A DNA stretch of 64,000 nt from positions 62,001 through 126,000 of the IMG/VR virus record IMGVR_UViG_3300042691_055965; one strand, 5' to 3'. The notes beneath the pieces are model-generated. The model worked only from the letters and a program-made list of their open reading frames with translations, had not been told where the DNA came from and made no database searches. The translations under genes were made by a program, and so were the position numbers. This document shows, piece after piece, positions 1 to 64,000 of the stretch. The first letter of the stretch is position 1; the number at the start of each line of letters is the position of its first letter.

Positions 1-32
1 GTAAATAAACGCATAATGTATTGCATTTAAAA

Positions 33-1580
33 ATGGGAATAAATGAAAATAAATCGGTAGTTGAAGAGGCTTTATTACAAATAAAGAACCTTGAAGACGC
101 TATCAATGAAAACGCAAAAGGAATACTTGCTTCAACTATGAAGGAAGAAATCAGTGAATTAGTAAAAGAATCATTAGGTGGTTACAAAAAAAATCTACGG
201 GAACAAGACGCTCCTGAAGAACCAGAAGGTGAAGAAGAAGTTGATGTTGACTTAGAAGACGAAACGGAAGTTGAACCTGAAGGTGAGGAAATTGACTTTT
301 CTGCGGTAGAAAAATTTAATGAACCGCAAGGTGATGAAGAAGTAGGCGATTTTTCCGACCTAGAAGAACCTATGATGGGTGATAATGAAACGGGTAATGA
401 AATGCCACCACTTGATATGACATCAGCTTCCCCTGAAGAAATTTTGAAAGTATTCAAAGCGATGGGTGATGAAGATGGAATCATTGTTAAAAAAGACGAT
501 GATTATATCCATTTGTCAGATAATCAAAAGGATGTTGAATATCTTATAAGTGTTGGTGATGAACCCGAAGAAACAGAAGAAACTCAAATGGCAGAAAATG
601 TGATATATGAGTTAGAAGTTGAAGAATCAGAAAACATGGACTTTAATTTGTTTATGGACGAAGAAGAAGAATTTGAAGGTATGTACATGGACGAAGAAGA
701 AGAATTTGAAGGTATGTACATGGACGAAGAAGAAGAATTTGAAGGTATGTACATGGACGAAGAAGAAGAACAAGAAGAAACAGTTTATGAAATCGATGAA
801 GAAGATTTGGAATCCGTAATGGAGGCATTCAAAGCTGTTGGACTTGGTTTTGGAAAACCGATGAAAACTTTTTCTAAAATGGAAGTAAACGACAAAGGAT
901 TCAAGGATGATAAAAAACAAGGTGAAAATCTGAAAAGAAAAGGTCCGAAGTTTAAATATCCAAAAATCAAACATGGTGTTACTGAAATGGAAGATAAAGA
1001 AATGGATGAAGAATGGAATGAAGAAGAATACAACGAAGGAATGGATTACCATGAAGAAGAAGCAGAAACAAAAGAAGCTGCTAGAACATATGGTAAAGGT
1101 TCTAAACGTGGTAGAGGCTTAAGAAAAGGGGTCACTCCAAACAGAAACTTAGTTTACGGTGAAAACGGTGTTCATTCTGAATCAGTACAAAATGAAATCA
1201 ATGTTTTAAGAGAAAAAAATGAAGAGTACAAAAAGGCTCTTGACTTCTTTAGAAACAAATTGAATGAAGTTGCTGTATTTAATTCCAATTTGGCGTATTC
1301 AACAAGATTGTTCACTGAACATTCAACTACTAAACAAGAAAAGATTAACATTCTTAGAAGATTTGACGAAGTCGATACTTTGAAAGAATCAAAATCTTTG
1401 TACAAAACAATTAAAACAGAATTAGATGGAAAAGGTTCATCTAATACAATAAAAGAATCTATCGAAAGACGAGTTGTTAAAACACCATCTAATGGTTCAT
1501 CAACAAATCTAATCGAAAGTAAAACGTATGAAAATCCACAATTCTTAAGAATGAAGGATTTGATGACAAAAATAAAATAA
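33..1580 (+). CDS. Prohead core/scaffold protein (T4 gp22-like)
   Basis: Very acidic, with a C-terminal coiled coil and many (I/L/V)-x-E motifs; lies directly upstream of the MCP. ATG at 33 preferred over the TTG at 21. Confidence 0.75.
   Translation: MGINENKSVVEEALLQIKNLEDAINENAKGILASTMKEEISELVKESLGGYKKNLREQDAPEEPEGEEEVDVDLEDETEVEPEGEEIDFSAVEKFNEPQGDEEVGDFSDLEEPMMGDNETGNEMPPLDMTSASPEEILKVFKAMGDEDGIIVKKDDDYIHLSDNQKDVEYLISVGDEPEETEETQMAENVIYELEVEESENMDFNLFMDEEEEFEGMYMDEEEEFEGMYMDEEEEFEGMYMDEEEEQEETVYEIDEEDLESVMEAFKAVGLGFGKPMKTFSKMEVNDKGFKDDKKQGENLKRKGPKFKYPKIKHGVTEMEDKEMDEEWNEEEYNEGMDYHEEEAETKEAARTYGKGSKRGRGLRKGVTPNRNLVYGENGVHSESVQNEINVLREKNEEYKKALDFFRNKLNEVAVFNSNLAYSTRLFTEHSTTKQEKINILRRFDEVDTLKESKSLYKTIKTELDGKGSSNTIKESIERRVVKTPSNGSSTNLIESKTYENPQFLRMKDLMTKIK
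654..770 (+). repeat. Perfect 33-bp tandem repeat, 3.5 copies (MDEEEEFEGMY)
   Basis: ATGGACGAAGAAGAAGAATTTGAAGGTATGTAC at 654, 687 and 720, partial copy at 753. Confidence 0.97.
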
Positions 1581-1613
1581 ACAAATAAATAAACTCAAAT
1601 TAAAAAAATAAAA

Positions 1614-3425
1614 ATGGGAGCATTATTAGAATCAGGTCTTGTTGGTAACATCGGTCTTAAGCACCTTAAAGTTATCAAAGAAGATACAATTAACAAATGG
1701 GATAAATTAGGATTCCTAGACGGTCTTAAAGGACACATCAAAGAGAACATGGCACAATTATATGAAAACCAAGCGTCTCACCTAATTAACGAAGCCGCGT
1801 CAACTGATAGTTCAGGTTCTTTCGAAACTGTAGTTTTCCCTATCGTTCGTCGTGTATTCTCTAAATTGTTGGCTAACGACATCGTTTCTGTACAAGCAAT
1901 GAACTTACCTATTGGTAAATTGTTCTACTTCGTACCTAAAATCCAAGGTTACACAACTGCAAATCCTACCACAAGTGCAATTCACAACCAACCAATTGGT
2001 GCACCAGGTTCAAACGCAACTACTAACACTGGATATAATGACGGTACACAGTACGCTAAAAATCTTTATGATTTATTTTACGAAGGGGCTGAAGCTGGAT
2101 TAGATCCTCCAGGACTTTTCGATTATTCTAAAGGAAGATGGACTGCTGTGACTTCTCCTACTACTACAGTTTCTTGGAGTAATGGTAATTTAGTACCTAA
2201 CGAAACTGATTATGAAACAACAGGAGTAAGAAAAGTAATTATCAAAATGTGTGGTTTCTATGACGCTGGTGTTGGTAAACTTATGGGTCCTGATGGTTCT
2301 GAAATCGATACTGAAGCATTCCTTTCTGATTTAACAATCACTAAAGGTGCTGGTTTAGGTGTAAGTGCTGACTCACCTTGTACAGTAGGAACAGGTTCTT
2401 TATTATTTAGAGTTGTTACTCAACAATATGGTAAAGGTATTGTTAGTCCTACTTATTCACAAGTATCTACTACATTCCCTAACGGAAATGGTGGTTCTTA
2501 CGATAACATTTGTGATCAAGATGGTTGTATTTTCCTTGAAGTGGATCTTTCTTGTCCTGTATGTGCTGACTGTAACGCTACTTCACTTGATGGTTACACA
2601 GGAGCAACCCTTTCTGCTGTGACTTCAGGAACTGCATTTTCTGCAACTTATAGAAGATATGCGGAACTTGAATTTGAAGATGCTATCGGTGAAGTTTCTT
2701 TCGACCTTGAGTCAGTTACTGTATCTGTAACAGAAAGAAAATTAAGAGCACAATGGTCTCCTGAATTGGCACAAGACGTTTCTGCATTCCACAACATTGA
2801 TGCTGAAGCTGAATTGACAGCTTTATTGTCTGAACAAGTTGCTGCAGAAATCGATCGTGAAATTTTACGTGACTTACGTAAAGGAGCGGCATGGAACCTT
2901 CGTTGGGATTACAACGGATGGAGAAGAATTGCTAACCAAACTTCTTACACTCAAAAAGACTGGAACCAAACTTTGATTACAGCAATCAACCAATTGTCAG
3001 CACAAATCCACAAATCTACTTTAAGAGGTGGTGCTAACTGGATCGTTGTATCTTCTGAAGTTTCAGCAATCTTTGATGATTTAGAATACTTCCACGTATC
3101 TAATGCATCTCCTGAGCAAGATCAGTATAACATGGGTATTGAAAGAGTTGGTACTCTTGCAGGACGTTATCAAGTATACCGTGATCCTTACTTCCCACCA
3201 AACCAAGTTTTGATTGGACACAAAGGAACATCGTTACTTGACACAGGTTATGTTTACGCACCGTATGTACCTCTACAATTAACACCTACAATGTACAATC
3301 CATTCAACTTCACACCTATCAAAGGTATTATGACAAGATACGCTAAGAAAATGGTTAATAACCGTTTCTACGGACGTATCACAGTTGATGGTGTACGTAC
3401 ATTCGATTTAAGAGAATTGAGATAA
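1614..3425 (+). CDS. Major capsid protein (T4 gp23 family) with a large Cys-containing insertion
   Basis: gp23 motifs: VRRVF..L.ANDIVSVQAM, RKLRAQWSPELAQD, H.IDAEAEL..LLSEQ...EIDREI, GYVYAPYVPL, F.P.KGIMTRYA. Confidence 0.95.
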   Translation: MGALLESGLVGNIGLKHLKVIKEDTINKWDKLGFLDGLKGHIKENMAQLYENQASHLINEAASTDSSGSFETVVFPIVRRVFSKLLANDIVSVQAMNLPIGKLFYFVPKIQGYTTANPTTSAIHNQPIGAPGSNATTNTGYNDGTQYAKNLYDLFYEGAEAGLDPPGLFDYSKGRWTAVTSPTTTVSWSNGNLVPNETDYETTGVRKVIIKMCGFYDAGVGKLMGPDGSEIDTEAFLSDLTITKGAGLGVSADSPCTVGTGSLLFRVVTQQYGKGIVSPTYSQVSTTFPNGNGGSYDNICDQDGCIFLEVDLSCPVCADCNATSLDGYTGATLSAVTSGTAFSATYRRYAELEFEDAIGEVSFDLESVTVSVTERKLRAQWSPELAQDVSAFHNIDAEAELTALLSEQVAAEIDREILRDLRKGAAWNLRWDYNGWRRIANQTSYTQKDWNQTLITAINQLSAQIHKSTLRGGANWIVVSSEVSAIFDDLEYFHVSNASPEQDQYNMGIERVGTLAGRYQVYRDPYFPPNQVLIGHKGTSLLDTGYVYAPYVPLQLTPTMYNPFNFTPIKGIMTRYAKKMVNNRFYGRITVDGVRTFDLRELR

Positions 3426-3451
3426 TCAAATCTAAAAATAGAATAAGAAAC

Positions 3452-3478
3452 AAGGGGAATGTAAATTCCCCTTTTTTT
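3452..3478 (+). terminator. Rho-independent terminator after MCP
   Basis: AAGGGGAAT-GTAA-ATTCCCCTT stem-loop followed by a T run. Confidence 0.9.
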
Positions 3479-3482
3479 GTTT

Positions 3483-3618
3483 GTATACGTATACTTTTCC
3501 TACTAACTACGTAGTTTTACTATATCGTTCTAAGTCCTATTTCTGAAATCAAAAATACCCATCCTTCAAAAAGGGGATTCTACTATAATATACTCCTATC
3601 TATTGTTAGAACCAAAAA
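3483..3618 (+). promoter_or_regulatory. Regulatory region of the secreted-protein cassette
   Basis: Perfect palindromes GTATACGTATAC (3483-3494) and AACTACGTAGTT (3505-3516), then a 76-nt element (3543-3618) repeated at 5708-5783. Confidence 0.6.
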
Positions 3619-3627
3619 TTTAACAAT

Positions 3628-5679
3628 ATGAAAAGAGTATTTTTAACAATCGCAACAACTTTAACAATGTTAACCACATTCGCTCAAAATAGAGTATGGG
3701 TTACAATTCCAAACATTGAGTCAGTAAGAACTGAACTACAAACACTAAACATTACTTCTGTTGAAAAGGCGTTTCCATCATCAAAAAGTCAAACACTTCA
3801 AAACGTATATGAATTACAATCAAATGTAAGTTCTACAGTTATTGTTGAATCACTTAAAAAAAGAAACGATTTGTTTGTGAACCCTGAAGTGGGTCCTGAC
3901 TATCAAACACTAGAAACTCCAAACGATTATAACACTGTCGTTCCAAATCAGTGGGCACTTGATATGATTGGTTCAAAAGAGGCATGGGATTACACAAAAG
4001 GTTCAACTGTGACTATTGCTATTACTGACGCTAACTTTTACGTTAATCACGAAGATTTAACAGGAAAATATGATTACATTACATTAAACAATACAAACAC
4101 GAACTACGGACATGGAACTGCAGTTGCTGTAATTGCAGGTGGAAATACTAATAACACTGTTGGAACTTCATCTATTGGTTATAATTCAAGATTACAACTA
4201 AGAACAATGTCTTATAATGAAATGCTTGATGCCACATATTCAGGAGCTAAAGTTATAAACGCAAGTTGGGCATCTTCTTGTTCTTTCAATTCATATGCTC
4301 AGATGGTAATTGATGAGGTTTATTCTAACGGAACTGTAATTGTTGCTTCAGCAGGAAATGGTTCTACTTGTGGTGGTTCTTTTAATCTTGTTTATCCTGC
4401 TTCATACAACCACGTAATATCTGTTTCATCTGTGGGGTTTGCAAATAACCACGAAAGATTCATGGGAGACCCAAACACAACTCACCAACACAATTCAATG
4501 GTTGATATTTGTGCACCAGGATATGACGTTCCATTAACTACTTCACCTGGGGTATACGTCACAGGAAATGGAACTTCATTTGCATCTCCTTTTGTTTCAG
4601 GAACTGTCGCTCTTATGTTATCTGTTAATCCTTGTTTAACTGTTGATAATATTGAGTATATCTTAAAAGAAACCGCAAACTCTGATATGTATTTAATTAA
4701 CCCAAATTATCAGGGATTACTTGGAGCAGGAACATTGAATTCTCATTTGGCTGTGAAAATGGCAAAAGAATTCAACACAATCAGTGGAACATTCAAAACT
4801 AATGTTGATTGTGTGTCAGGAGATAAGATTGTATCTGTATTGAACCTTGACGGAACAACACCTTATAACTATGAATGGATGAATGGTGATATTAACGAAA
4901 CAATTTCAGTATCAAACGACGGGTTTGTTTTAGTTCAAATTGTTGATTCGAATGGTTGTAGATTTACTGATTCAGTTTATGTTGAAAAATACGAAAAAAT
5001 TACAAGTGAATCTTTGGTTTCTGACGTAAAATGTTTTGGGATGTCAAATGGTGAAATTTCTGTAAACATTTCAGGTGGTGAATTTGTATCTGATGCTGTA
5101 TGGAATAACGGTGTTGTTGGTAACACTTTAACAAATTTAACTTCAGGTAATTATATTTTTACAGTTGTTGATGGATTTGATTGTGTTCACTCTGACACTT
5201 TAAGTGTAAGACAACCTGAACTACTTGTATCAAACATAACTTCTGTGAACCCTACAATCACTTCTGATGGTTCAATTAACATTACAGTTAATGGTGGAAC
5301 ATTACCATACACTTACGAATGGAACAATGGTGACACAACACAAAACTTAAATAATCTTTCTGAAGGATTCTATGAACTTCTTGTAACAGACGCAAATGGT
5401 TGTATGACTTCTGAGAATACAATGTTAAACACCCAAAATACCTCATCTGTGAGTGAATTAACTTCAAATGAACTACTTGTATACCCTAACCCTTCAAATG
5501 GTTCTGTAACGATTAAAACAGGTAAGGATGATGATTGTAACTTAACAATCACAAACATCAACGGACAAATTGTTGTAACTCAATCTACCTTTATCGGTGA
5601 GGTGTCTGTAAGTGATTTATGTGAAGGTGTTTACCTTGTGACAGTAAATAATGTAACTCAAAAGTTAGTTGTTAAGTAA
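3628..5679 (+). CDS. Secreted S8 (subtilisin-like) peptidase with SprB-like repeats and T9SS type A C-terminal domain
   Basis: Signal peptide; catalytic motifs AITD, GHGTAVA, GTSFASP; GGTxPYTYEWNNG repeats; C-terminal VYPNPSNG...GVYLV...KLVVK. Confidence 0.9.
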   Translation: MKRVFLTIATTLTMLTTFAQNRVWVTIPNIESVRTELQTLNITSVEKAFPSSKSQTLQNVYELQSNVSSTVIVESLKKRNDLFVNPEVGPDYQTLETPNDYNTVVPNQWALDMIGSKEAWDYTKGSTVTIAITDANFYVNHEDLTGKYDYITLNNTNTNYGHGTAVAVIAGGNTNNTVGTSSIGYNSRLQLRTMSYNEMLDATYSGAKVINASWASSCSFNSYAQMVIDEVYSNGTVIVASAGNGSTCGGSFNLVYPASYNHVISVSSVGFANNHERFMGDPNTTHQHNSMVDICAPGYDVPLTTSPGVYVTGNGTSFASPFVSGTVALMLSVNPCLTVDNIEYILKETANSDMYLINPNYQGLLGAGTLNSHLAVKMAKEFNTISGTFKTNVDCVSGDKIVSVLNLDGTTPYNYEWMNGDINETISVSNDGFVLVQIVDSNGCRFTDSVYVEKYEKITSESLVSDVKCFGMSNGEISVNISGGEFVSDAVWNNGVVGNTLTNLTSGNYIFTVVDGFDCVHSDTLSVRQPELLVSNITSVNPTITSDGSINITVNGGTLPYTYEWNNGDTTQNLNNLSEGFYELLVTDANGCMTSENTMLNTQNTSSVSELTSNELLVYPNPSNGSVTIKTGKDDDCNLTITNINGQIVVTQSTFIGEVSVSDLCEGVYLVTVNNVTQKLVVK

Positions 5680-5707
5680 TAACACTTAATCATTTTAATA
5701 ACAACTA

Positions 5708-5783
5708 CTGAACTTCAAAATACCTACCCTCCGAAAACAGGATTTAACAACATACATCACCTATATATTTGTAGAAACAAAAA
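5708..5783 (+). promoter_or_regulatory. Second copy of the 76-nt upstream element, including a Bacteroidota -7 box TATATTTG (5764-5771)
   Basis: Ungapped alignment to 3543-3618, about 53/76 identical by manual count. Confidence 0.65.
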
Positions 5784-5810
5784 ATAACTAACAATTAAAA
5801 AATAAAAAAA

Positions 5811-6638
5811 ATGAAAACAAAAATTTTAAACACAATTCTTTTTACACTTCTAACAGTTGTAACATTCGCACAAACTAAAGTACCTTTCAATCTTGGGGTT
5901 TCTCAAACTAACCCAACTTGTGTTAACTTTTCTGATGGTGAAATTACCGCACTTCCTTCAGGTGGTTTTCCTCCTTATACTTACCAATGGAGTAATGGTG
6001 ATACCACTCAAACGATATCAAATCTTTCGGCAGGAAATTATTCAGTAACTGTAACAGATTCTTACAACAGTACAATCGCAGCATTTCTTACAGTTGACAA
6101 TCCACTTCCTATCACAATTTCAGGAACACAATCAAATGTAACTTCTTTTGGTTTGTCTAACGGACAAATAGATATTGTAGATATTTCAAATACAACAGGT
6201 TCATTTACTTACCAATGGTTTACTGCGGGTGGTAGTTTTCAAAACCAAGGTAATTTAGACCAACAAGGATTAACTTCAGGTTATTATAAAATAATGGTTA
6301 CAGATTCTATTGGTTGTGTAGGAATCGGTTATTTTACAATTTCACAACCAAACCCATCATTACCAACTCTTAACAATCCTAACTTGATTAGTCCAAGTAT
6401 TTCTAACAACACATCAGCCATTTCAACTTATCCAAACCCATCAAATGGTAATTTCACAATAGAGACTAAAGAAAATGTAAGTGAAATTAGAATTGTGAAT
6501 ACAATCAATGGTGAAGAAGTTTATAACGACAAATCATCTTTATCAAAATTATATGTTGATAATCTTAAAACAGGTATCTATATGATTTATGTAACAACAG
6601 AAAAAGGAACAGAAACAAAAAGAATAACTATACTTTAA
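5811..6638 (+). CDS. Secreted SprB-repeat protein with T9SS type A CTD
   Basis: Signal peptide; GGFPPYTYQWSNG..TQTISNLSAGNYSVTVTD; TYPNPSNGNF...GIYMI...KRITIL. Confidence 0.88.
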   Translation: MKTKILNTILFTLLTVVTFAQTKVPFNLGVSQTNPTCVNFSDGEITALPSGGFPPYTYQWSNGDTTQTISNLSAGNYSVTVTDSYNSTIAAFLTVDNPLPITISGTQSNVTSFGLSNGQIDIVDISNTTGSFTYQWFTAGGSFQNQGNLDQQGLTSGYYKIMVTDSIGCVGIGYFTISQPNPSLPTLNNPNLISPSISNNTSAISTYPNPSNGNFTIETKENVSEIRIVNTINGEEVYNDKSSLSKLYVDNLKTGIYMIYVTTEKGTETKRITIL

Positions 6639-6660
6639 TAATTAAAATAAAAAAAAGAAC

Positions 6661-7257
6661 ATGAAAAATTTAATCATCACATTAGCATCATTATTTTTAA
6701 CGGTATCTGTATCATTTTCACAACAGATGTCATTACAAACAACCAAAATAGACCCATCATGTAACGGGTACAATAACGGAGAAATTATTATTGATATAAC
6801 AGGAGGTGTTGAACCTTACACAATAAATGGTTTACAGATAAATGGAACTCAGTTTATTGCAACTAATTTATCTGGTGGACAATATGTTTTTGATGTAACC
6901 GACTCTAATTTGAGTTCTTCAGTTGCTACTTTAACATTGACAGATCCACAACCGTTGGTAATACAAATATTAAAAACTGACGTTACGACATTTGGTGGAA
7001 ATAATGGTTCTGCGGATGTCACAATATTAAACGGTACTGCTACATATAATTGGACTGGCAATGGCTCAGGTATTATCCCAAATCAAGAAGATCAATTTTT
7101 GTTAACGGCAGGAATATACAATATTGAAATAACGGCGATTGATGGTTGTGTGTATAATAAGAGAATTATAATCGATCAACCATCCGCAAGTGGTTTTCCG
7201 TCTTCATATAACCCTAATACACAAGGTTTTCAACAAAATACAATTTCAAACAATTAA
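6661..7257 (+). CDS. Secreted SprB-repeat protein lacking a CTD (paralogue of 5811-6638)
   Basis: Signal peptide; two SprB-like repeats colinear with the upstream gene; ends at ISNN. Confidence 0.8.
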   Translation: MKNLIITLASLFLTVSVSFSQQMSLQTTKIDPSCNGYNNGEIIIDITGGVEPYTINGLQINGTQFIATNLSGGQYVFDVTDSNLSSSVATLTLTDPQPLVIQILKTDVTTFGGNNGSADVTILNGTATYNWTGNGSGIIPNQEDQFLLTAGIYNIEITAIDGCVYNKRIIIDQPSASGFPSSYNPNTQGFQQNTISNN

Positions 7258-7321
7258 AAATAACAAAGTCGAAAAAAGAATAATAATTCTTTGATTATTG
7301 TTGGTTCCACAAAAAAGAAAT

Positions 7322-7345
7322 CCCCCAAGAATTTGGGGGTTTTTT
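7322..7345 (+). terminator. Rho-independent terminator
   Basis: CCCCCAA-GAAT-TTGGGGG followed by a T run. Confidence 0.88.
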
Positions 7346-7404
7346 AATTTAAAATTAACATTGTTTTCTTATATTTTTGATACTTATAATTAAAAGGTCA
7401 TATA

Positions 7405-8361
7405 ATGAAAAATTTATTGTTAATGTTTGCGTTAATGGTTTCGCAAATTCTATCTTCCCAAACAACCATCTATTCTGAAAATTTTGGTACAGTAACTTCT
7501 AACACTTCTGTCAGTTCATTTAATGGTTGGCAAAATTCAAGCCCAATTACATACACAGGAAATGTAGATGTAAGGAGGACACAACCATCTTCACCAACAC
7601 CAAATGATGACAATGCTAATGTTTTTTTTACAAATTCCACACCAAGAAGTTTTACAATTTCAGGAATCAACACATCAACGTATTCTGAAGTATTTTTAAC
7701 ATTAAATCATTTCAAAAGTACAATAGCTGGTAATAATGAATTATTAATACAAGTTAGTTCGGATGGTATTAATTATACAACTTTATCTTATAGTCGTCCA
7801 ACTGGAGGTGGAACGGCAATATGGAGATTAATAAGTCCATCAGGAACAATTCCAATTACTAATAACTTAAGAATTAGATTTACTCAAACATCAACATCAA
7901 CTCAATTCAGAATTGATGATATAACATTAACAAGTCCTGTATCTTTGCCTGTTGAACTCACATATTTTGATGGTGTAAAACAAGATGGTTTTAACTTATT
8001 GAAGTGGCAAACGGCATCAGAATTTAATTCAAGTCACTTTATAATCGAAAAAACAACCACAGGTGATTTTAAAAATTCAACAATTGTTGGAAATATTTTG
8101 GGTTCAGGATATTCACAAAACATTATAGATTATGATTTACTTGACATGAAAGTAGAAAATGTAATTAATTACTATAGACTTATTCAATACGATTTTGACG
8201 GTAAAACAAAAGTATATCCAATAATAGCAATTGATAACAGACATCAAAAAGAAGTCGAAAAAATTGTTGATTTGTCAGGTAAAGAAGTTAACGAATATTA
8301 TAAAGGGATAGTTATCATTTATTATAAAAATGGTGAATTTGTTAAAACTTATCAATATTAA
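7405..8361 (+). CDS. Secreted beta-rich protein with an LPVEL Ig-like domain and short T9SS-like CTD
   Basis: Signal peptide; LPVELTYFDG...W.TASE.N...YYRL.Q.D.DG domain typical of Bacteroidota T9SS cargo; C-terminal KIVDLSGKEV...IIYY..G. Confidence 0.75.
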   Translation: MKNLLLMFALMVSQILSSQTTIYSENFGTVTSNTSVSSFNGWQNSSPITYTGNVDVRRTQPSSPTPNDDNANVFFTNSTPRSFTISGINTSTYSEVFLTLNHFKSTIAGNNELLIQVSSDGINYTTLSYSRPTGGGTAIWRLISPSGTIPITNNLRIRFTQTSTSTQFRIDDITLTSPVSLPVELTYFDGVKQDGFNLLKWQTASEFNSSHFIIEKTTTGDFKNSTIVGNILGSGYSQNIIDYDLLDMKVENVINYYRLIQYDFDGKTKVYPIIAIDNRHQKEVEKIVDLSGKEVNEYYKGIVIIYYKNGEFVKTYQY

Positions 8362-8387
8362 TTATTAACTGTTAAATATTAAACAAG

Positions 8388-8417
8388 AAGGGGTGTATGA
8401 TAATTCACCCCTTTTTT
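8388..8417 (+). terminator. Rho-independent terminator
   Basis: AAGGGGTG/CACCCCTT stem followed by a T run. Confidence 0.85.
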
Positions 8418-8461
8418 GGTATTTTCACTACGTATTTTTACGTATATCTTTCTATTTATAG

Positions 8462-8525
8462 TAAAGACACGACCGGCCCATGGTAGATGGGGGTTCCACC
8501 ACAAGGTTCTTCAAGTGTGACTTTA
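8462..8525 (+). ncRNA. Candidate structured 5' leader RNA
   Basis: GC-rich island right after TATTTATA (8453-8460); nested stems TAAAG-ACAC/GTGT-GA-CTTTA, GACC/GGTT, CCCAT/ATGGG. Confidence 0.35.
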
Positions 8526-8553
8526 GTTTTAAACCCACAAAATTAAAGGTCAT

Positions 8554-10545
8554 ATGAAAAAACTTGCATTACTCCTATTTACGTTATTAGTAAATTTTAA
8601 TCTACTTTCACAATTTTGTTCAACAACAGGTCTTGTGAATATGGGTGTTATTACACCAACAGGGACATTCCAAAATGTGTCAAACGCATCATCAGCAAAA
8701 AGGTATTGGAGATTCACGGCAACAGCTGGATGTACTTACGATTTTTCTACTTGTAATAGTGCGTTTACAAATGATACATATTTAAGACTATACTCAACCG
8801 CTACAGGTGGAACTGTATTGGCTCAGAATGACGACAACGGTCCGTTTTGTGGTGGAACAAAGGCATCACTTACTTGGGTTTGTCCTGCAAATGGAACGTA
8901 TTCAATACTTGTTACAAATTATAGTTGTGCAAATCTAAGTGCAACAACAATATTAAGTTACAGAGTCACTTGTGCTCCTGTATATAATCCTTGTTCTTCG
9001 ATTACAACAATTGCAAGTTGTGGAACTAATGTTTCTACAACAATGTCAGGTGGAGGGGCAGGGTGGAATGTCAGTACCTGTGGATTTTCAACACCAGGAC
9101 AAGAAAGAATATTCCAATTCACACCTACTCAGACAGGAACATATACTCTTAATGTGACATCAATCACAGGAGGATACGTTGATTTCTTTTGGAAACCTGC
9201 GTCAGGTGGGTGTGGTAGTACAGGGTGGAACTGTATTGATGACATTAGCTTTACAGGAAGTTTTAATGGAGTAACCCCAATGACATTTACTGCTGGTGTT
9301 ACATATTATATTCTTTTAGACCCTGAAACAACAGGTACATATAATGTAACATTTAATTTGGGTTGTCCAATTGTTGCACCTGCTAATGATTTAATATGTA
9401 ATGCGACTACAATTACTTGTGGTTCATTAGTCGGGGGAACTACTGTGGGTTCAACCCTAACAGGTGCAGGTGAAGGAGGTTCTTGTGGGACCACACAAAC
9501 GACGGGAGGTGTGTGGTATAAAGTTGTTGGCACCGGAGATGTAATGACCGCATCTCTGTGTGTCACAGCTTGGGACAGTAAGATGTCAGTGTTTCAAGGT
9601 TCTTGTACAACACCTGTTTGTGTAGGTGGTATAGATGATAACGGACCGTCGTGTACGGGGACTGCAGCATCGTATTCTTGGACTTCAACACCAGGTGTAA
9701 CATATTTTATACTTGTACACGGATATAGTACAACATCAACTTTTAGTTTAGCATTTACGTGTTCACCTCCACCACCACCAGGTCCTTGTTTGAATACAAC
9801 AGCTTGGAGTGTAGAAAACCTACCAACAACCACAACACCTGACGTAACCACATTGTGTTCAGCGGGTAATGGACAATACACAGATGAATATAGCCAATGG
9901 AATAATGGTGTTGCTGGAGTAACTTATACTGTATTATCAAGTATACCTACTGATTGGGTTACAGTTACAGTTTCAACACCTAACGGAACAGTCGTTTCTT
10001 ATGGTTCATCTCCTTTAGATTTTACGGCATCAATAAATGCAACTTACTATGTTCACATAAATGCAAATGGGTATTGTTTAGATGATGCTAATTGTAGAAA
10101 CGTAACAGTATCAAGAATAAGTGCGTTACCAATAGAATTAATAAGTTTTGATGGTGTTAATAATGGTAGTAGTAACTTATTATATTGGTTAACTGCTTCT
10201 GAACACAACAATAACTATTTTACCTTGGAAAGGTCTAATGATGGTGAAAATTGGGAAGAAGTGACAAAAATAGTTGCCGCAGGGCAATCAACACAAGAAC
10301 TTTCTTATTCATATTCAGATGAAACATTTTCAAGAAATATGATTAATTATTATAGACTTTCACAAACTGACTATGATGGAACTACTGAATTTTTTAACAT
10401 AGTGTCTTTAGATAATACACTTTCAAATAAAAAAGTGGTAAAGTATATTAATATTACAGGACAAGAAATTGATGTTATGTCTGCAACAGGTGTTTATTTC
10501 AAAGTTTATGATGACGGTTCAATGAAAAGAGTTTATAAACAATAA
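8554..10545 (+). CDS. Secreted Cys-rich multidomain protein (PPC-like domains, LPIEL domain, short T9SS-like CTD)
   Basis: Signal peptide; DTYLRLY..NDDNG and PANDLICNA modules; ALPIELISFDG domain; C-terminus similar to 7405-8361. Confidence 0.78.
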   Translation: MKKLALLLFTLLVNFNLLSQFCSTTGLVNMGVITPTGTFQNVSNASSAKRYWRFTATAGCTYDFSTCNSAFTNDTYLRLYSTATGGTVLAQNDDNGPFCGGTKASLTWVCPANGTYSILVTNYSCANLSATTILSYRVTCAPVYNPCSSITTIASCGTNVSTTMSGGGAGWNVSTCGFSTPGQERIFQFTPTQTGTYTLNVTSITGGYVDFFWKPASGGCGSTGWNCIDDISFTGSFNGVTPMTFTAGVTYYILLDPETTGTYNVTFNLGCPIVAPANDLICNATTITCGSLVGGTTVGSTLTGAGEGGSCGTTQTTGGVWYKVVGTGDVMTASLCVTAWDSKMSVFQGSCTTPVCVGGIDDNGPSCTGTAASYSWTSTPGVTYFILVHGYSTTSTFSLAFTCSPPPPPGPCLNTTAWSVENLPTTTTPDVTTLCSAGNGQYTDEYSQWNNGVAGVTYTVLSSIPTDWVTVTVSTPNGTVVSYGSSPLDFTASINATYYVHINANGYCLDDANCRNVTVSRISALPIELISFDGVNNGSSNLLYWLTASEHNNNYFTLERSNDGENWEEVTKIVAAGQSTQELSYSYSDETFSRNMINYYRLSQTDYDGTTEFFNIVSLDNTLSNKKVVKYINITGQEIDVMSATGVYFKVYDDGSMKRVYKQ

Positions 10546-10587
10546 ATTTATAAACTTTCAGATATTTATTTATAAATCCACATTTTA

Positions 10588-11307
10588 ATGGACTTAAATA
10601 ATATAATAAAAAAAGTAGTTAAAGAAGCAAATTCCGATAGGTATGCCGGTTCATATAACGGACCTTTGTCTATGGGTGAAATCGATTGGGGTAAACAAGA
10701 ACTTGGACCTTTCGATACTAAAGTATCTAATTTCTTCAATGCCGAATTAGAATATGATAGTTATGACGGTTCATTAGATATGAGTAAAAAAAAGGCTAAA
10801 AGTCTTGAAACTAAAGCCAAAAAAATATCTTTATATAACAAAAAACACAAAACACCTAACGACGAAGATGGTGGAATAATAAATCAAACACCAGGTAAAA
10901 ACTTGAAGTTTGTTCCATTAAAAGAATGGGTTGATTTGGATTCAATTGTTTTAAATGAAGATTTGGCAGTATGGTTTGGAACAAAAAAGAAAGGTAAAGG
11001 TACTAAACAACCACAAGGTCCTTGGGTTAACATTTGTAGGAAAAAGAAAGGTGGAGGACATCCACCGTGTGGTAGACCTGAAGGTGAATCGAAGGGTTAT
11101 CCTAAATGTAGAGCCGTAGGTGTTGCAAGAAACATGACAGATGTACAAAAAAGAGCAGCATGTCAACAAAAAAGAAAAGCGGAAAAACAAGATACACAAA
11201 CAGGAAAAGGACAAAAACCTGTAATGACATCATATAAACCAAAAAAGAAAAGAACTCAAAAGGAATCTGTTGATTTTCTTGTAAAGAGTATTTTATCTAT
11301 TCTTTAA
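10588..11307 (+). CDS. Hypothetical protein, probable internal head protein with a basic Cys-containing domain
   Basis: Late motif upstream; N-terminal IIKKVVKE; EDLAVWFG...WVNIC...PCGR...YPKCR domain. Confidence 0.6.
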   Translation: MDLNNIIKKVVKEANSDRYAGSYNGPLSMGEIDWGKQELGPFDTKVSNFFNAELEYDSYDGSLDMSKKKAKSLETKAKKISLYNKKHKTPNDEDGGIINQTPGKNLKFVPLKEWVDLDSIVLNEDLAVWFGTKKKGKGTKQPQGPWVNICRKKKGGGHPPCGRPEGESKGYPKCRAVGVARNMTDVQKRAACQQKRKAEKQDTQTGKGQKPVMTSYKPKKKRTQKESVDFLVKSILSIL

Positions 11308-11582
11308 TTTAACTTTTTTTCTAATAATTCATATCTGATTGTTATTGGATTTTCATCAATATCTATTGAATCGTAAGTAATCAAGGTATTTTGATATGTT
11401 CCATAACCACAGAATCCTTCGTCATGTCTGACATTAGTTCCTTTATTAATTTCAATTCTTTTTCTGACTTCATAATTAATTTTTTTATCAGAAGAAAAAA
11501 CTTCAATATCGTGAAAATGAAACCGATTATCAATTTTAGAAAGTCCTCCAGTTCTTAACACATATACTTTTCTGTTCTTCAT
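11304..11582 (-). CDS. Hypothetical protein with its own host-type promoter
   Basis: 92-aa ATG ORF; TATCTTTG -7 box on the minus strand at 11604-11611. Confidence 0.65.
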   Translation of the reverse strand: MKNRKVYVLRTGGLSKIDNRFHFHDIEVFSSDKKINYEVRKRIEINKGTNVRHDEGFCGYGTYQNTLITYDSIDIDENPITIRYELLEKKLN

Positions 11583-11621
11583 ATAAATTTATTTGTTGAA
11601 GAACAAAGATAATAAAATTTT

Positions 11622-12083
11622 CTAACAATACGTACCTGAACAACGTTTTTTTCCGTCAAGACCTTTGATTTTTCCTTTACACACCTGAACTGCGTAACCA
11701 TTTGCATATGCCGAAGGGTAAACATCAAATTTTGCTTTTGCTGCAGATTTACCTCTAGCACATAGTTTTGTTCCTGTTTTTTTTCTACCTTCCATCATTA
11801 CCTCATCATCTTCCATATCCATTTCAGATGACATATCACCACCTTTCATTTCGTTCATTAGAAAATCAAAAACTTGATCCATGTTGTTTTTTGCTTCTGC
11901 AATATGGTCTTGAGCCCAATCATGTCCGTGATCTAAAATTTGTTCAATTTCAGATTTGTCCATCTCCAATAATGTTTCACATTGTCTTTTCATTTGTTCA
12001 AGATTTGAAAAGAACATATATCTTTGTGATTCTTGACGGGTTTCCATCAATACTTTTTTGATGATGTTATTAATATTTTTCAT
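11622..12083 (-). CDS. Hypothetical protein, probable internal head protein
   Basis: N-terminal IIKKVLME; HDWAQDHI segment; C-terminal LC.RG..AAK.KFDVYPSAYANGYAVQVC domain. Confidence 0.65.
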   Translation of the reverse strand: MKNINNIIKKVLMETRQESQRYMFFSNLEQMKRQCETLLEMDKSEIEQILDHGHDWAQDHIAEAKNNMDQVFDFLMNEMKGGDMSSEMDMEDDEVMMEGRKKTGTKLCARGKSAAKAKFDVYPSAYANGYAVQVCKGKIKGLDGKKRCSGTYC

Positions 12084-12086
12084 AAG

Positions 12087-12713
12087 TTAAGAATTTAATC
12101 CTCTAGGTCCACCAAGAACTATCATATTTAGTTGTGTTACATCAGTACCAAAACCGTCAGTCCACACTGGGTTAGGTGGTGTAATTTGATTTATTGTACT
12201 ACCTGTCGCACCACAATCACAACAAATCACACATACGGTTGCTTCTGTATTTGCACTTCTTGGAATATCACTTTCACAATCAGAACAGCTCACAAATGGT
12301 CCGGCTTCAGGAAAATAATTGTTTTCATCAGGTAAATCTTCTTTTCCATCTATAAATGTAGCACAAAAGAATACTTCATTTTCAGAAAATTGGAATACCT
12401 CATCTTTTCTTGGGTTACTACCATAAACTTCACAAAAACCACTTATACTGTATAAAAAAGTTGTCCCGTCACAGTTTTGAAATTCCAAAGATTGTAAAGT
12501 ACCGCCCGTGAAACAATCACAACAATCAGTATAAGGGTGTGAATAAGAATATAACGGTATGGGTTCATCTTCAGTTACAGATATAACTGTACCACAAATT
12601 TCTGATTCTTCGCCAAAGTTAAAACCAATAACTTCAAGAGGTGATAGTGTTGTAGATGCCGATACAATATACTCTAAACCATCTAAACAACCTTCTACAA
12701 TATAATTTGCCAT
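12087..12713 (-). CDS. Cys-rich virion protein (CxxC repeat family)
   Basis: Two CxxC-ending modules plus a C-terminal domain shared with 12745-14760; late motif at 12727-12734. Confidence 0.6.
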   Translation of the reverse strand: MANYIVEGCLDGLEYIVSASTTLSPLEVIGFNFGEESEICGTVISVTEDEPIPLYSYSHPYTDCCDCFTGGTLQSLEFQNCDGTTFLYSISGFCEVYGSNPRKDEVFQFSENEVFFCATFIDGKEDLPDENNYFPEAGPFVSCSDCESDIPRSANTEATVCVICCDCGATGSTINQITPPNPVWTDGFGTDVTQLNMIVLGGPRGLNS

Positions 12714-12744
12714 TTTTTCTTTTTTATATAAATATCATTATGTT

Positions 12745-14760
12745 TTAATTATTCAATCCTCTCGGACCACCAAGTACCACCATATTCATTTGTGTCACAT
12801 CAATGCCATATTGATCGGTATATACTGGATGTGGTGGTGCCACTTGTGTTATTGTACTTCCTGAAGAACCACAATCACAACAAACGACACATATTAAAGT
12901 TTCTGTATTTGCACTTCTTGGAAATCTTGTGTTGTCAAAAGCACATTGGATACAATTATAATATGTCGATACGGGGGTTATAGTTGTGTAATTTGGTTCT
13001 AATGGACAATTATTTAATAAAATATAACATTGTCCATAATTTTGAGTCACAAACACTAATTGTCCGTCTGTATAAGCCATTATATTCCAAATATCAATTG
13101 GGATATTAACAAACTGTTGGTTTCCACCACCACATTTGACAATAGATGCACCAATTAATGTTCCAGTATTACACGTTGCACAATCATCAAAAGGAGTCAA
13201 CGTGTTTGAAATATAAGCAATACCACTTCCACCAACATACGTGTAGGGTGACAATAATTTTTGACACTGAAATTCCGAGGTTCCTCTTAATACCTTTACG
13301 TAATCACCTGTTGTAAATGAATTTGAAGTTAATACAACAATGTTATTGTAACCAGTTCCACACTCTTCAGTTAACCAAATATAATAATTATCGGCATTTG
13401 CTTGACATTCTGTGCAACTTTCAAAAACTTCGAAACTTGATACAGCATAATATGCATCATTAATTTCAATACCTGTGATTTCAACACAATCATTAAGTTG
13501 TGGGACATAAAATATTTTACCTATTGGGTTTTGAACGTATTTATACGAAAAAACAGTACCTGTAGTTGAAATACTTGTTACTTCTATAATAAATGGATTA
13601 ACACCACCAAAAGGAGGTGATGAAATCGATATAGTATCACCAACTTGATATCCAATACCACCAAAAAAACCTATATTCAAAATACTACCACTCTGAACGG
13701 TTACGTCAAAATAAGCACCTACACCATTACCATCTGTTGTGCCTGTCAGATTAAGATATTCTCCATCTAATAATCCTACACCCGTGTCATAAGTTATGTT
13801 TCCAATCGGACCTGTATTAGTACAACTCGAATAAGAATAATATAAACCATTACATTGAATACATTCTTGACAATCAGGTTGTGGATCGAAGTTTAAAAAA
13901 GTATTTATTGTTACTGCCGATTCTGTCAAATCGCCCACTTCAAAACACCCATCGATGGTAGAAAGATTTGATACTTCATTTCCTTCGTAAAACACAGAAC
14001 CCCATACAACTTCGTCTTGTCGGGTTAAACAATTTGTTATAATTCTTTTTTCGTTACTAATTGCTAAACAATCTTCACAAGTAACTTCAAATTTTGTACC
14101 TAAAACAGAAACTAACGTTCCGGATGTTTCGGTGCCTTCTTGAATAACATCAACAATCCCACATTGTATATCACCAAAACTATCAATAAAAGTCACTACA
14201 TAATTGGTATAATCAAAACCAAGAGGAAATGCAATCAAGTAAGTGGTAGTAGGTTCCAAACAAGTATTTACCGAATAAACTGAAAAATTATTGGTTAAAC
14301 ATTCAGTGCAACCCGTATACGAATCACTTATTGATGCCAAAGAATAAATAAAATCACCGTCTCTTGGTGTAACAAAACATTCAATAGTTGCGCACAACGT
14401 TTTAATACTATCTTCTAATGAAAATGACAAATAATATATATCATCAATTGTCGGAAGAGTTGTAAAAGTATTAATGTCAATAAAATAAGTTTCACCTCTT
14501 ACACAATCAACAACACTTACCGCTGTTGTAATGCCGCTCAAACATTCTTCACAAGATGTGTAAGAACCATCAAGTGTTGCATTTACTATTTGTTCAGTAT
14601 CTTTTATTATTAATACAGTATAACAATCCGTAGTATTTGGTTCAGTTAAAAGTGTAAATAAATAGGTATTTCCTGTTGTGATTGCACTAACTCGGTCGTC
14701 AACTATAATATTTATTACCGAATCGCCACAACATTTTTGAACTGTTAAATCTCTTGACAT
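12745..14760 (-). CDS. Cys-rich repeat virion protein (fibre or decoration)
   Basis: About seven ~60-aa modules ending in CxxC, an inserted Gly-rich beta domain (GVGAYFDVTV..GGIGYQVGDTI) and the shared PRSANTE...LGGPRGLN C-terminus. Confidence 0.6.
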   Translation of the reverse strand: MSRDLTVQKCCGDSVINIIVDDRVSAITTGNTYLFTLLTEPNTTDCYTVLIIKDTEQIVNATLDGSYTSCEECLSGITTAVSVVDCVRGETYFIDINTFTTLPTIDDIYYLSFSLEDSIKTLCATIECFVTPRDGDFIYSLASISDSYTGCTECLTNNFSVYSVNTCLEPTTTYLIAFPLGFDYTNYVVTFIDSFGDIQCGIVDVIQEGTETSGTLVSVLGTKFEVTCEDCLAISNEKRIITNCLTRQDEVVWGSVFYEGNEVSNLSTIDGCFEVGDLTESAVTINTFLNFDPQPDCQECIQCNGLYYSYSSCTNTGPIGNITYDTGVGLLDGEYLNLTGTTDGNGVGAYFDVTVQSGSILNIGFFGGIGYQVGDTISISSPPFGGVNPFIIEVTSISTTGTVFSYKYVQNPIGKIFYVPQLNDCVEITGIEINDAYYAVSSFEVFESCTECQANADNYYIWLTEECGTGYNNIVVLTSNSFTTGDYVKVLRGTSEFQCQKLLSPYTYVGGSGIAYISNTLTPFDDCATCNTGTLIGASIVKCGGGNQQFVNIPIDIWNIMAYTDGQLVFVTQNYGQCYILLNNCPLEPNYTTITPVSTYYNCIQCAFDNTRFPRSANTETLICVVCCDCGSSGSTITQVAPPHPVYTDQYGIDVTQMNMVVLGGPRGLNN

Positions 14761-14762
14761 AA

Positions 14763-16247
14763 TTATTTCTTATTTACTATTTCAAATTGTAATTCGCGTT
14801 TATAAGTGTCAATATTTCTATCAGTGTTAACTTTTATATCTATAAAATATTCATTTGGTATTTTATCAGTGGTGTCAAAAATGAAATAATAACCATCTAC
14901 AGTTTGATTAATTCTTGTCCAATCTTGAACTTGAACTTCAGTATTTGCACCTTCCCTAACGTAAACTCTGTAATATGCTTCGACATTAAATAATGGTTGA
15001 CTTGACGTATATGCTTGTTTTATAATCACATTTACTTTTCTAACATCAGTGTTCAATATTTTTTCATTTTGTTTAATTCCAAAAAAATCAAATCCATATA
15101 ATTTCGGAGTTTCAGTAGTTGCACCAATTTTAATGTTTCCATTTTTTTCAAGTAAAACAAACTCATTTTCTTGGTTGGATAAATTTGCTCCATTTAATTT
15201 AAGTCCTTTCCAAATATCATAATACAAACAAGGTGTTGTTGCACCTGTTAAATTACTTACAAGGACTTTATAAACCCCTTTTGTTACAAGACAAGTAGGT
15301 AAATTAATATATCCAGAAACAAAAGAACCGTTCATGTCCTGAATGTCAACCAATGGATTTTGATCTAAATTTACAGGATTTCCATTTTGATAAACAAACA
15401 AATACAAGTTGTTATTATTTCCTGCGTAAAACGTTGTTCTATTGTCGATAATTAAATCATTATAAGAAGTTTCCAAAAATGGTTCGTAAAACGTTTGTGT
15501 GTGTGGTGAAAAGAAACCTACCGAATAGTTTTCAGTAAGTCCCGATATATTTTCAACTTGTGGGTAGAAAGAAATGCCCCAACCTGTAACACCCATTATA
15601 CTCCCATCTAATATACCATTGATTTCATTTGTCATGTCGAATTCAATATCTTCATTTCCGAATTCAAAATGTTGAGTATCAATTATTGTAAGAGCACTAA
15701 AATTAACACCTGTTAGTGATAATTGTGAATTAGTGTTGTCATAAATTCCTGGCAAAGACCAATTAGATATTGTTGTTGTTTGAAACCAATTTACAGGTCT
15801 ATCAGAATAAGATTTGTCGTTATATGGATTTATTTTATAATCGTAATAATCGTACCCAACACCACTGTCCCAACTTTGTGGTGTCCCTGTTTCTCCTGAT
15901 GTTTGTGGAATTCGATAAAGTATTAAATCAAATGAAGTTGCCCTTCTTCTACCTTGTGATGTTTTGTCATTTAACAAATCACTATCAAAAAAAGAAGTGT
16001 TTGTCATTCTTAACGTATGTTTGATGTTATTAAAACCAGTACAATCCGTTGATATTACACCATCACTAAGAAGATTTGTTAGATTTGTCAAATCTAAATC
16101 AAAAATATAACGACTAAAACCAAATGGTATACCTACATTATCCAACCTACCATAAAACAATTCAACAATTGGGTTTCTTGAAGTGTTGGTATATGAATTA
16201 TAAAGTAACGTATCCGACTTATCAAAATAAGATTTATATATAGACAT
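14763..16247 (-). CDS. Putative structural (baseplate-region) protein
   Basis: Late motif at 16260-16267; beta-rich; next to the spike gene. Confidence 0.5.
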   Translation of the reverse strand: MSIYKSYFDKSDTLLYNSYTNTSRNPIVELFYGRLDNVGIPFGFSRYIFDLDLTNLTNLLSDGVISTDCTGFNNIKHTLRMTNTSFFDSDLLNDKTSQGRRRATSFDLILYRIPQTSGETGTPQSWDSGVGYDYYDYKINPYNDKSYSDRPVNWFQTTTISNWSLPGIYDNTNSQLSLTGVNFSALTIIDTQHFEFGNEDIEFDMTNEINGILDGSIMGVTGWGISFYPQVENISGLTENYSVGFFSPHTQTFYEPFLETSYNDLIIDNRTTFYAGNNNNLYLFVYQNGNPVNLDQNPLVDIQDMNGSFVSGYINLPTCLVTKGVYKVLVSNLTGATTPCLYYDIWKGLKLNGANLSNQENEFVLLEKNGNIKIGATTETPKLYGFDFFGIKQNEKILNTDVRKVNVIIKQAYTSSQPLFNVEAYYRVYVREGANTEVQVQDWTRINQTVDGYYFIFDTTDKIPNEYFIDIKVNTDRNIDTYKRELQFEIVNKK

Positions 16248-16268
16248 TTGTTTTTTATATATAAATAC

Positions 16269-17849
16269 TTAATTGATTCGAATATTTTTGTTCAATACTT
16301 TATCGTAGGCTTCTTGTAGTTTAGTTAATACTTGTTGTGTTGATATATTTGACGAAAGTGCAACTGGTGTTGGTGGTAACATCGGGTATGGGTGATCGTG
16401 GGTTAATAAAAATTCAACAATTAATTGTAATAAATCCATTAATTCATCACCCCTAACCATCGGTGATGTACTTGGTTCTAAATTATCAACAATTGCATCA
16501 TAATCGACACCATATATTGTATTTTTTAAATCAACACCAGGTGATTTTCCTTCAATATTTGTTTTATGTGATAAAAAGAAAAGTTGATTTGCACCAACAA
16601 TACCTACAGAATTATCAATTTTTTCTGTTATTTTTTCTGTCACTTTTTCATCAACGGCTTCTAATGGAATGTTTTGATCCAATTTTTTGTTTAAAACTGT
16701 ACCGTATCCTGCAATTTCTTGTGTGGTAGACAATCTAACGGCATCTTGTATTCTTGTTAAATTTCCTAACTTAACCAAATCAATATTTCCGGTAAGTTCT
16801 GTTAAAATCTTTCTGAAATTTAAATCAGGTCTGTAATAAAATGGAAATTGTTGTCCATTTGCTGTTGATGTAATAAGATTTGGAGTATCTTTGAAATTAA
16901 TTATTACGTCATTAATTTCTTTTGCAAATTCTGTTACACCACTTACAGAATTAATTTGTTTTTGATATATCAAATTAGTTTCCCCGGTGTAATTTGTACC
17001 ATAACCAAAAAACCCAACTTGCATTTCACTCGAAAATGGATTATCGGGTACTTCATATATTAAAACTCCACCTGTATAAACATCAAATTGTGTTTCAGGA
17101 TTCAAACAATAATACTCAATTAAATATTTAAATTTTAAATTTTGTTTTGTAAGTCTTCGATATTCTTTTGTTGCACCATTTACTGTTTGTTTATCGAAAT
17201 TAGTCAACTGTATGAATGCCCTGTTATCATTAGCAACAGGAATTTGTCCTCTTTCAAATGGTAAATGTTTTCCTGCACGTAATAAAAGTTCATTATTTTT
17301 AATAATAATATCTGCACTATCCCTACCATTTAATGAAATGTCTGAAGGTTCAACAAAAACCCCTTTATTTTGTGTTGGATTTTTAAATTCTCCATTACCA
17401 TTTTTAATTGGTGGAAAACTTATAGATGAATTTTGTCTACCAAAATCAAGTCTTGTTCTTGCCGATTGAAAATCTTCAAACTTAATTGTCATCGGTGATG
17501 AATAAGGTGCAATCATATAAAACTTGTTTCTACCTGATCTGTTTCGTGCATCAAAATAGAACAACATAACCATTTCGTTTTCTTGTGGGACTTGGTTTAT
17601 GAAGTAAGGTAAATAAGATAAAAATATAAAAGGATCTTTATCTGACCATGGGCCATTTTTTTCAAACGTACCAAACTGATCGAAACCAACTGCAGATTGT
17701 ATTCTTTGTTCGTAGTTATCCGTTGTTGATACTGCCCTAATTCGTCCAAGCATCAACGGATCATTTGCGTCCAAACATCTACCAAAAAAGAAATTTTGCG
17801 TTATATCGAATGGTAAATCCCTTGGGGTTTGTTTTATTTCTTCAGGCAT
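16269..17849 (-). CDS. Baseplate hub/central spike (gp5-like OB-fold N-terminus)
   Basis: FGRC...NDPLMLGRIRA and VPQENEMV N-terminus; beta-helix-like LNGRDSADIIIK; C-terminal HxH (THDHPY). Confidence 0.7.
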   Translation of the reverse strand: MPEEIKQTPRDLPFDITQNFFFGRCLDANDPLMLGRIRAVSTTDNYEQRIQSAVGFDQFGTFEKNGPWSDKDPFIFLSYLPYFINQVPQENEMVMLFYFDARNRSGRNKFYMIAPYSSPMTIKFEDFQSARTRLDFGRQNSSISFPPIKNGNGEFKNPTQNKGVFVEPSDISLNGRDSADIIIKNNELLLRAGKHLPFERGQIPVANDNRAFIQLTNFDKQTVNGATKEYRRLTKQNLKFKYLIEYYCLNPETQFDVYTGGVLIYEVPDNPFSSEMQVGFFGYGTNYTGETNLIYQKQINSVSGVTEFAKEINDVIINFKDTPNLITSTANGQQFPFYYRPDLNFRKILTELTGNIDLVKLGNLTRIQDAVRLSTTQEIAGYGTVLNKKLDQNIPLEAVDEKVTEKITEKIDNSVGIVGANQLFFLSHKTNIEGKSPGVDLKNTIYGVDYDAIVDNLEPSTSPMVRGDELMDLLQLIVEFLLTHDHPYPMLPPTPVALSSNISTQQVLTKLQEAYDKVLNKNIRIN

Positions 17850-18045
17850 TATCTATTCTTTTTTTGTATTCATCTAAAAGTTTATTGTAACTATTTTCAG
17901 TTGCGTCCAAATGGTGTGTAAGTTTCATTATTAAATCCTTTGTTTTGTTAAAATCTTCAATTAAAAAATCCATAACACCAATTATATCTTTATTTGATGC
18001 ATTTTTATAATCTTTCAATATTTCAAGTACGTCTTCTGATTTCAT
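17842..18045 (-). CDS. Small coiled-coil hypothetical protein
   Basis: Overlapping start/stop with its neighbours. Confidence 0.6.
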   Translation of the reverse strand: MKSEDVLEILKDYKNASNKDIIGVMDFLIEDFNKTKDLIMKLTHHLDATENSYNKLLDEYKKRIDNA

Positions 18046-18047
18046 TA

Positions 18048-20000
18048 TTAATAAGATTTACCGACACCTTTAGTTGGTTTAGTTAATATTGGATAAGGAC
18101 CTGCAGTTCCAATTATATTTGGTATGTATACTTCAGTTTTTCCATTTTGTGCCTGTTCTTTATTCTGTCCTTTAATCATTCCAAACATAGCTTGATTCAT
18201 TCTATTTGGTGAACCATCACCATTATCTCCTGTTGGTAAACCTGCCCTTTGTAAATTTTCTATAACATTTGCAAAGGCTCTTGTATCTGAAACTCCACCA
18301 AGTAAATCGGCAGCAGCAAGTACAAACAGTGGTAAACCTAAATTAAGTTGACTAAGTCCTAAATTCAATAGTTTTAATATTTCATCAATAACACTTTTAC
18401 AACTTCTAAAATCTATAAATGCCTGAACAAGTTGTTGTAAAATATAAATAATTGTCGAATACATCTGAATTCTTTTATCTTTTGCTTCTTTTACGATATC
18501 AAGAATAAGACTTTCTACTAACAACTTAATCTCTCTTTTTATTATATTGAATATTTCTTCAATGAATATTGCAAAAATTCTTCTAGAAAAATTAACTATA
18601 AATTTTTTGAATACTTTTAAAAATTCTTCAAGATTAGAATAATTTAATTCAATGTTTGCCACTATAGATTTTAACATGACAATAAAACCCAACATTACTT
18701 TTGGTGAAAGAATTATTTTAACAAGTAACATTGGTAAACTTTTAATTAAATTCAATAATAAATTAGCGTTGATATCTACTGTTGGTGCGATAAGATTTTG
18801 CCAATTAGGATCATTTGCGGTATCATTTAATCCCTTAAATAGTTTTTTGATTTTGTTAGGTATTGTAACCTCTGTTATTATTTCTTCTAAAATATTGACA
18901 GTTGCTTGAGGGTTAACTGGTAATTGAACGTTACCACAATCCTCAAACTCAACCAAACCATTAACTGTAAGTTCAACATTATATTCAATTTGTCTTAATT
19001 CTTGATTTGTAACTTCAAAAAAATCATCATCTATAATGTCAAATTCAGGTAATTTTGCGGTTCCTGCAACATCTATTTTTTTTGTTGGATCGAAACAAAG
19101 TCCCATAATACGCATTATGATTTTAAAGAATTTTTCTAATTCTGTTAAATCTGCTTTTGATGTTTCAAGTCCAAAACTTAATGAACCTAAAAAATAATTT
19201 AATAAATTTGTTGCAATGTCTTCTATGTTAAATAACTGAATACTTTCAAAATAATCAAAAAGAAAATTAGTAATAGATATGTTTCCATTTGGTTGTGATG
19301 ATACTGTGACTTCATAAAAATCACCATATTGAACTACGTTATTTGCATCTGTGTATTGATCGACATATCTAATGTTAAACAATCCAGCACCAGATGAGCC
19401 AATATACCTACTACCATATTCTTGTACAAAGGATTGTGGTGATTGTAACCTTTTATATAGTTCTCTATTCATTGAATAAGGTAAAGTACCATTAGGTGTG
19501 TCTGCCTTTTCATAATAAAATTTGGCAAATTCACCATCAGGACCGTCTTTTAATATTTTGAATAAATCTATTTGACTTACTTTGATGTAAATAGGAATAT
19601 CTGCTTGAAAATTTTGTTCTTCTGAACACCCAATAGTAGATATTATTTCCTCTACAAGTATTTCTTGCATTCTATTTTTGGTGTTTTCACATGCTTCTAA
19701 AAATAAAACACTTAATGTTGAAAGCCCATTACCTGTTCCACCACCACTTGGAAGTATTTGTTTGTATATATCTAACAGTTCTTCTAACTGATTTTTTACT
19801 TGTGATTTAATTTCTTTGACTTTATTTTTTGCATCTTTTTTAAAGTCATTAATCTGTTTTACTGCATCTTGTTTTCGTTGATCTAAATTTTCTTTTGATG
19901 CTTGCCTTCTTTCTTGGGCTTCTTTTCTTTTCTGATCTCTTACAGTTTTATAAGAATCCACTTTGCTTTTGGCGTCATCATATTTTTTTCTTGTAGACAT
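18048..20000 (-). CDS. Large helical hypothetical protein, probably virion-associated
   Basis: N-terminal coiled coil and amphipathic helices; in a late operon with the spike gene. Confidence 0.5.
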   Translation of the reverse strand: MSTRKKYDDAKSKVDSYKTVRDQKRKEAQERRQASKENLDQRKQDAVKQINDFKKDAKNKVKEIKSQVKNQLEELLDIYKQILPSGGGTGNGLSTLSVLFLEACENTKNRMQEILVEEIISTIGCSEEQNFQADIPIYIKVSQIDLFKILKDGPDGEFAKFYYEKADTPNGTLPYSMNRELYKRLQSPQSFVQEYGSRYIGSSGAGLFNIRYVDQYTDANNVVQYGDFYEVTVSSQPNGNISITNFLFDYFESIQLFNIEDIATNLLNYFLGSLSFGLETSKADLTELEKFFKIIMRIMGLCFDPTKKIDVAGTAKLPEFDIIDDDFFEVTNQELRQIEYNVELTVNGLVEFEDCGNVQLPVNPQATVNILEEIITEVTIPNKIKKLFKGLNDTANDPNWQNLIAPTVDINANLLLNLIKSLPMLLVKIILSPKVMLGFIVMLKSIVANIELNYSNLEEFLKVFKKFIVNFSRRIFAIFIEEIFNIIKREIKLLVESLILDIVKEAKDKRIQMYSTIIYILQQLVQAFIDFRSCKSVIDEILKLLNLGLSQLNLGLPLFVLAAADLLGGVSDTRAFANVIENLQRAGLPTGDNGDGSPNRMNQAMFGMIKGQNKEQAQNGKTEVYIPNIIGTAGPYPILTKPTKGVGKSY

Positions 20001-20002
20001 AA

Positions 20003-20374
20003 TTAATCTAAAGTATATTTTTGATCACTACTTTTATCGACATCTCTTTTGATTAAATTTTGAATTATGTCGTCATCAACATCATTTAAAGTGAAAGATT
20101 CATCTTTACTACTATTACTCTTTTCCCATATTGTGGATTGAAGTTTAGAAAGACTTAATTTTTTTTCTATTGTGTCGTTTATGATTTTTTGTTGTTCTTT
20201 GATAATTGGACCGATAACAGTCATATCTTCGGCATCTTTCAAAAGTGAAAGCATTTTGTTTTGAATTCTTAAAGCGGTTGCTCTTTGTTCAACTAGTTCA
20301 TTATAAATTTCTTGCATCAAACTTAACACAGAATCTTTGTTAAGTGTAATTTCTTTTTTTCTTGTCCTGTTCAT
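20003..20374 (-). CDS. Coiled-coil hypothetical protein
   Basis: Late motif TATTTATT at 20378-20385 (minus strand). Confidence 0.6.
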   Translation of the reverse strand: MNRTRKKEITLNKDSVLSLMQEIYNELVEQRATALRIQNKMLSLLKDAEDMTVIGPIIKEQQKIINDTIEKKLSLSKLQSTIWEKSNSSKDESFTLNDVDDDIIQNLIKRDVDKSSDQKYTLD

Positions 20375-20398
20375 AATAATAAATATTTATTTTATCAT

Positions 20399-21145
20399 TT
20401 ATGAATTGTGAATTCTTTTGAGTGTGTCTAAATATAAAGTTTTGTATTTTTTTAAGTAAATTCTAATTTCTTTAGTGTTTAGATTAGTCATTTCTCTTAA
20501 CGATAACAATACAATGTTTTTGTTGAATTTATTATTATCATTACCAATGAAAATATTTCCATAATTGTCAAATAATTCAATAAGTGCGTGACCTAGTTTT
20601 AATTCATTTTCATTTTCTATTTTATTGTGAACGTAAAGTCTTAAGTCACTCAAAAATGTATCTATAACTTTTTCGGCATCAATTTTTTCAAATTCCAAAT
20701 AATAAATCATATCAGGACGATTTTCTAATGTTGATGAAATATCTTCATAAGAAATTTTTCTATTTGTGTCTTTCTGATCTTTTTGGATTTGCCCCATAAG
20801 ATAGTTTTTACAAATAGTACCAAAATAAGAATACGCCTTCTTATTTTTTGCCGGTTTAAATTTATCAATTTTTGTCATTAGAAAAGAATGTGTGTCTGAA
20901 TGATTATCTTCAAAATTCATATCTCTTCTATATAATTTGTATCTTCGGATAATTGACTCTATCATTTTGTTCAATGGTTCCCGAAGACACGTATTATAGA
21001 TAAATTCTTTTTCTTCACGAGAGTTAGATAAAAGGTAATCTTTAACTGCCTGCTCTTCACGAACGTCAAAGTAATTATTTTTTTTTACTTTATTCGTCTT
21101 TTTAAATTCTATACTGGTTGTTTCATTTTCACCTGAAATAAACAT
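20399..21145 (-). CDS. Phage late-transcription sigma factor (gp55-like)
   Basis: KNNYF N-terminus; region 2-like KFKP...KAYSYFGTICKNY, comparable to gp55 F.P..S.NPFAYFTQI. Confidence 0.7.
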   Translation of the reverse strand: MFISGENETTSIEFKKTNKVKKNNYFDVREEQAVKDYLLSNSREEKEFIYNTCLREPLNKMIESIIRRYKLYRRDMNFEDNHSDTHSFLMTKIDKFKPAKNKKAYSYFGTICKNYLMGQIQKDQKDTNRKISYEDISSTLENRPDMIYYLEFEKIDAEKVIDTFLSDLRLYVHNKIENENELKLGHALIELFDNYGNIFIGNDNNKFNKNIVLLSLREMTNLNTKEIRIYLKKYKTLYLDTLKRIHNS

Positions 21146-21954
21146 TAAACTTCTTGTGGTTCGAATTTTATGTTTCTATCGGTAGTGAAAAAGTATTCTT
21201 TTTTTGCCGTTTCTAACCAAAAACTAACTTCAGTGTCTGAAATTCTTTCGTCGCTAAATTTGTAATTCCAAAAAATAGAACCTTCCCTCATGTTCGTATG
21301 TTTATAACCGATTCTTGGAATTGTCATAATTTTTACCGAATTATATGTAAGTCTTAAAAGGAATTCATATACAAATGTAAGTTTAATAGATGGTTTAAAT
21401 CCCCCATTGTCTTCAAACACTGATTTTTTAATTACCATACCACTGGTTTGAAAATTTTGATAATTTAAAAGTAAATCATTTGTAAGATATCCCATTTCTG
21501 TATTAATACTCACTGCAAAAGTTGCTTCGTTTGTAAATCCAGCAAACACACCTTTATCATCAGTATCAACAACTAACGGTAAAAAAGTATCAACTTCAGG
21601 ATATGATTCTTCAAACCGTTTCACATTTTTAAACCAAATTGCAGAGTATTCATCATCAAATTCCAAAACAGACACCCACTTACTTGTAGCATTTTTTACA
21701 CCCAAATTAACTTGTGATGAAAAGTCAGTATCACCAGTATTTTCAATCTTGACAACATTTATGTTTTCAAAGTCAATAGAATCCAACTTATTTTTAAGTG
21801 TTTCGTCTTGTGAATGTACAATGATTAATTCATTAATTTTGACTGTTTGATTTTTAATTGATTGTATACTTCTTTCAAATAGACTATCAAAATCCCTTAC
21901 ATTTGAAGAACTAACTGGTAAAATTACTGATACATTAAATTTATTCATTTCCAT
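21145..21954 (-). CDS. Glycosyltransferase, GT2/GT-A fold
   Basis: VSVILPV, SIKNQT, NLGV....SKWV.VLEFDD. Confidence 0.8.
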   Translation of the reverse strand: MEMNKFNVSVILPVSSSNVRDFDSLFERSIQSIKNQTVKINELIIVHSQDETLKNKLDSIDFENINVVKIENTGDTDFSSQVNLGVKNATSKWVSVLEFDDEYSAIWFKNVKRFEESYPEVDTFLPLVVDTDDKGVFAGFTNEATFAVSINTEMGYLTNDLLLNYQNFQTSGMVIKKSVFEDNGGFKPSIKLTFVYEFLLRLTYNSVKIMTIPRIGYKHTNMREGSIFWNYKFSDERISDTEVSFWLETAKKEYFFTTDRNIKFEPQEV

Positions 21955-21963
21955 AATATTTTT

Positions 21964-23022
21964 TTATTGTTCTACTTTTATTTTTTCTAATTGTTCAGAA
22001 AACGACTCTAATCTTTTTGTAAAATATGAATCAAACAAAGTCACAATATTTGATTCATAAGATTCTCTATTTTGAAATTCTTTTGCTGTGTTAGACATTT
22101 CTTCATATAAATTTTCAGAAATATTATCTTCGAGCCAATTTTGTGTAAAAGTTGAAAGAATGTCTACAATTTCATTAAACTGATAAGTCCATACTCCGTT
22201 ATTTTCTGTCATCCAATCAGGTTTCAATGATGGTATTTTACCAATTACTGGTGTACCTGAAAGCATTGATTCTAAAGGAAAAGTCCCAAAGGCTGATTCA
22301 TTGTCTACCCATACAGATACGAATGAATCTTTTAAAAAGTTTGCAAAATCTTTTTGTGTAATACCTCGCATGTCTCTAAATGTTATCCATCTAAATTGAG
22401 GATACTTTAAATAAAAGGTTTTAATAATTTTTGCTGTATCTCTTGGTTCTCTTGTATGAATTGCAATAATTGGTTTTGATGGTTTTTCTTTTTTAGTGAA
22501 TACTTCAGGAATATTAATAGATAATACATCAATACTTACATTTCTCATAATTTGATTGATATAATTTTTTTGGTATTCTGAAGTGGTAATACATTTCATA
22601 AAACCGTATTGACTCCAATTCACACCAGGTGGTAATGTTTCCAACATATAATCATACGATTGACATAGGACAATTTTTGCACATGGTAAATTTTTAATTT
22701 GTTCCATAACGTGCCCATAGATTTCAGGTATTATTACAAAATCTTCAGGTGCTATTGGTAAGTTTTGTCCTTCAATTACTTGGTGTGGTATTTCCATATA
22801 TTCTTCACCTAACCATTCAGAAACACCTTTATATTCACTTGTTTCGTGCATGATAATTGAGTTGTAACCATTTTTTCTTAACACAAGTGCCATGTCATAA
22901 ATGTGTCTGATACCCGCTCTTGGGTTACCTTTGGTATCTTGAACCAAAAAATAAATTCTTGATTGTTTGTTTTCAAGGTTTGATACCGATTGTTCAATTT
23001 TTTGAATTTTTTCTAATTCCAT
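21964..23022 (-). CDS. Glycosyltransferase, GT-B (GT4-like)
   Basis: AGIRHIY; IIPE; SAFGTFPLESM.SG.PVIG. Confidence 0.75.
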   Translation of the reverse strand: MELEKIQKIEQSVSNLENKQSRIYFLVQDTKGNPRAGIRHIYDMALVLRKNGYNSIIMHETSEYKGVSEWLGEEYMEIPHQVIEGQNLPIAPEDFVIIPEIYGHVMEQIKNLPCAKIVLCQSYDYMLETLPPGVNWSQYGFMKCITTSEYQKNYINQIMRNVSIDVLSINIPEVFTKKEKPSKPIIAIHTREPRDTAKIIKTFYLKYPQFRWITFRDMRGITQKDFANFLKDSFVSVWVDNESAFGTFPLESMLSGTPVIGKIPSLKPDWMTENNGVWTYQFNEIVDILSTFTQNWLEDNISENLYEEMSNTAKEFQNRESYESNIVTLFDSYFTKRLESFSEQLEKIKVEQ

Positions 23023-23027
23023 TTTAT

Positions 23028-23312
23028 TTATAAATTTTTAATTATACGGTTTATTAATAGTGTATTAAATGCAAATTTGAATGGTATGGATAAGTCTTTA
23101 CCAGCATGTGCTCCAAGTCCTTCGTCAATGTCTTCCCTTTCTGTTAGAATAACATCAACCATACCTTTTAAAATTTCATACTTGGTAACACTTATTTGTT
23201 GTTCGGGTGTACCACTGAAATTTTCTTCTTTGTTTTGTGTTCCTTCAAAACTTACACGTTTTTCGATTTCGTCGATGTCTAAATAATAATTTTCTCCTAA
23301 AAATTTTAACAT
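23028..23312 (-). CDS. Hypothetical protein
   Basis: Overlaps the upstream stop within the operon. Confidence 0.6.
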   Translation of the reverse strand: MLKFLGENYYLDIDEIEKRVSFEGTQNKEENFSGTPEQQISVTKYEILKGMVDVILTEREDIDEGLGAHAGKDLSIPFKFAFNTLLINRIIKNL

Positions 23313-23959
23313 ACTGTCATTTTTTGTATTATTTCATCGAACCCTTTTAGAACATCTATTTCGTATTTAGTTTCGATATTTTTATTGTATTCTGTTTTGT
23401 ATTTTACTATTGTTTTACCTTCAGGTGTATTTGTAATATAATCAGGATTTGCCGTAAGTAAAATGTCTACCTCATCCCACATTGTTTGAATTGTTGATTT
23501 TGAATAAAATTTTATCTTTTCAATTAAACAACCAAACTTTGATAAGAAAAATAATGTTGCAGGTTTGGATTTACCAACCTCATCTGAAACAATCAAAATT
23601 TCATATTCATCCCTATATTTCAAATAAAATTCATTCAAGTCGTTAAAAGTAAAAGTTTCTGTAGAACCGGCATGTCCAAAAATTTGCATTGCAAAATCTT
23701 CATACATAAAACTATATAGTTCTTCTTCATTTTTAAATCTAAAATGATTTGTTAAATCTAATGATGTAACATCACTAATGATTTCATAGTTGAATACTTC
23801 TTGTTGTAATACCTGACTAGTGTTTCCTGATTCGTCAATTTCATATGATACAATGTCATCGTCAGTTTTTTCATCAATCATATGTTTTTCATATAATTGT
23901 TTAAATTTACCAATAGTATCACGTAAAACACCATTAACTTCAATTCCTATTTTCTTCAT
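23306..23959 (-). CDS. NT5C/HAD-like protein with degenerate catalytic motifs
   Basis: KIGIEVNGVLRD (HAD motif I position), DILLTANP (motif IV position), C-terminal YN. Start revised to 23959. Confidence 0.55.
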   Translation of the reverse strand: MKKIGIEVNGVLRDTIGKFKQLYEKHMIDEKTDDDIVSYEIDESGNTSQVLQQEVFNYEIISDVTSLDLTNHFRFKNEEELYSFMYEDFAMQIFGHAGSTETFTFNDLNEFYLKYRDEYEILIVSDEVGKSKPATLFFLSKFGCLIEKIKFYSKSTIQTMWDEVDILLTANPDYITNTPEGKTIVKYKTEYNKNIETKYEIDVLKGFDEIIQKMTVC

Positions 23960-24677
23960 CGTATTTTTCAAGAATTTTTCCAATCAAAGGATTTCTAACG
24001 TTTTTAGCGTTTCTAAAATCATACACACCAATATCGTTTATATTATTAAATCTTTGAAGTGCGTCGTACAATCCCGATTGTTTTTTATCTTTATATCTAT
24101 CGGTTTGTTCCAAGTCACCAGATATAAAGAATTTACTATTATAACCGATTCTTGTCAATAGTAATTTCATTTGATTTGGTGTTGCGTTTTGTGCTTCTTC
24201 AAAAATCAAAATAGAATTGTCTATGTTCATACCACGCATGTATGCTAATGCAAAAACTTCTATAACTTCAGCATCTTTTAATTTTTCACGGGCATCTTTC
24301 CCAATAATTTTATTTAAAAGGTAGTAGGATGGAAAAATATATGGATCTAACTTTTCTTCTAAATTACCGGGTAATGAGCCTAATTTTTCTTCGGCTTCAA
24401 CCGCTGGACGTACAATAATAATTTTTTCATAACTATTCGAGGAATCCATAAGTAAATCAACCGCAGCTTTCATTGCTATGTAACTTTTACCTACACCTGC
24501 AGGTCCTGAACAAATTGTGATTTGATTTTCTTTGAGGATATTGTAGTAATCTTCTTGATTTGGTGATAAAAACTTATTTTTTTGTTTTTTCTTAATAACA
24601 GAATTTATGAAGTCTTTTCTTGAAAACGGTTTACCTTCAGGTTCTTCACTTTGAGTTTGTGGTTTTTTTCTTGTCAT
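23940..24677 (-). CDS. phoH: PhoH-like ATPase
   Basis: GPAGVGKS, RPAVEA.EKLGSLPG, LAYMRG, EEAQN, LTRIG, GD.EQ.D. Confidence 0.95.
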   Translation of the reverse strand: MTRKKPQTQSEEPEGKPFSRKDFINSVIKKKQKNKFLSPNQEDYYNILKENQITICSGPAGVGKSYIAMKAAVDLLMDSSNSYEKIIIVRPAVEAEEKLGSLPGNLEEKLDPYIFPSYYLLNKIIGKDAREKLKDAEVIEVFALAYMRGMNIDNSILIFEEAQNATPNQMKLLLTRIGYNSKFFISGDLEQTDRYKDKKQSGLYDALQRFNNINDIGVYDFRNAKNVRNPLIGKILEKYDEENRN

Positions 24678-24690
24678 TATGAAATTTTTC

Positions 24691-25509
24691 TTATTTATAC
24701 AACTTTTGTGAAAAATTTTTCATTTCTTCAATTTGTTGTTTTAGATTTGGTACGTCTACAAATTTATCATAAATAGACGTAATACTTCTGTCACAAAAAT
24801 TTGTAGCTTCCACAGGAACCACCTTTAAGTTTAATCCGTATATTTCACTGATTAATTCTACCAAATCTTTTTTATTAACTGTGTTAGAATGAATATGTTT
24901 AATCCCATTCCAAAAAAGATTTTCGTCAATAATTTTTTTACAAATTTTTGCAAATTGTAAACACGTCATACCGTTCCAAAAATGATTAGTAAATCCGTTT
25001 ACCGTGTTGTTTTTTTCGGATTTAATCCACTCGACTAAAGATCTACCTTGATTTATTTCTTCACCAATAATTGATGTTCTTATTACGGTGCAATTATCGG
25101 GCTCACCCAGTGCTTTTGACATACCATACACATCGCTAACATCGTATTTATCGTTTTCGTTATATTTTCCTTTATTACCCGTATAAACACAATCCGTAGT
25201 AGGATGAATCATTTTAACACCCAACAATTTACAAACATTGGACAACATTCTTGGGAAAACAGAATTGACTAAAATTGCATTCAAATCTCCTAATTCGTCT
25301 ACCCTTGGTTTGATAGTTCCTGCACAATTAATTAAAATGTCATTTTCTTTTATGTCAATATTAATTAATTGACTTTTTAATTTATTTTCGTCAATTTTTG
25401 ATGCGTCAATTTCTTTCCTTCCAACATTAACTATTTCATAAAATTCAGATAAATATGTTGATACATAGTTACCTAACATTCCTGTATTTCCTATAATGTA
25501 AACTTTCAT
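24691..25509 (-). CDS. rmlD: dTDP-4-dehydrorhamnose reductase-like SDR
   Basis: GNTGMLG, TDCVY.G..G.Y.E.D, YGMSK..GE, RTSIIG. Confidence 0.85.
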   Translation of the reverse strand: MKVYIIGNTGMLGNYVSTYLSEFYEIVNVGRKEIDASKIDENKLKSQLINIDIKENDILINCAGTIKPRVDELGDLNAILVNSVFPRMLSNVCKLLGVKMIHPTTDCVYTGNKGKYNENDKYDVSDVYGMSKALGEPDNCTVIRTSIIGEEINQGRSLVEWIKSEKNNTVNGFTNHFWNGMTCLQFAKICKKIIDENLFWNGIKHIHSNTVNKKDLVELISEIYGLNLKVVPVEATNFCDRSITSIYDKFVDVPNLKQQIEEMKNFSQKLYK

Positions 25510-25521
25510 AATTTTTATTTT

Positions 25522-25941
25522 TTATCTATAATTTTCTTCCCAGATATTCCATTTATTGTGTTCTTCTCTTATATCATCGTCTAAACTTTCAGACAATGTT
25601 GTCGTTGAAAAAAATAACAATTTAGTGTTTTCTTCTAATGATTTGAATCCGTTAAAATTACCTGGTGGGATAAAAAGTACTTTAGGTGATTTATCTGATA
25701 AAATGTATTTTGAAATTTCATTGGTTTCCATATTTACAACACCAATTAGTGCCGAACCCGATGCGACATAAACATATTTACCTTCTTTTTTATGTCCGTG
25801 CCAAGCCCTTATAAACCCTTTACTGTGGTTTTCTACGTGATAAAATCTTTTTACATTTTGGAAATTGAAGTCGTTAACAAAACGCACAGTACCTCTATCA
25901 TCAACAGAAATACCACCATTTATTAATTTTGTACCATTCAT
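25522..25941 (-). CDS. rmlC: NDP-4-keto-6-deoxyhexose 3,5-epimerase-like cupin
   Basis: DDRG, RAWHGH, LFIPPG..NGF. Confidence 0.75.
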   Translation of the reverse strand: MNGTKLINGGISVDDRGTVRFVNDFNFQNVKRFYHVENHSKGFIRAWHGHKKEGKYVYVASGSALIGVVNMETNEISKYILSDKSPKVLFIPPGNFNGFKSLEENTKLLFFSTTTLSESLDDDIREEHNKWNIWEENYR

Positions 25942-26897
25942 ACTAATTCATTTTTTTCTTTTTTATTTTTTAGATATGCCCCATTATGATATACTTTATC
26001 TTCTGGATTTGATACTCTATTTTCATTAAACATTTTTACCATTCTGATAACTTCGTCTTCTACGGTTACCTGTGGTTTATATTTAAAAACTTTTAATGAC
26101 TTTGAATTATCAACTTTATAATTTCTTGCATCTTGAAAACTAATTTCAGTGTAGTTTATTTTAGTTCCTGGAATCAATTTAGCTACCCTTTCACCTAGTT
26201 CTTTAATTATAACATTTTCTTTTGCTAAAACAAATATTCCTGAATATTTTTCTTTACAAGCTTCAGTAACATATTCGGCGATGTCTTTCACCGCTATTAT
26301 TGGTCTCCATTGTTCACCACCATTTATTGTTATTTCTTTTTCTTTAACTGCTTTCATTGTCAAAACATTTACAACTAAATCCATCCTTAAACGACTATAG
26401 GTGTCACCTAAACCAAATACGGTGCCCAATCTAAAAACAGTACCACCTTTTTGTAAAATGTATTTTTCTGCGGCTAATTTTGTCGAGGCATATGACGATA
26501 ATGGGTTTGTTTCACTTTCTTCATTTAACCATCCATTTTGTGCACCATAAACGGAACAAGTAGACATAAAAACTAAATGTTTGTTAGGTAAAACCACATC
26601 ACAAAAGTCTTTAATTGATTTGTAATTTATTTCTTCAGTAAGGTGTTGATCGACACTACATGCTGGATCACCAACAAGTGCAGACATTAAAACTATTATA
26701 TCAAAATTTTTGGATACGTTATATAGTTTTTCAGTATCCCTAATATCCCCATAAATAAAATTTATGTCTTTTAAGAACCTATTTTCGTACAATAAATTAT
26801 CAAAAACAGTTACTTCAAATCCGTCTCTAATTAGATAGTCACAAGTCAACCCACCAATATAACCTGCTCCTCCACATAACAATACTTTTTTTTTCAT
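25938..26897 (-). CDS. NAD-dependent epimerase/dehydratase
   Basis: GGAGYIG, STCSVYG, YASTK, RLGTVFG. Confidence 0.88.
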   Translation of the reverse strand: MKKKVLLCGGAGYIGGLTCDYLIRDGFEVTVFDNLLYENRFLKDINFIYGDIRDTEKLYNVSKNFDIIVLMSALVGDPACSVDQHLTEEINYKSIKDFCDVVLPNKHLVFMSTCSVYGAQNGWLNEESETNPLSSYASTKLAAEKYILQKGGTVFRLGTVFGLGDTYSRLRMDLVVNVLTMKAVKEKEITINGGEQWRPIIAVKDIAEYVTEACKEKYSGIFVLAKENVIIKELGERVAKLIPGTKINYTEISFQDARNYKVDNSKSLKVFKYKPQVTVEDEVIRMVKMFNENRVSNPEDKVYHNGAYLKNKKEKNELV

Positions 26898-26909
26898 TTT
26901 TTTAAAATT

Positions 26910-27491
26910 TTATTCTATTATTTTACTATCTAAAGTTAAAACATATAGATAGTTAATGTTATTATTAACCTGCCGGAATTCATGGGTTTCCTGATGAACT
27001 ACATAAAAATATTTACTAATGATAGGTTCCCAATAATTCATATCTTCTATAATTGTATGTAATTCAACACCATTCTGTATATCATGATGATTTGCTATTG
27101 TTAAAATAACATTTTTAGATATTTGTGCAAAATTGTTTAAAACATTTTCAATAAATGACTTATCTAAGTGCTCTAAAACATCTAAACAAGTTAATAGTTC
27201 GTAACTATTCTTTTTAATTTTTTCAAAGTCTTTATCATTTGATAAATCCAAACTTATAAATTCGTAATCCAAATTATTAAATTTATTCAAATCTGTACAA
27301 GTTATTTGTATATCCGAAACTTCACTTGAAAGTAATTTTAAAAAAGTTCCAGTACCCGTGCTTATATCAATTATGGATTTTATGTTGTTTTTTTTAATAA
27401 AGTCAATCGAATATTTACCACTCACAGGGCTTCCCCCATACTCGTTATATTTTTGACTAAAAAGTTTACTATAGGTTTCTAAATAATCCAT
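26910..27491 (-). CDS. Class I SAM-dependent methyltransferase
   Basis: IIDISTGTG, CLDVLEHL. Confidence 0.8.
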   Translation of the reverse strand: MDYLETYSKLFSQKYNEYGGSPVSGKYSIDFIKKNNIKSIIDISTGTGTFLKLLSSEVSDIQITCTDLNKFNNLDYEFISLDLSNDKDFEKIKKNSYELLTCLDVLEHLDKSFIENVLNNFAQISKNVILTIANHHDIQNGVELHTIIEDMNYWEPIISKYFYVVHQETHEFRQVNNNINYLYVLTLDSKIIE

Positions 27492-27531
27492 GTTGTAAAC
27501 ATGATTGTTTTTAATTTTTTGTAAACATTAT

Positions 27532-28449
27532 TTATAATGAATTTATTAAATTCAACCATGTTTCCTTACAAAAATCGGTAGTTAATCCCATTTCAATAAA
27601 GTCTTTTCTAGGGTCGAATTCAGTTTTATTATTTATAACGTAATTAATTTCACGTATAAAATCTTTGTAATCAAATGATTTTGTGTTTCTACCCCATTTC
27701 CCATTTGGTTTATTATAATATATACCTACATTTGACGTGACTAATGGTAAACCGCATGCGGCAGCTTCTACTCCCGCTAAATGTAAAGTTTCTACTCTTG
27801 AAGTACAAACCAAAAGTTGACAAGAATTCATGATTTTTACCAGCAAATCATGATCGATGCGGTTAAAAACTTTGACTCTTTCATTTTTAATCGAAAAATC
27901 ATCTTTCATTACTAAACAAAAATTATAATTAGTATTTTCAATGATATTAATCATAATGTCAAAACCTTTTGGTGTAATATTGTCCGCCCCAATAAAAAGG
28001 ATTGAATTTGGTAATAATCCTAAATTATCAGTGAAATTATAATTCAAAGGTTTAAATTTGTTGAAATCGACACCTAGAGGTATCATGACAGTTTTACTTG
28101 TTATTAAATTTTCATAATGTGATTGAGTATATGGTGAATTAAAAACTACAATATCGGAATTATTACAAACTTTAATTTGTTCATAATTATTAGGTGTCAA
28201 ATCTTGTAACAAACTAATAGTTTTAGTCGGTATATTCATTTGTCTGAAATATGTTGCATTCCTTATTATATAGTCAGGTACACCATTATTTAAGGCATCA
28301 AATTCAATATTATTAGGTAAGACATGAAAAGGTGTGTAACCGTTACATTTGTCTTCTAAATTAGGTATCCATTCTAACAAATCATGCCAGAATGTTTTTG
28401 TATTTGGTATACAAGTTAATGTGTCGTTAACTAACCATCCTTTTTTCAT
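27532..28449 (-). CDS. Glycosyltransferase family 4-like
   Basis: IPLGVD...F, KGFD, ETLHLAGVEAAACGLP.V.S.VG. Confidence 0.85.
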   Translation of the reverse strand: MKKGWLVNDTLTCIPNTKTFWHDLLEWIPNLEDKCNGYTPFHVLPNNIEFDALNNGVPDYIIRNATYFRQMNIPTKTISLLQDLTPNNYEQIKVCNNSDIVVFNSPYTQSHYENLITSKTVMIPLGVDFNKFKPLNYNFTDNLGLLPNSILFIGADNITPKGFDIMINIIENTNYNFCLVMKDDFSIKNERVKVFNRIDHDLLVKIMNSCQLLVCTSRVETLHLAGVEAAACGLPLVTSNVGIYYNKPNGKWGRNTKSFDYKDFIREINYVINNKTEFDPRKDFIEMGLTTDFCKETWLNLINSL

Positions 28450-29075
28450 AAAAAATTATTATTTATCCAAACAGAATCATGTTGTTGTTGTCCGTTTATA
28501 GTGACACTTGTCATATCAACCATACTAAATCCTTTTTTTGTCAAAAAATTCACAACATCTTTGTGTAATTTTTGGTTTTCAAAAAAAGGGTATGATTCAG
28601 TTTCAATATGCATTATTTTAATATTATTAATTATGTCTGACATACTAAATAATATTTCATAAGTTGCCCCTTCAACATCTATCTTTACCAAGTCTATATT
28701 AGGAATATTATAATCGTCACATATTGTTTTTATTGTTTTACATTTCAATAATAATATTTCACTACCATATTCATTACCTCGATTACGTATACCATGTAAA
28801 CCATTTATGTTTTTTTTATAATATTCAATTTTACCATCATAATCAGCAACGACAATATTTATAGGTATTATTTCTGATAAGTTTTTCAAATATTTTTCAT
28901 AATTATCAGGTAACCCTTCAATACAATAAACGTTCGAGTTTGGAAAACAAGTTTTGAAAAATAAAGAATCTTTGCCATGTAATGAACCAATTTCCATTAT
29001 GTTTTTTATTTCATCATCTTTGAAATATTTTTTTGTAATATCTACAAATTGTTGCATATTAATTTCTAATCTCAT
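28446..29075 (-). CDS. FkbM-family methyltransferase
   Basis: EIGS..G.DS, IDLVKIDVEGA.YEIL. Confidence 0.85.
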   Translation of the reverse strand: MRLEINMQQFVDITKKYFKDDEIKNIMEIGSLHGKDSLFFKTCFPNSNVYCIEGLPDNYEKYLKNLSEIIPINIVVADYDGKIEYYKKNINGLHGIRNRGNEYGSEILLLKCKTIKTICDDYNIPNIDLVKIDVEGATYEILFSMSDIINNIKIMHIETESYPFFENQKLHKDVVNFLTKKGFSMVDMTSVTINGQQQHDSVWINNNFL

Positions 29076-30112
29076 AATAAATTTTTATATAGTTTAAGAT
29101 ACTTTTTTGATACATTAATGTAATCGTAAAGATCATCAGATCTAGTTTTCAAATAATCCGATACCATTTTATAGTAACTGGAATCATTTTTCAATTTTAA
29201 CATTAAATTTGAATAGTTTTCAACTATATTATCCGACACAAACAACTCCGTGAAATCACCCACCAACTCTCTATGTGCTTGTGGCCAAGATTCCATACCG
29301 ACATGGGTTATTACGGGTTTTTTATTAATCATTGCTTCTGCGATAGTATTCCCAAAAGTTTCACCTAAAGAATTACTATGACATAAAACATCAATGGTAT
29401 TGTAAAATTTAGAAACATCCAATTCGTTTGATGAAGGTTTTAAAAAAATAATATTATTTATTTCTAATTTTTTGGCATCCTCAATCGCTTTCTGATTTGG
29501 TGCCATATAAAGAAAACACGTATCGTTAGACTCAATTTTTTTATATGCTCTTAAATTTATATCACTATATATATTACTGTCAGGTCTACCAATTCTTCCG
29601 TAAATAAATTTATGTTTTAAATTTAATTCATCACGTAAATTTTGATTTGTTATGGTTGTATTAATTGGGTTAGGGATTACAACATACGGTATATTTGTTT
29701 TTTGCAGATGATTTGTTAATGTTATTGAAGGATAAATTCTAAAATCTGATTTAGTTTGATTATAACCATGAAAGTTTGTCTCAACAACTTTAAATTTAAA
29801 TTCTGTTGTTTCGAAATCAGGTAAAAACCAAGTATCATTCCCTGATCTATGTGTTTGTAAAATATCTATGTCGTAATTATTTAATTCTGATACATGATTA
29901 AACTCTATCATTTTTATTGGTAAGGTTTTGTATTCATCGAAACGACTAGGGTTGGTTTCAGACTCATCAATTCTTGGGTGTGAATACTTATTGTAAAATA
30001 CTGTTATATCAGTTTCTAAATTTAATAATCCTTTTATCAAGTTTAAGGCACATTTGTCAGCCCCACCAACACCAAAAGAAACAATTTGCCCAATTTTCAA
30101 TTTATTCCCCAT
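29072..30112 (-). CDS. Glycosyltransferase family 4-like
   Basis: GGADK, GRIGR, GETFGNTIAEAM...KPVI. Confidence 0.85.
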   Translation of the reverse strand: MGNKLKIGQIVSFGVGGADKCALNLIKGLLNLETDITVFYNKYSHPRIDESETNPSRFDEYKTLPIKMIEFNHVSELNNYDIDILQTHRSGNDTWFLPDFETTEFKFKVVETNFHGYNQTKSDFRIYPSITLTNHLQKTNIPYVVIPNPINTTITNQNLRDELNLKHKFIYGRIGRPDSNIYSDINLRAYKKIESNDTCFLYMAPNQKAIEDAKKLEINNIIFLKPSSNELDVSKFYNTIDVLCHSNSLGETFGNTIAEAMINKKPVITHVGMESWPQAHRELVGDFTELFVSDNIVENYSNLMLKLKNDSSYYKMVSDYLKTRSDDLYDYINVSKKYLKLYKNLL

Positions 30113-30906
30113 GAATTATTTTTTAAATATTTATTTTTTTTTGTTTGAATAAAAAGATTATAATTTGTGGTAGGAGGTAAATTATTAACAATTTCATGGT
30201 TAACATGGATTGCACATATATTATCATAATAGATAAAATCTAAATTATTTTCAAGTAACCTTTCTTTAAATTCGTCATCATCATACCCAGTACCAAATCT
30301 AAATCTTTCGTCAAACCCGGATAATTCAAAATAAGTATTTCTTGATATTGCCGATAAAAAATTTAATCCAGATGGTTTATGGATAGAATGTAAATACCAT
30401 GAACCAAGTTTGTTATTAAACGAATAACCCAATTCACCCAAATTTTTTTCAAAAAATTCCTTATTCAGATTAAAATTTTCTATATTATCTTCGAAATTAA
30501 CCAATAAATCTTTAATCAAAGTTAAATCAGTTAAACAAAACACAGACATCAATATATAAGTTGAATCGTTTAAATTTTCAAAATTATTAGTTAGTTCAAA
30601 CATATTTGTAGTATGAAAAGTTTCTGGGGAACTTAATATTATAATATCCCCTACTGAATTTCTAACACCAACATTATACGGATAACAAGGATTAATACCA
30701 TTTTTTGTTTTTAATCTTATTAATTTTATATTTAAATTGAAATTCAAAACGTTATCTAATCTTTCGTTTTCAGAAGAAAAATCGTCGACTATAATTATTT
30801 CTAAATTATCATAGTTTGAATAAAAAAATTCAAAACTTTTTAAAGTATTTAAAATTAATTCTTTTCTGTTGTAGTAAGGTAAAATTATGGAAACTTTTTT
30901 TTTCAT
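30097..30906 (-). CDS. Glycosyltransferase family 2 (GT7C-like C-terminus)
   Basis: SIILPYYNR, IVDDFS, GFDERF..G.GYDDDEF. Confidence 0.88.
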   Translation of the reverse strand: MKKKVSIILPYYNRKELILNTLKSFEFFYSNYDNLEIIIVDDFSSENERLDNVLNFNLNIKLIRLKTKNGINPCYPYNVGVRNSVGDIIILSSPETFHTTNMFELTNNFENLNDSTYILMSVFCLTDLTLIKDLLVNFEDNIENFNLNKEFFEKNLGELGYSFNNKLGSWYLHSIHKPSGLNFLSAISRNTYFELSGFDERFRFGTGYDDDEFKERLLENNLDFIYYDNICAIHVNHEIVNNLPPTTNYNLFIQTKKNKYLKNNSWGIN

Positions 30907-32420
30907 GAATCTTTTTCTCCTTCTTGTATGTGGTACACTAAAGAATCAAAAACAGTTATATGTTTCATTCCATAATCTTTTTCTAATTTTTTAAAAAACC
31001 AATCATCTCCTGATTGTACAAAACCATTTAAAGTACCAATACCATCCCTGTATATATTACCTTCAGGATACATACCAGACTCTATAAATTTTTTAGTTTC
31101 AAAAACACACGGCATAAATAACCCTCCGTTTTGAATTGACTCGTTTGTGAGTTTATCTACAACATCGTGCCACTTTTTATAATCAATTTCATTAGGTGTT
31201 TTACCACAATTATAACTAATTGCGTGTTGTCCACTTAATAATTTACCACTTTCCACTAATCTAGAGCAAGGTATATTTTTACCATCATGGTGTTTCAACA
31301 AGTTAGAAAGCCACCCATCACTAAAAACCATGTCCGAATTTACAAAACATATGTTATCGTATTGACTTGTTTTTCCTGCAAAATTCCAACATCTATAAAC
31401 CCTATTTAAATAATAATCATTGGGATTTGGATCGTTGTAAATTGAGTATGGGATATCTAAAGATTTTAATTTTTCTATGATTTCTTCAGTAGCGTCATTT
31501 GCAACAATTCTAAATTTTACATCCCAACCAAAAACTTTTGATTTTTTGCTTTTCATTTCATTATGTATCAAATTTAAATAATCTTCTGATTTAAAAATAA
31601 GACTAATTACTTCTATTTCTTTTTTTTCATTAGTTATTAATCCATTATTTTCATTATAAATTTCTCTAATAAGTTTTTTATTTTTTGGATTTATATCATC
31701 TGTAATTATAAACCAATCGGGTAATAAATTTTTATCTAATTCTTCTACTTTCAAAGTCATTTCATTTAATAACCTTTCAAGTTTCCATCCATTTTGTCCG
31801 TTAGACTTGTAAACATTATATTTTGTTATTATCTGATAGTCAGTGGCAAATCCTCGATGTACAACCGAAAAATCGGTTTTACTTACTTTTTGAATACCAT
31901 TAGGATATTGCGGTAAATGTAAACCGGACAATGGTTGAAAATTAAGTTTACCATTATTTCTCCATAATGGGCACCAACCGCCATTTAAAGAATGATATGA
32001 ATCATCTATTCTATAATGTATATCACTTCTCCAAAGATTGTAGTGATTGAAAAAAAATCCATCAATTCCATAATTTGTCCCTAATTGACACATATTTTTT
32101 AATTCTTCCCCATTGTTCTTTAATAATCTACCATCCAATAATAAATCGCCATCTAACCAAAGAATCCAATCAGTGTCAGGGTGTTCAGATAATAATTTTT
32201 CCAGCAATTCCTTTTTACAAATTAATTCTTCATTAAATCTATTTGTCGGAGACTCAATAACCACACAATTTTTAAATTGTTTATAGTATTCTAAACTACC
32301 ATCGTCAGAATTTTGATCGAATACATAGATATAATCACAAACTGACATTTGTTTAAACCAATTTTCTAAATTTCCTTTAGAAAGTTCATTTCTTAATTGT
32401 GTAAAACCAACTATTTTCAT
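30903..32420 (-). CDS. Two-domain GT-A glycosyltransferase
   Basis: N-domain RNE..., DQNSDDGS, WLDGD; C-domain FVNSDM, YHIQEGE. Confidence 0.78.
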   Translation of the reverse strand: MKIVGFTQLRNELSKGNLENWFKQMSVCDYIYVFDQNSDDGSLEYYKQFKNCVVIESPTNRFNEELICKKELLEKLLSEHPDTDWILWLDGDLLLDGRLLKNNGEELKNMCQLGTNYGIDGFFFNHYNLWRSDIHYRIDDSYHSLNGGWCPLWRNNGKLNFQPLSGLHLPQYPNGIQKVSKTDFSVVHRGFATDYQIITKYNVYKSNGQNGWKLERLLNEMTLKVEELDKNLLPDWFIITDDINPKNKKLIREIYNENNGLITNEKKEIEVISLIFKSEDYLNLIHNEMKSKKSKVFGWDVKFRIVANDATEEIIEKLKSLDIPYSIYNDPNPNDYYLNRVYRCWNFAGKTSQYDNICFVNSDMVFSDGWLSNLLKHHDGKNIPCSRLVESGKLLSGQHAISYNCGKTPNEIDYKKWHDVVDKLTNESIQNGGLFMPCVFETKKFIESGMYPEGNIYRDGIGTLNGFVQSGDDWFFKKLEKDYGMKHITVFDSLVYHIQEGEKDS

Positions 32421-33223
32421 ATAAATTTATTTATTAATTCTGTTATTGTGTTATTAATATTTTTTGTTTTGTAATTGTAAAAATTATTAAATTTTTTACT
32501 TATATTAGATCCATTATACCAATGGATACCAATGGTGTCGTCCGACAAATTTCCCAAATTTATACCTGAAAATATTTTTTCTATTTCAGTATCACTAAAT
32601 GGGTAAAAACAGGTCGGATTAATAATTTTCATTTTATTAGGTAAATTTTTATCAAACCCTTTTGGGTAAAGTTGATTAAGTAAAGTAGAACCAATAGATT
32701 GGTACTTTGTCCTATCAAAATTTACGTCAATTAAATTTACTATTTTTTTAAAATAAATGTTATTTGGGATAGATAAAAAGAACCCAATTATGTGAATATC
32801 TTTTCTTAAACAAATTACAGTATCTGAATCCCCGACATTTAAAAAATCCAAGGGCTTTAGATATAAAATATCCATATCTGACCAACCACCACCGTCAGTA
32901 CTTAACAAGTACCATCTCAAAAAATCTGATTTATAAATTTCAGGTATTTCATTAGTAAAACCAATTTTTTCAAAATCCACTTCATTGAAATTAATGTATT
33001 TTAAATTCTTTAAATCGTAGTACCAATTATACCCATCATATTTTAATTCTTGCTCTCCGGTTTTCCAAGTAATATCCCCATAAAATGGTTTCTTAGGTTC
33101 ATGTAAAATAATTTGCCAATCAGGGTTAAATTTATTGAAACTTACTATTGTCATGTATTGAAGATAAGACAATTTAGATTTGTCCCAATAAAAATGCATA
33201 ATTTTAGGAATTTTAGTTAACAT
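32417..33223 (-). CDS. DXD glycosyltransferase (GT32/Gly_transf_sug-like)
   Basis: IPKIMHFYW, SDFLRW.LL...GGGWSDMD, IHWY. Confidence 0.85.
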   Translation of the reverse strand: MLTKIPKIMHFYWDKSKLSYLQYMTIVSFNKFNPDWQIILHEPKKPFYGDITWKTGEQELKYDGYNWYYDLKNLKYINFNEVDFEKIGFTNEIPEIYKSDFLRWYLLSTDGGGWSDMDILYLKPLDFLNVGDSDTVICLRKDIHIIGFFLSIPNNIYFKKIVNLIDVNFDRTKYQSIGSTLLNQLYPKGFDKNLPNKMKIINPTCFYPFSDTEIEKIFSGINLGNLSDDTIGIHWYNGSNISKKFNNFYNYKTKNINNTITELINKFI

Positions 33224-34019
33224 GAGGATTAATTAAATTTTTTGTAATATTTTCAAAAAGGTTTTGATTTTTTCTGATTGATTCCATTATATTATGTGAT
33301 TTAGCAAAAAAATTATTTTCACTATAATGCCATTGATGAATTGCAAATGGAGTGTCTTGTATTTTTAATTCTAAACCTAATAGTTTAATTCTATGTAGTA
33401 ACTCATCATCATCAAACCCAATTCCATTAGAAAATCTTTCATCGAACCCCCCTAATTTATCCATATTTTTTTTTGTAATTGCGGACAAAAAATGATAATG
33501 AGCGGGTCTATAAATTGAATGGTTATACCAACAAGACTCACCCTCTCTAACATAATTAATATTATTAAATGGTAGTGATACATTTATAATTTTATCAAAA
33601 ATATCATCATAACTGAAGTCTAAATTTTGTAGTTGTTCTGTTTTGGTTTTGTTTAATGAATAGACCGCATACGTTAAATAGTTTTCATCATTTATATTAT
33701 TTACAATATCATCTAATATGTCCCCAACATGCAAACATTCTGGATTTTGTAAAATTATAATATCTCCGGTTGCTTCATTTATTGATTTATTAAAAGGAAC
33801 GCAAGGATTTGTGTACCATCTTTCTGTTGGTAATACTTTAAGTACTTTTACGAATGGAAAAATTTCGGGGATATCTGTAATATCATGTTCTAATGAAGAG
33901 CAATCGTCTGTAATAATAAACTCTACATTGTCTACGTGTTTTGACTTTTGTATTGTATTTAAAGTATTTATTAATTGTTTTTTTCTATTGTAATATGATG
34001 TTACTATTGAAATTTTCAT
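33213..34019 (-). CDS. Glycosyltransferase family 2 (paralogue of 30097-30906)
   Basis: SIVTSYYNR, TDDCS, NPC..FN, GGFDERF..GIGFDDDE. Confidence 0.88.
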   Translation of the reverse strand: MKISIVTSYYNRKKQLINTLNTIQKSKHVDNVEFIITDDCSSLEHDITDIPEIFPFVKVLKVLPTERWYTNPCVPFNKSINEATGDIIILQNPECLHVGDILDDIVNNINDENYLTYAVYSLNKTKTEQLQNLDFSYDDIFDKIINVSLPFNNINYVREGESCWYNHSIYRPAHYHFLSAITKKNMDKLGGFDERFSNGIGFDDDELLHRIKLLGLELKIQDTPFAIHQWHYSENNFFAKSHNIMESIRKNQNLFENITKNLINPHVN

Positions 34020-35083
34020 TATTCTAAATTTTTTAATATTTTTACAATTATATCGGAAGTTTTCCCATTACCTAACCATTCTGTATTTTTTTTATTACTA
34101 TATTCAGTCAACCATTTTTTACTATTATACCAAGATTTATCGTTGTTTTTATTAACGTCAATCATAAAAGAACAATAATTATCGATAGATTCTGGTCTTT
34201 CAGTAAAATCCCTAGGCACTATAACGGGAGTGTCTAAAAGTGCAGGCTCCTCTTGTGCTGTACCAGAATCTGAAATTATGAATTTAGAATCGTATACATA
34301 ATCAATATACTTTTTAAATGGAAGTAAGTCAATAACTTGCATATCCCCTAAATCAATTTTAAATTCTTTAATGTAGTCTATTGTTCTTTTAAACCCTAAC
34401 ATATACAAAGGTAAATTATGTTCTAATGACATGAGTTTTGAGTATTCTATTATATTTTCTAATCTTTCTTTATGTTTGAAATTTTCTGGTCTATGTATGT
34501 CTAAAATTATTTTGTCATTAAGTTTTTTTCTTAACGGTTTAAATTTATTCACCACTTCAACAATGGTATTACCTACAACATAAATTGAGTCACTATCAAT
34601 GTTTTCTTTAATTGCTTTATTTTTGTAATTATCATGATAAACAAATAAAAAATCACTGCAATGATCACATACGATTCTATTTATTTCTTCTAACATCCTT
34701 TTGTCGTATGATCTCATTCCAGCTTCAATGTGACCGATTTTGTAACCTTCTTTTTTTAAAGAAACTGAAGAAACCACAGAATTTGAATCTCCCAAAAATA
34801 TTATAATATCTGGATTTAAATTTTCATTTCTAATTAATTCAATTAATTTAATGGAAAGTTCCGATGTTTGATGGAAGTGTTCTTTACCTACACCCCCAAT
34901 ATTTAAATTATAATCGGGTTCCCTGATTTGTAACTCTTCAAAAAAAACGTCAGACAAAAGTCTATCGAAATGTTGTCCTGTGTGAATTAATACGTGATTA
35001 AACTCTTTGTCTAATTTTTTAAAGATTTCAGACATTCTTATAAAATCTGGACGAATACCCGTAACTGTAATTATGTTTTTCAT
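34019..35083 (-). CDS. wecB: UDP-N-acetylglucosamine 2-epimerase (non-hydrolysing)
   Basis: GIRPD.I, HTGQH, GDSN, HIEAG.RS, EE.NR, HRPEN, SDSG..QEE, TERPE. Confidence 0.92.
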   Translation of the reverse strand: MKNIITVTGIRPDFIRMSEIFKKLDKEFNHVLIHTGQHFDRLLSDVFFEELQIREPDYNLNIGGVGKEHFHQTSELSIKLIELIRNENLNPDIIIFLGDSNSVVSSVSLKKEGYKIGHIEAGMRSYDKRMLEEINRIVCDHCSDFLFVYHDNYKNKAIKENIDSDSIYVVGNTIVEVVNKFKPLRKKLNDKIILDIHRPENFKHKERLENIIEYSKLMSLEHNLPLYMLGFKRTIDYIKEFKIDLGDMQVIDLLPFKKYIDYVYDSKFIISDSGTAQEEPALLDTPVIVPRDFTERPESIDNYCSFMIDVNKNNDKSWYNSKKWLTEYSNKKNTEWLGNGKTSDIIVKILKNLE

Positions 35084-36720
35084 TAATTTAATATTTTTAT
35101 GTATTCAGTTTTAATTTTTTTTGCAACTTCTATGTAATTGAATTTATCAGTATCATTAGGAACTGAATATCTTTTCTTTTCCAAGATAGTACCATTGTTA
35201 TCTACATTATAAATCCAACCGTATTTCCCACACATCCACCCTTCAATTGTTGTTCTACCTAAAAGTATTCCTGCAGTTTCAGAACAATTTTTCACATACT
35301 TTTCAATTTTTTGTGTCGGTTCAAAATGTTTGACATGATTATAAATTAATAAATCATTTAAATAATTCGATTTATTTTCCCCAACAATCCAAAATTCTTT
35401 TCCTATTGATTTTGTGTAAAATAACAAATCTTTTATTGCGTTTTCTCTTAAATAATCAATTGTACCAACAAATAATACATAATCATTATCTTTTATATTT
35501 TTGGTATTAAACCTATCAGAGTCAATTGGATTATATATGACTTCAGTGGATTCAGTAGGAATATTAAAATTTTGAACAATATGTTTTTGAATTTCAGGTC
35601 TGATACAAATATATTTTTTTATTTTTTCATTTATAACTGGATTTTCTAATTCAATTACTTCTGAATGTATTGTACTAATTTTATCGATATTAGGATATAA
35701 TTCACAAATTTTATTTGTAACTGGTAAATGTTGTGTGTGAATTATATCAAAATCAACATCACCTGTTTTGTACATTAAGTTTGGTTGTGATACTTGATTT
35801 CCTTGTGGTGTTTTAAATCCCCATTTTCCATCACCTAATTTATAACCAGGTGGTTCATTAAATGGTAATGTTTTTATTCCTTGTTGTTGTGCTATTTTAG
35901 ATAAAGGTCCGTTGATATCCGACAATACCGTCACGTCACAATTTAATTTTTTAAGTCCTCTTGCTAATTCATAAACATACATTTCTGAACCAGTATATGT
36001 TTTGAAAAACAAACACGATAACAAAACTTTGATGGGGGATTCTAAATTTAAATTTCTTTTAATTTTTATAGGTAAAACTTCTTTGTAGTTTTCTGCAAAC
36101 AATTCTCTATTTTTTTCCCATTGTTCATTTGTTTGTCCAATCGACTTGTGTGTGACTCTAACATCGTACATTACACCAATTTTCACATCAGACATAAAAT
36201 TTCTAAATGAAAAATCAACATCGTAGAAATGAAACCCTTTTATTTCTTCATTAAAATTGTGTTGGATATTTTTTTTATTAACTACAATAAACAAACCATC
36301 AACTAAAACAACATCATCTAACTGATTTCCCTTACTGTTTGAATACTTTGATTCCCATTTTTTTCCTTCATGTTCATGGTTTACTATTCCTTTCATTTTG
36401 GAAAAGTCTTCCCACCACTTTGCACTTTTAGGTAACAAAGTAGAACCTGCTAAACCTAAAACACCATAATTAGAATTTCTTTTGAAATGATTTAATATCT
36501 TTTGTCCCCAATTCTTTGAATCGAAATATATATCATCGTGACATAACACAACAACGTCATTTTTAGAATTTTCGAGTATTTTGTTGTATACTTCAGTCAA
36601 AGAATATTCACCATTATTTTCCACAGGAACTATTTCCAAATTAGATACCCCTGATGTTTTTTTCAACATTGATACAAAATCAGAATCTATTTTTCTTGTT
36701 GAAAATCCTATTGTAATCAT
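35083..36720 (-). CDS. Bifunctional glycosyltransferase (GT-A plus GT-B)
   Basis: N-domain CHDD, VDGLF, FHFYD; C-domain TGSE.Y.YELA, YNPID, GRTTIEGW. Confidence 0.82.
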   Translation of the reverse strand: MITIGFSTRKIDSDFVSMLKKTSGVSNLEIVPVENNGEYSLTEVYNKILENSKNDVVVLCHDDIYFDSKNWGQKILNHFKRNSNYGVLGLAGSTLLPKSAKWWEDFSKMKGIVNHEHEGKKWESKYSNSKGNQLDDVVLVDGLFIVVNKKNIQHNFNEEIKGFHFYDVDFSFRNFMSDVKIGVMYDVRVTHKSIGQTNEQWEKNRELFAENYKEVLPIKIKRNLNLESPIKVLLSCLFFKTYTGSEMYVYELARGLKKLNCDVTVLSDINGPLSKIAQQQGIKTLPFNEPPGYKLGDGKWGFKTPQGNQVSQPNLMYKTGDVDFDIIHTQHLPVTNKICELYPNIDKISTIHSEVIELENPVINEKIKKYICIRPEIQKHIVQNFNIPTESTEVIYNPIDSDRFNTKNIKDNDYVLFVGTIDYLRENAIKDLLFYTKSIGKEFWIVGENKSNYLNDLLIYNHVKHFEPTQKIEKYVKNCSETAGILLGRTTIEGWMCGKYGWIYNVDNNGTILEKKRYSVPNDTDKFNYIEVAKKIKTEYIKILN

Positions 36721-37319
36721 AACCCAGTACTTCCAAATCCGTTATCGTTTCTGTCTTTTGTTCCCACTTCAGAAAGTTCTACAAAATTAATCCATTTTCC
36801 CGAAATTACAGGACAAAGTACTGCTTGTGCAATTTTTTGTCCTTTGGAAATTTTAATTCTTTCTGATGTGGTATTGAATAAAATTACTTTGATTTCCCCC
36901 AAGTAACCACTATCTACAGTTCCTGGTGAATTTAAAACCATAAGTCCTTGATTAAGGGCTAATCCACTTTTTGAACGAATTTGAATTTCATGTCCATCAG
37001 GAATATCTAACACAAGTCCTGTCGGTATAAGTTTTCTATCATTAGCTTGAATCCAAACTTCTTCCGACGCTCTCAAATCAAAACCTGAATCAGACAAATG
37101 TTCATATTTTGGATTATCAGAATCTGATTTGTTAATGAATCCTAAATCTATTTTATGATTATCCATAGATTGTAAGAACATATTTGAAAGTTCTTCTTCA
37201 GTTATTCCTAATGATTCTAATATTGATTCAGGGTTATCCATATCAAAATCATTCATATTTTCTTGTAAATCCTTAAGTAGTTTAAGGTTTTGTGTTATTT
37301 CATTTAAATCTTCTTGCAT
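36717..37319 (-). CDS. dut: Trimeric dUTPase with an acidic N-terminal extension
   Basis: SGFDL, RSKSGLA, GTVDSGY.GE, KIAQ, R...GFGSTG. Confidence 0.92.
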   Translation of the reverse strand: MQEDLNEITQNLKLLKDLQENMNDFDMDNPESILESLGITEEELSNMFLQSMDNHKIDLGFINKSDSDNPKYEHLSDSGFDLRASEEVWIQANDRKLIPTGLVLDIPDGHEIQIRSKSGLALNQGLMVLNSPGTVDSGYLGEIKVILFNTTSERIKISKGQKIAQAVLCPVISGKWINFVELSEVGTKDRNDNGFGSTGL

Positions 37320-37320
37320 A

Positions 37321-38043
37321 TTATTCTAAACTTTTTAATTTTTTTATTGTTTCAATTAAAACTTCAACATCTTTTTCACAGTAATCTGCAATTTCTTGTA
37401 ATCTATTATTACCCCAATATGCTTGATGTACCATTCCTCCATTCACTTCACCATCTTTTGGTGTTGGTATATCCAAACATGCACAAAGTAAATCTAATGA
37501 ACCAATAGAAGAGTATGAACCATATTGCCAAATTTCTTTTGTGTCAATAGCTTTTACTTCCCATGGTTTTGTGTCATATGATGGAAGAATTTTTGATGGC
37601 ATAATTCCATTGATAATCATTCTTTTTGCTAACATCGGAATATCAAAATTCTTAAGGTTGTGTCCACAAAGATAAAAATCCAATTTATGACATCTATCCA
37701 ATAGATTTCTTACTTGTAGTAATAATTCTTTTTCACTATCACCTGAAAAAGTTTGTTTTTTGGTTTCTCCATTTTCTAAAACAAACGCCAAAGAAACACA
37801 AACAATTTTTGCAAATTCGGGAACAAGTGCTGCTCTTGACTGAAAAACATGATTCATATGTTCTTCTTCACTCCACCCATTATTTTCTGATTCTTCTGGA
37901 AACCTTTTCAAAAACCAATCAAAATATTTCTTATATTGATTGGCTAATTCAGGATTAAATCTAATACAAGATTCATAATCAGGACACCCACCAACTGTTT
38001 CAATGTCCATAAACAAAATTTTGGTAATTGGTATATTAATCAT
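37321..38043 (-). CDS. Stand-alone PolB-type 3'-5' exonuclease (DnaQ-like)
   Basis: DIET, GHN...FD.P, YCEKD. Confidence 0.85.
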   Translation of the reverse strand: MINIPITKILFMDIETVGGCPDYESCIRFNPELANQYKKYFDWFLKRFPEESENNGWSEEEHMNHVFQSRAALVPEFAKIVCVSLAFVLENGETKKQTFSGDSEKELLLQVRNLLDRCHKLDFYLCGHNLKNFDIPMLAKRMIINGIMPSKILPSYDTKPWEVKAIDTKEIWQYGSYSSIGSLDLLCACLDIPTPKDGEVNGGMVHQAYWGNNRLQEIADYCEKDVEVLIETIKKLKSLE

Positions 38044-39254
38044 TTTACAAGTTGTTTATAAAGTTCTGCTCTATCGGATGTTACTTTATTTAAATCATAA
38101 GTGTCTTTAACGGTTTCATACAATCTTTCACCTAAATCAAACGCCCAATTTGGATTTTCAATTAATTTTTTCATGTATTTCGCCCAATCTGAATGGTTTT
38201 TAACTTCGTCTACTAAAAGTGCGTTACCATCTGTAAAGTTTCCTTGATTAAGTGCGTGTTTTAAATCAATAGTGTAAGGACCGATATTCGATGCAATTAT
38301 TGCTTTTTTATAAAACCCCGCTTCAATAACTTTAAGTTGTGATTTAACTCTATTAAATATATGATTTTTAATTGGTGCAAGTGACACGTCAAACCATCTG
38401 TAGTTTGATGCATATGTTGTTACAGGTTTTGTCCAAACACGGTTGTAAAAATATTCATCCTTTGAAATCAAATCACTTTGTTCAAATTTCATAAGTAAAT
38501 TTTTATGTTCAGGACTTACCAATTTATAGTTGTTTGTAAAAATTTCTTCATATCTTGCCCATACCGTTTCTTCAGGTTTAATTTCTCGCTGTTTTTGTTC
38601 TCCTGTATCTTTATTGATTTCAGTCACAGTACCTCTTGTGTCAAAACCACAAAGATATACACTAAACTTGTCTTTTAATGTGGATAACTTGCTAAACGTA
38701 CCATCCAAAAGTTTCAAGTCATGCAAATGTGAAGAACCACCAAGCCAACCGAATCTTAACTTATCTGATTTTTCCGTTTCTTGTGAAAATTGTGGTTCTT
38801 TTGGATTGATTGCGTTTGGTAATACAAACACATTTTTATTCAACTTAGAAATTTCGGTTGCAAAAACGCTAGTTGTTGTTGTCACATATCTTGCAACTTT
38901 TAAATTTGCAATAATTTTTTCATGTAATTTATGTTGAATAACCAACTGATGAATAGGGTGTTCCTTTGTAGGTAACCAATAGTCATCTAAATCCATTATT
39001 GTGACAATACCCATATTGTTTAAATTTTGAATAATTGACACTGATTGATTGTAATCATTTCCAATTGAACGGTGAAAATGTACAATATCATAATTTTTCC
39101 AATAATTTATATCATTAATTTTTGGTTCATAATCAATGTCAACATGAAAATCATCAGAATGACTATTTTGTAACATGATATGTGGATCTACTGAACGGAA
39201 TTTTCCAACACCTGTACGGTCTGAAGGAAGAACTAAAACTTTTATTTTACTCAT
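38040..39254 (-). CDS. Glycosyltransferase, GT-B fold
   Basis: G.G.FR...P, DLDDYW, LPNAI, GW.GG.SH..DL, FN..KS.LK.IEAG. Confidence 0.82.
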   Translation of the reverse strand: MSKIKVLVLPSDRTGVGKFRSVDPHIMLQNSHSDDFHVDIDYEPKINDINYWKNYDIVHFHRSIGNDYNQSVSIIQNLNNMGIVTIMDLDDYWLPTKEHPIHQLVIQHKLHEKIIANLKVARYVTTTTSVFATEISKLNKNVFVLPNAINPKEPQFSQETEKSDKLRFGWLGGSSHLHDLKLLDGTFSKLSTLKDKFSVYLCGFDTRGTVTEINKDTGEQKQREIKPEETVWARYEEIFTNNYKLVSPEHKNLLMKFEQSDLISKDEYFYNRVWTKPVTTYASNYRWFDVSLAPIKNHIFNRVKSQLKVIEAGFYKKAIIASNIGPYTIDLKHALNQGNFTDGNALLVDEVKNHSDWAKYMKKLIENPNWAFDLGERLYETVKDTYDLNKVTSDRAELYKQLVK

Positions 39255-39289
39255 TTGAAATTTGTTTTAAGTAAAATATAAGTTTAATA

Positions 39290-39318
39290 AAATAAAAAAT
39301 CCACCTATTTGGTGGATT
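39290..39318 (-). terminator. Rho-independent terminator (minus strand)
   Basis: AATCCACC-TATTT-GGTGGATT with an A run on its left, which reads as a U run on the minus strand. Confidence 0.8.
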
Positions 39319-39324
39319 CTATTT

Positions 39325-39963
39325 TTACTTTTGTAACTTTTTTACTTTGGTAACTTTTCCTATGAATAAATGTTGCCCCACTTTAAATTGAATAACTTCA
39401 TTTAAATTTTCTGTGGATTCAACAATCATTCCTGCATCTTTTAGTTCTTCTCTTACAACATCCCTAACAGTGTCTCTTACAACATCCCTTATCATACTTT
39501 TGATTTCTGAAACATTTATATTTGAACTATAACTTTCTGAAACTGGCATTTTTGTTGGTTGTTGTGTTTTTACGTTTTCGGGGTAATCTGTAATTTTATT
39601 ATTACCCATTTTCATTAATCTTTGAGCACCTTCGATGATATCATCTGAAATTACAGTTGTTCCTACACTAGACGGTTGAACAATTGGTTGTTCAATCATT
39701 AATCTTTTTATTTCGTCTGGTAATTTGGAATTGATAATCTTTGTTTCTTCTATTGGTTTTGTTGGGTCGAATTGTCTTTGTGGTTTTTGTTCACTTAAAA
39801 ATTCTTGTGGTAAATTATAATTTGCTGCCACCGGCTCAAAATTGTCTACCATTGGAGTATTGATTCTTCTATTATCAATAGAACCTGGTTTAATTTGTTC
39901 TTGTCGTTCCATTATTTTTTTTGAAACTGCAAGTCTTTGCATTAACTCTTCTGCTGATCCCAT
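39325..39963 (-). CDS. Hypothetical protein (possible head protein)
   Basis: IINSKLP..IK motif; IRDVVRDTVRDVVREEL helix repeat. Confidence 0.6.
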   Translation of the reverse strand: MGSAEELMQRLAVSKKIMERQEQIKPGSIDNRRINTPMVDNFEPVAANYNLPQEFLSEQKPQRQFDPTKPIEETKIINSKLPDEIKRLMIEQPIVQPSSVGTTVISDDIIEGAQRLMKMGNNKITDYPENVKTQQPTKMPVSESYSSNINVSEIKSMIRDVVRDTVRDVVREELKDAGMIVESTENLNEVIQFKVGQHLFIGKVTKVKKLQK

Positions 39964-39969
39964 GTTATG

Positions 39970-40371
39970 TTATGTTATATTTTCTTCATTATTAAATTTT
40001 GCGTTCACTAAAACCCTTGTCATTGATTTGTCACCATTAGGGTTGTAGTTCGGTCTCATTTCATAAAAATTATCCATTGTTGGTGATAATGTAAATATTT
40101 TATCTAATCTGAATAACCTCCATCCTGGTAATATGTTGTTTTCATTTTTTTCGCTATAGGATGCACCCTCACGTTCCCATGCTCTTAAAACTAAATTACC
40201 TTTTTTACTGTAACCCAAGCATACCGGTTCAATGGTTCTTAAACCTTTACCCCCATTATCTTTTCCATCATAATAAATTATTACAAGTTTTTTCTTTTTG
40301 ATACTATCTTGTAAATCATTTATTGATGCAATTTCGTTAATTATATGTTTTAAGTTACCTAAAAGTTTCAC
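39970..40371 (-). CDS. Stand-alone WYL-domain protein
   Basis: IYY...R.IEP..LG......LRAW...GWRLFRLDKI. Confidence 0.8.
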   Translation of the reverse strand: MKLLGNLKHIINEIASINDLQDSIKKKKLVIIYYDGKDNGGKGLRTIEPVCLGYSKKGNLVLRAWEREGASYSEKNENNILPGWRLFRLDKIFTLSPTMDNFYEMRPNYNPNGDKSMTRVLVNAKFNNEENIT

Positions 40372-40661
40372 GTTACTGTATAATATGGATTATTACTTGT
40401 GTACTTGTTAACTTTGATGTCTTCAATTCTTTCTTGCTTATCAACACTTGTTCCTGCATTTTGGTTGTAAATATCTAAATCACCACCTGTTCCTCTACCA
40501 ATTTTATCACCGTTTGCCAATGCGTCGGGATGTACAGATGAATAAGGATCGGTTGGTTTGAAATCATTTCTTGGGAACAATTTTTTTCTTTGTTCTTCGG
40601 CGATTCTTGACATTTCATTTTCAGGTTGTGAAAAATCTAACTTATCTGATTGTACTGCCAT
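40368..40661 (-). CDS. Hypothetical protein
   Basis: Coupled ORF in a late operon. Confidence 0.6.
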   Translation of the reverse strand: MAVQSDKLDFSQPENEMSRIAEEQRKKLFPRNDFKPTDPYSSVHPDALANGDKIGRGTGGDLDIYNQNAGTSVDKQERIEDIKVNKYTSNNPYYTVT

Positions 40662-40662
40662 T

Positions 40663-41109
40663 TTATATTATTTTTTTTATCAGTTTATTTATTTTAATTA
40701 CTTCTTCTTTTAAATCATCCACAGTTGTCCCATGTTTATCATTTAAATTAAAACTGTTTTTTTCATGTGAAGAAAGGTGTGTATTTTGCATTCCAGCATC
40801 TTGTTTAGTGTCTTTACTATTTGAATCATTATCCCTCCAAACTCTTAAAACTTCATCACACCAATTTTTCATTCTGTATTTTCCATTCAAAACAAATGGA
40901 GCGTCTTCTTCGTTACCACTATATTCATCAAACCAATTTTTAATTCTTTTAATTTGTTGATAAGTAACGTAACCATTGTCCACCAAATCTTGGTTTCTAT
41001 TGTAACCTTCAGTGTTTGAATCGGCTTCAACAGAATTAAAACAATCCTTTAAATGTTTTATTAAAGAATCAGGTAATTTTGCTTTTCTATCGTAAAGATT
41101 TTTATTCAT
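40663..41109 (-). CDS. Hypothetical protein
   Basis: C-terminal LKEEVIKINKLIK. Confidence 0.6.
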   Translation of the reverse strand: MNKNLYDRKAKLPDSLIKHLKDCFNSVEADSNTEGYNRNQDLVDNGYVTYQQIKRIKNWFDEYSGNEEDAPFVLNGKYRMKNWCDEVLRVWRDNDSNSKDTKQDAGMQNTHLSSHEKNSFNLNDKHGTTVDDLKEEVIKINKLIKKII

Positions 41110-41818
41110 CTTTTAAAAGACTTATTAAGTCATCAATACTAATTCCTTGTTTATCTGCCATATTTTTTAATGCCCTTACATTCTTTTTTAAAATATTACT
41201 ATATTCTTTTTTATGTAATAACTTGTCTTCGGAAATGTCATTAACATCTTTTTCTTTTATTATACCTCTAGTTACAAAATCTTTTTTATTTTTAATTTTT
41301 TTCGAAGCATTTTTTTCAAATTTTAAATCTTTTCCTAATTCTTTTGCTCTATCTTTTGCCTTTTGTTCGTCACCTAATTTTTTTTTATAAAATTTAATTG
41401 TTTCTTTAGCGTCTAAATCTTTTGTCTTTTTATATCCGAATGCTTTTGACATATCTTCCTCTTTTACGTGACCTTCACCGTAATATCCGTACCATCCACG
41501 AAGTAGTGGATCTCTTGGGTTTCTTGACATTGCAACAGTTTTTTCTGTGCTTGTAAAACCTTGAACCGTAGATGCTGGATCTTGAAGTCCAATACTTGAA
41601 GTTAACCATGTACCATCATAATCTACAAGCTCTGTAACTTCACCATCTTCTTCTTTTTTATTATTTTCTTTTTTTGTTTTGGATAAAAATATTTTATGAC
41701 TTTTACAAGGCATAAATTTTTTTCTACCATCGACTTCATGTGAATGATATCCATCACAACCCAAAGTCCTTGCTACTCTTAATGCTCTATCCTTTGTAGA
41801 ATATTTATATGATTTCAT
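41102..41818 (-). CDS. Hypothetical protein with an N-terminal DUF3721-like Cys/His module
   Basis: YST...A...A..LGC.G.H.H......FMPC..H. Confidence 0.55.
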   Translation of the reverse strand: MKSYKYSTKDRALRVARTLGCDGYHSHEVDGRKKFMPCKSHKIFLSKTKKENNKKEEDGEVTELVDYDGTWLTSSIGLQDPASTVQGFTSTEKTVAMSRNPRDPLLRGWYGYYGEGHVKEEDMSKAFGYKKTKDLDAKETIKFYKKKLGDEQKAKDRAKELGKDLKFEKNASKKIKNKKDFVTRGIIKEKDVNDISEDKLLHKKEYSNILKKNVRALKNMADKQGISIDDLISLLKDE

Positions 41819-41831
41819 ATAGGCTTTTACC

Positions 41832-41859
41832 TATAAATACTTCAACTAAACTATTTATC
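41832..41859. promoter_or_regulatory. Back-to-back late promoter motifs
   Basis: TATTTATA on the minus strand (41832-41839) and TATTTATC on the plus strand (41852-41859), each facing a divergent gene. Confidence 0.7.
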
Positions 41860-41870
41860 ATTAAAAAAGA

Positions 41871-43820
41871 ATGCCAACACAAAATCTGAATTCGTATTAT
41901 TACAAAAAATATAAGGTGTTACTTAATAGTTCAAACTATTTTGATTTGACACTTGCTTCAGATGAAAGGGATTATGATGAAGAAGTGGTGTTTTCAAATG
42001 ATTTGATAGCGTCAAATAACGGAACAATATTACCAATTAAAATTGATTTATCTTCTTCAAATAATAATCCACAAAATGTAATACAATTTGGTGAATATAA
42101 TCAATCAAACACATTAGTATCAAGTAATTTTTACAATCCAAATAATGTAGATTTGAATTGTTATTCAGCATTTACAGGATTATGTGACGTTGGACTTGTT
42201 GGAACCGATAATGGTTTATACACTGGTTTAACGGGACAAACATTATACTATTCTATGGGTATTCGTGATGATTATAAATTCAATCCACATTACCGTGATA
42301 GAAGATTCAAAATGGTTCCCGTAACCGGATACACAAGACAACCAAACGTTGTTTTTTCAGGTAGACCTAAAAATACTATATATAATATTGAGTCAAAGTC
42401 TGCAAGTACCGTAGGATATTATCAAGAACTTTATGGTGGGTTTTATCAAGGATTTTACAAATTGAAAGGTTATGATTATGAAGTTTTTCCCGAAAGAGTC
42501 AACAAAGGTTGGACAATGGAAGCCGTCATCAAACCAAGACAATTTGACGACTATGAAATTGATACTGATACCGAAGAATATTTGAATGATGTTTATCCTG
42601 AAAATGCTGGAACATTTTTTTATTTTGGCGCAAGAGCTGAAAATAAATTTTATCATTATGCAACGGGAACATCAGAAAGTTTTTCAGGTTATAGTAGAAT
42701 AACAAGTGGACTTACTTGTATTGAAACTTGTGCATGTGCAAATTCAGCGGTGACAAATTCAAACTGTTTTGGTGTGTATCCTCAATCAACAACATCTAAA
42801 ACTCATTCAAAAAATTGTGATTGTGGATGTTTAAGTGAAACAATAGACATTACATCAAAACCTTACGATCCTAAAATAGATGTACTATCTAATGCACTAT
42901 CAATTAGATTAAGTGGTTGTGCAGTGAATCCCGTATTGGTTGTAAAATCAATTGTGACAACGGGATCTTGTATCACAACAGGTTCTTGCTCAACTACAGG
43001 ATTAACATATAGTACAGGATACACATTTGATGAATATGTATCATCACCAATCTATGGTACTTGTAATTACAATTGTGATGATAACACTGAAGAAAGATGG
43101 GTTTATGTCAGTGCGGTATTTGAAAGGTATGAATACTTGGAAGATTGCGACTTATTAAATAAAGGTGGAATTAATGATATAAGAAAAGAAACATATCAAT
43201 CTTCTTTGGATGGTATGTCATATAAATTAATAAGTCCTCCTCAAACACATACAGGTGGAACAAAAGAACAAAAAATACATATTATTAATTTTAACAGAAA
43301 ATGGTATGATGAGGTAAGATATAGACTTGGTGATTTAAAAATATTTGTTAACGGTTATCTTTTTATGATAATTCGAAACTTTGAAGAAATAATTCCAAGA
43401 GAATTAAATACCGAAAAAGAAAAACAAATCGGCGTACCATATAATATATCTTTCGGTGGTGGAACACAAGGGTTACATGAAAACTTAATTTTTTCTTCTT
43501 GTACGACACCTTATGGACCTTATATACAAGATCCTGAATTGTTTCCTAACAATATACTTTCAGCAACGACTTTAAGTGGATTAACAACTGATATTTTACT
43601 TGAACAAAATTTTGGTGGAACCTTTATGGGTGGAATTTCACAATTTAGAATGTATACAGAACCATTAGATTTTACACAAATTCAACATAACTACAGAATA
43701 ATTAAGGATAAATATGATTTGATTGACTACTGGTGTTTGGATTGTCTTCCATTAATTTATCTATATACTGATTATCTTTATATTGAACCACAATATTATG
43801 ATCCACAATTTAATCAATAA
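41871..43820 (+). CDS. Virion structural protein (split LamG-like domain, Cys-rich insert)
   Basis: GWTMEAVIKP...LKIFVNG...FMGGISQFRMY..PL; central Cys cluster. Confidence 0.55.
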   Translation: MPTQNLNSYYYKKYKVLLNSSNYFDLTLASDERDYDEEVVFSNDLIASNNGTILPIKIDLSSSNNNPQNVIQFGEYNQSNTLVSSNFYNPNNVDLNCYSAFTGLCDVGLVGTDNGLYTGLTGQTLYYSMGIRDDYKFNPHYRDRRFKMVPVTGYTRQPNVVFSGRPKNTIYNIESKSASTVGYYQELYGGFYQGFYKLKGYDYEVFPERVNKGWTMEAVIKPRQFDDYEIDTDTEEYLNDVYPENAGTFFYFGARAENKFYHYATGTSESFSGYSRITSGLTCIETCACANSAVTNSNCFGVYPQSTTSKTHSKNCDCGCLSETIDITSKPYDPKIDVLSNALSIRLSGCAVNPVLVVKSIVTTGSCITTGSCSTTGLTYSTGYTFDEYVSSPIYGTCNYNCDDNTEERWVYVSAVFERYEYLEDCDLLNKGGINDIRKETYQSSLDGMSYKLISPPQTHTGGTKEQKIHIINFNRKWYDEVRYRLGDLKIFVNGYLFMIIRNFEEIIPRELNTEKEKQIGVPYNISFGGGTQGLHENLIFSSCTTPYGPYIQDPELFPNNILSATTLSGLTTDILLEQNFGGTFMGGISQFRMYTEPLDFTQIQHNYRIIKDKYDLIDYWCLDCLPLIYLYTDYLYIEPQYYDPQFNQ

Positions 43821-43849
43821 ACTTTATATTTATATAATAAAATTAAAAA

Positions 43850-46800
43850 ATGGCGTTAATAACTAGATCGATAGGACCTGATGCACAAGGATCAAAGTTG
43901 AGTTTTGCACAAATGGATAATAACTTATACTTCTTACAGAGTATCGGTTATACAGGTGGAACTTATGAAAATAATACATTGATTTTGACTAACCCTACGG
44001 GTGGTACTATTGAAACTGTAATCGAATCTTTTACAAGAAACTTCATTCCATCAGGGACATCTATAACAATATATGAAGATTATCAAAATTTAATTTTTGG
44101 TGATTTAGTAGTTCAAGGTGAATTAAATATTGAAAATGGTGCCGAACTAGTTGTGTTGAATGGTGCAATAATAGTAAGTGGAGGAACAATAAATAATTCA
44201 GGATTAACTTATTCAATCACATTACCTGAATATAACACTTTCTTAACTAACGCAACACTCGATTCAAATACAAAAAAATTATCATTTACAGGTAATTTTG
44301 GATTCGTACCGTTTGAAACAGATTTATCATCACTGTCTTTTACAGGTGGTAATGTAAATAACTTATCAACAAACTCATTATCGGCAACTTCAATTACTGC
44401 AAATACAATTGATTTATGTGCAACCAATGGAACCCTTTTTACTGATTCAATATCTGGTTGTTCTCCAATTAATATTTTAAGTTTTTCAAATTTTCATGAA
44501 GGATTAAGTGGGTCGACTATTAGTGGTGAAACTTTTTATTTAAACGGAACAAATATTCAAAATTTATTAGGGGGTGAGTTTTTACCTTTGAGTGGTGGCA
44601 CAGTTACAGGTAACACTATTTTCACTCAAGGAGTTACCGCAAATACTGTTAATAGTTTAAAATTAGGTATTGGTGCTGGAAACATCAATTCAAATATTTC
44701 TATTGGAATTTCTTCACTTCAAAGCAACTCAACTGGTTGTAAAAATATCGCAATTGGAGGTATTTCATTGTATAATAATAATAGTGGTAATTTCAACGTT
44801 GCGATAGGTGATGAATCTATGGTTCAAAACACAACGGGTGGTAGAAATGTTGCTCTTGGTAGAAACACTTTAAGAAATAATGGTTGTGGATACGATAACG
44901 TCGCTATAGGATATAGGGCGTTATATTCGAACACCGATGGAAATACAAATGTGGCGATAGGAAAAAATAATTTATGTTCAAACACAACAGGAAACAACAA
45001 CGTATCATTGGGACAATGTTCTTTATTATCCAATACATCAGGTTATAACAACATTTCATTGGGTAACCAATCTCTTCAATCTAACACTTCCGGTAATAAT
45101 AACATATCACTTGGTACTCAATCACTTGTGAACAATACAACAGGTAGTCGTAATGTGTCTTTAGGATTTTTAGCACTCCAAAACAACACAGGAGGAACGG
45201 GTAATATTGGAATTGGTGAAAGAAGTTTATTAAATAATACACAAGGAAATTATAATGTTGCTGTTGGTAGATTCGCTTTATGTTCAAACACAACAGGAAT
45301 AAATAATTTGGCACTTGGAACTGGTTCTTTATCTAAAAACACAACAGGACAAAACAACGTTGGTTTGGGTACATTATCATTGTATAATAACACAACAGGA
45401 TGTCAAAACGTGTCATTGGGAATATTTTCATTGTATAAAAATACAACCGGTAATAACAACGTGTCGTTGGGTGGAAACTCTATACGATTCAACACTACTG
45501 GTAGTAATAATGTATCATTAGGGTATCAAACACTATTTTGTAACACATCAGGAAGTAACAATGTATCGTTGGGTGCAAATTCACTTTATTCAAATACAAC
45601 AGGAGGTAATAACATATCATTAGGTCAAAGTTCACTCCAATCTAACACAACAGGAGGTAATAACGTATCGTTGGGTACAAGTTCACTTCGATGTAACACC
45701 ACGGGATTTCAAAACGTTGCGTTGGGTAGATTTTCTTTACAATATAACACAACAGGAAATAACAACATAGGTATTGGTTATGCATCATTATGTTGTAATT
45801 TATCAAATGGTAATGTTGGTATTGGTTGGAATACTTTATCTAGAAATACAACGGGAAGTAAGAATTTAGCGGTTGGGTATCAAGCATTGTTTGGTAATAC
45901 TACTGGTGGTTATAATATCGCATTTGGTGATCAAACATTAAGAAATAACACAACGGGAACCCAAAATTTTGGAGTTGGACAGGGTGCTTTACGTAGTAAC
46001 ACAACAGGATTTAGTAACCTTGCAATGGGAAGAACTTCTTTATGTACAAATTCTACAGGATGTTACAATATTGCTATAGGTGATGCTGCCATGTTAGGTA
46101 ATACAACGGGTAGTAATAATGTATCTTTAGGAAAATCATCACTTCGATCAAACACAACCGGTCCGGGTAATGTTGTCATCGGGGCGAATACTTTACAATC
46201 TAACACAACGGGAGGAAGTAATGTTGCTGTTGGATTTTACGCTTTAAGGTGTAATACAACTGCAAGTTTTAATATAGGAATCGGATCACAGGCTTTGTAT
46301 CGTAATACTACGGGTACACCTAATATTGCGATAGGGACAAACGCCCTTCGATGTAACACTACTGGTGGTAATCATATTGCTATAGGTTGTAATGCTCTTT
46401 TGAATAATACAACTTCATATAATAACGTGTCGTTAGGTGTATGTTCATTATTAGCAAACACAACTGGGTCCGGTAATTTTGCGGTAGGGAACACATCCAT
46501 GCGTTGTAATACAATTGGATGTTATAACATTGCATTGGGTACATCTAGTTTATTTAATAACTCAATTGGGAATTTTAATGTTGGTATTGGTAGATTACCT
46601 CTCTTTTCCAACACTACCGGTTCTAACAATGTGGCATTAGGATATAATCCTCTACGGTTCAACACAACCGGATCTAACAACGTATCGTTGGGTACAAGTT
46701 CACTCCAATCTAACACAACGGGCGGTAACAACATATCATTAGGATATAGATCGTTATTGTTGAATACAACCGGAGTTAACAACGTATCTTTGGGTGGAAG

Positions 46801-48220
46801 TTCACTTTGTTCAAACACAACAGGAATTTACAACATATCGTTGGGTTGTAATTCACTACGATTTAATACAACGGGATGTCACAATGTATCTTTAGGTTAT
46901 GCTTCTTTATGTTGTAATACAACAGGAAATAACAACGTGTCGTTGGGTAGGTGTTCTTTAGGAAGGAACACGACAGGATGTAATAATGTTGCTATAGGAT
47001 GTAGCACTTTAGGATCGAATACATATGGATTGAACAACGTCTCAATAGGTTCATATTCACTCGGATTAAACACTACGGGATGTCATAATATTGGTATTGG
47101 GTATCGTTCTTTATACTGCAACACTATTGGATGTGATAACGTTTCGTTGGGTCAAAGTTCACTTCGTTCAAACACGACAGGTAATAACAACGTATCTTTA
47201 GGATTAAATTCTCTTCGTGATAACACTACTGGAAATCAAAATGTAGCAATCGGTAGAAGTTCTTTGTTCAAAAATGTTTCAGGTTGTGACAATGTTGCAT
47301 TAGGTTATAAATCACTTTATTCTAACACTGGAGGAATCTATAATACAGCAATAGGTAGATTAACATTGAACTCAAATGTTACGGGTAATAATAATGTTGC
47401 TATTGGAATCGCATCTCTATTTTCAAACACAACAGGAAGTAACAACGTATCAATAGGACCGGCAGCTTTGAGTACAAACACAATTGGTAATCATAACCTT
47501 GCCTTCGGTTACAATTCGTTACTTCAAAATTTAACAGGTTGTAATAATATATCCTTGGGTAAAAATTCTTTGAAGTATAATTCAAGTGCAGATAATAATA
47601 TTGCAATTGGTGAAAAATCACTCTATGGTGTTAATGGATATAGTGTTGGTGGTAGCAATATTGCTTTAGGAAAACAATCACTACAATCAAATACATTAGG
47701 TGTCAATAACATTGCTTTGGGTACAAATTCACTTCAATGTAACGCTAGCGGTTCTTACAATTTATCTTTGGGTACTCTTTCACTACAAAATAATCTCCAA
47801 GGTTCACACAATATTTCTATAGGTGTATCTTCTCTTCAATATAATACCTATGGTAATAGTAATTTATCCATAGGTTATCAGTCACTTACACAAAATACTA
47901 CAGGATGTTACAATATATCGTTAAGTCAAGGTTCTCTACTTAACAACACAACAGGATGTAATAACATTGCAATTGGTTTGAGTAGTTCTTGTAGTAATGT
48001 CACAGGTTCAACAAATGTTGCCATAGGTTGTCTAACACAAACCGGTAATTTTTCTAACTCTGTAATTTTAGGTGCTGGCGCAACCGCAAGTGCAAATAAT
48101 GAATTTGTTGTTGGTAGTGTAGGGACACCATTAGGGACAATTACAACCGAAGCGTGTACATCAAGTAAAACTTGGCAAATTAGGGTAAATGGTAATTTGT
48201 ATAAATTACTATTGGCTTAA
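43850..48220 (+). CDS. Long tail fibre/adhesin with 17-aa beta-solenoid repeats
   Basis: N-terminal LITR...GSKLSF.QMDNNL anchor; YadA-head-like NTTGxNNVxLGxxSLxx repeats; late motif at 43827-43834. Confidence 0.8.
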   Translation: MALITRSIGPDAQGSKLSFAQMDNNLYFLQSIGYTGGTYENNTLILTNPTGGTIETVIESFTRNFIPSGTSITIYEDYQNLIFGDLVVQGELNIENGAELVVLNGAIIVSGGTINNSGLTYSITLPEYNTFLTNATLDSNTKKLSFTGNFGFVPFETDLSSLSFTGGNVNNLSTNSLSATSITANTIDLCATNGTLFTDSISGCSPINILSFSNFHEGLSGSTISGETFYLNGTNIQNLLGGEFLPLSGGTVTGNTIFTQGVTANTVNSLKLGIGAGNINSNISIGISSLQSNSTGCKNIAIGGISLYNNNSGNFNVAIGDESMVQNTTGGRNVALGRNTLRNNGCGYDNVAIGYRALYSNTDGNTNVAIGKNNLCSNTTGNNNVSLGQCSLLSNTSGYNNISLGNQSLQSNTSGNNNISLGTQSLVNNTTGSRNVSLGFLALQNNTGGTGNIGIGERSLLNNTQGNYNVAVGRFALCSNTTGINNLALGTGSLSKNTTGQNNVGLGTLSLYNNTTGCQNVSLGIFSLYKNTTGNNNVSLGGNSIRFNTTGSNNVSLGYQTLFCNTSGSNNVSLGANSLYSNTTGGNNISLGQSSLQSNTTGGNNVSLGTSSLRCNTTGFQNVALGRFSLQYNTTGNNNIGIGYASLCCNLSNGNVGIGWNTLSRNTTGSKNLAVGYQALFGNTTGGYNIAFGDQTLRNNTTGTQNFGVGQGALRSNTTGFSNLAMGRTSLCTNSTGCYNIAIGDAAMLGNTTGSNNVSLGKSSLRSNTTGPGNVVIGANTLQSNTTGGSNVAVGFYALRCNTTASFNIGIGSQALYRNTTGTPNIAIGTNALRCNTTGGNHIAIGCNALLNNTTSYNNVSLGVCSLLANTTGSGNFAVGNTSMRCNTIGCYNIALGTSSLFNNSIGNFNVGIGRLPLFSNTTGSNNVALGYNPLRFNTTGSNNVSLGTSSLQSNTTGGNNISLGYRSLLLNTTGVNNVSLGGSSLCSNTTGIYNISLGCNSLRFNTTGCHNVSLGYASLCCNTTGNNNVSLGRCSLGRNTTGCNNVAIGCSTLGSNTYGLNNVSIGSYSLGLNTTGCHNIGIGYRSLYCNTIGCDNVSLGQSSLRSNTTGNNNVSLGLNSLRDNTTGNQNVAIGRSSLFKNVSGCDNVALGYKSLYSNTGGIYNTAIGRLTLNSNVTGNNNVAIGIASLFSNTTGSNNVSIGPAALSTNTIGNHNLAFGYNSLLQNLTGCNNISLGKNSLKYNSSADNNIAIGEKSLYGVNGYSVGGSNIALGKQSLQSNTLGVNNIALGTNSLQCNASGSYNLSLGTLSLQNNLQGSHNISIGVSSLQYNTYGNSNLSIGYQSLTQNTTGCYNISLSQGSLLNNTTGCNNIAIGLSSSCSNVTGSTNVAIGCLTQTGNFSNSVILGAGATASANNEFVVGSVGTPLGTITTEACTSSKTWQIRVNGNLYKLLLA
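44690..48080 (+). repeat. About 65 degenerate 51-bp (17-aa) tandem repeats
   Basis: Consensus NTTGxNN(V/I)(S/A)(L/I)GxxSLxx; boundaries approximate. Confidence 0.9.
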
Positions 48221-48258
48221 TTTTCTTTACACTTATTTTCTTTTATAAACTTAATTCA

Positions 48259-49080
48259 ATGGTACAAAAGATTTTTTTTAATACTTCACTCCCAAGAGCG
48301 GGTTCAACATTAATACAAAATATATTAATGCAAAATCCTGATATATATTCAACTCCTACATCAGGAATAATAGAATTATTATCAACCGCCAGAACAATTT
48401 ACACAAATAACGACGCTTTCAAGGCTCAAGATCCCGAAACCATGAAATTAGGATTCAAAAACTTTTGTTTAAAAGGTTTATATGGTTTTTATAATGGAGT
48501 AACTGACAGACCTTATGTAATAGAAAAAAGTAGAGGATGGCTCGGGTATCAAGATTTTGTAGAATTTTTTATGGGAGAAAAACCAAAAATGATTTGTATG
48601 GTTCGTGATTTAAGAGGAATATTTGCATCTATGGAAAAAAACTTCAGAAAAAATCCTGACAAAGATGCTAATATTATTAACACTATTGAGTTAAAAAACA
48701 TGACAACTACGTCTAGAATCGATCATTTTTCGGTTGCACCTCCAATCGGGCCTTCATTAGAATGGTTATCAGAAACTTTTCAAAGAGGACAAAACAATGA
48801 TATTTTATTTATACGTTTTGAAGATTTGACAACTGACCCCGAAACTGAAGTCAAAAAAATTTATAATTATTTAAAACTCCCACACTTCAATCACGATTTC
48901 AACAATGTTCAACAATTGACACATGAAAATGATGTTATTCACGGTATTTTTGGAGATCACAAAATTAAACCTAAAGTAGAACCAATTAAAAATGATTATG
49001 TCGAAATTTTAGGACAAGAAAATTGTGATAGATTGAAACAACATTATGATTGGTATTTTAGAATATTTAACTATATATAA
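48259..49080 (+). CDS. PAPS-dependent sulfotransferase
   Basis: 5'-PSB loop SLPRAGSTL; EKSR.W; 3'-PB VRD....AS; IRFEDL..DP. Confidence 0.88.
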   Translation: MVQKIFFNTSLPRAGSTLIQNILMQNPDIYSTPTSGIIELLSTARTIYTNNDAFKAQDPETMKLGFKNFCLKGLYGFYNGVTDRPYVIEKSRGWLGYQDFVEFFMGEKPKMICMVRDLRGIFASMEKNFRKNPDKDANIINTIELKNMTTTSRIDHFSVAPPIGPSLEWLSETFQRGQNNDILFIRFEDLTTDPETEVKKIYNYLKLPHFNHDFNNVQQLTHENDVIHGIFGDHKIKPKVEPIKNDYVEILGQENCDRLKQHYDWYFRIFNYI

Positions 49081-49107
49081 TAAAATAAAACATAAAAAAA
49101 TAAAAAA

Positions 49108-49350
49108 ATGAAAGAAGAATTAACACAAGAACAAATCCAAAGTAGTATTTTAGCAGCATTTGATTCTGTTAACTTAATAAACAATTTGTTGACAACAGAA
49201 AAAAATGAGGAAAATAAAAACACAGTAAAACGTAATTTTGAACATTTAGAAGTTATGATGAGTAAAGATTGGTTTTCTGAAGCATTATCTACAGAACAAA
49301 AAAACGATATTGATTTATCAATAGAAAACGGTAAATTATTTATTTCATAA
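49108..49350 (+). CDS. Small helical protein, possible fibre chaperone or accessory
   Basis: AAFDSVNLIN...RN.EHLE.M..KDW; located next to the fibre gene. Confidence 0.5.
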   Translation: MKEELTQEQIQSSILAAFDSVNLINNLLTTEKNEENKNTVKRNFEHLEVMMSKDWFSEALSTEQKNDIDLSIENGKLFIS

Positions 49351-49372
49351 TTTAACTTCTTACATTTTTCTT

Positions 49373-50251
49373 ATGGAAGAAAAATATTTAGTTTGGCATA
49401 TAGAAGGTGGTTTAGGAAAAAATATAGCAGCAACAGCATTATTAAAATCACTTAAAGAAAAATACAACGACAGAAAAATAGTTGTTGTCGCGTCATACCC
49501 TGAAATATTTTTAAATTTACCTTCTGTTTACAGAGTTTATAAGTTAGGTTCTACACAGTATTTTTATGACGATTATATCAAAGATAAAGATACCTTAGTG
49601 TTCAAACACGAACCGTATTACGAAACTCAACATATTTTGAAACAAAAACATTTGATTTCAAATTGGTGTAAAATAATGGGAATTGATTATAATTTTCAAT
49701 TACCAATTTTGAATTTTAATTTCATACAACAAAGAAATGTTTTAAATTGGGAAAGAAACAAACCTATACTTGTTATACAAACTAATGGTGGATTTTTACA
49801 AAGTAATCAACCATATTCATGGACAAGAGATTTACCATATAGTATTGCTTTACAAATAGTTGAAAAATACAAAGATTCACACCATATTGTGCAAGTTTGT
49901 AAACCAAGATCAATGAAGTTGCCTGACTGTGAAATAGTCGAACATCAAATTTCTTCTATGGAACTTTTCGGATTACTAATAGCGAGTGATAAAAGAATAC
50001 TTATTGATTCTTGTTTACAACATGCTGCTGCGGCTTTAAATCTACCTTCTACCGTTTTTTGGATTGGAACATCACCTGAAAACTTTGGTTATTCTTTACA
50101 TAACAATATTGTGGCAAAAAAACCATCAGGTACTACTAAATTAATTGATGCTTACTTATTTGATTATTCATTTGAAGGTATAAGCCACGAATGTCCATAC
50201 TATAGTTTGGATGAAATGTTTGATATCGAAAATGTTTTAGAATCCATATAA
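49373..50251 (+). CDS. GT9-like (heptosyltransferase-fold) glycosyltransferase
   Basis: GGLGKNI..T; IDSCLQHAAAAL..PSTV.W....P..FGY. Confidence 0.8.
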   Translation: MEEKYLVWHIEGGLGKNIAATALLKSLKEKYNDRKIVVVASYPEIFLNLPSVYRVYKLGSTQYFYDDYIKDKDTLVFKHEPYYETQHILKQKHLISNWCKIMGIDYNFQLPILNFNFIQQRNVLNWERNKPILVIQTNGGFLQSNQPYSWTRDLPYSIALQIVEKYKDSHHIVQVCKPRSMKLPDCEIVEHQISSMELFGLLIASDKRILIDSCLQHAAAALNLPSTVFWIGTSPENFGYSLHNNIVAKKPSGTTKLIDAYLFDYSFEGISHECPYYSLDEMFDIENVLESI

Positions 50252-50353
50252 AATATTTTTCTTTTTTTATTTACTTTTTTAACTGATTTTAAATTAATTT
50301 TCTTTCCCATCAACAATTACGTATAAAATAGATATTTATAGTAAAAAGAAAAA

Positions 50354-53300
50354 ATGGGAAAATTAATTTTAAGAAATAACGGTTTTGAAACTCAATTTAT
50401 AAATGGACTATCTTTTTCGGGGTTGTCCGCTCAAACTAACACCTATTTTTTAGGATTCGATCCGTTCACTAATAATTTAGAAGGATTAGATCCGAGTGGT
50501 AATACAATAAATTTTGAAGGCGGTGGTACAACATTTACAGGAGGTACAGTAAGTGGTGAAACATTCTTTCCTTCAGGTTTAACTGCATCAACTATTTCCG
50601 CAACAACATATCAAAATTTACCTTGTAATTCTGAATCTGTAACCTATTCTGAATTAGTTGATAATATAACGGGTGGGACTCTTTGTGAAGGAAAATATTA
50701 TTTAATAACAGATTACCAAACTTGTTACGATCAACCTGATTTTGATTATAATGGTAGCCCTATAACAACAGGTAATTACAAACAAGGTCCTGTTGAACCT
50801 ATTTTAGTTTTAGCAACAAGTGCAAACACAATCAGTGAGATTGCTTATCAACCATCTTACCCTAAAGATAGAATATTATATGACTGGACTTGGAATACAA
50901 CTGAGGTTACTGGTGGAGTTGCTTTTGGTAGAATCACTGAAAGAATTGATGAGTTTAATAACAGAACTGATTATGACCACAGAAATGTTTTATTTAAAAG
51001 ATATAAATTATATACTATTAGACCTGGACAACAATTAAATGGTTCAATAGAACTACAATCCGATGGTACTGTACTTGGTACAAATACATACTTTACGGGT
51101 TTAACTGTTGGTGATATAATTTATATGGATGGAAATTCTTTGTTCTACGAAATTACAGGAATTACCGATAATACTACTATGAATGTTTCGGGTGATACTA
51201 TATCATCGTTTGGATGTTGTTCATCTTTCTATAAGGCAATAGAAGAAACAAACGGAACGGGATACTTCAGTTTCAAACAAACAAATGTATATAGTGATGA
51301 TTTTGCTGAATACACAACTTTTGGTGATGCACTTTCAAACAGTTATGCAAAAAATAATTACATAGGAAATTATGCAAACAACTATCAAAATGCAGGTTCA
51401 GGAACTTTCTTATTATCTAACAATGTATTTTTAGAAGGTCAATACGAAAGTAATAAATTTGGTGATTATTGTTATAATAATACTTTTGGTACTGATAACC
51501 AAAACAACGTTTGGGGGGACTATTGTTATGAAAACGTATCAACAAATGATATTGATGATAATTTCATCGGTCATTATTTTTATAGAAATTTATTAAATGT
51601 CAATCTAATAAACAATCAGATTGGTAACTATTTTTATAATAATCAATTATTAGCGGAAAATAATGATTCTTTTGATAGTAACATTATTGGTAATAATTTC
51701 AATAACAATACCATTTACTCTTGGTTTTATAAAAATGAAATATTAGACGAATTTAATAATAATACTATCGGAGACTTTGGTAACTTGACTGACTTCGAAT
51801 TTTATAGGAATTATATCAGAAATAACTTCAATAATAATACTATACGACAAACATTCCAAAATAATCAAATAGGTACAAACTATCAAAATAACACAATTAA
51901 TGGAGAATTTGTTGGTAATACAATATTAAATGGATTTAATAATAACACAGTAGGTGCATATTTCAATCTTAACGAAATTGGAAACGGATTTAATCAAAAC
52001 GTAGTAAACGACAGTTTTTATCAAAATTCAACAAAATATTATTTTCGTAGTAATCGAGTGAGTAACTCCTTTTTTTCTAACAATATTGGTGAGTACTTCG
52101 AAAGTAATAAACCGTCCAATTTCACTCTTTCAAGTTGGTTTGATTTGAGTACTGTAACATCAAGAACTTTTGACGTTTTCAATCAAGTTGTAGGTGGAGG
52201 ACAAATAGGACGTAAAGTATTAGGCAAAGAACTTGTTATGCAAGTTGTACCAACTTCACAATATTTTAAAATTAAAATTACCCAATGGACACAAAACGGT
52301 AATGGTGGTGGGTTTCAGTGGGAAAGAACTGAAATAGATTCATCAGGAAATAATATCGGTCCAACAATTTATTTTACTAAAACAAATAATGGTTCTGAAG
52401 TGGATGTGATAGTCCCTGGGGTTGTTGAAATCACTAGAAGTAATCAAAATGGTATCTATAACACTGTTACAGAAGTATCTTGGAATGGAGGTATATCACC
52501 AAGTGGGACAACATGGAATTCAATATATACACAACCAAATAACGGTGAAAGATTTGCATATAACAAAATTGGTAACAATTTTTACAACAACATAATTGGA
52601 AACGATTTTGGTTTTGGTGGTGGTACACCTTATGGTAATGTAATTTTAGATCGTTTTGAGTTCAACGAAGTTGGGGCGTTTATGTACAATAATAACATAG
52701 GTAATTATTATACAAATAATTTAGTTGGTGATTATTTTGAAAACAACACAATTAAAAATTATTTTATAGGAAACACAATTGGTGATGGATTTGAAAGTAA
52801 TACAATTGGTGACTATTTTGGACAAAATGGAGGTAACATTCAAAACACAATTATTAATGATTTCAAATTTAACAAGATAGGAAATTATTTTGGTAACGAT
52901 GGAACAAATACTGACGGAGGAAATGTAATCAATAACGGTTTTCAAAACAATACAATCGGGGATAATTTTTACTTCAACGCATGTGATGAAAATTTTTCTA
53001 ACAACGTAATAGGTAATTCATTTATTTTTAATACTATCCTGACTGGATTTTCAGACAACCAAATCGGCAACGTTTATGTTACAAACGATTTAGGTAATAA
53101 TTTTTCAAGTAACAAAATCGGAAATTATTTTGCATTTTCAACTATTGGAAATAGTTTTCAAAAAAATGTGGTAGGTGATTTTTTTGGAAATGCAAATGGC
53201 GATAACCAAATTGGTGATGATTTTACAAACAATCAAATTGGAAATAATTTTGGTAATGATGGTACAAACAATTTCGGAGGAAATACCGTTGGTAGTGGAT

Positions 53301-53473
53301 TTACTAAAAATATAATTACATCGACACAAGTATATGGTTATGACTTTACTATGTCTACTTATGTATATGATAGTAACATGAACAAAAACATTTTCGATAG
53401 ACAAGACGGAACACCAAGATTATCATATTATGATAATTCAGATGTATTAAATATAACAAATATAGATAATTAA
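50354..53473 (+). CDS. Tail spike/fibre with an Asn-rich beta-helix
   Basis: GKYYLITDYQT, G.I..R.D..NN..DYD.RN..F.R, ~10-aa FxNNxIGxx repeats; late motif at 50333-50340. Confidence 0.72.
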   Translation: MGKLILRNNGFETQFINGLSFSGLSAQTNTYFLGFDPFTNNLEGLDPSGNTINFEGGGTTFTGGTVSGETFFPSGLTASTISATTYQNLPCNSESVTYSELVDNITGGTLCEGKYYLITDYQTCYDQPDFDYNGSPITTGNYKQGPVEPILVLATSANTISEIAYQPSYPKDRILYDWTWNTTEVTGGVAFGRITERIDEFNNRTDYDHRNVLFKRYKLYTIRPGQQLNGSIELQSDGTVLGTNTYFTGLTVGDIIYMDGNSLFYEITGITDNTTMNVSGDTISSFGCCSSFYKAIEETNGTGYFSFKQTNVYSDDFAEYTTFGDALSNSYAKNNYIGNYANNYQNAGSGTFLLSNNVFLEGQYESNKFGDYCYNNTFGTDNQNNVWGDYCYENVSTNDIDDNFIGHYFYRNLLNVNLINNQIGNYFYNNQLLAENNDSFDSNIIGNNFNNNTIYSWFYKNEILDEFNNNTIGDFGNLTDFEFYRNYIRNNFNNNTIRQTFQNNQIGTNYQNNTINGEFVGNTILNGFNNNTVGAYFNLNEIGNGFNQNVVNDSFYQNSTKYYFRSNRVSNSFFSNNIGEYFESNKPSNFTLSSWFDLSTVTSRTFDVFNQVVGGGQIGRKVLGKELVMQVVPTSQYFKIKITQWTQNGNGGGFQWERTEIDSSGNNIGPTIYFTKTNNGSEVDVIVPGVVEITRSNQNGIYNTVTEVSWNGGISPSGTTWNSIYTQPNNGERFAYNKIGNNFYNNIIGNDFGFGGGTPYGNVILDRFEFNEVGAFMYNNNIGNYYTNNLVGDYFENNTIKNYFIGNTIGDGFESNTIGDYFGQNGGNIQNTIINDFKFNKIGNYFGNDGTNTDGGNVINNGFQNNTIGDNFYFNACDENFSNNVIGNSFIFNTILTGFSDNQIGNVYVTNDLGNNFSSNKIGNYFAFSTIGNSFQKNVVGDFFGNANGDNQIGDDFTNNQIGNNFGNDGTNNFGGNTVGSGFTKNIITSTQVYGYDFTMSTYVYDSNMNKNIFDRQDGTPRLSYYDNSDVLNITNIDN

Positions 53474-53475
53474 TT

Positions 53476-54042
53476 ATGGCAAATTTTATAGTACAAAATT
53501 GTATAAATCCTAGTGAAACTTATGTTGTTGCGGAACAAAAAGAAACTTTTAACATTGGAGGGGTTATTTTAGTTGCCGGAAATGGTTTTGACTTGGGGTG
53601 TTTTTCTATTATTGAACAAACAGACTTACAACCAACCGCTTTCGAAGGAAGTCAAGTATTTCCCGATTGCATAGAATGTTTTGGTGTTTTCAACCCTTCA
53701 TTTTCTTTTACAGAATGTGAATTTCCAGAAAACATTTACAAAATAAATTCTACTAATTTTTTAACTTTACCTACAATTAATAAAGTTTATCAAATGTTAA
53801 TTGATGAAGATGTTGAACCAAAATGTTACGAATTTACAGAACAAAATTTTAATAATCCTGGAAGTTCTACTTTTTCAGGTATACCTGAAGAATTCAATAC
53901 TTGTGAAGAATGTAGTCCTTCACCTTTTGATTTGGCTTTAGAAGAAAGAAATAACAATGCGGGGTTTCAACAAAAACAACAACTTCTTAGAGATAACTAT
54001 AATGAATATATAAACAATAGAACTATAAATGTTCCTAAATAA
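53476..54042 (+). CDS. Cys-rich CxxC-module protein (paralogue of 12087-12713)
   Basis: MANFIVQNC versus MANYIVEGC; DCIEC and TCEEC modules. Confidence 0.6.
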   Translation: MANFIVQNCINPSETYVVAEQKETFNIGGVILVAGNGFDLGCFSIIEQTDLQPTAFEGSQVFPDCIECFGVFNPSFSFTECEFPENIYKINSTNFLTLPTINKVYQMLIDEDVEPKCYEFTEQNFNNPGSSTFSGIPEEFNTCEECSPSPFDLALEERNNNAGFQQKQQLLRDNYNEYINNRTINVPK

Positions 54043-54053
54043 AATTAAAAAAA

Positions 54054-55013
54054 ATGGCAACAAAATATATAGTAGATAACGTATCGGGACAAACAATAAC
54101 AGGTGATATTACCATAAATGGTAATTTGAGTGTGACTGGTAGTACAACAAGTGGTGTAGCAACTTACAAGGCACTTTTAACTCAAACTGCTCCAATATCA
54201 GGTTTTAATTTAAACACATTTAACCTTTCGTTAATTGTTGGTGAAACTTACACAATAAATACATACAATAACGGTGACGATTTTTCAAATGTTGCTGATG
54301 TCCAAAGTGGAACAATAAATCAAGCTGGTTGTGTTTTTATTGCAACGGGGTGTTGTCCAAACGATTGGTCTAGTAATTCTGAATTAATATCTTCAGGGAA
54401 TTTAGTAGTCGACGTTATAGAAAATAGTTTAGGTTATGATCTCGAATGGAGTATGTTTTTTATACCAGGATTTTATATAGCATATCCTCAAAATATTGGA
54501 CCGAAATATAACGGTTTTCCAAGGAGAAAGGTTTCAGTTGCAACTCAACAAACATTAATTGGGTTGGCGTTAGATTTGGATTATGTAAAATATTATTCCC
54601 AACCAACTTCATTTAACTCTTTAGATGATATTATTATTTTTCAGGCTTGGAACTCAGACACCCAACTTTCTGTTGATGATACTTTATTTTACACTCCCAT
54701 TGAAATAAATATTAAACAAGATTTGGATACAACCCCTTTAACAATTAATGGTTCTGTCACAGTTCCTTATTCATTTAGTTATCCAAGTATACAATTGAAT
54801 TGTAACGGAAATTATGTTGATGTTTTTGTTGGTGATAATATCACAGTCAATGATTTACCAGAATTGGTAAATGTTTTAAATAGTAATATTCAAACAAGTT
54901 TCTTGGGGACATATTCTGAAGACGGTACTGACATTTATTTGACAATACCAACAAATCTTAAAAATAGATTCTGTTCAAGTGGAACATTAACTTTTGAGGT
55001 ATACAGCGATTAA
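54054..55013 (+). CDS. Putative tail-associated structural protein
   Basis: ITGDITINGNLSVTG; YKALLTQT; G.TYTI....DDFSN module. Confidence 0.55.
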   Translation: MATKYIVDNVSGQTITGDITINGNLSVTGSTTSGVATYKALLTQTAPISGFNLNTFNLSLIVGETYTINTYNNGDDFSNVADVQSGTINQAGCVFIATGCCPNDWSSNSELISSGNLVVDVIENSLGYDLEWSMFFIPGFYIAYPQNIGPKYNGFPRRKVSVATQQTLIGLALDLDYVKYYSQPTSFNSLDDIIIFQAWNSDTQLSVDDTLFYTPIEINIKQDLDTTPLTINGSVTVPYSFSYPSIQLNCNGNYVDVFVGDNITVNDLPELVNVLNSNIQTSFLGTYSEDGTDIYLTIPTNLKNRFCSSGTLTFEVYSD

Positions 55014-55024
55014 AAATAAGAAAT

Positions 55025-55267
55025 ATGGTAAAAATAATTAAAAGAACAACAGACAATAAATTTTTACAATCATTAGAATTGGATACTTGGGTGGATAACT
55101 CTAACGATGCATTAATTATGACATTTAAAGAATGTGAAACAATAAAAGAAAATCTTTTAAATACATATTCCCAAGAACAGATAAAAGAAATGATAGATTA
55201 CTCAAAAAGTAAACCTGTTTCAAAAGAAGAAAGAAAAGAACTTTTAAATTTATTGAAAAACAAATAA
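55025..55267 (+). CDS. Hypothetical protein
   Basis: ORF within the operon. Confidence 0.55.
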   Translation: MVKIIKRTTDNKFLQSLELDTWVDNSNDALIMTFKECETIKENLLNTYSQEQIKEMIDYSKSKPVSKEERKELLNLLKNK

Positions 55268-55277
55268 CAAAAAATAA

Positions 55278-55631
55278 ATGGAATTTTTTATTCAACAAGG
55301 AGCTTCTTTGCCAATTTTAAAAATGGATGTAGTAAAAGATGGTAGAACAGACGCTGCAAATAATTTCTATTCTGTCTTATATAATTCAAACATAAGATTT
55401 TCAATGAAGAATATTGACAATGGTATTCAGAAAATCTTCATGAATCCAGCCTATGTTGTACAAAAGTTTAATATCCAACCAAACGCACCAAAAGAATACT
55501 ATATTTACTACAAATGGAATGCAAATGATACTAAAATAAAAGGAAGATACGTTGGTGAATTTTGTATACTGTTACCTAACGGAGAACTAATATCACCAAT
55601 TAGAGAAAATCTTTATATCAATATTGTTTGA
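55278..55631 (+). CDS. BppU-like baseplate/fibre-anchoring Ig domain protein
   Basis: FFIQQG.SLP.L...YY.W...DT...G.Y.GEF. Confidence 0.55.
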   Translation: MEFFIQQGASLPILKMDVVKDGRTDAANNFYSVLYNSNIRFSMKNIDNGIQKIFMNPAYVVQKFNIQPNAPKEYYIYYKWNANDTKIKGRYVGEFCILLPNGELISPIRENLYINIV

Positions 55632-55658
55632 CAAGAGTAAGAATTAATCTTATATTTA
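55627..55658 (+). promoter_or_regulatory. Bacteroidota sigma70-type promoter for the DNA polymerase gene
   Basis: TTTG (55627-55630), 20-nt spacer, TATATTTA (55651-55658); consensus is TTTG-N19-21-TAnnTTTG. Confidence 0.7.
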
Positions 55659-55717
55659 AGACGAAGGTAAATGTTACCCATGTGTAACAGCTAATAGACC
55701 AAACTTAAAATATATTT

Positions 55718-58618
55718 ATGGTAGCACAAGAAGAAATCGAACGCTTTTTATTAGGTGAAGACGAAGAAAAATATATCGTATCTATCGAATACGATTACAA
55801 AACATCCAAAATTTTTAAAGTAATACAGGACCCTGTAAAAGGTAAACTTTTACGAATGGATACTTTTATTCCGTTTGCTTGGGTTGGTGATTTAAGAGGT
55901 AAAAATTTTTATAAAAATAATAAAGATGCACAAAAACGTGCAATGTCTGAAAATGGTATCATCATTGAAAAACTTCAAGATCACGGTGATGAAAGACTTA
56001 AAACGGGTTTAACATTTATTGTTAAAACCACAAAAACATATTCTAACCTTATAAACTTTTTCAAAGGTGGTGGGCTTGATCCTTGGGGGAGGGACAATTC
56101 AGATTGTATTACTGTTTTATCTCCAGTGGAACAATACTTAATTCAAAAAAACAAAAGACTTTTTAAAGGGTTTGAAGAATACGATGAAATCCATAGATTC
56201 GTATTCGATATTGAAACAACGGGACTTGATCCGAAATCAAGTAGTATATTCCTTATTGGAATGAAAGACAATCGTGGTTTTTTGAAATTATTATCTGCAC
56301 AAAATCCTGATGAAGAAAGAAAGATGATTGTCGAATTTTTCAAAACAATCGACGAATTAAAACCTTCACTTATTGGTGGTTACAACTCAGCATTCTTTGA
56401 CTTTCCTTTTATTCTAAAAAGAGCAGAAATATTAAATCTAAACATTAAAAAAATAACGAAAACATTAAACCCCGATTATACTTTAAAACAAAAAGAAGGA
56501 ATATTGAAATTGGCAAATGAAATGGAACCCTATACACAAACACAAATGTGGGGTTACAACATTATAGATATAGCACACGCAGTAAGAAGGGCACAAGCAA
56601 TCAATTCAGATATTAAAAGTTGGTCTCTGAAGTATATTACCAAATTTATTGAAGCCGAAAAACAAAATCGTGTTTATGTTGAAGGAGATAAGATTGGTAA
56701 AATTTATTTTGACAATGAGGATTATTGGATGAATAAAGAAAACGGAGCCTACAAAAAAGTTGGTTTGGATGAAAATATAGATGAAGTTTGTGGTAGAAGA
56801 ACTGATGTCTATGATAAAACAACAGGTTCCAAAATAATTGAACAATACTTGGACGATGACTTGTATGAAACAATGATTGTTGACGAGCAATTTAATCAAG
56901 CAAATTTCTTGTTGTCAAAACTTGTACCAACAACATACGAACGTCTTTCTACTATGGGTACGGCAACTCTTTGGAAAATGATTATGTGTGCTTGGTCATA
57001 CAAAAACAATTTGGCATTACCTAAAAAGAAAGAAAAACGTAAATTTACGGGAGGACTTTCTAGGTTGGTTCAGGTTGGGTATTCAAGAAACGTATTAAAA
57101 CTTGACTACTCTTCACTATACCCTTCCATTCAGTTGGTACATGATGTGTTTCCTGCTTGTGATGTTACAGGTGCAATGAAAAGTATGTTAAAGTATTTCC
57201 GTGATACTCGTATTAAATATAAAAACTTGGCGGGGGAATACAAATCAATAGATTTAAAAGCATCAATTTCATACGATAGAAAACAATTACCAATTAAAAT
57301 CTTTATCAACGCATTCTTTGGTTCGTTATCTGCTCCTCACGTATTTCCTTGGGGTGATATTGATATGGGTGAACAGATTACTTGTACAGGTAGACAGTAT
57401 CTTCGTCAGATGATTATGTACTTTATGAAACGTGGATATGTTCCATTGGTGATGGACACGGATGGTGTAAACTTCGAAACCCCTGAAGATAGAGAAAACT
57501 ATAAGTACATCGGTAAAGGACTTAATGGTTTAGTTAAAGAAGGTAAAGAATATGTGGGTGCTGAAGCGGATGTTGCAGAATACAATGACTTATTTATGCG
57601 AAATGAAATGGGTCTTGATATTGATGGTGTATGGCCGGCAACAATCAACGTGGCACGTAAAAACTATGCACTTCTTACAGATAAAGGTAAAGTTAAACTT
57701 ACTGGTAACTCTATTAAGTCTAAAAAACTTCAAACATATGTTGCAGAGTTTTTGGATAAAGGATTAAGAATGTTACTTGATGGTAAAGGTGGTGAGTTTT
57801 TAGATTTTTATTATGAGTATGTAAGTAAAATTTATAATAAAAAAATTCCGTTAGCAAAAATAGCAAACAAATCCCGTGTTAAACAATCAATAGATGATTA
57901 TAAAGTACATATTACAAAAACAACAAAGGCGGGAAGTTTAATGTCTAGACAGGCACATATGGAACTTTTAATGAATGCAGGAAAAAAACCAGGTTTAGGA
58001 GATACTATCTATTATGTTAATAATGGAGAAAAGAAATCACACGGTGATGTTCAGAAAAAAACCACAAAAATGACAAAAAAACAAATAGAAGATTATATGA
58101 ATATTCATGGAGAGGTTCCTCCTGAAATGTTATCTAAAAGTGAAGTGATTCTAAATTGTTATTTGATTGATGAAAAAGAAATTGAAAACAATCCTGATTT
58201 ATTAGGTGAGTATAATGTTCCAAGATACTTGGCGGCATTTAACAAAAGAATTGAGCCGTTACTTGTTGTTTATAGTCCTGATATTAGAAAAGATATTTTA
58301 ATTGAAGATCCTAAAGATCAACCAATTTTTACAAAGTCACAAACTGTATTGGGTAGAGGATTTCCGATGAAAGAAAAGGATCAAGACAATTTAGATGAGG
58401 TGTTAACGCTATCTGATATGGAAATTAAATTTTGGCAGTCAGTTGGAATCGATCCGTACTATATGTACATAGATGATACCATTAATTTAGTTGATGAAAG
58501 TAGAGTTAAAAATAATAAAGAGTTGATGGAAAAAGAAATAAAAGTGTCAAAGGTTGATGAAGATGAATTTTTTGAGTTTGATACTGAAGCGGATTTAACT
58601 TCTTTAATTTTTGATTAA
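55718..58618 (+). CDS. Family B DNA polymerase
   Basis: ExoI FDIET, ExoII YN...FD.PFI, motif A DYSSLYPS, motif B K...NAFFG, motif C DTDG, KNYA. Confidence 0.93.
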   Translation: MVAQEEIERFLLGEDEEKYIVSIEYDYKTSKIFKVIQDPVKGKLLRMDTFIPFAWVGDLRGKNFYKNNKDAQKRAMSENGIIIEKLQDHGDERLKTGLTFIVKTTKTYSNLINFFKGGGLDPWGRDNSDCITVLSPVEQYLIQKNKRLFKGFEEYDEIHRFVFDIETTGLDPKSSSIFLIGMKDNRGFLKLLSAQNPDEERKMIVEFFKTIDELKPSLIGGYNSAFFDFPFILKRAEILNLNIKKITKTLNPDYTLKQKEGILKLANEMEPYTQTQMWGYNIIDIAHAVRRAQAINSDIKSWSLKYITKFIEAEKQNRVYVEGDKIGKIYFDNEDYWMNKENGAYKKVGLDENIDEVCGRRTDVYDKTTGSKIIEQYLDDDLYETMIVDEQFNQANFLLSKLVPTTYERLSTMGTATLWKMIMCAWSYKNNLALPKKKEKRKFTGGLSRLVQVGYSRNVLKLDYSSLYPSIQLVHDVFPACDVTGAMKSMLKYFRDTRIKYKNLAGEYKSIDLKASISYDRKQLPIKIFINAFFGSLSAPHVFPWGDIDMGEQITCTGRQYLRQMIMYFMKRGYVPLVMDTDGVNFETPEDRENYKYIGKGLNGLVKEGKEYVGAEADVAEYNDLFMRNEMGLDIDGVWPATINVARKNYALLTDKGKVKLTGNSIKSKKLQTYVAEFLDKGLRMLLDGKGGEFLDFYYEYVSKIYNKKIPLAKIANKSRVKQSIDDYKVHITKTTKAGSLMSRQAHMELLMNAGKKPGLGDTIYYVNNGEKKSHGDVQKKTTKMTKKQIEDYMNIHGEVPPEMLSKSEVILNCYLIDEKEIENNPDLLGEYNVPRYLAAFNKRIEPLLVVYSPDIRKDILIEDPKDQPIFTKSQTVLGRGFPMKEKDQDNLDEVLTLSDMEIKFWQSVGIDPYYMYIDDTINLVDESRVKNNKELMEKEIKVSKVDEDEFFEFDTEADLTSLIFD

Positions 58619-58947
58619 TCCATTTTCAAACCATCACTACTTAGTATGTACCAAAAATCACCAATTAGTTTGAATTCTACACATGCTCCTTTATTAAGTT
58701 CTATGATGTCAAACTCTTCATCTATTTTTTTGTCACTTGTGATGTTAATTACCGTAAGTGCTTTTACGATAACGTGGTCAGATGTTTTAGAATCCAAATA
58801 AAGGTTACATTCTGAAATACCTTTTACTACTATGAATTTTTCACCATTAGTATCATATTGACTATTACTTACAATTACAGATTCAGAAGATAAAGTTTCT
58901 TTTCCGTTTACAGTTCTTGTAATAGGTGTTGATTTGAATATTGCCAT
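58615..58947 (-). CDS. Small beta-rich protein downstream of the neck gene
   Basis: Start revised to MAIFKS (58947); C-terminal WYILSSDG. Confidence 0.55.
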   Translation of the reverse strand: MAIFKSTPITRTVNGKETLSSESVIVSNSQYDTNGEKFIVVKGISECNLYLDSKTSDHVIVKALTVINITSDKKIDEEFDIIELNKGACVEFKLIGDFWYILSSDGLKMD

Positions 58948-58954
58948 AAAGTTT

Positions 58955-60073
58955 TTAAATAACATTATAAGGACTTGTAAACGCTCTGAACTTTAAAGCC
59001 TTGTTCATATTTTCCGCTTGTAACCCTTTAATTTCCCATTGTTTTTCAGGTCTTAATCTTTCAAGTCTTAATTTTAGTTCTTCCCACAATATTGTTTTTT
59101 CATCTTTTGCTTCCGTTTGAAGTGAAGTGTATTCTAAGGTAAGTTCTGAATCCGGAGTCTTTAAGTTACCGCTATACTTACCTCTTACTCTTGCCAATGT
59201 TTCTTTACAATATGCGGTAAACCATCGTCTTACCCATGTCTTAGCAGGTGAATTTAATTCGTCCCAAGATATTTCATCTATTGGAACATCTGATGGTAAT
59301 CTTACGATGTCGGGATTTTTCTTCAAACAATCCTCCCTATCGAAAGTATCGTAATACCAATACCATACACGATATTGATTTCTTTGAATGTTTCCAAAAT
59401 CAAACTTTCCTCCAGGTACATTCATTAAGTGTATTGCTTTTTTTCCTTCAGGAAGTGCTGTTACCCTATATGTTAAATCACCTGTTATGATTCTTCTTTT
59501 CATTTGAATGTCTGCCATTCTTAAAAGAATGTCAAATGCTGGTGTGATAAAATAATTACCAGTAGTTCCCATTTGTGAAAAACCGGCACCACCACCAAGT
59601 CCAATACCACCAAAACCACCAAAACCACCCATAAACGGATCAAAATATGCTGCGTCAAGTTCAGGTCTTGCGAACCATAATAGTTCATTAAGTTCCCTTC
59701 CTGCAGGTATTTCATATATTTGTTGACCTGGTATTAAATCAATATAATCTTTTTCTAATACAGAATCACCACCAGCTTGAAGTCCAACTATCTTTGAATA
59801 TGCGTAAGTGTATTGGGTTTCCCAATCCATACTTCTTGTAGTAAAAGCCCTTGTTACAGATTGTTCATCCAAATTTAAACCATATAATGATGACCATTGA
59901 CTTTCAATAAGCCAATCATTAACGTGTTGTGCATAATCTTGTATGGAAAGTTCAAGAAGTGAATCCATCATTTCGTCTTCAAGTTCTACTGAACGTAATG
60001 GTGCACCCAAAAGATTTTTAATTCTTTTGTAAAGTTTACTTCTTTCTGGTTCTGTAATTATGGTAGTTGTCAT
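58955..60073 (-). CDS. Neck/head-completion protein (T4 gp13-like)
   Basis: LGAP...VEL, WVRR..TA.CKE.L..VRGKY, L..EA..E...L.EEL; late motif at 60085-60092. Confidence 0.8.
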   Translation of the reverse strand: MTTTIITEPERSKLYKRIKNLLGAPLRSVELEDEMMDSLLELSIQDYAQHVNDWLIESQWSSLYGLNLDEQSVTRAFTTRSMDWETQYTYAYSKIVGLQAGGDSVLEKDYIDLIPGQQIYEIPAGRELNELLWFARPELDAAYFDPFMGGFGGFGGIGLGGGAGFSQMGTTGNYFITPAFDILLRMADIQMKRRIITGDLTYRVTALPEGKKAIHLMNVPGGKFDFGNIQRNQYRVWYWYYDTFDREDCLKKNPDIVRLPSDVPIDEISWDELNSPAKTWVRRWFTAYCKETLARVRGKYSGNLKTPDSELTLEYTSLQTEAKDEKTILWEELKLRLERLRPEKQWEIKGLQAENMNKALKFRAFTSPYNVI

Positions 60074-60111
60074 AGACTTTTTTGTATAAATATTTTGCTA
60101 AATCAAAATAT

Positions 60112-60825
60112 TCAATACTTGTTTCTTTTAATTTGGGTGGTATACAAATCATTGATAAATCCCCAATTTACAACTTTCCAAAAATTGGAAGTGTATTTAT
60201 CCCTTTGATTTTTGTATTTTAAATAATATGCGTGTTCCCAAACATCTAAGCCTAATATTGGATAACCTCTTTCTTTTTCCGTATTCATTAGTGGGTTGTC
60301 TTGATTTGCAGTTGTTACTATTTTTAATCTACCATTATCTTTCAAAATTAACCATACCCAACCTGAACCAAACCTATTTTTTGCTGATTCTTCAAATTCT
60401 TCTTTAAAATTGTCAAATGAACCAAAAGTTTTTTCAATTTTTTCTTTAATCGGTCCTTCAAATTTTTGTTTTTTTGGTGATAACATTTTCCAAAATAAAG
60501 CATGATTAAATGCTCCACCTCCATTGTTTTTTACTTTGTCATTAAATTTGGATATACTTTTAATGATTTGTTCTAAATCTAAATCTTTACCTTTAACTTT
60601 TTCAAGTTCAACATTCAACTTATCAACATAACCTTTATAGTGTTTACTATAATGTGTTTTCATTGTTTCTGCATCAATAAAACTTTCAAGTGAATCGTAT
60701 TCGTATGGAAGTTTGTCTATACTTATTTTTTTGATTTCAGAAATGATATCTTGTTTTTTTGGTGAAACAACGTCAAGTTTAGATTCAATGATATCTATTT
60801 TTTTATGTAAACTTTTTAATAGCAT
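60112..60825 (-). CDS. sodA: Mn/Fe superoxide dismutase (Mn-type signature) with an N-terminal extension
   Basis: LPYEY..LE, H..KH..GY, NNGGG..NH, FGSGWVWL, NQD, DVWEHAYY. Start revised to 60825. Confidence 0.92.
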   Translation of the reverse strand: MLLKSLHKKIDIIESKLDVVSPKKQDIISEIKKISIDKLPYEYDSLESFIDAETMKTHYSKHYKGYVDKLNVELEKVKGKDLDLEQIIKSISKFNDKVKNNGGGAFNHALFWKMLSPKKQKFEGPIKEKIEKTFGSFDNFKEEFEESAKNRFGSGWVWLILKDNGRLKIVTTANQDNPLMNTEKERGYPILGLDVWEHAYYLKYKNQRDKYTSNFWKVVNWGFINDLYTTQIKRNKY

Positions 60826-60836
60826 ATAAATAAATA

Positions 60837-62600
60837 TCACCTACTATACGAAATCATATTTAACATTTCTTCTATTGTTGACGCATCATCTAACATATCA
60901 TCACCCATTACGGTTGAAATGATTTTTTTCTTTCTATTAAGTATATCATATATTACACCTTCTATAGTGTTTTCAAATAGGGGATAATAAACCGAAGTTG
61001 ACTTTTTTTGTCCGATTCTATGTGATCTATCTTCAGCTTGTGCGTGTTCAGCAGGAACAAATGATAAATCATTCATGATTACTGCTTCAGCGGAAGTCAA
61101 TGTGATACCAACTCCCGCAGCTTTCAAGTTACCAACAAATACTTTTATTTTATCGTTTTCTTGAAAGTCGTCAACTGCCTTTTGTCTATGTGGTTTTGAA
61201 CATGAACCATCTAAATAAACAGCTTCTTTTCCGAAGTGTTCATATATAGTTCGTAACGTATCTGTAAAATTCGTAAATATAATTACTTTTTTTCCTTGTT
61301 CAATAATGTTTTCTGCAAGTTCTATGGTGTTTTTAATTTTTTCTTCAGCCAACACTTTTCTTACTTTCATTAATTTACCAAACTGAATTGTAAGTGACGA
61401 AGATTCTTCGGAGTTACCATCATACCAATTATAATATTCGCCCATCAATTCTTCATATTCTTTTGATTTTAATCTTAAATAAACGGGTGTAATAATTTTA
61501 TCGGGTAAATCTAAAACATCTTCTTTTAGTCTTCTTAAGATATGTGTTTGTGTTCGTTCCCTTAATTCATCAAGATTAGATGCTCCCGTTACGTTCCAAA
61601 CTTTTCTATTACCCACACTAAATTGATATCCGTTACAATACCTTTTAGCATATGCCATCCAATTTGCAGCAACAGGACTTTCAACAAGTTTTAATAAATT
61701 ATAATAGTTCATCGGTCTTGATGTCATTGGTGTTCCTGTTAAAAGCCAAACCCTATCTAGTTTGTCACACAAGTCATTGACTATTTTTGTTCTTTGAGCT
61801 TGTGGATTCGAAATCATGTGAGCTTCATCCATTATTACCAAATCAAACTTAGTATTTAAAATCACTGATTCATCTTTCTTTTTCGGATCGTGAAAGTTTT
61901 TTAAAATGTCGTAGTTAATAATCACAAAATCAGATTCAGTTGAAAATTTTTTTCCTTCTGAAATATATACACTTCTATCTGAATAATTTTCTATTTCTCT
62001 TTGCCAATTTATTTTAAGTGATGCGGGACAAATAATTAAAATTTTCTTTGCTCCTGATTCAAGAGCAGATATAATTGTTGATGTTGTTTTACCAAGTCCC
62101 ATGTCATCTGCCAAAATAAACTTTTTGTTACCTACCAATTTTTGAATGGCTTCTTTTTGGTGTTCCATTGGAAGTCTATGGTTATACTTTCCGTAATCGA
62201 CAACAACGTTTTTAACTTCATTGTCTTTTATTAATGCCGACTTTGGTAACCAAAAATCATGAATAGTTTCACCACTCCAAATTTTTCCCCAAATATGATA
62301 TGATTTGTCTTTTTCTACCAACAATTTTTCAACATATATTTCTGTTGGTTCTTTTGTATACATTTTATCTTCTTTAAGTTTTTTTCCAAAATAAGAATCT
62401 AACTTAACCCATTTTTTTGCAACTTTCGGGGTTGTATTTTGATAGTTGATAATATACTCAGCTTGACTTCTTGTGGGAGTAAAAGACTTACTATTTAGTT
62501 TTTTGTTCTTAAGATTCAATATAAAATTATTAGACCCATTATAGTCTTCTAATATTTCTAATGATTTTTTTTCTGGTGTAGATGATACTAATTCTTCCAT
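60837..62600 (-). CDS. SNF2-family (SMARCAL1/HARP-like) helicase
   Basis: LADDMGLGKT, DEAH, LTGTP, LRRLK, GVGITLT, QAEDR.HRIGQ. Start revised to MEELV (62600). Confidence 0.92.
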   Translation of the reverse strand: MEELVSSTPEKKSLEILEDYNGSNNFILNLKNKKLNSKSFTPTRSQAEYIINYQNTTPKVAKKWVKLDSYFGKKLKEDKMYTKEPTEIYVEKLLVEKDKSYHIWGKIWSGETIHDFWLPKSALIKDNEVKNVVVDYGKYNHRLPMEHQKEAIQKLVGNKKFILADDMGLGKTTSTIISALESGAKKILIICPASLKINWQREIENYSDRSVYISEGKKFSTESDFVIINYDILKNFHDPKKKDESVILNTKFDLVIMDEAHMISNPQAQRTKIVNDLCDKLDRVWLLTGTPMTSRPMNYYNLLKLVESPVAANWMAYAKRYCNGYQFSVGNRKVWNVTGASNLDELRERTQTHILRRLKEDVLDLPDKIITPVYLRLKSKEYEELMGEYYNWYDGNSEESSSLTIQFGKLMKVRKVLAEEKIKNTIELAENIIEQGKKVIIFTNFTDTLRTIYEHFGKEAVYLDGSCSKPHRQKAVDDFQENDKIKVFVGNLKAAGVGITLTSAEAVIMNDLSFVPAEHAQAEDRSHRIGQKKSTSVYYPLFENTIEGVIYDILNRKKKIISTVMGDDMLDDASTIEEMLNMISYSR

Positions 62601-62658
62601 TGCACTATAAATAAAAATAGTAAATTCTAATAAATAATCAATTAAAGTATTTATAGAT

Positions 62659-63174
62659 ATGGCACAAAATAAAGTTCCAATTACAAGATTAAATAAATTT
62701 TTTTCAGAAGAAGATTTCAATTTGGATATTGAAATGGGTTCTGAATGGTTGCATGGTGATATGAATTTTACACTTGTGTTGTATAGGGTTGATAGACAAA
62801 AAACAGATAAAGATGATGTTTATGGTGAAACAACGGAAGACGGTATACAATTTTTACCACCTGTCGAATTTAAAGGATTAGTAAAAATAGAAGCACCAAC
62901 TAATGTCGACTTGGGTACTTCTAAACTTGCTCAATCAGAACCAGGTAATTTGACAGTCAGTGTTTACCAAAGTTATTTAGATGACATGAACATAGAAATA
63001 TCATTTGGTGATTATATTGGTTATTACGAAACGGAAGATTTTGTAAGATTTTATTCTGTTGTAAATGACGGAAGGGTGTTTGGTGATAATAAGCACACAT
63101 ATGGTGGATACAAAAGATTTTATAGAACAATCACGGCATCACCTGTTAACACAAATGAATTCAAAGGATTATAA
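62659..63174 (+). CDS. Head-tail joining/neck protein (gp14-like)
   Basis: DDVYGE......F.PPVE, GD.I.Y; late motif at 62648-62655. Confidence 0.6.
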   Translation: MAQNKVPITRLNKFFSEEDFNLDIEMGSEWLHGDMNFTLVLYRVDRQKTDKDDVYGETTEDGIQFLPPVEFKGLVKIEAPTNVDLGTSKLAQSEPGNLTVSVYQSYLDDMNIEISFGDYIGYYETEDFVRFYSVVNDGRVFGDNKHTYGGYKRFYRTITASPVNTNEFKGL

Positions 63175-63176
63175 TA

Positions 63177-64000
63177 ATGGCTTTACCAAAAAAAATAAAA
63201 AAAACTTTACCTTTGATTCCTACCAAAACTGGTAAGGAACGTAGGGAAGAATTACTTCAAGACATAACAAAAGATGGGACTTATCTTCCAAAAGGGGTTT
63301 TACATGCCGACTTGGATAAAGGAATGTTAGATTTTGTTAAAGATAAACTTGAGCTTGTGGTTGACAAAAAAAAAGTCCCAACAATAGATAGAATCATTAC
63401 CAACCAAAGTTGGGCACAATTTACACAAACTTGGGATTTTCAAGATTTAGATAAAAACATAACGTTACCTTTTATCACAACATTAAGGGCTCCCGAAGTA
63501 AAGTACGGTACAAATAATGCGGGTAGAGCAAACATACCTGAAAGACGACAATTTTTTTATTATACAGTACCCACTTGGGACGGACAAAGAAAAGGTGCTG
63601 ATGTTTATAAAATACCACAACCAATCCCTGTGGACTTAACCTTTACGGTTAAATTATTTTGTAATAGAATGCGTGAAGTCAATGAGTTCAACAAAATTTT
63701 GATGAGGACTTTCACATCTAAACAAGCTTACACACAAATAAAAGGACATTATATTCCATTAACGTTAGAAGATGTTAGTGATGAATCTGCTAAAGAATTA
63801 GAAAAAAGGAAATATTATATTGCAAGTTATAAGATTTTGATGATGGGACTTTTAATTGATGAAGAAGAATTTGAAGTTACACCAGCAATTTCAAGGCAAC
63901 TAACGTTGTTTGAATTTACAACAAACAATAGAAAAAAACGTGCAGTAATTGAACCGTCAAATCCAACAAACTTCGATTTAGATTTTACATTCGTAACAGG
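63177..64000 (+). CDS. Tail terminator/completion protein (gp15-like), truncated by the window end
   Basis: Open frame from ATG 63177 (MALPKKIK...) with IPQPIPVDLTFTV...MREVNEFN; absent from the ORF track because it has no stop inside the window. Confidence 0.55.
   Translation, partial: MALPKKIKKTLPLIPTKTGKERREELLQDITKDGTYLPKGVLHADLDKGMLDFVKDKLELVVDKKKVPTIDRIITNQSWAQFTQTWDFQDLDKNITLPFITTLRAPEVKYGTNNAGRANIPERRQFFYYTVPTWDGQRKGADVYKIPQPIPVDLTFTVKLFCNRMREVNEFNKILMRTFTSKQAYTQIKGHYIPLTLEDVSDESAKELEKRKYYIASYKILMMGLLIDEEEFEVTPAISRQLTLFEFTTNNRKKRAVIEPSNPTNFDLDFTFVT

What the first reader, a model, noticed from the sequence alone, without database searches (positions are those of the whole stretch)
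43850..50251. Tail fibre plus sulfotransferase plus GT9-like module: a dedicated sulfated-glycan fibre modification unit
A 1456-aa fibre with about 65 repeats is followed immediately by a PAPS sulfotransferase, a small helical protein and a GT9-like transferase, inserted among structural genes about 9 kb from the main GT locus. Most repeats contain N-T-T/N-x-S (N-x-S/T sequons, as used by cytoplasmic HMW1C-type enzymes on adhesins). Cys is scattered over the variable positions (GCYN, LCSN, LCCN, GCNA), giving candidate N-, O- or S-linked acceptor sites in a regular array. A sulfated glyco-fibre could mimic the sulfated polysaccharides that Bacteroidota bind through SusC/D systems, luring the host (speculative).
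Basis: partly seen in the sequence, partly recalled or inferred. Interest (0 to 1): 0.75.

Follow-up and report, generated by a model that had tools for sequence, protein, structure and literature searches.

The report
Phage repeat fibre with glycosyl-sulfation cassette
A freshwater giant phage encodes a very long tail fibre made of 66 near-identical 17-residue turns, followed by a sulfotransferase and a heptosyltransferase-like enzyme; the same gene trio recurs in dozens of aquatic phages, so the enzymes probably decorate the fibre, though this is not proven.

Summary
ORF 43850-48220 encodes a 1456-aa fibre with 65-66 repeats of 17 aa (N-V-[SA]-L-G-x-x-S-L-x-x-N-T-T-G-x-N), 96 N-x-S/T sequons and 39 Cys at variable positions. 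Three co-directional genes follow after gaps of 22-38 bp. They are a PAPS-type sulfotransferase with intact motifs, an 80-aa helical protein, and a 292-aa protein. That protein has no Pfam hit, but its model matches GT9 heptosyltransferases and the autotransporter heptosyltransferases TibC/Aah.

The GT9-like gene lies within 3 kb of a sulfotransferase in 28 of 36 distinct viral loci. A 17-aa-repeat fibre lies beside it in most loci with enough flank, including cultured Pelagibacter phages HTVC111P and HTVC112P. In fibre-anchored loci, Cys-rich fibres had the GT9-like gene nearby (7/7) and Cys-poor ones did not (0/12).

The N-T-T sequon is equally conserved in fibres that lack the enzyme, so it is structural. 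No HMW1C-type enzyme is present. The host is unknown, so the SusC/D lure idea has no support.

Best reading: a TibC/AIDA-I-like fibre glycosylation unit with added sulfation. The acceptor, the donor and the modification itself remain untested.

The parts
43850..48220 (+). Tail-fibre or adhesin protein, 1456 aa. It has an N-terminal non-repeat part (residues 1-281), 65-66 repeats of 17 aa (residues 282-1405) and a conserved C-terminal ~50 aa.
   Evidence: PHROG 23837, 4636 and 6002 (virion structural / tail spike) at E = 7e-229 to 6e-182. Repeat parsing. The model of 15 repeats is a solenoid with one strand set per 17 aa, pLDDT 68. The C-terminal 56 aa are conserved at 49-89% directly upstream of the sulfotransferase in about 20 loci.
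44693..48064 (+). The 17-aa repeat array itself (residues 282-1405), carrying 36 Cys at variable positions and the N-T-T / N-V-S sequons.
   Evidence: TRF finds period 51 nt at 66-77% matches.
48259..49080 (+). PAPS-type sulfotransferase, 273 aa, cytoplasmic (no hydrophobic segment).
   Evidence: Pfam PF13469 E = 4.6e-14 and PF00685 E = 5.5e-13. phrog_27463 E = 7e-45. The 5'-PSB loop P12-R13-x-G-S16-T17 and the 3'-PB pair R116...S124 are at least 93% conserved across 31 homologues. Atlas places it in a viral sulfotransferase cluster. Maximum 19-aa Kyte-Doolittle hydrophobicity is 0.65.
49108..49350 (+). Small helical protein (80 aa) of unknown role. It is conserved between the sulfotransferase and the GT9-like gene in the closer relatives.
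   Evidence: No Pfam or PHROG family. Homologues at 43-73% identity sit at the same position in about 25 loci. Atlas finds only viral hypothetical proteins.
49373..50251 (+). Divergent GT-B glycosyltransferase with a GT9 / autotransporter-heptosyltransferase-like fold ('gt9l'), 292 aa.
   Evidence: The model has pLDDT 88 and pTM 0.88. Foldseek against PDB: 3tov, 1psw (WaaF), 2h1h (WaaC) and 4rb4/4rap (TibC), E = 6e-10 to 1e-6. In Swiss-Prot models the first 16 hits are LPS/LOS heptosyltransferases (15 named as such plus the putative glycosyltransferase HI_0523), followed by BimC, Aah and TibC. hhalign matches the GT9 C-terminal D-S-x-L-x-H-x-A-A-A-L motif. No Pfam hit. phrog_8954 E = 1e-7.
41871..43820 (+). 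Upstream co-directional 649-aa protein of unknown family, 2.8% Cys with a Cys cluster. Possibly a fibre or adhesin component; membership in the unit is uncertain.
   Evidence: No Pfam or PHROG hit. A homologue (about 50% identity) keeps this position in L014/L015. Sequence.
50354..53473 (+). Downstream co-directional 1039-aa protein with short Asn-rich repeats; probably a second fibre. Membership in the unit is uncertain.
   Evidence: No family hit. Its N-terminal ~90 aa resemble the N-termini of fibre proteins in L014 and L032. Repeats are visible. Cys content is 0.77%.

Best explanation
The region is a tail-fibre gene followed by its own modification cassette.

The fibre is a long beta-solenoid of 66 turns of 17 residues. 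The conserved positions (N1, G5, L9, N12-T-T-G15) build the turn. Positions 6, 7, 10, 11, 16 and 17 vary, are presumably exposed, and carry scattered Cys.

The three genes downstream are read with the fibre gene. The 292-aa GT-B enzyme resembles the GT9 heptosyltransferases. It works like the autotransporter heptosyltransferases TibC/Aah, which sit next to the gene of a repeat beta-helix adhesin and load many sugars onto its repeats in the cytoplasm. The sulfotransferase then transfers sulfate from PAPS, either onto those sugars or directly onto fibre side chains. The result would be a negatively charged, glycan-coated fibre.

Shown here:
- the identity of the parts;
- their operon-like arrangement;
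- the conservation of the fibre / sulfotransferase / GT9-like linkage across very different phage backbones;
- the statistical link between the enzyme and Cys-bearing repeats.

Inferred:
- that the fibre is the substrate;
- the order of the two reactions;
- the donor sugar;
- the acceptor residue (Ser/Thr by analogy with TibC, or Cys by association).
For: Parts.

Arrangement: same strand, gaps of 22-38 bp, no + strand terminator.

Linkage:
- Of 36 distinct gt9l loci other than the window's own copy, 28 have the sulfotransferase within 3 kb.
- Of 20 loci with at least 6 kb of upstream flank, 16 have a fibre of 8 or more repeats within 8 kb (gene maps).
- The conserved fibre C-terminus lies directly upstream of the sulfotransferase in about 20 loci.
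- The pair travels between backbones. It is found in 31-kb podoviruses HTVC111P and HTVC112P, where the fibre's last base is the GT gene's first (gp52 ends and gp53 starts at 26997; gp53 is a homologue, hhalign 99.4%, E = 3e-21). It is also found in a 149-kb Kyanoviridae-classed marine virus and in jumbo-phage contigs of 130-304 kb.
- The family is essentially phage-only. It has 3694 clusters in metagenomes and appears on 3 MAG contigs among one genome each of 185,579 bacterial and archaeal species.

Relatives add matching chemistry inside the cassette. Some carry an APS-kinase-like gene (PF01583, E = 2e-15; TIGR00455, E = 7e-18), an adenylyltransferase and DUF2061. Others carry GT2-like, GT4 and FkbM methyltransferase genes.

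Cys link:
- In loci found through the fibre alone, 7 of 7 distinct Cys-rich fibres (at least 2% Cys) with enough flank had gt9l, and 0 of 12 Cys-poor fibres (below 1%) did. Fisher p = 2e-5, or 3e-4 if two doubtful loci are counted against the link.
- In cultured or complete genomes, gt9l-positive fibres have 1.5-3.0% Cys, and the four sampled fibres from genomes without a gt9l match (Venkman, CRP-1, SPO1, P-SSM2) have 0.2-1.1%.

Precedent: TibC is a WaaC-like GT-B enzyme that heptosylates Ser in the repeats of TibA and AIDA-I (PMC4358343).
Against: - No direct evidence of any modification exists.
- Pfam GT9 does not hit the protein.
- The residue aligned with the GT9 catalytic Asp (WaaC D13) is an invariant Lys, so the chemistry may differ or be lost.
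- The complex prediction of gt9l with six repeats gave no answer.
- Some gt9l genes sit beside Cys-poor or other proteins: a 1778-aa collagen-like protein with no Cys in L040, and fibres with 1.2% Cys in L049 and L052. Some loci show no repeat fibre in the flank (L009, L010, L020, L053).
- The association test is not corrected for shared ancestry or habitat.
- The window's genome record lacks PAPS-synthesis genes, though it is only 76% complete.
- More distant sulfotransferase relatives in cyanophages sit among sugar genes, not fibres.
Confidence: 0.5

Rival explanations
1. The enzymes act on the host envelope rather than on the fibre. A GT9-like transferase and a sulfotransferase would alter LPS core or capsule during infection, for example to mask the receptor so that progeny or competitors do not adsorb to infected cells or debris. 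The genes would sit next to the fibre only because both belong to the host-range module.
For: All the closest structural relatives are LPS/LOS core heptosyltransferases. Both enzymes are cytoplasmic, as LPS core enzymes are. Some gt9l plus sulfotransferase pairs have no repeat fibre in the flank (L009, L010; L011 has only an 11-anchor, 1.7%-Cys protein on the opposite strand). Distant cyanophage sulfotransferases lie among glycan genes.
Against: It does not explain why Cys-bearing repeats track the enzyme. It does not explain why a 31-kb lytic podovirus keeps the gene abutting its fibre gene. The family is almost absent from cellular genomes. The GT9 catalytic Asp used on LPS acceptors is replaced.
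Confidence: 0.2
2. The fibre is the target, but the sulfotransferase acts directly on fibre side chains (Tyr or Ser/Thr O-sulfation) and independently of the GT9-like enzyme, so there is no sulfated glycan. This rival concerns only the sulfation step and is compatible with fibre glycosylation.
For: Sulfotransferase homologues lie beside fibres without a gt9l gene next to them. L067 has two copies after two Cys-poor fibres. AG-345-L05 has copies interleaved with large proteins 10 kb from gt9l. A divergent gt9l clade sits beside Cys-rich fibres with no sulfotransferase (L054-L056), so the two enzymes can be uncoupled. The nearest solved relative, StaL, sulfates a phenol on a peptide scaffold (E = 0.011, weak). 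Tyr is common at variable positions.
Against: The two genes are adjacent or within 3 kb in 28 of 36 loci. GT4, GT2-like and FkbM genes join the cassette in one clade, which suggests a built-up glycan. The L067 contig ends 0.75 kb after the last gene, so gt9l may simply be cut off.
Confidence: 0.2
3. The cassette works with the large GT locus at 24.7-36.7 kb on another product, such as glycans on the capsid or decoration proteins, a free polysaccharide or a small molecule. Proximity to the fibre would then be incidental.
For: The window holds about ten further sugar and GT genes, plus a Hoc-like decoration protein next to the major head gene. Mycobacteriophages glycosylate capsid and tail-tube proteins (Freeman et al. 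2023, as cited in PMC12619734).
Against: The GT locus is on the other strand, 7 kb away. It is not part of the conserved neighbourhood in relatives, whereas the fibre is. Small pelagiphages have the fibre plus GT pair without any such locus.
Confidence: 0.1
4. The GT9-like protein has lost catalysis and serves as a fibre assembly chaperone or virion component, as many genes directly downstream of fibre genes do.
For: It occupies the position immediately after the fibre gene in pelagiphages. Lys stands at the place of the GT9 catalytic Asp. Swiss-Prot already lists an 'inactive autotransporter heptosyltransferase', BimC, among the structural matches.
Against: The donor-binding motif D212-S213-x-x-Q216-H217-A-A-A and 34 other residues are invariant down to 35% identity, which is typical of an active site. 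It is constantly paired with a sulfotransferase that has intact PAPS motifs.
Confidence: 0.08

Closest known systems
TibC/TibA and Aah/AIDA-I (bacterial autotransporter heptosyltransferases, BAHT) of E. coli
   Same: A WaaC-like GT-B enzyme is encoded next to a long adhesin built of short imperfect beta-helix repeats, which it hyper-glycosylates in the cytoplasm (PMC4358343). TibC, Aah, BimC and BAHTCr are structural matches of the window's enzyme (E = 2e-7 to 7e-6).
   Different: - The window's enzyme is 292 aa, not about 400.
- It lacks the N-terminal ~90 residues; hits align from TibC residue 94.
- It has no invariant Cys for an iron finger.
- Lys stands where GT9 has its catalytic Asp.
- The substrate candidate is a phage fibre with a 17-aa repeat, not a 19-aa autotransporter repeat.
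- A sulfotransferase is added.
- The sugar and the acceptor are unknown.
LPS core heptosyltransferases WaaC, WaaF, WaaQ (CAZy GT9, Pfam PF01075)
   Same: They are the best fold matches (TM 0.55-0.69). They share the C-terminal D-[ST]-G/C-L-x-H-x-A-A-A-L-x-x-P motif and the W-x-R/K-x-P region.
   Different: There is no Pfam PF01075 hit. Identity is about 12-15%. The protein is shorter. D13 of WaaC aligns with the invariant K16. The family is found in phages, not in LPS loci.
Pelagibacter phages HTVC111P gp52-gp53 and HTVC112P gp48-gp49
   Same: A 17-aa-repeat tail fibre (1.5-1.9% Cys, at the same repeat positions) is followed directly by a homologue of the GT9-like enzyme.
   Different: These are 31-32 kb podoviruses of marine SAR11. 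They have no sulfotransferase and no small helical protein. The gene is annotated only as 'putative glycosyl transferase', with no function proposed.
Mycobacteriophage virion glycosylation (Freeman et al. 2023, cited in PMC12619734)
   Same: Phage-encoded glycosyltransferases modify the phage's own structural proteins.
   Different: There the targets are the C-termini of capsid and tail-tube subunits, the GT families differ, and there are no repeat fibre and no sulfation.
   Same: It is a cytoplasmic enzyme that modifies many sites on a large adhesin encoded nearby.
   Different: The enzyme family is different (GT41, not GT9-like). The N-x-S/T motif here is a structural part of the repeat and is equally present in fibres without any such enzyme.

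Membership tests
CAZy GT9 / Pfam PF01075 heptosyltransferases | Significant match to the family profile (PF01075) | tested here: not met
   hmmscan against Pfam-A gives no GT family even at E = 10. A profile of 25 homologues finds no PDB chain by sequence.
CAZy GT9 / Pfam PF01075 heptosyltransferases | GT-B two-Rossmann fold, closest to GT9 members | tested here: met
   The model has pLDDT 88. The top PDB hits are 3tov, 1psw, 2h1h and 6dfe (E = 6e-10 to 5e-8, TMq 0.54-0.69). In Swiss-Prot models the first 16 hits are 15 LPS/LOS heptosyltransferases plus the putative glycosyltransferase HI_0523.
CAZy GT9 / Pfam PF01075 heptosyltransferases | C-terminal donor-binding motif D-[ST]-G-x-x-H-[LV]-A-A-A | tested here: met
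   hhalign aligns gt9l 199-253 with WaaC 248-302 (E = 1.5e-3) and gt9l 200-236 with WaaF 257-293 (E = 1.5e-4). D212, S213, Q216 and H217 are invariant. The scores are weak.
CAZy GT9 / Pfam PF01075 heptosyltransferases | Catalytic Asp in the loop after strand 1 (WaaC D13; its role is taken from the literature) | tested here: not met
   MAFFT aligns WaaC S-M-G-D13 and WaaF W-V-G-D with gt9l G-L-G-K16. K16 is invariant in 25 homologues and in HTVC111P gp53. The alignment of the N-lobe is of moderate reliability.
CAZy GT9 / Pfam PF01075 heptosyltransferases | ADP-heptose as donor | not testable with these tools
   This needs an enzyme assay. No heptose-synthesis genes were identified. An adenylyltransferase in relatives' cassettes is unassigned.
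BAHT (TibC/Aah) protein heptosyltransferases | Catalytic core structurally like TibC | tested here: met
   4rb4 and 4rap chains at E = 2e-7 to 1e-5, TMq 0.54-0.66. Aah, TibC, BAHTCr and BimC models at E = 2e-6 to 8e-6. GT9 LPS enzymes score better.
BAHT (TibC/Aah) protein heptosyltransferases | Iron-finger (four Cys) and beta-hairpin thumb for dodecamer assembly; length about 400 aa | tested here: not met
   The protein is 292 aa. Hits align from TibC residue 94 onward. No Cys is invariant in the family. The features are as described in PMC4358343.
BAHT (TibC/Aah) protein heptosyltransferases | Encoded beside a repeat beta-helix adhesin that is its substrate | tested here: inconclusive
   The adjacency is met and conserved. 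The substrate relation is untested, and the complex prediction gave no answer.
PAPS-dependent sulfotransferases (Pfam PF13469 / PF00685) | Profile match above the curated threshold | tested here: met
   PF13469 scores 53.6 bits (cut-off 27). PF00685 scores 49.4 bits (cut-off 22).
PAPS-dependent sulfotransferases (Pfam PF13469 / PF00685) | 5'-phosphosulfate-binding loop (P-[KR]-x-G-[ST]-T) and 3'-phosphate-binding R...S | tested here: met
   P12-R13-A-G-S16-T17 and R116...S124 are at least 93% conserved in 31 homologues. The motif definitions come from established knowledge of the family.
PAPS-dependent sulfotransferases (Pfam PF13469 / PF00685) | Acceptor class (carbohydrate, Tyr or small molecule) | not testable with these tools
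   There is only a weak match to StaL (E = 0.011) and an N-terminal match to NoeE.
17-aa-repeat phage tail fibres (PHROG 23837 / 4636 / 6002) | Profile match and N-x-[AS]-[IL]-G-x-x-[AS]-L-x-x-N-T-T-G-x-x repeat | tested here: met
   E = 7e-229 to 6e-182. The same repeat occurs in annotated tail fibres of HTVC111P, Venkman, CRP-1, SPO1 gp2.52 and P-SSM2. No solved structure was found by sequence or by fold.
HMW1C-type N-glycosylation system (GT41 plus N-x-S/T adhesin) | GT41 enzyme, and sequons that go with the enzyme | tested here: not met
   The enzyme is GT9-like, not GT41. N-T-T frequency is the same in fibres with and without the enzyme.

The most novel reading that the evidence does not exclude
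The GT9-like enzyme is an S-glycosyltransferase. It would attach sugars to the single, unpaired Cys scattered over the exposed positions of the fibre repeats, with the invariant Lys at the usual catalytic-Asp site serving a thiolate acceptor. The sulfotransferase would then sulfate these sugars, giving a glycosidase-resistant, polyanionic S-linked glycan coat on a phage fibre.

The evidence does not exclude this:
- Cys occurs only at variable positions;
- Cys shows no pairing pattern expected of disulfide ladders;
- Cys tracks the presence of the enzyme.

However, counter-examples exist (L040, L049, L052), and shared ancestry could produce the association.
Probability: 0.12. Interest if true: 0.85.

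Novelty: new variant of a known kind. Interest (0 to 1): 0.6.

Why it matters
If the cassette does decorate the fibre, it would be the first case of a phage receptor-binding fibre that is hyper-glycosylated by a dedicated TibC-like enzyme and also sulfated. That would extend virion glycosylation, so far known from the capsid and tail tube of mycobacteriophages, to the host-recognition organ.

The family is abundant: 3694 clusters in metagenomes. It occurs in phages of SAR11, the most abundant marine bacteria, so it could affect adsorption, host range, stickiness to particles and virion decay in lakes and oceans.

It also gives a testable function to two widespread 'unknown' PHROG families (8954 and 27463). 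And it provides a compact GT-B enzyme that may recognise a simple 17-residue repeat.

Tried and rejected
- Megablast of the region against GenBank phages: no match.
- Sequence searches of gt9l against Pfam, NCBIfam and PDB: nothing. Only the fold search worked.
- Fold and sequence searches for the fibre repeat: only weak solenoid look-alikes (LRR, HK620 tailspike; E > 0.01) and no PDB relative. The side-chain orientation of the Cys therefore could not be established.
- Disulfide-ladder idea: tested on 1835 repeats from 43 Cys-rich fibres. Cys pairs within a repeat or between neighbouring repeats occur at 0.3-1.6 times expectation, mostly below 1, so paired Cys are not the pattern. Rejected as the main explanation of the Cys.
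- N-glycosylation at N-T-T: rejected as evidence, because the motif is equally conserved without the enzyme.
- PAPS-synthesis genes in the window's genome: none found in the 229-kb record.
- gt9l in one genome each of 185,579 bacterial and archaeal species: only three MAG contigs.
- Complex prediction of gt9l with six repeats: no answer, so it is not evidence either way.
- The 80-aa protein: no informative relative.
- Cyanophage sulfotransferase neighbourhoods: not next to fibres, so they neither help nor contradict.
- Literature searches for heptosyltransferase or sulfotransferase together with tail fibre: nothing relevant. The 'moraphage' paper (PMC12619734) may concern a related aquatic jumbo-phage lineage, but membership was not tested.
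- Host: not determined. The runs that hold the locus are lake or freshwater metagenomes, plus runs whose record reads 'fungus metagenome'.

Full report
**1. Setting.**
The window is bases 62001-126000 of a 229-kb IMG/VR virus record with a CheckV completeness of 76%. The record is low in G+C, about 29-33% around the locus. Besides runs whose record reads 'fungus metagenome', the sequencing runs that hold this locus are lake and freshwater metagenomes. The window encodes:
- a major head protein (1614-3425), a protease and a Hoc-like decoration protein;
- a 12-kb minus-strand block of sugar-nucleotide and glycosyltransferase genes at 24691-36720;
- dUTPase, an exonuclease and a WYL-domain protein;
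- the region of the finding;
- a family B DNA polymerase and a helicase.

It is a jumbo tailed phage. The host is unknown.

**2.
They lie on the same strand, are separated by 38, 27 and 22 bp, and have no terminator-like site between them.

The 1456-aa protein matches three PHROG families of virion structural or tail-spike proteins at E = 7e-229 to 6e-182. Residues 282-1405 form 65-66 repeats with a strict 17-residue period. Sixty-one of 64 spacings are exactly 17, and autocorrelation at lag 17 is 0.49. The consensus is N-V-[SA]-L-G-x-x-S-L-x-x-N-T-T-G-x-N. At the DNA level the 51-nt units are only 66-77% alike, so the array is old.

There are 96 N-x-S/T sequons, 51 from N-T-T at positions 12-14 and 28 from N-V-S at positions 1-3. 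There are 39 Cys, 2.68% against 1.07% for the phage's proteome (binomial p = 4e-7). Thirty-six of them lie in the repeats, at variable positions 6, 7, 10, 11 and 16.

A model of 15 repeats gives one set of short strands per 17 residues, a solenoid, at modest confidence (pLDDT 68). It has no solved relative by fold or by sequence.

**3. The three downstream genes.**

*The 273-aa protein* is a PAPS-type sulfotransferase. It scores above the Pfam thresholds for PF13469 and PF00685. The 5'-phosphosulfate loop (P-R-A-G-S-T) and the 3'-phosphate R...S pair are conserved in 31 homologues. It belongs to a large viral cluster and has no hydrophobic segment.

*The 80-aa protein* is helical and has no informative relative.

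*The 292-aa protein* ('gt9l') has no Pfam, NCBIfam or PDB sequence match. A model built on 25 homologues has pLDDT 88. Its best structural matches are the following:
- the Veillonella GT9 protein, WaaF and WaaC (E = 6e-10 to 5e-8);
- then TibC;
- among Swiss-Prot models, the first 16 hits are LPS/LOS heptosyltransferases (15 named as such plus the putative glycosyltransferase HI_0523), followed by BimC, BAHTCr, Aah and TibC.

Profile comparison recovers the GT9 C-terminal donor motif (D-S-C-L-Q-H-A-A-A-A-L-N-L-P), aligned to WaaF 257-293 and WaaC 248-302. In a MAFFT alignment the catalytic Asp of WaaC (S-M-G-D13) falls on an invariant Lys (G-L-G-K16). So 'GT9-like' is right for fold and donor site. 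The protein fails the family profile and one catalytic hallmark. It is best described as a divergent, phage-specific branch, with 3694 clusters in metagenomes and only three MAG contigs among one genome each of 185,579 bacterial and archaeal species.

**4.
Forty-five viral loci encode gt9l, 36 of them distinct from the window's own copy.
- The sulfotransferase lies within 3 kb in 28 of the 36.
- Of 20 loci with at least 6 kb of upstream flank, 16 have a repeat fibre within 8 kb.
- The usual order is fibre, sulfotransferase, small protein, gt9l.
- The last 56 residues of the fibre are conserved right before the sulfotransferase in about 20 loci.

Relatives insert further genes that fit the chemistry. 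One group adds an APS-kinase-like protein (PF01583, E = 2e-15), a small adenylyltransferase and a DUF2061 protein between the small protein and gt9l. Another clade adds a LamG protein, GT2-like and GT4 transferases and an FkbM methyltransferase between fibre and sulfotransferase. The window's genome record has none of these.

The pair also crosses phage types:
- In the cultured 31-kb Pelagibacter podoviruses HTVC111P and HTVC112P, the 17-aa-repeat tail fibre is followed, with the fibre's last base doubling as the next gene's first, by a gt9l homologue (hhalign 99.4%, E = 3e-21; GG-x-GK and IDSCL-x-H are conserved). The authors list it only as a glycosyltransferase.
- A 149-kb marine virus has a 2491-aa fibre with 3.0% Cys, two sulfotransferases interleaved with large proteins, and gt9l.

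**5. Cysteine.**
In loci retrieved through the fibre alone, fibres fall into two classes, at least 2% Cys or below 1%.
- All seven distinct Cys-rich fibres with enough flank had gt9l nearby.
- None of twelve Cys-poor fibres did. Fisher p = 2e-5, or 3e-4 if L069 and the truncated L072 are counted against the link.
- In cultured or complete genomes the trend holds. HTVC111P has 1.5%, HTVC112P 1.9% and AG-345-L05 3.0%, against Venkman 0.7%, CRP-1 0.2%, SPO1 0.4% and P-SSM2 1.1%.

Across 43 Cys-rich fibres (1835 repeats), Cys sits only at positions 6, 7, 10, 11, 16 and 17 (5-18% each). It never sits at the conserved positions. Cys pairs within or between adjacent repeats are not enriched (0.3-1.6 times expectation), so a disulfide ladder is not the pattern.

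Caveats:
- The test is not corrected for shared ancestry or habitat.
- Some gt9l genes sit next to Cys-poor proteins: L040 has a collagen-like protein with no Cys, and L049 and L052 have fibres with 1.2%.

**6. What the evidence does not support.**
- The N-T-T motif is equally frequent in fibres with and without the enzyme (N 81 vs 79%, T 76 vs 82%, T 59 vs 64%). It is therefore part of the fold, not a signature of N-glycosylation.
- The enzyme is not of the HMW1C (GT41) type.
- Ser at position 3 (N-V-S) is a peculiarity of this fibre and not of the enzyme-linked class.
- Nothing bears on a SusC/D 'lure'. The host is unknown, and the cultured carriers of the pair infect SAR11.

**7. Most likely mechanism.**
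The closest working model is the TibC/TibA and Aah/AIDA-I system. There, a WaaC-like GT-B enzyme encoded next to a repeat beta-helix adhesin adds heptose to many Ser residues of the repeats in the cytoplasm (PMC4358343). Here a shorter enzyme of the same fold class would load sugars onto the fibre repeats before or during assembly. The sulfotransferase would add sulfate to the sugars, or directly to the protein.

The parts, their arrangement and their conserved linkage are shown. The substrate, donor, acceptor and order of reactions are inferred. A complex prediction gave no answer.

Rival readings cannot be excluded from sequence:
- modification of the host envelope;
- direct protein sulfation without a sulfated glycan;
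- cooperation with the distant GT locus on another target;
- a non-catalytic chaperone.

**8. Novelty.**
No paper in the searched library links a heptosyltransferase-like enzyme or a sulfotransferase with a phage tail fibre. Both enzymes fall in PHROG families of unknown function. Protein glycosylation of repeat adhesins by dedicated GT9-like enzymes is known, and so is virion glycosylation in phages. This is therefore a new variant of a known kind. It is widespread in aquatic phages and testable in a cultured pelagiphage.

The most novel reading not excluded is S-linked glycosylation of the scattered Cys.

Noticed in passing
window 24691-36720 (- strand): A large block of sugar-nucleotide and glycosyltransferase genes: RmlD-like, NAD-dependent epimerase, two GT4, three GT2, a GT32-like DXD transferase, UDP-GlcNAc 2-epimerase and a GT2_5+GT4 fusion. 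A dUTPase follows at 36717-37319. Its target is unknown, and it is not part of the conserved fibre cassette in relatives.
   Followed up: partly
window 50354-53473: The 1039-aa protein right after the GT9-like gene has a different short Asn-rich repeat (N-N-x-I-G-N-x-F). Its N-terminal ~90 aa resemble the N-termini of fibre proteins in L014 and L032. It is probably a second fibre, and it is Cys-poor at 0.77%.
   Followed up: partly
window 41871-43820; also 8554-10545 and 12745-14760: Other unannotated proteins with high Cys content. p649 has 2.8% with a dense Cys cluster in its middle. The 663-aa ORF has 3.8% and the 671-aa ORF has 5.4%, against a proteome mean of 1.07%.
   Followed up: no
L022:8733-10016 (and many related loci): Relatives carry three extra genes between the small protein and gt9l: an APS-kinase-like protein (145 aa), an adenylyltransferase-family protein (134 aa) and a DUF2061 protein (154 aa). 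This may be a phage-borne sulfate-activation (PAPS) route, or the adenylyltransferase may make an ADP-sugar. These genes are absent from the window's 229-kb record.
   Followed up: partly
L048:6096-9036 (also L036, L041, L046): In another clade the cassette holds LamG-like, GT2-like, GT4 and FkbM-methyltransferase genes between the fibre and the sulfotransferase. This suggests a longer, methylated and sulfated glycan.
   Followed up: no
L058:1327-1734 (Pelagibacter phage HTVC111P gp50): A HlyC-like 'toxin-activating lysine-acyltransferase' is encoded directly upstream of the tail protein gp51 and the fibre gp52. This hints at a second kind of tail-protein modification (acylation) in the same phage.
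   Followed up: no
L015:18743-20453: The related 130-kb contig (identical over this locus to one of 304 kb) has a second gt9l-sulfotransferase pair about 8 kb downstream of the first, so the pair behaves as a duplicable unit.
   Followed up: no
L040:807-6143; L080:2711-10550: Collagen-like proteins occupy the fibre position next to gt9l-sulfotransferase cassettes. One is 1778 aa with 29% Gly and no Cys; the others have G-x-S triplet runs. These are counter-examples to a strict Cys link.
   Followed up: no
L067:2746-9217: Two sulfotransferase copies follow two Cys-poor 17-aa-repeat fibres, with an unknown 260-aa gene between them and no gt9l in the 3.7 kb available. The contig ends there.
   Followed up: partly
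window 39970-40371 and 41102-41818 (- strand): A WYL-domain protein and a DUF3721-containing protein lie just upstream of the fibre cluster, on the opposite strand.
   Followed up: no
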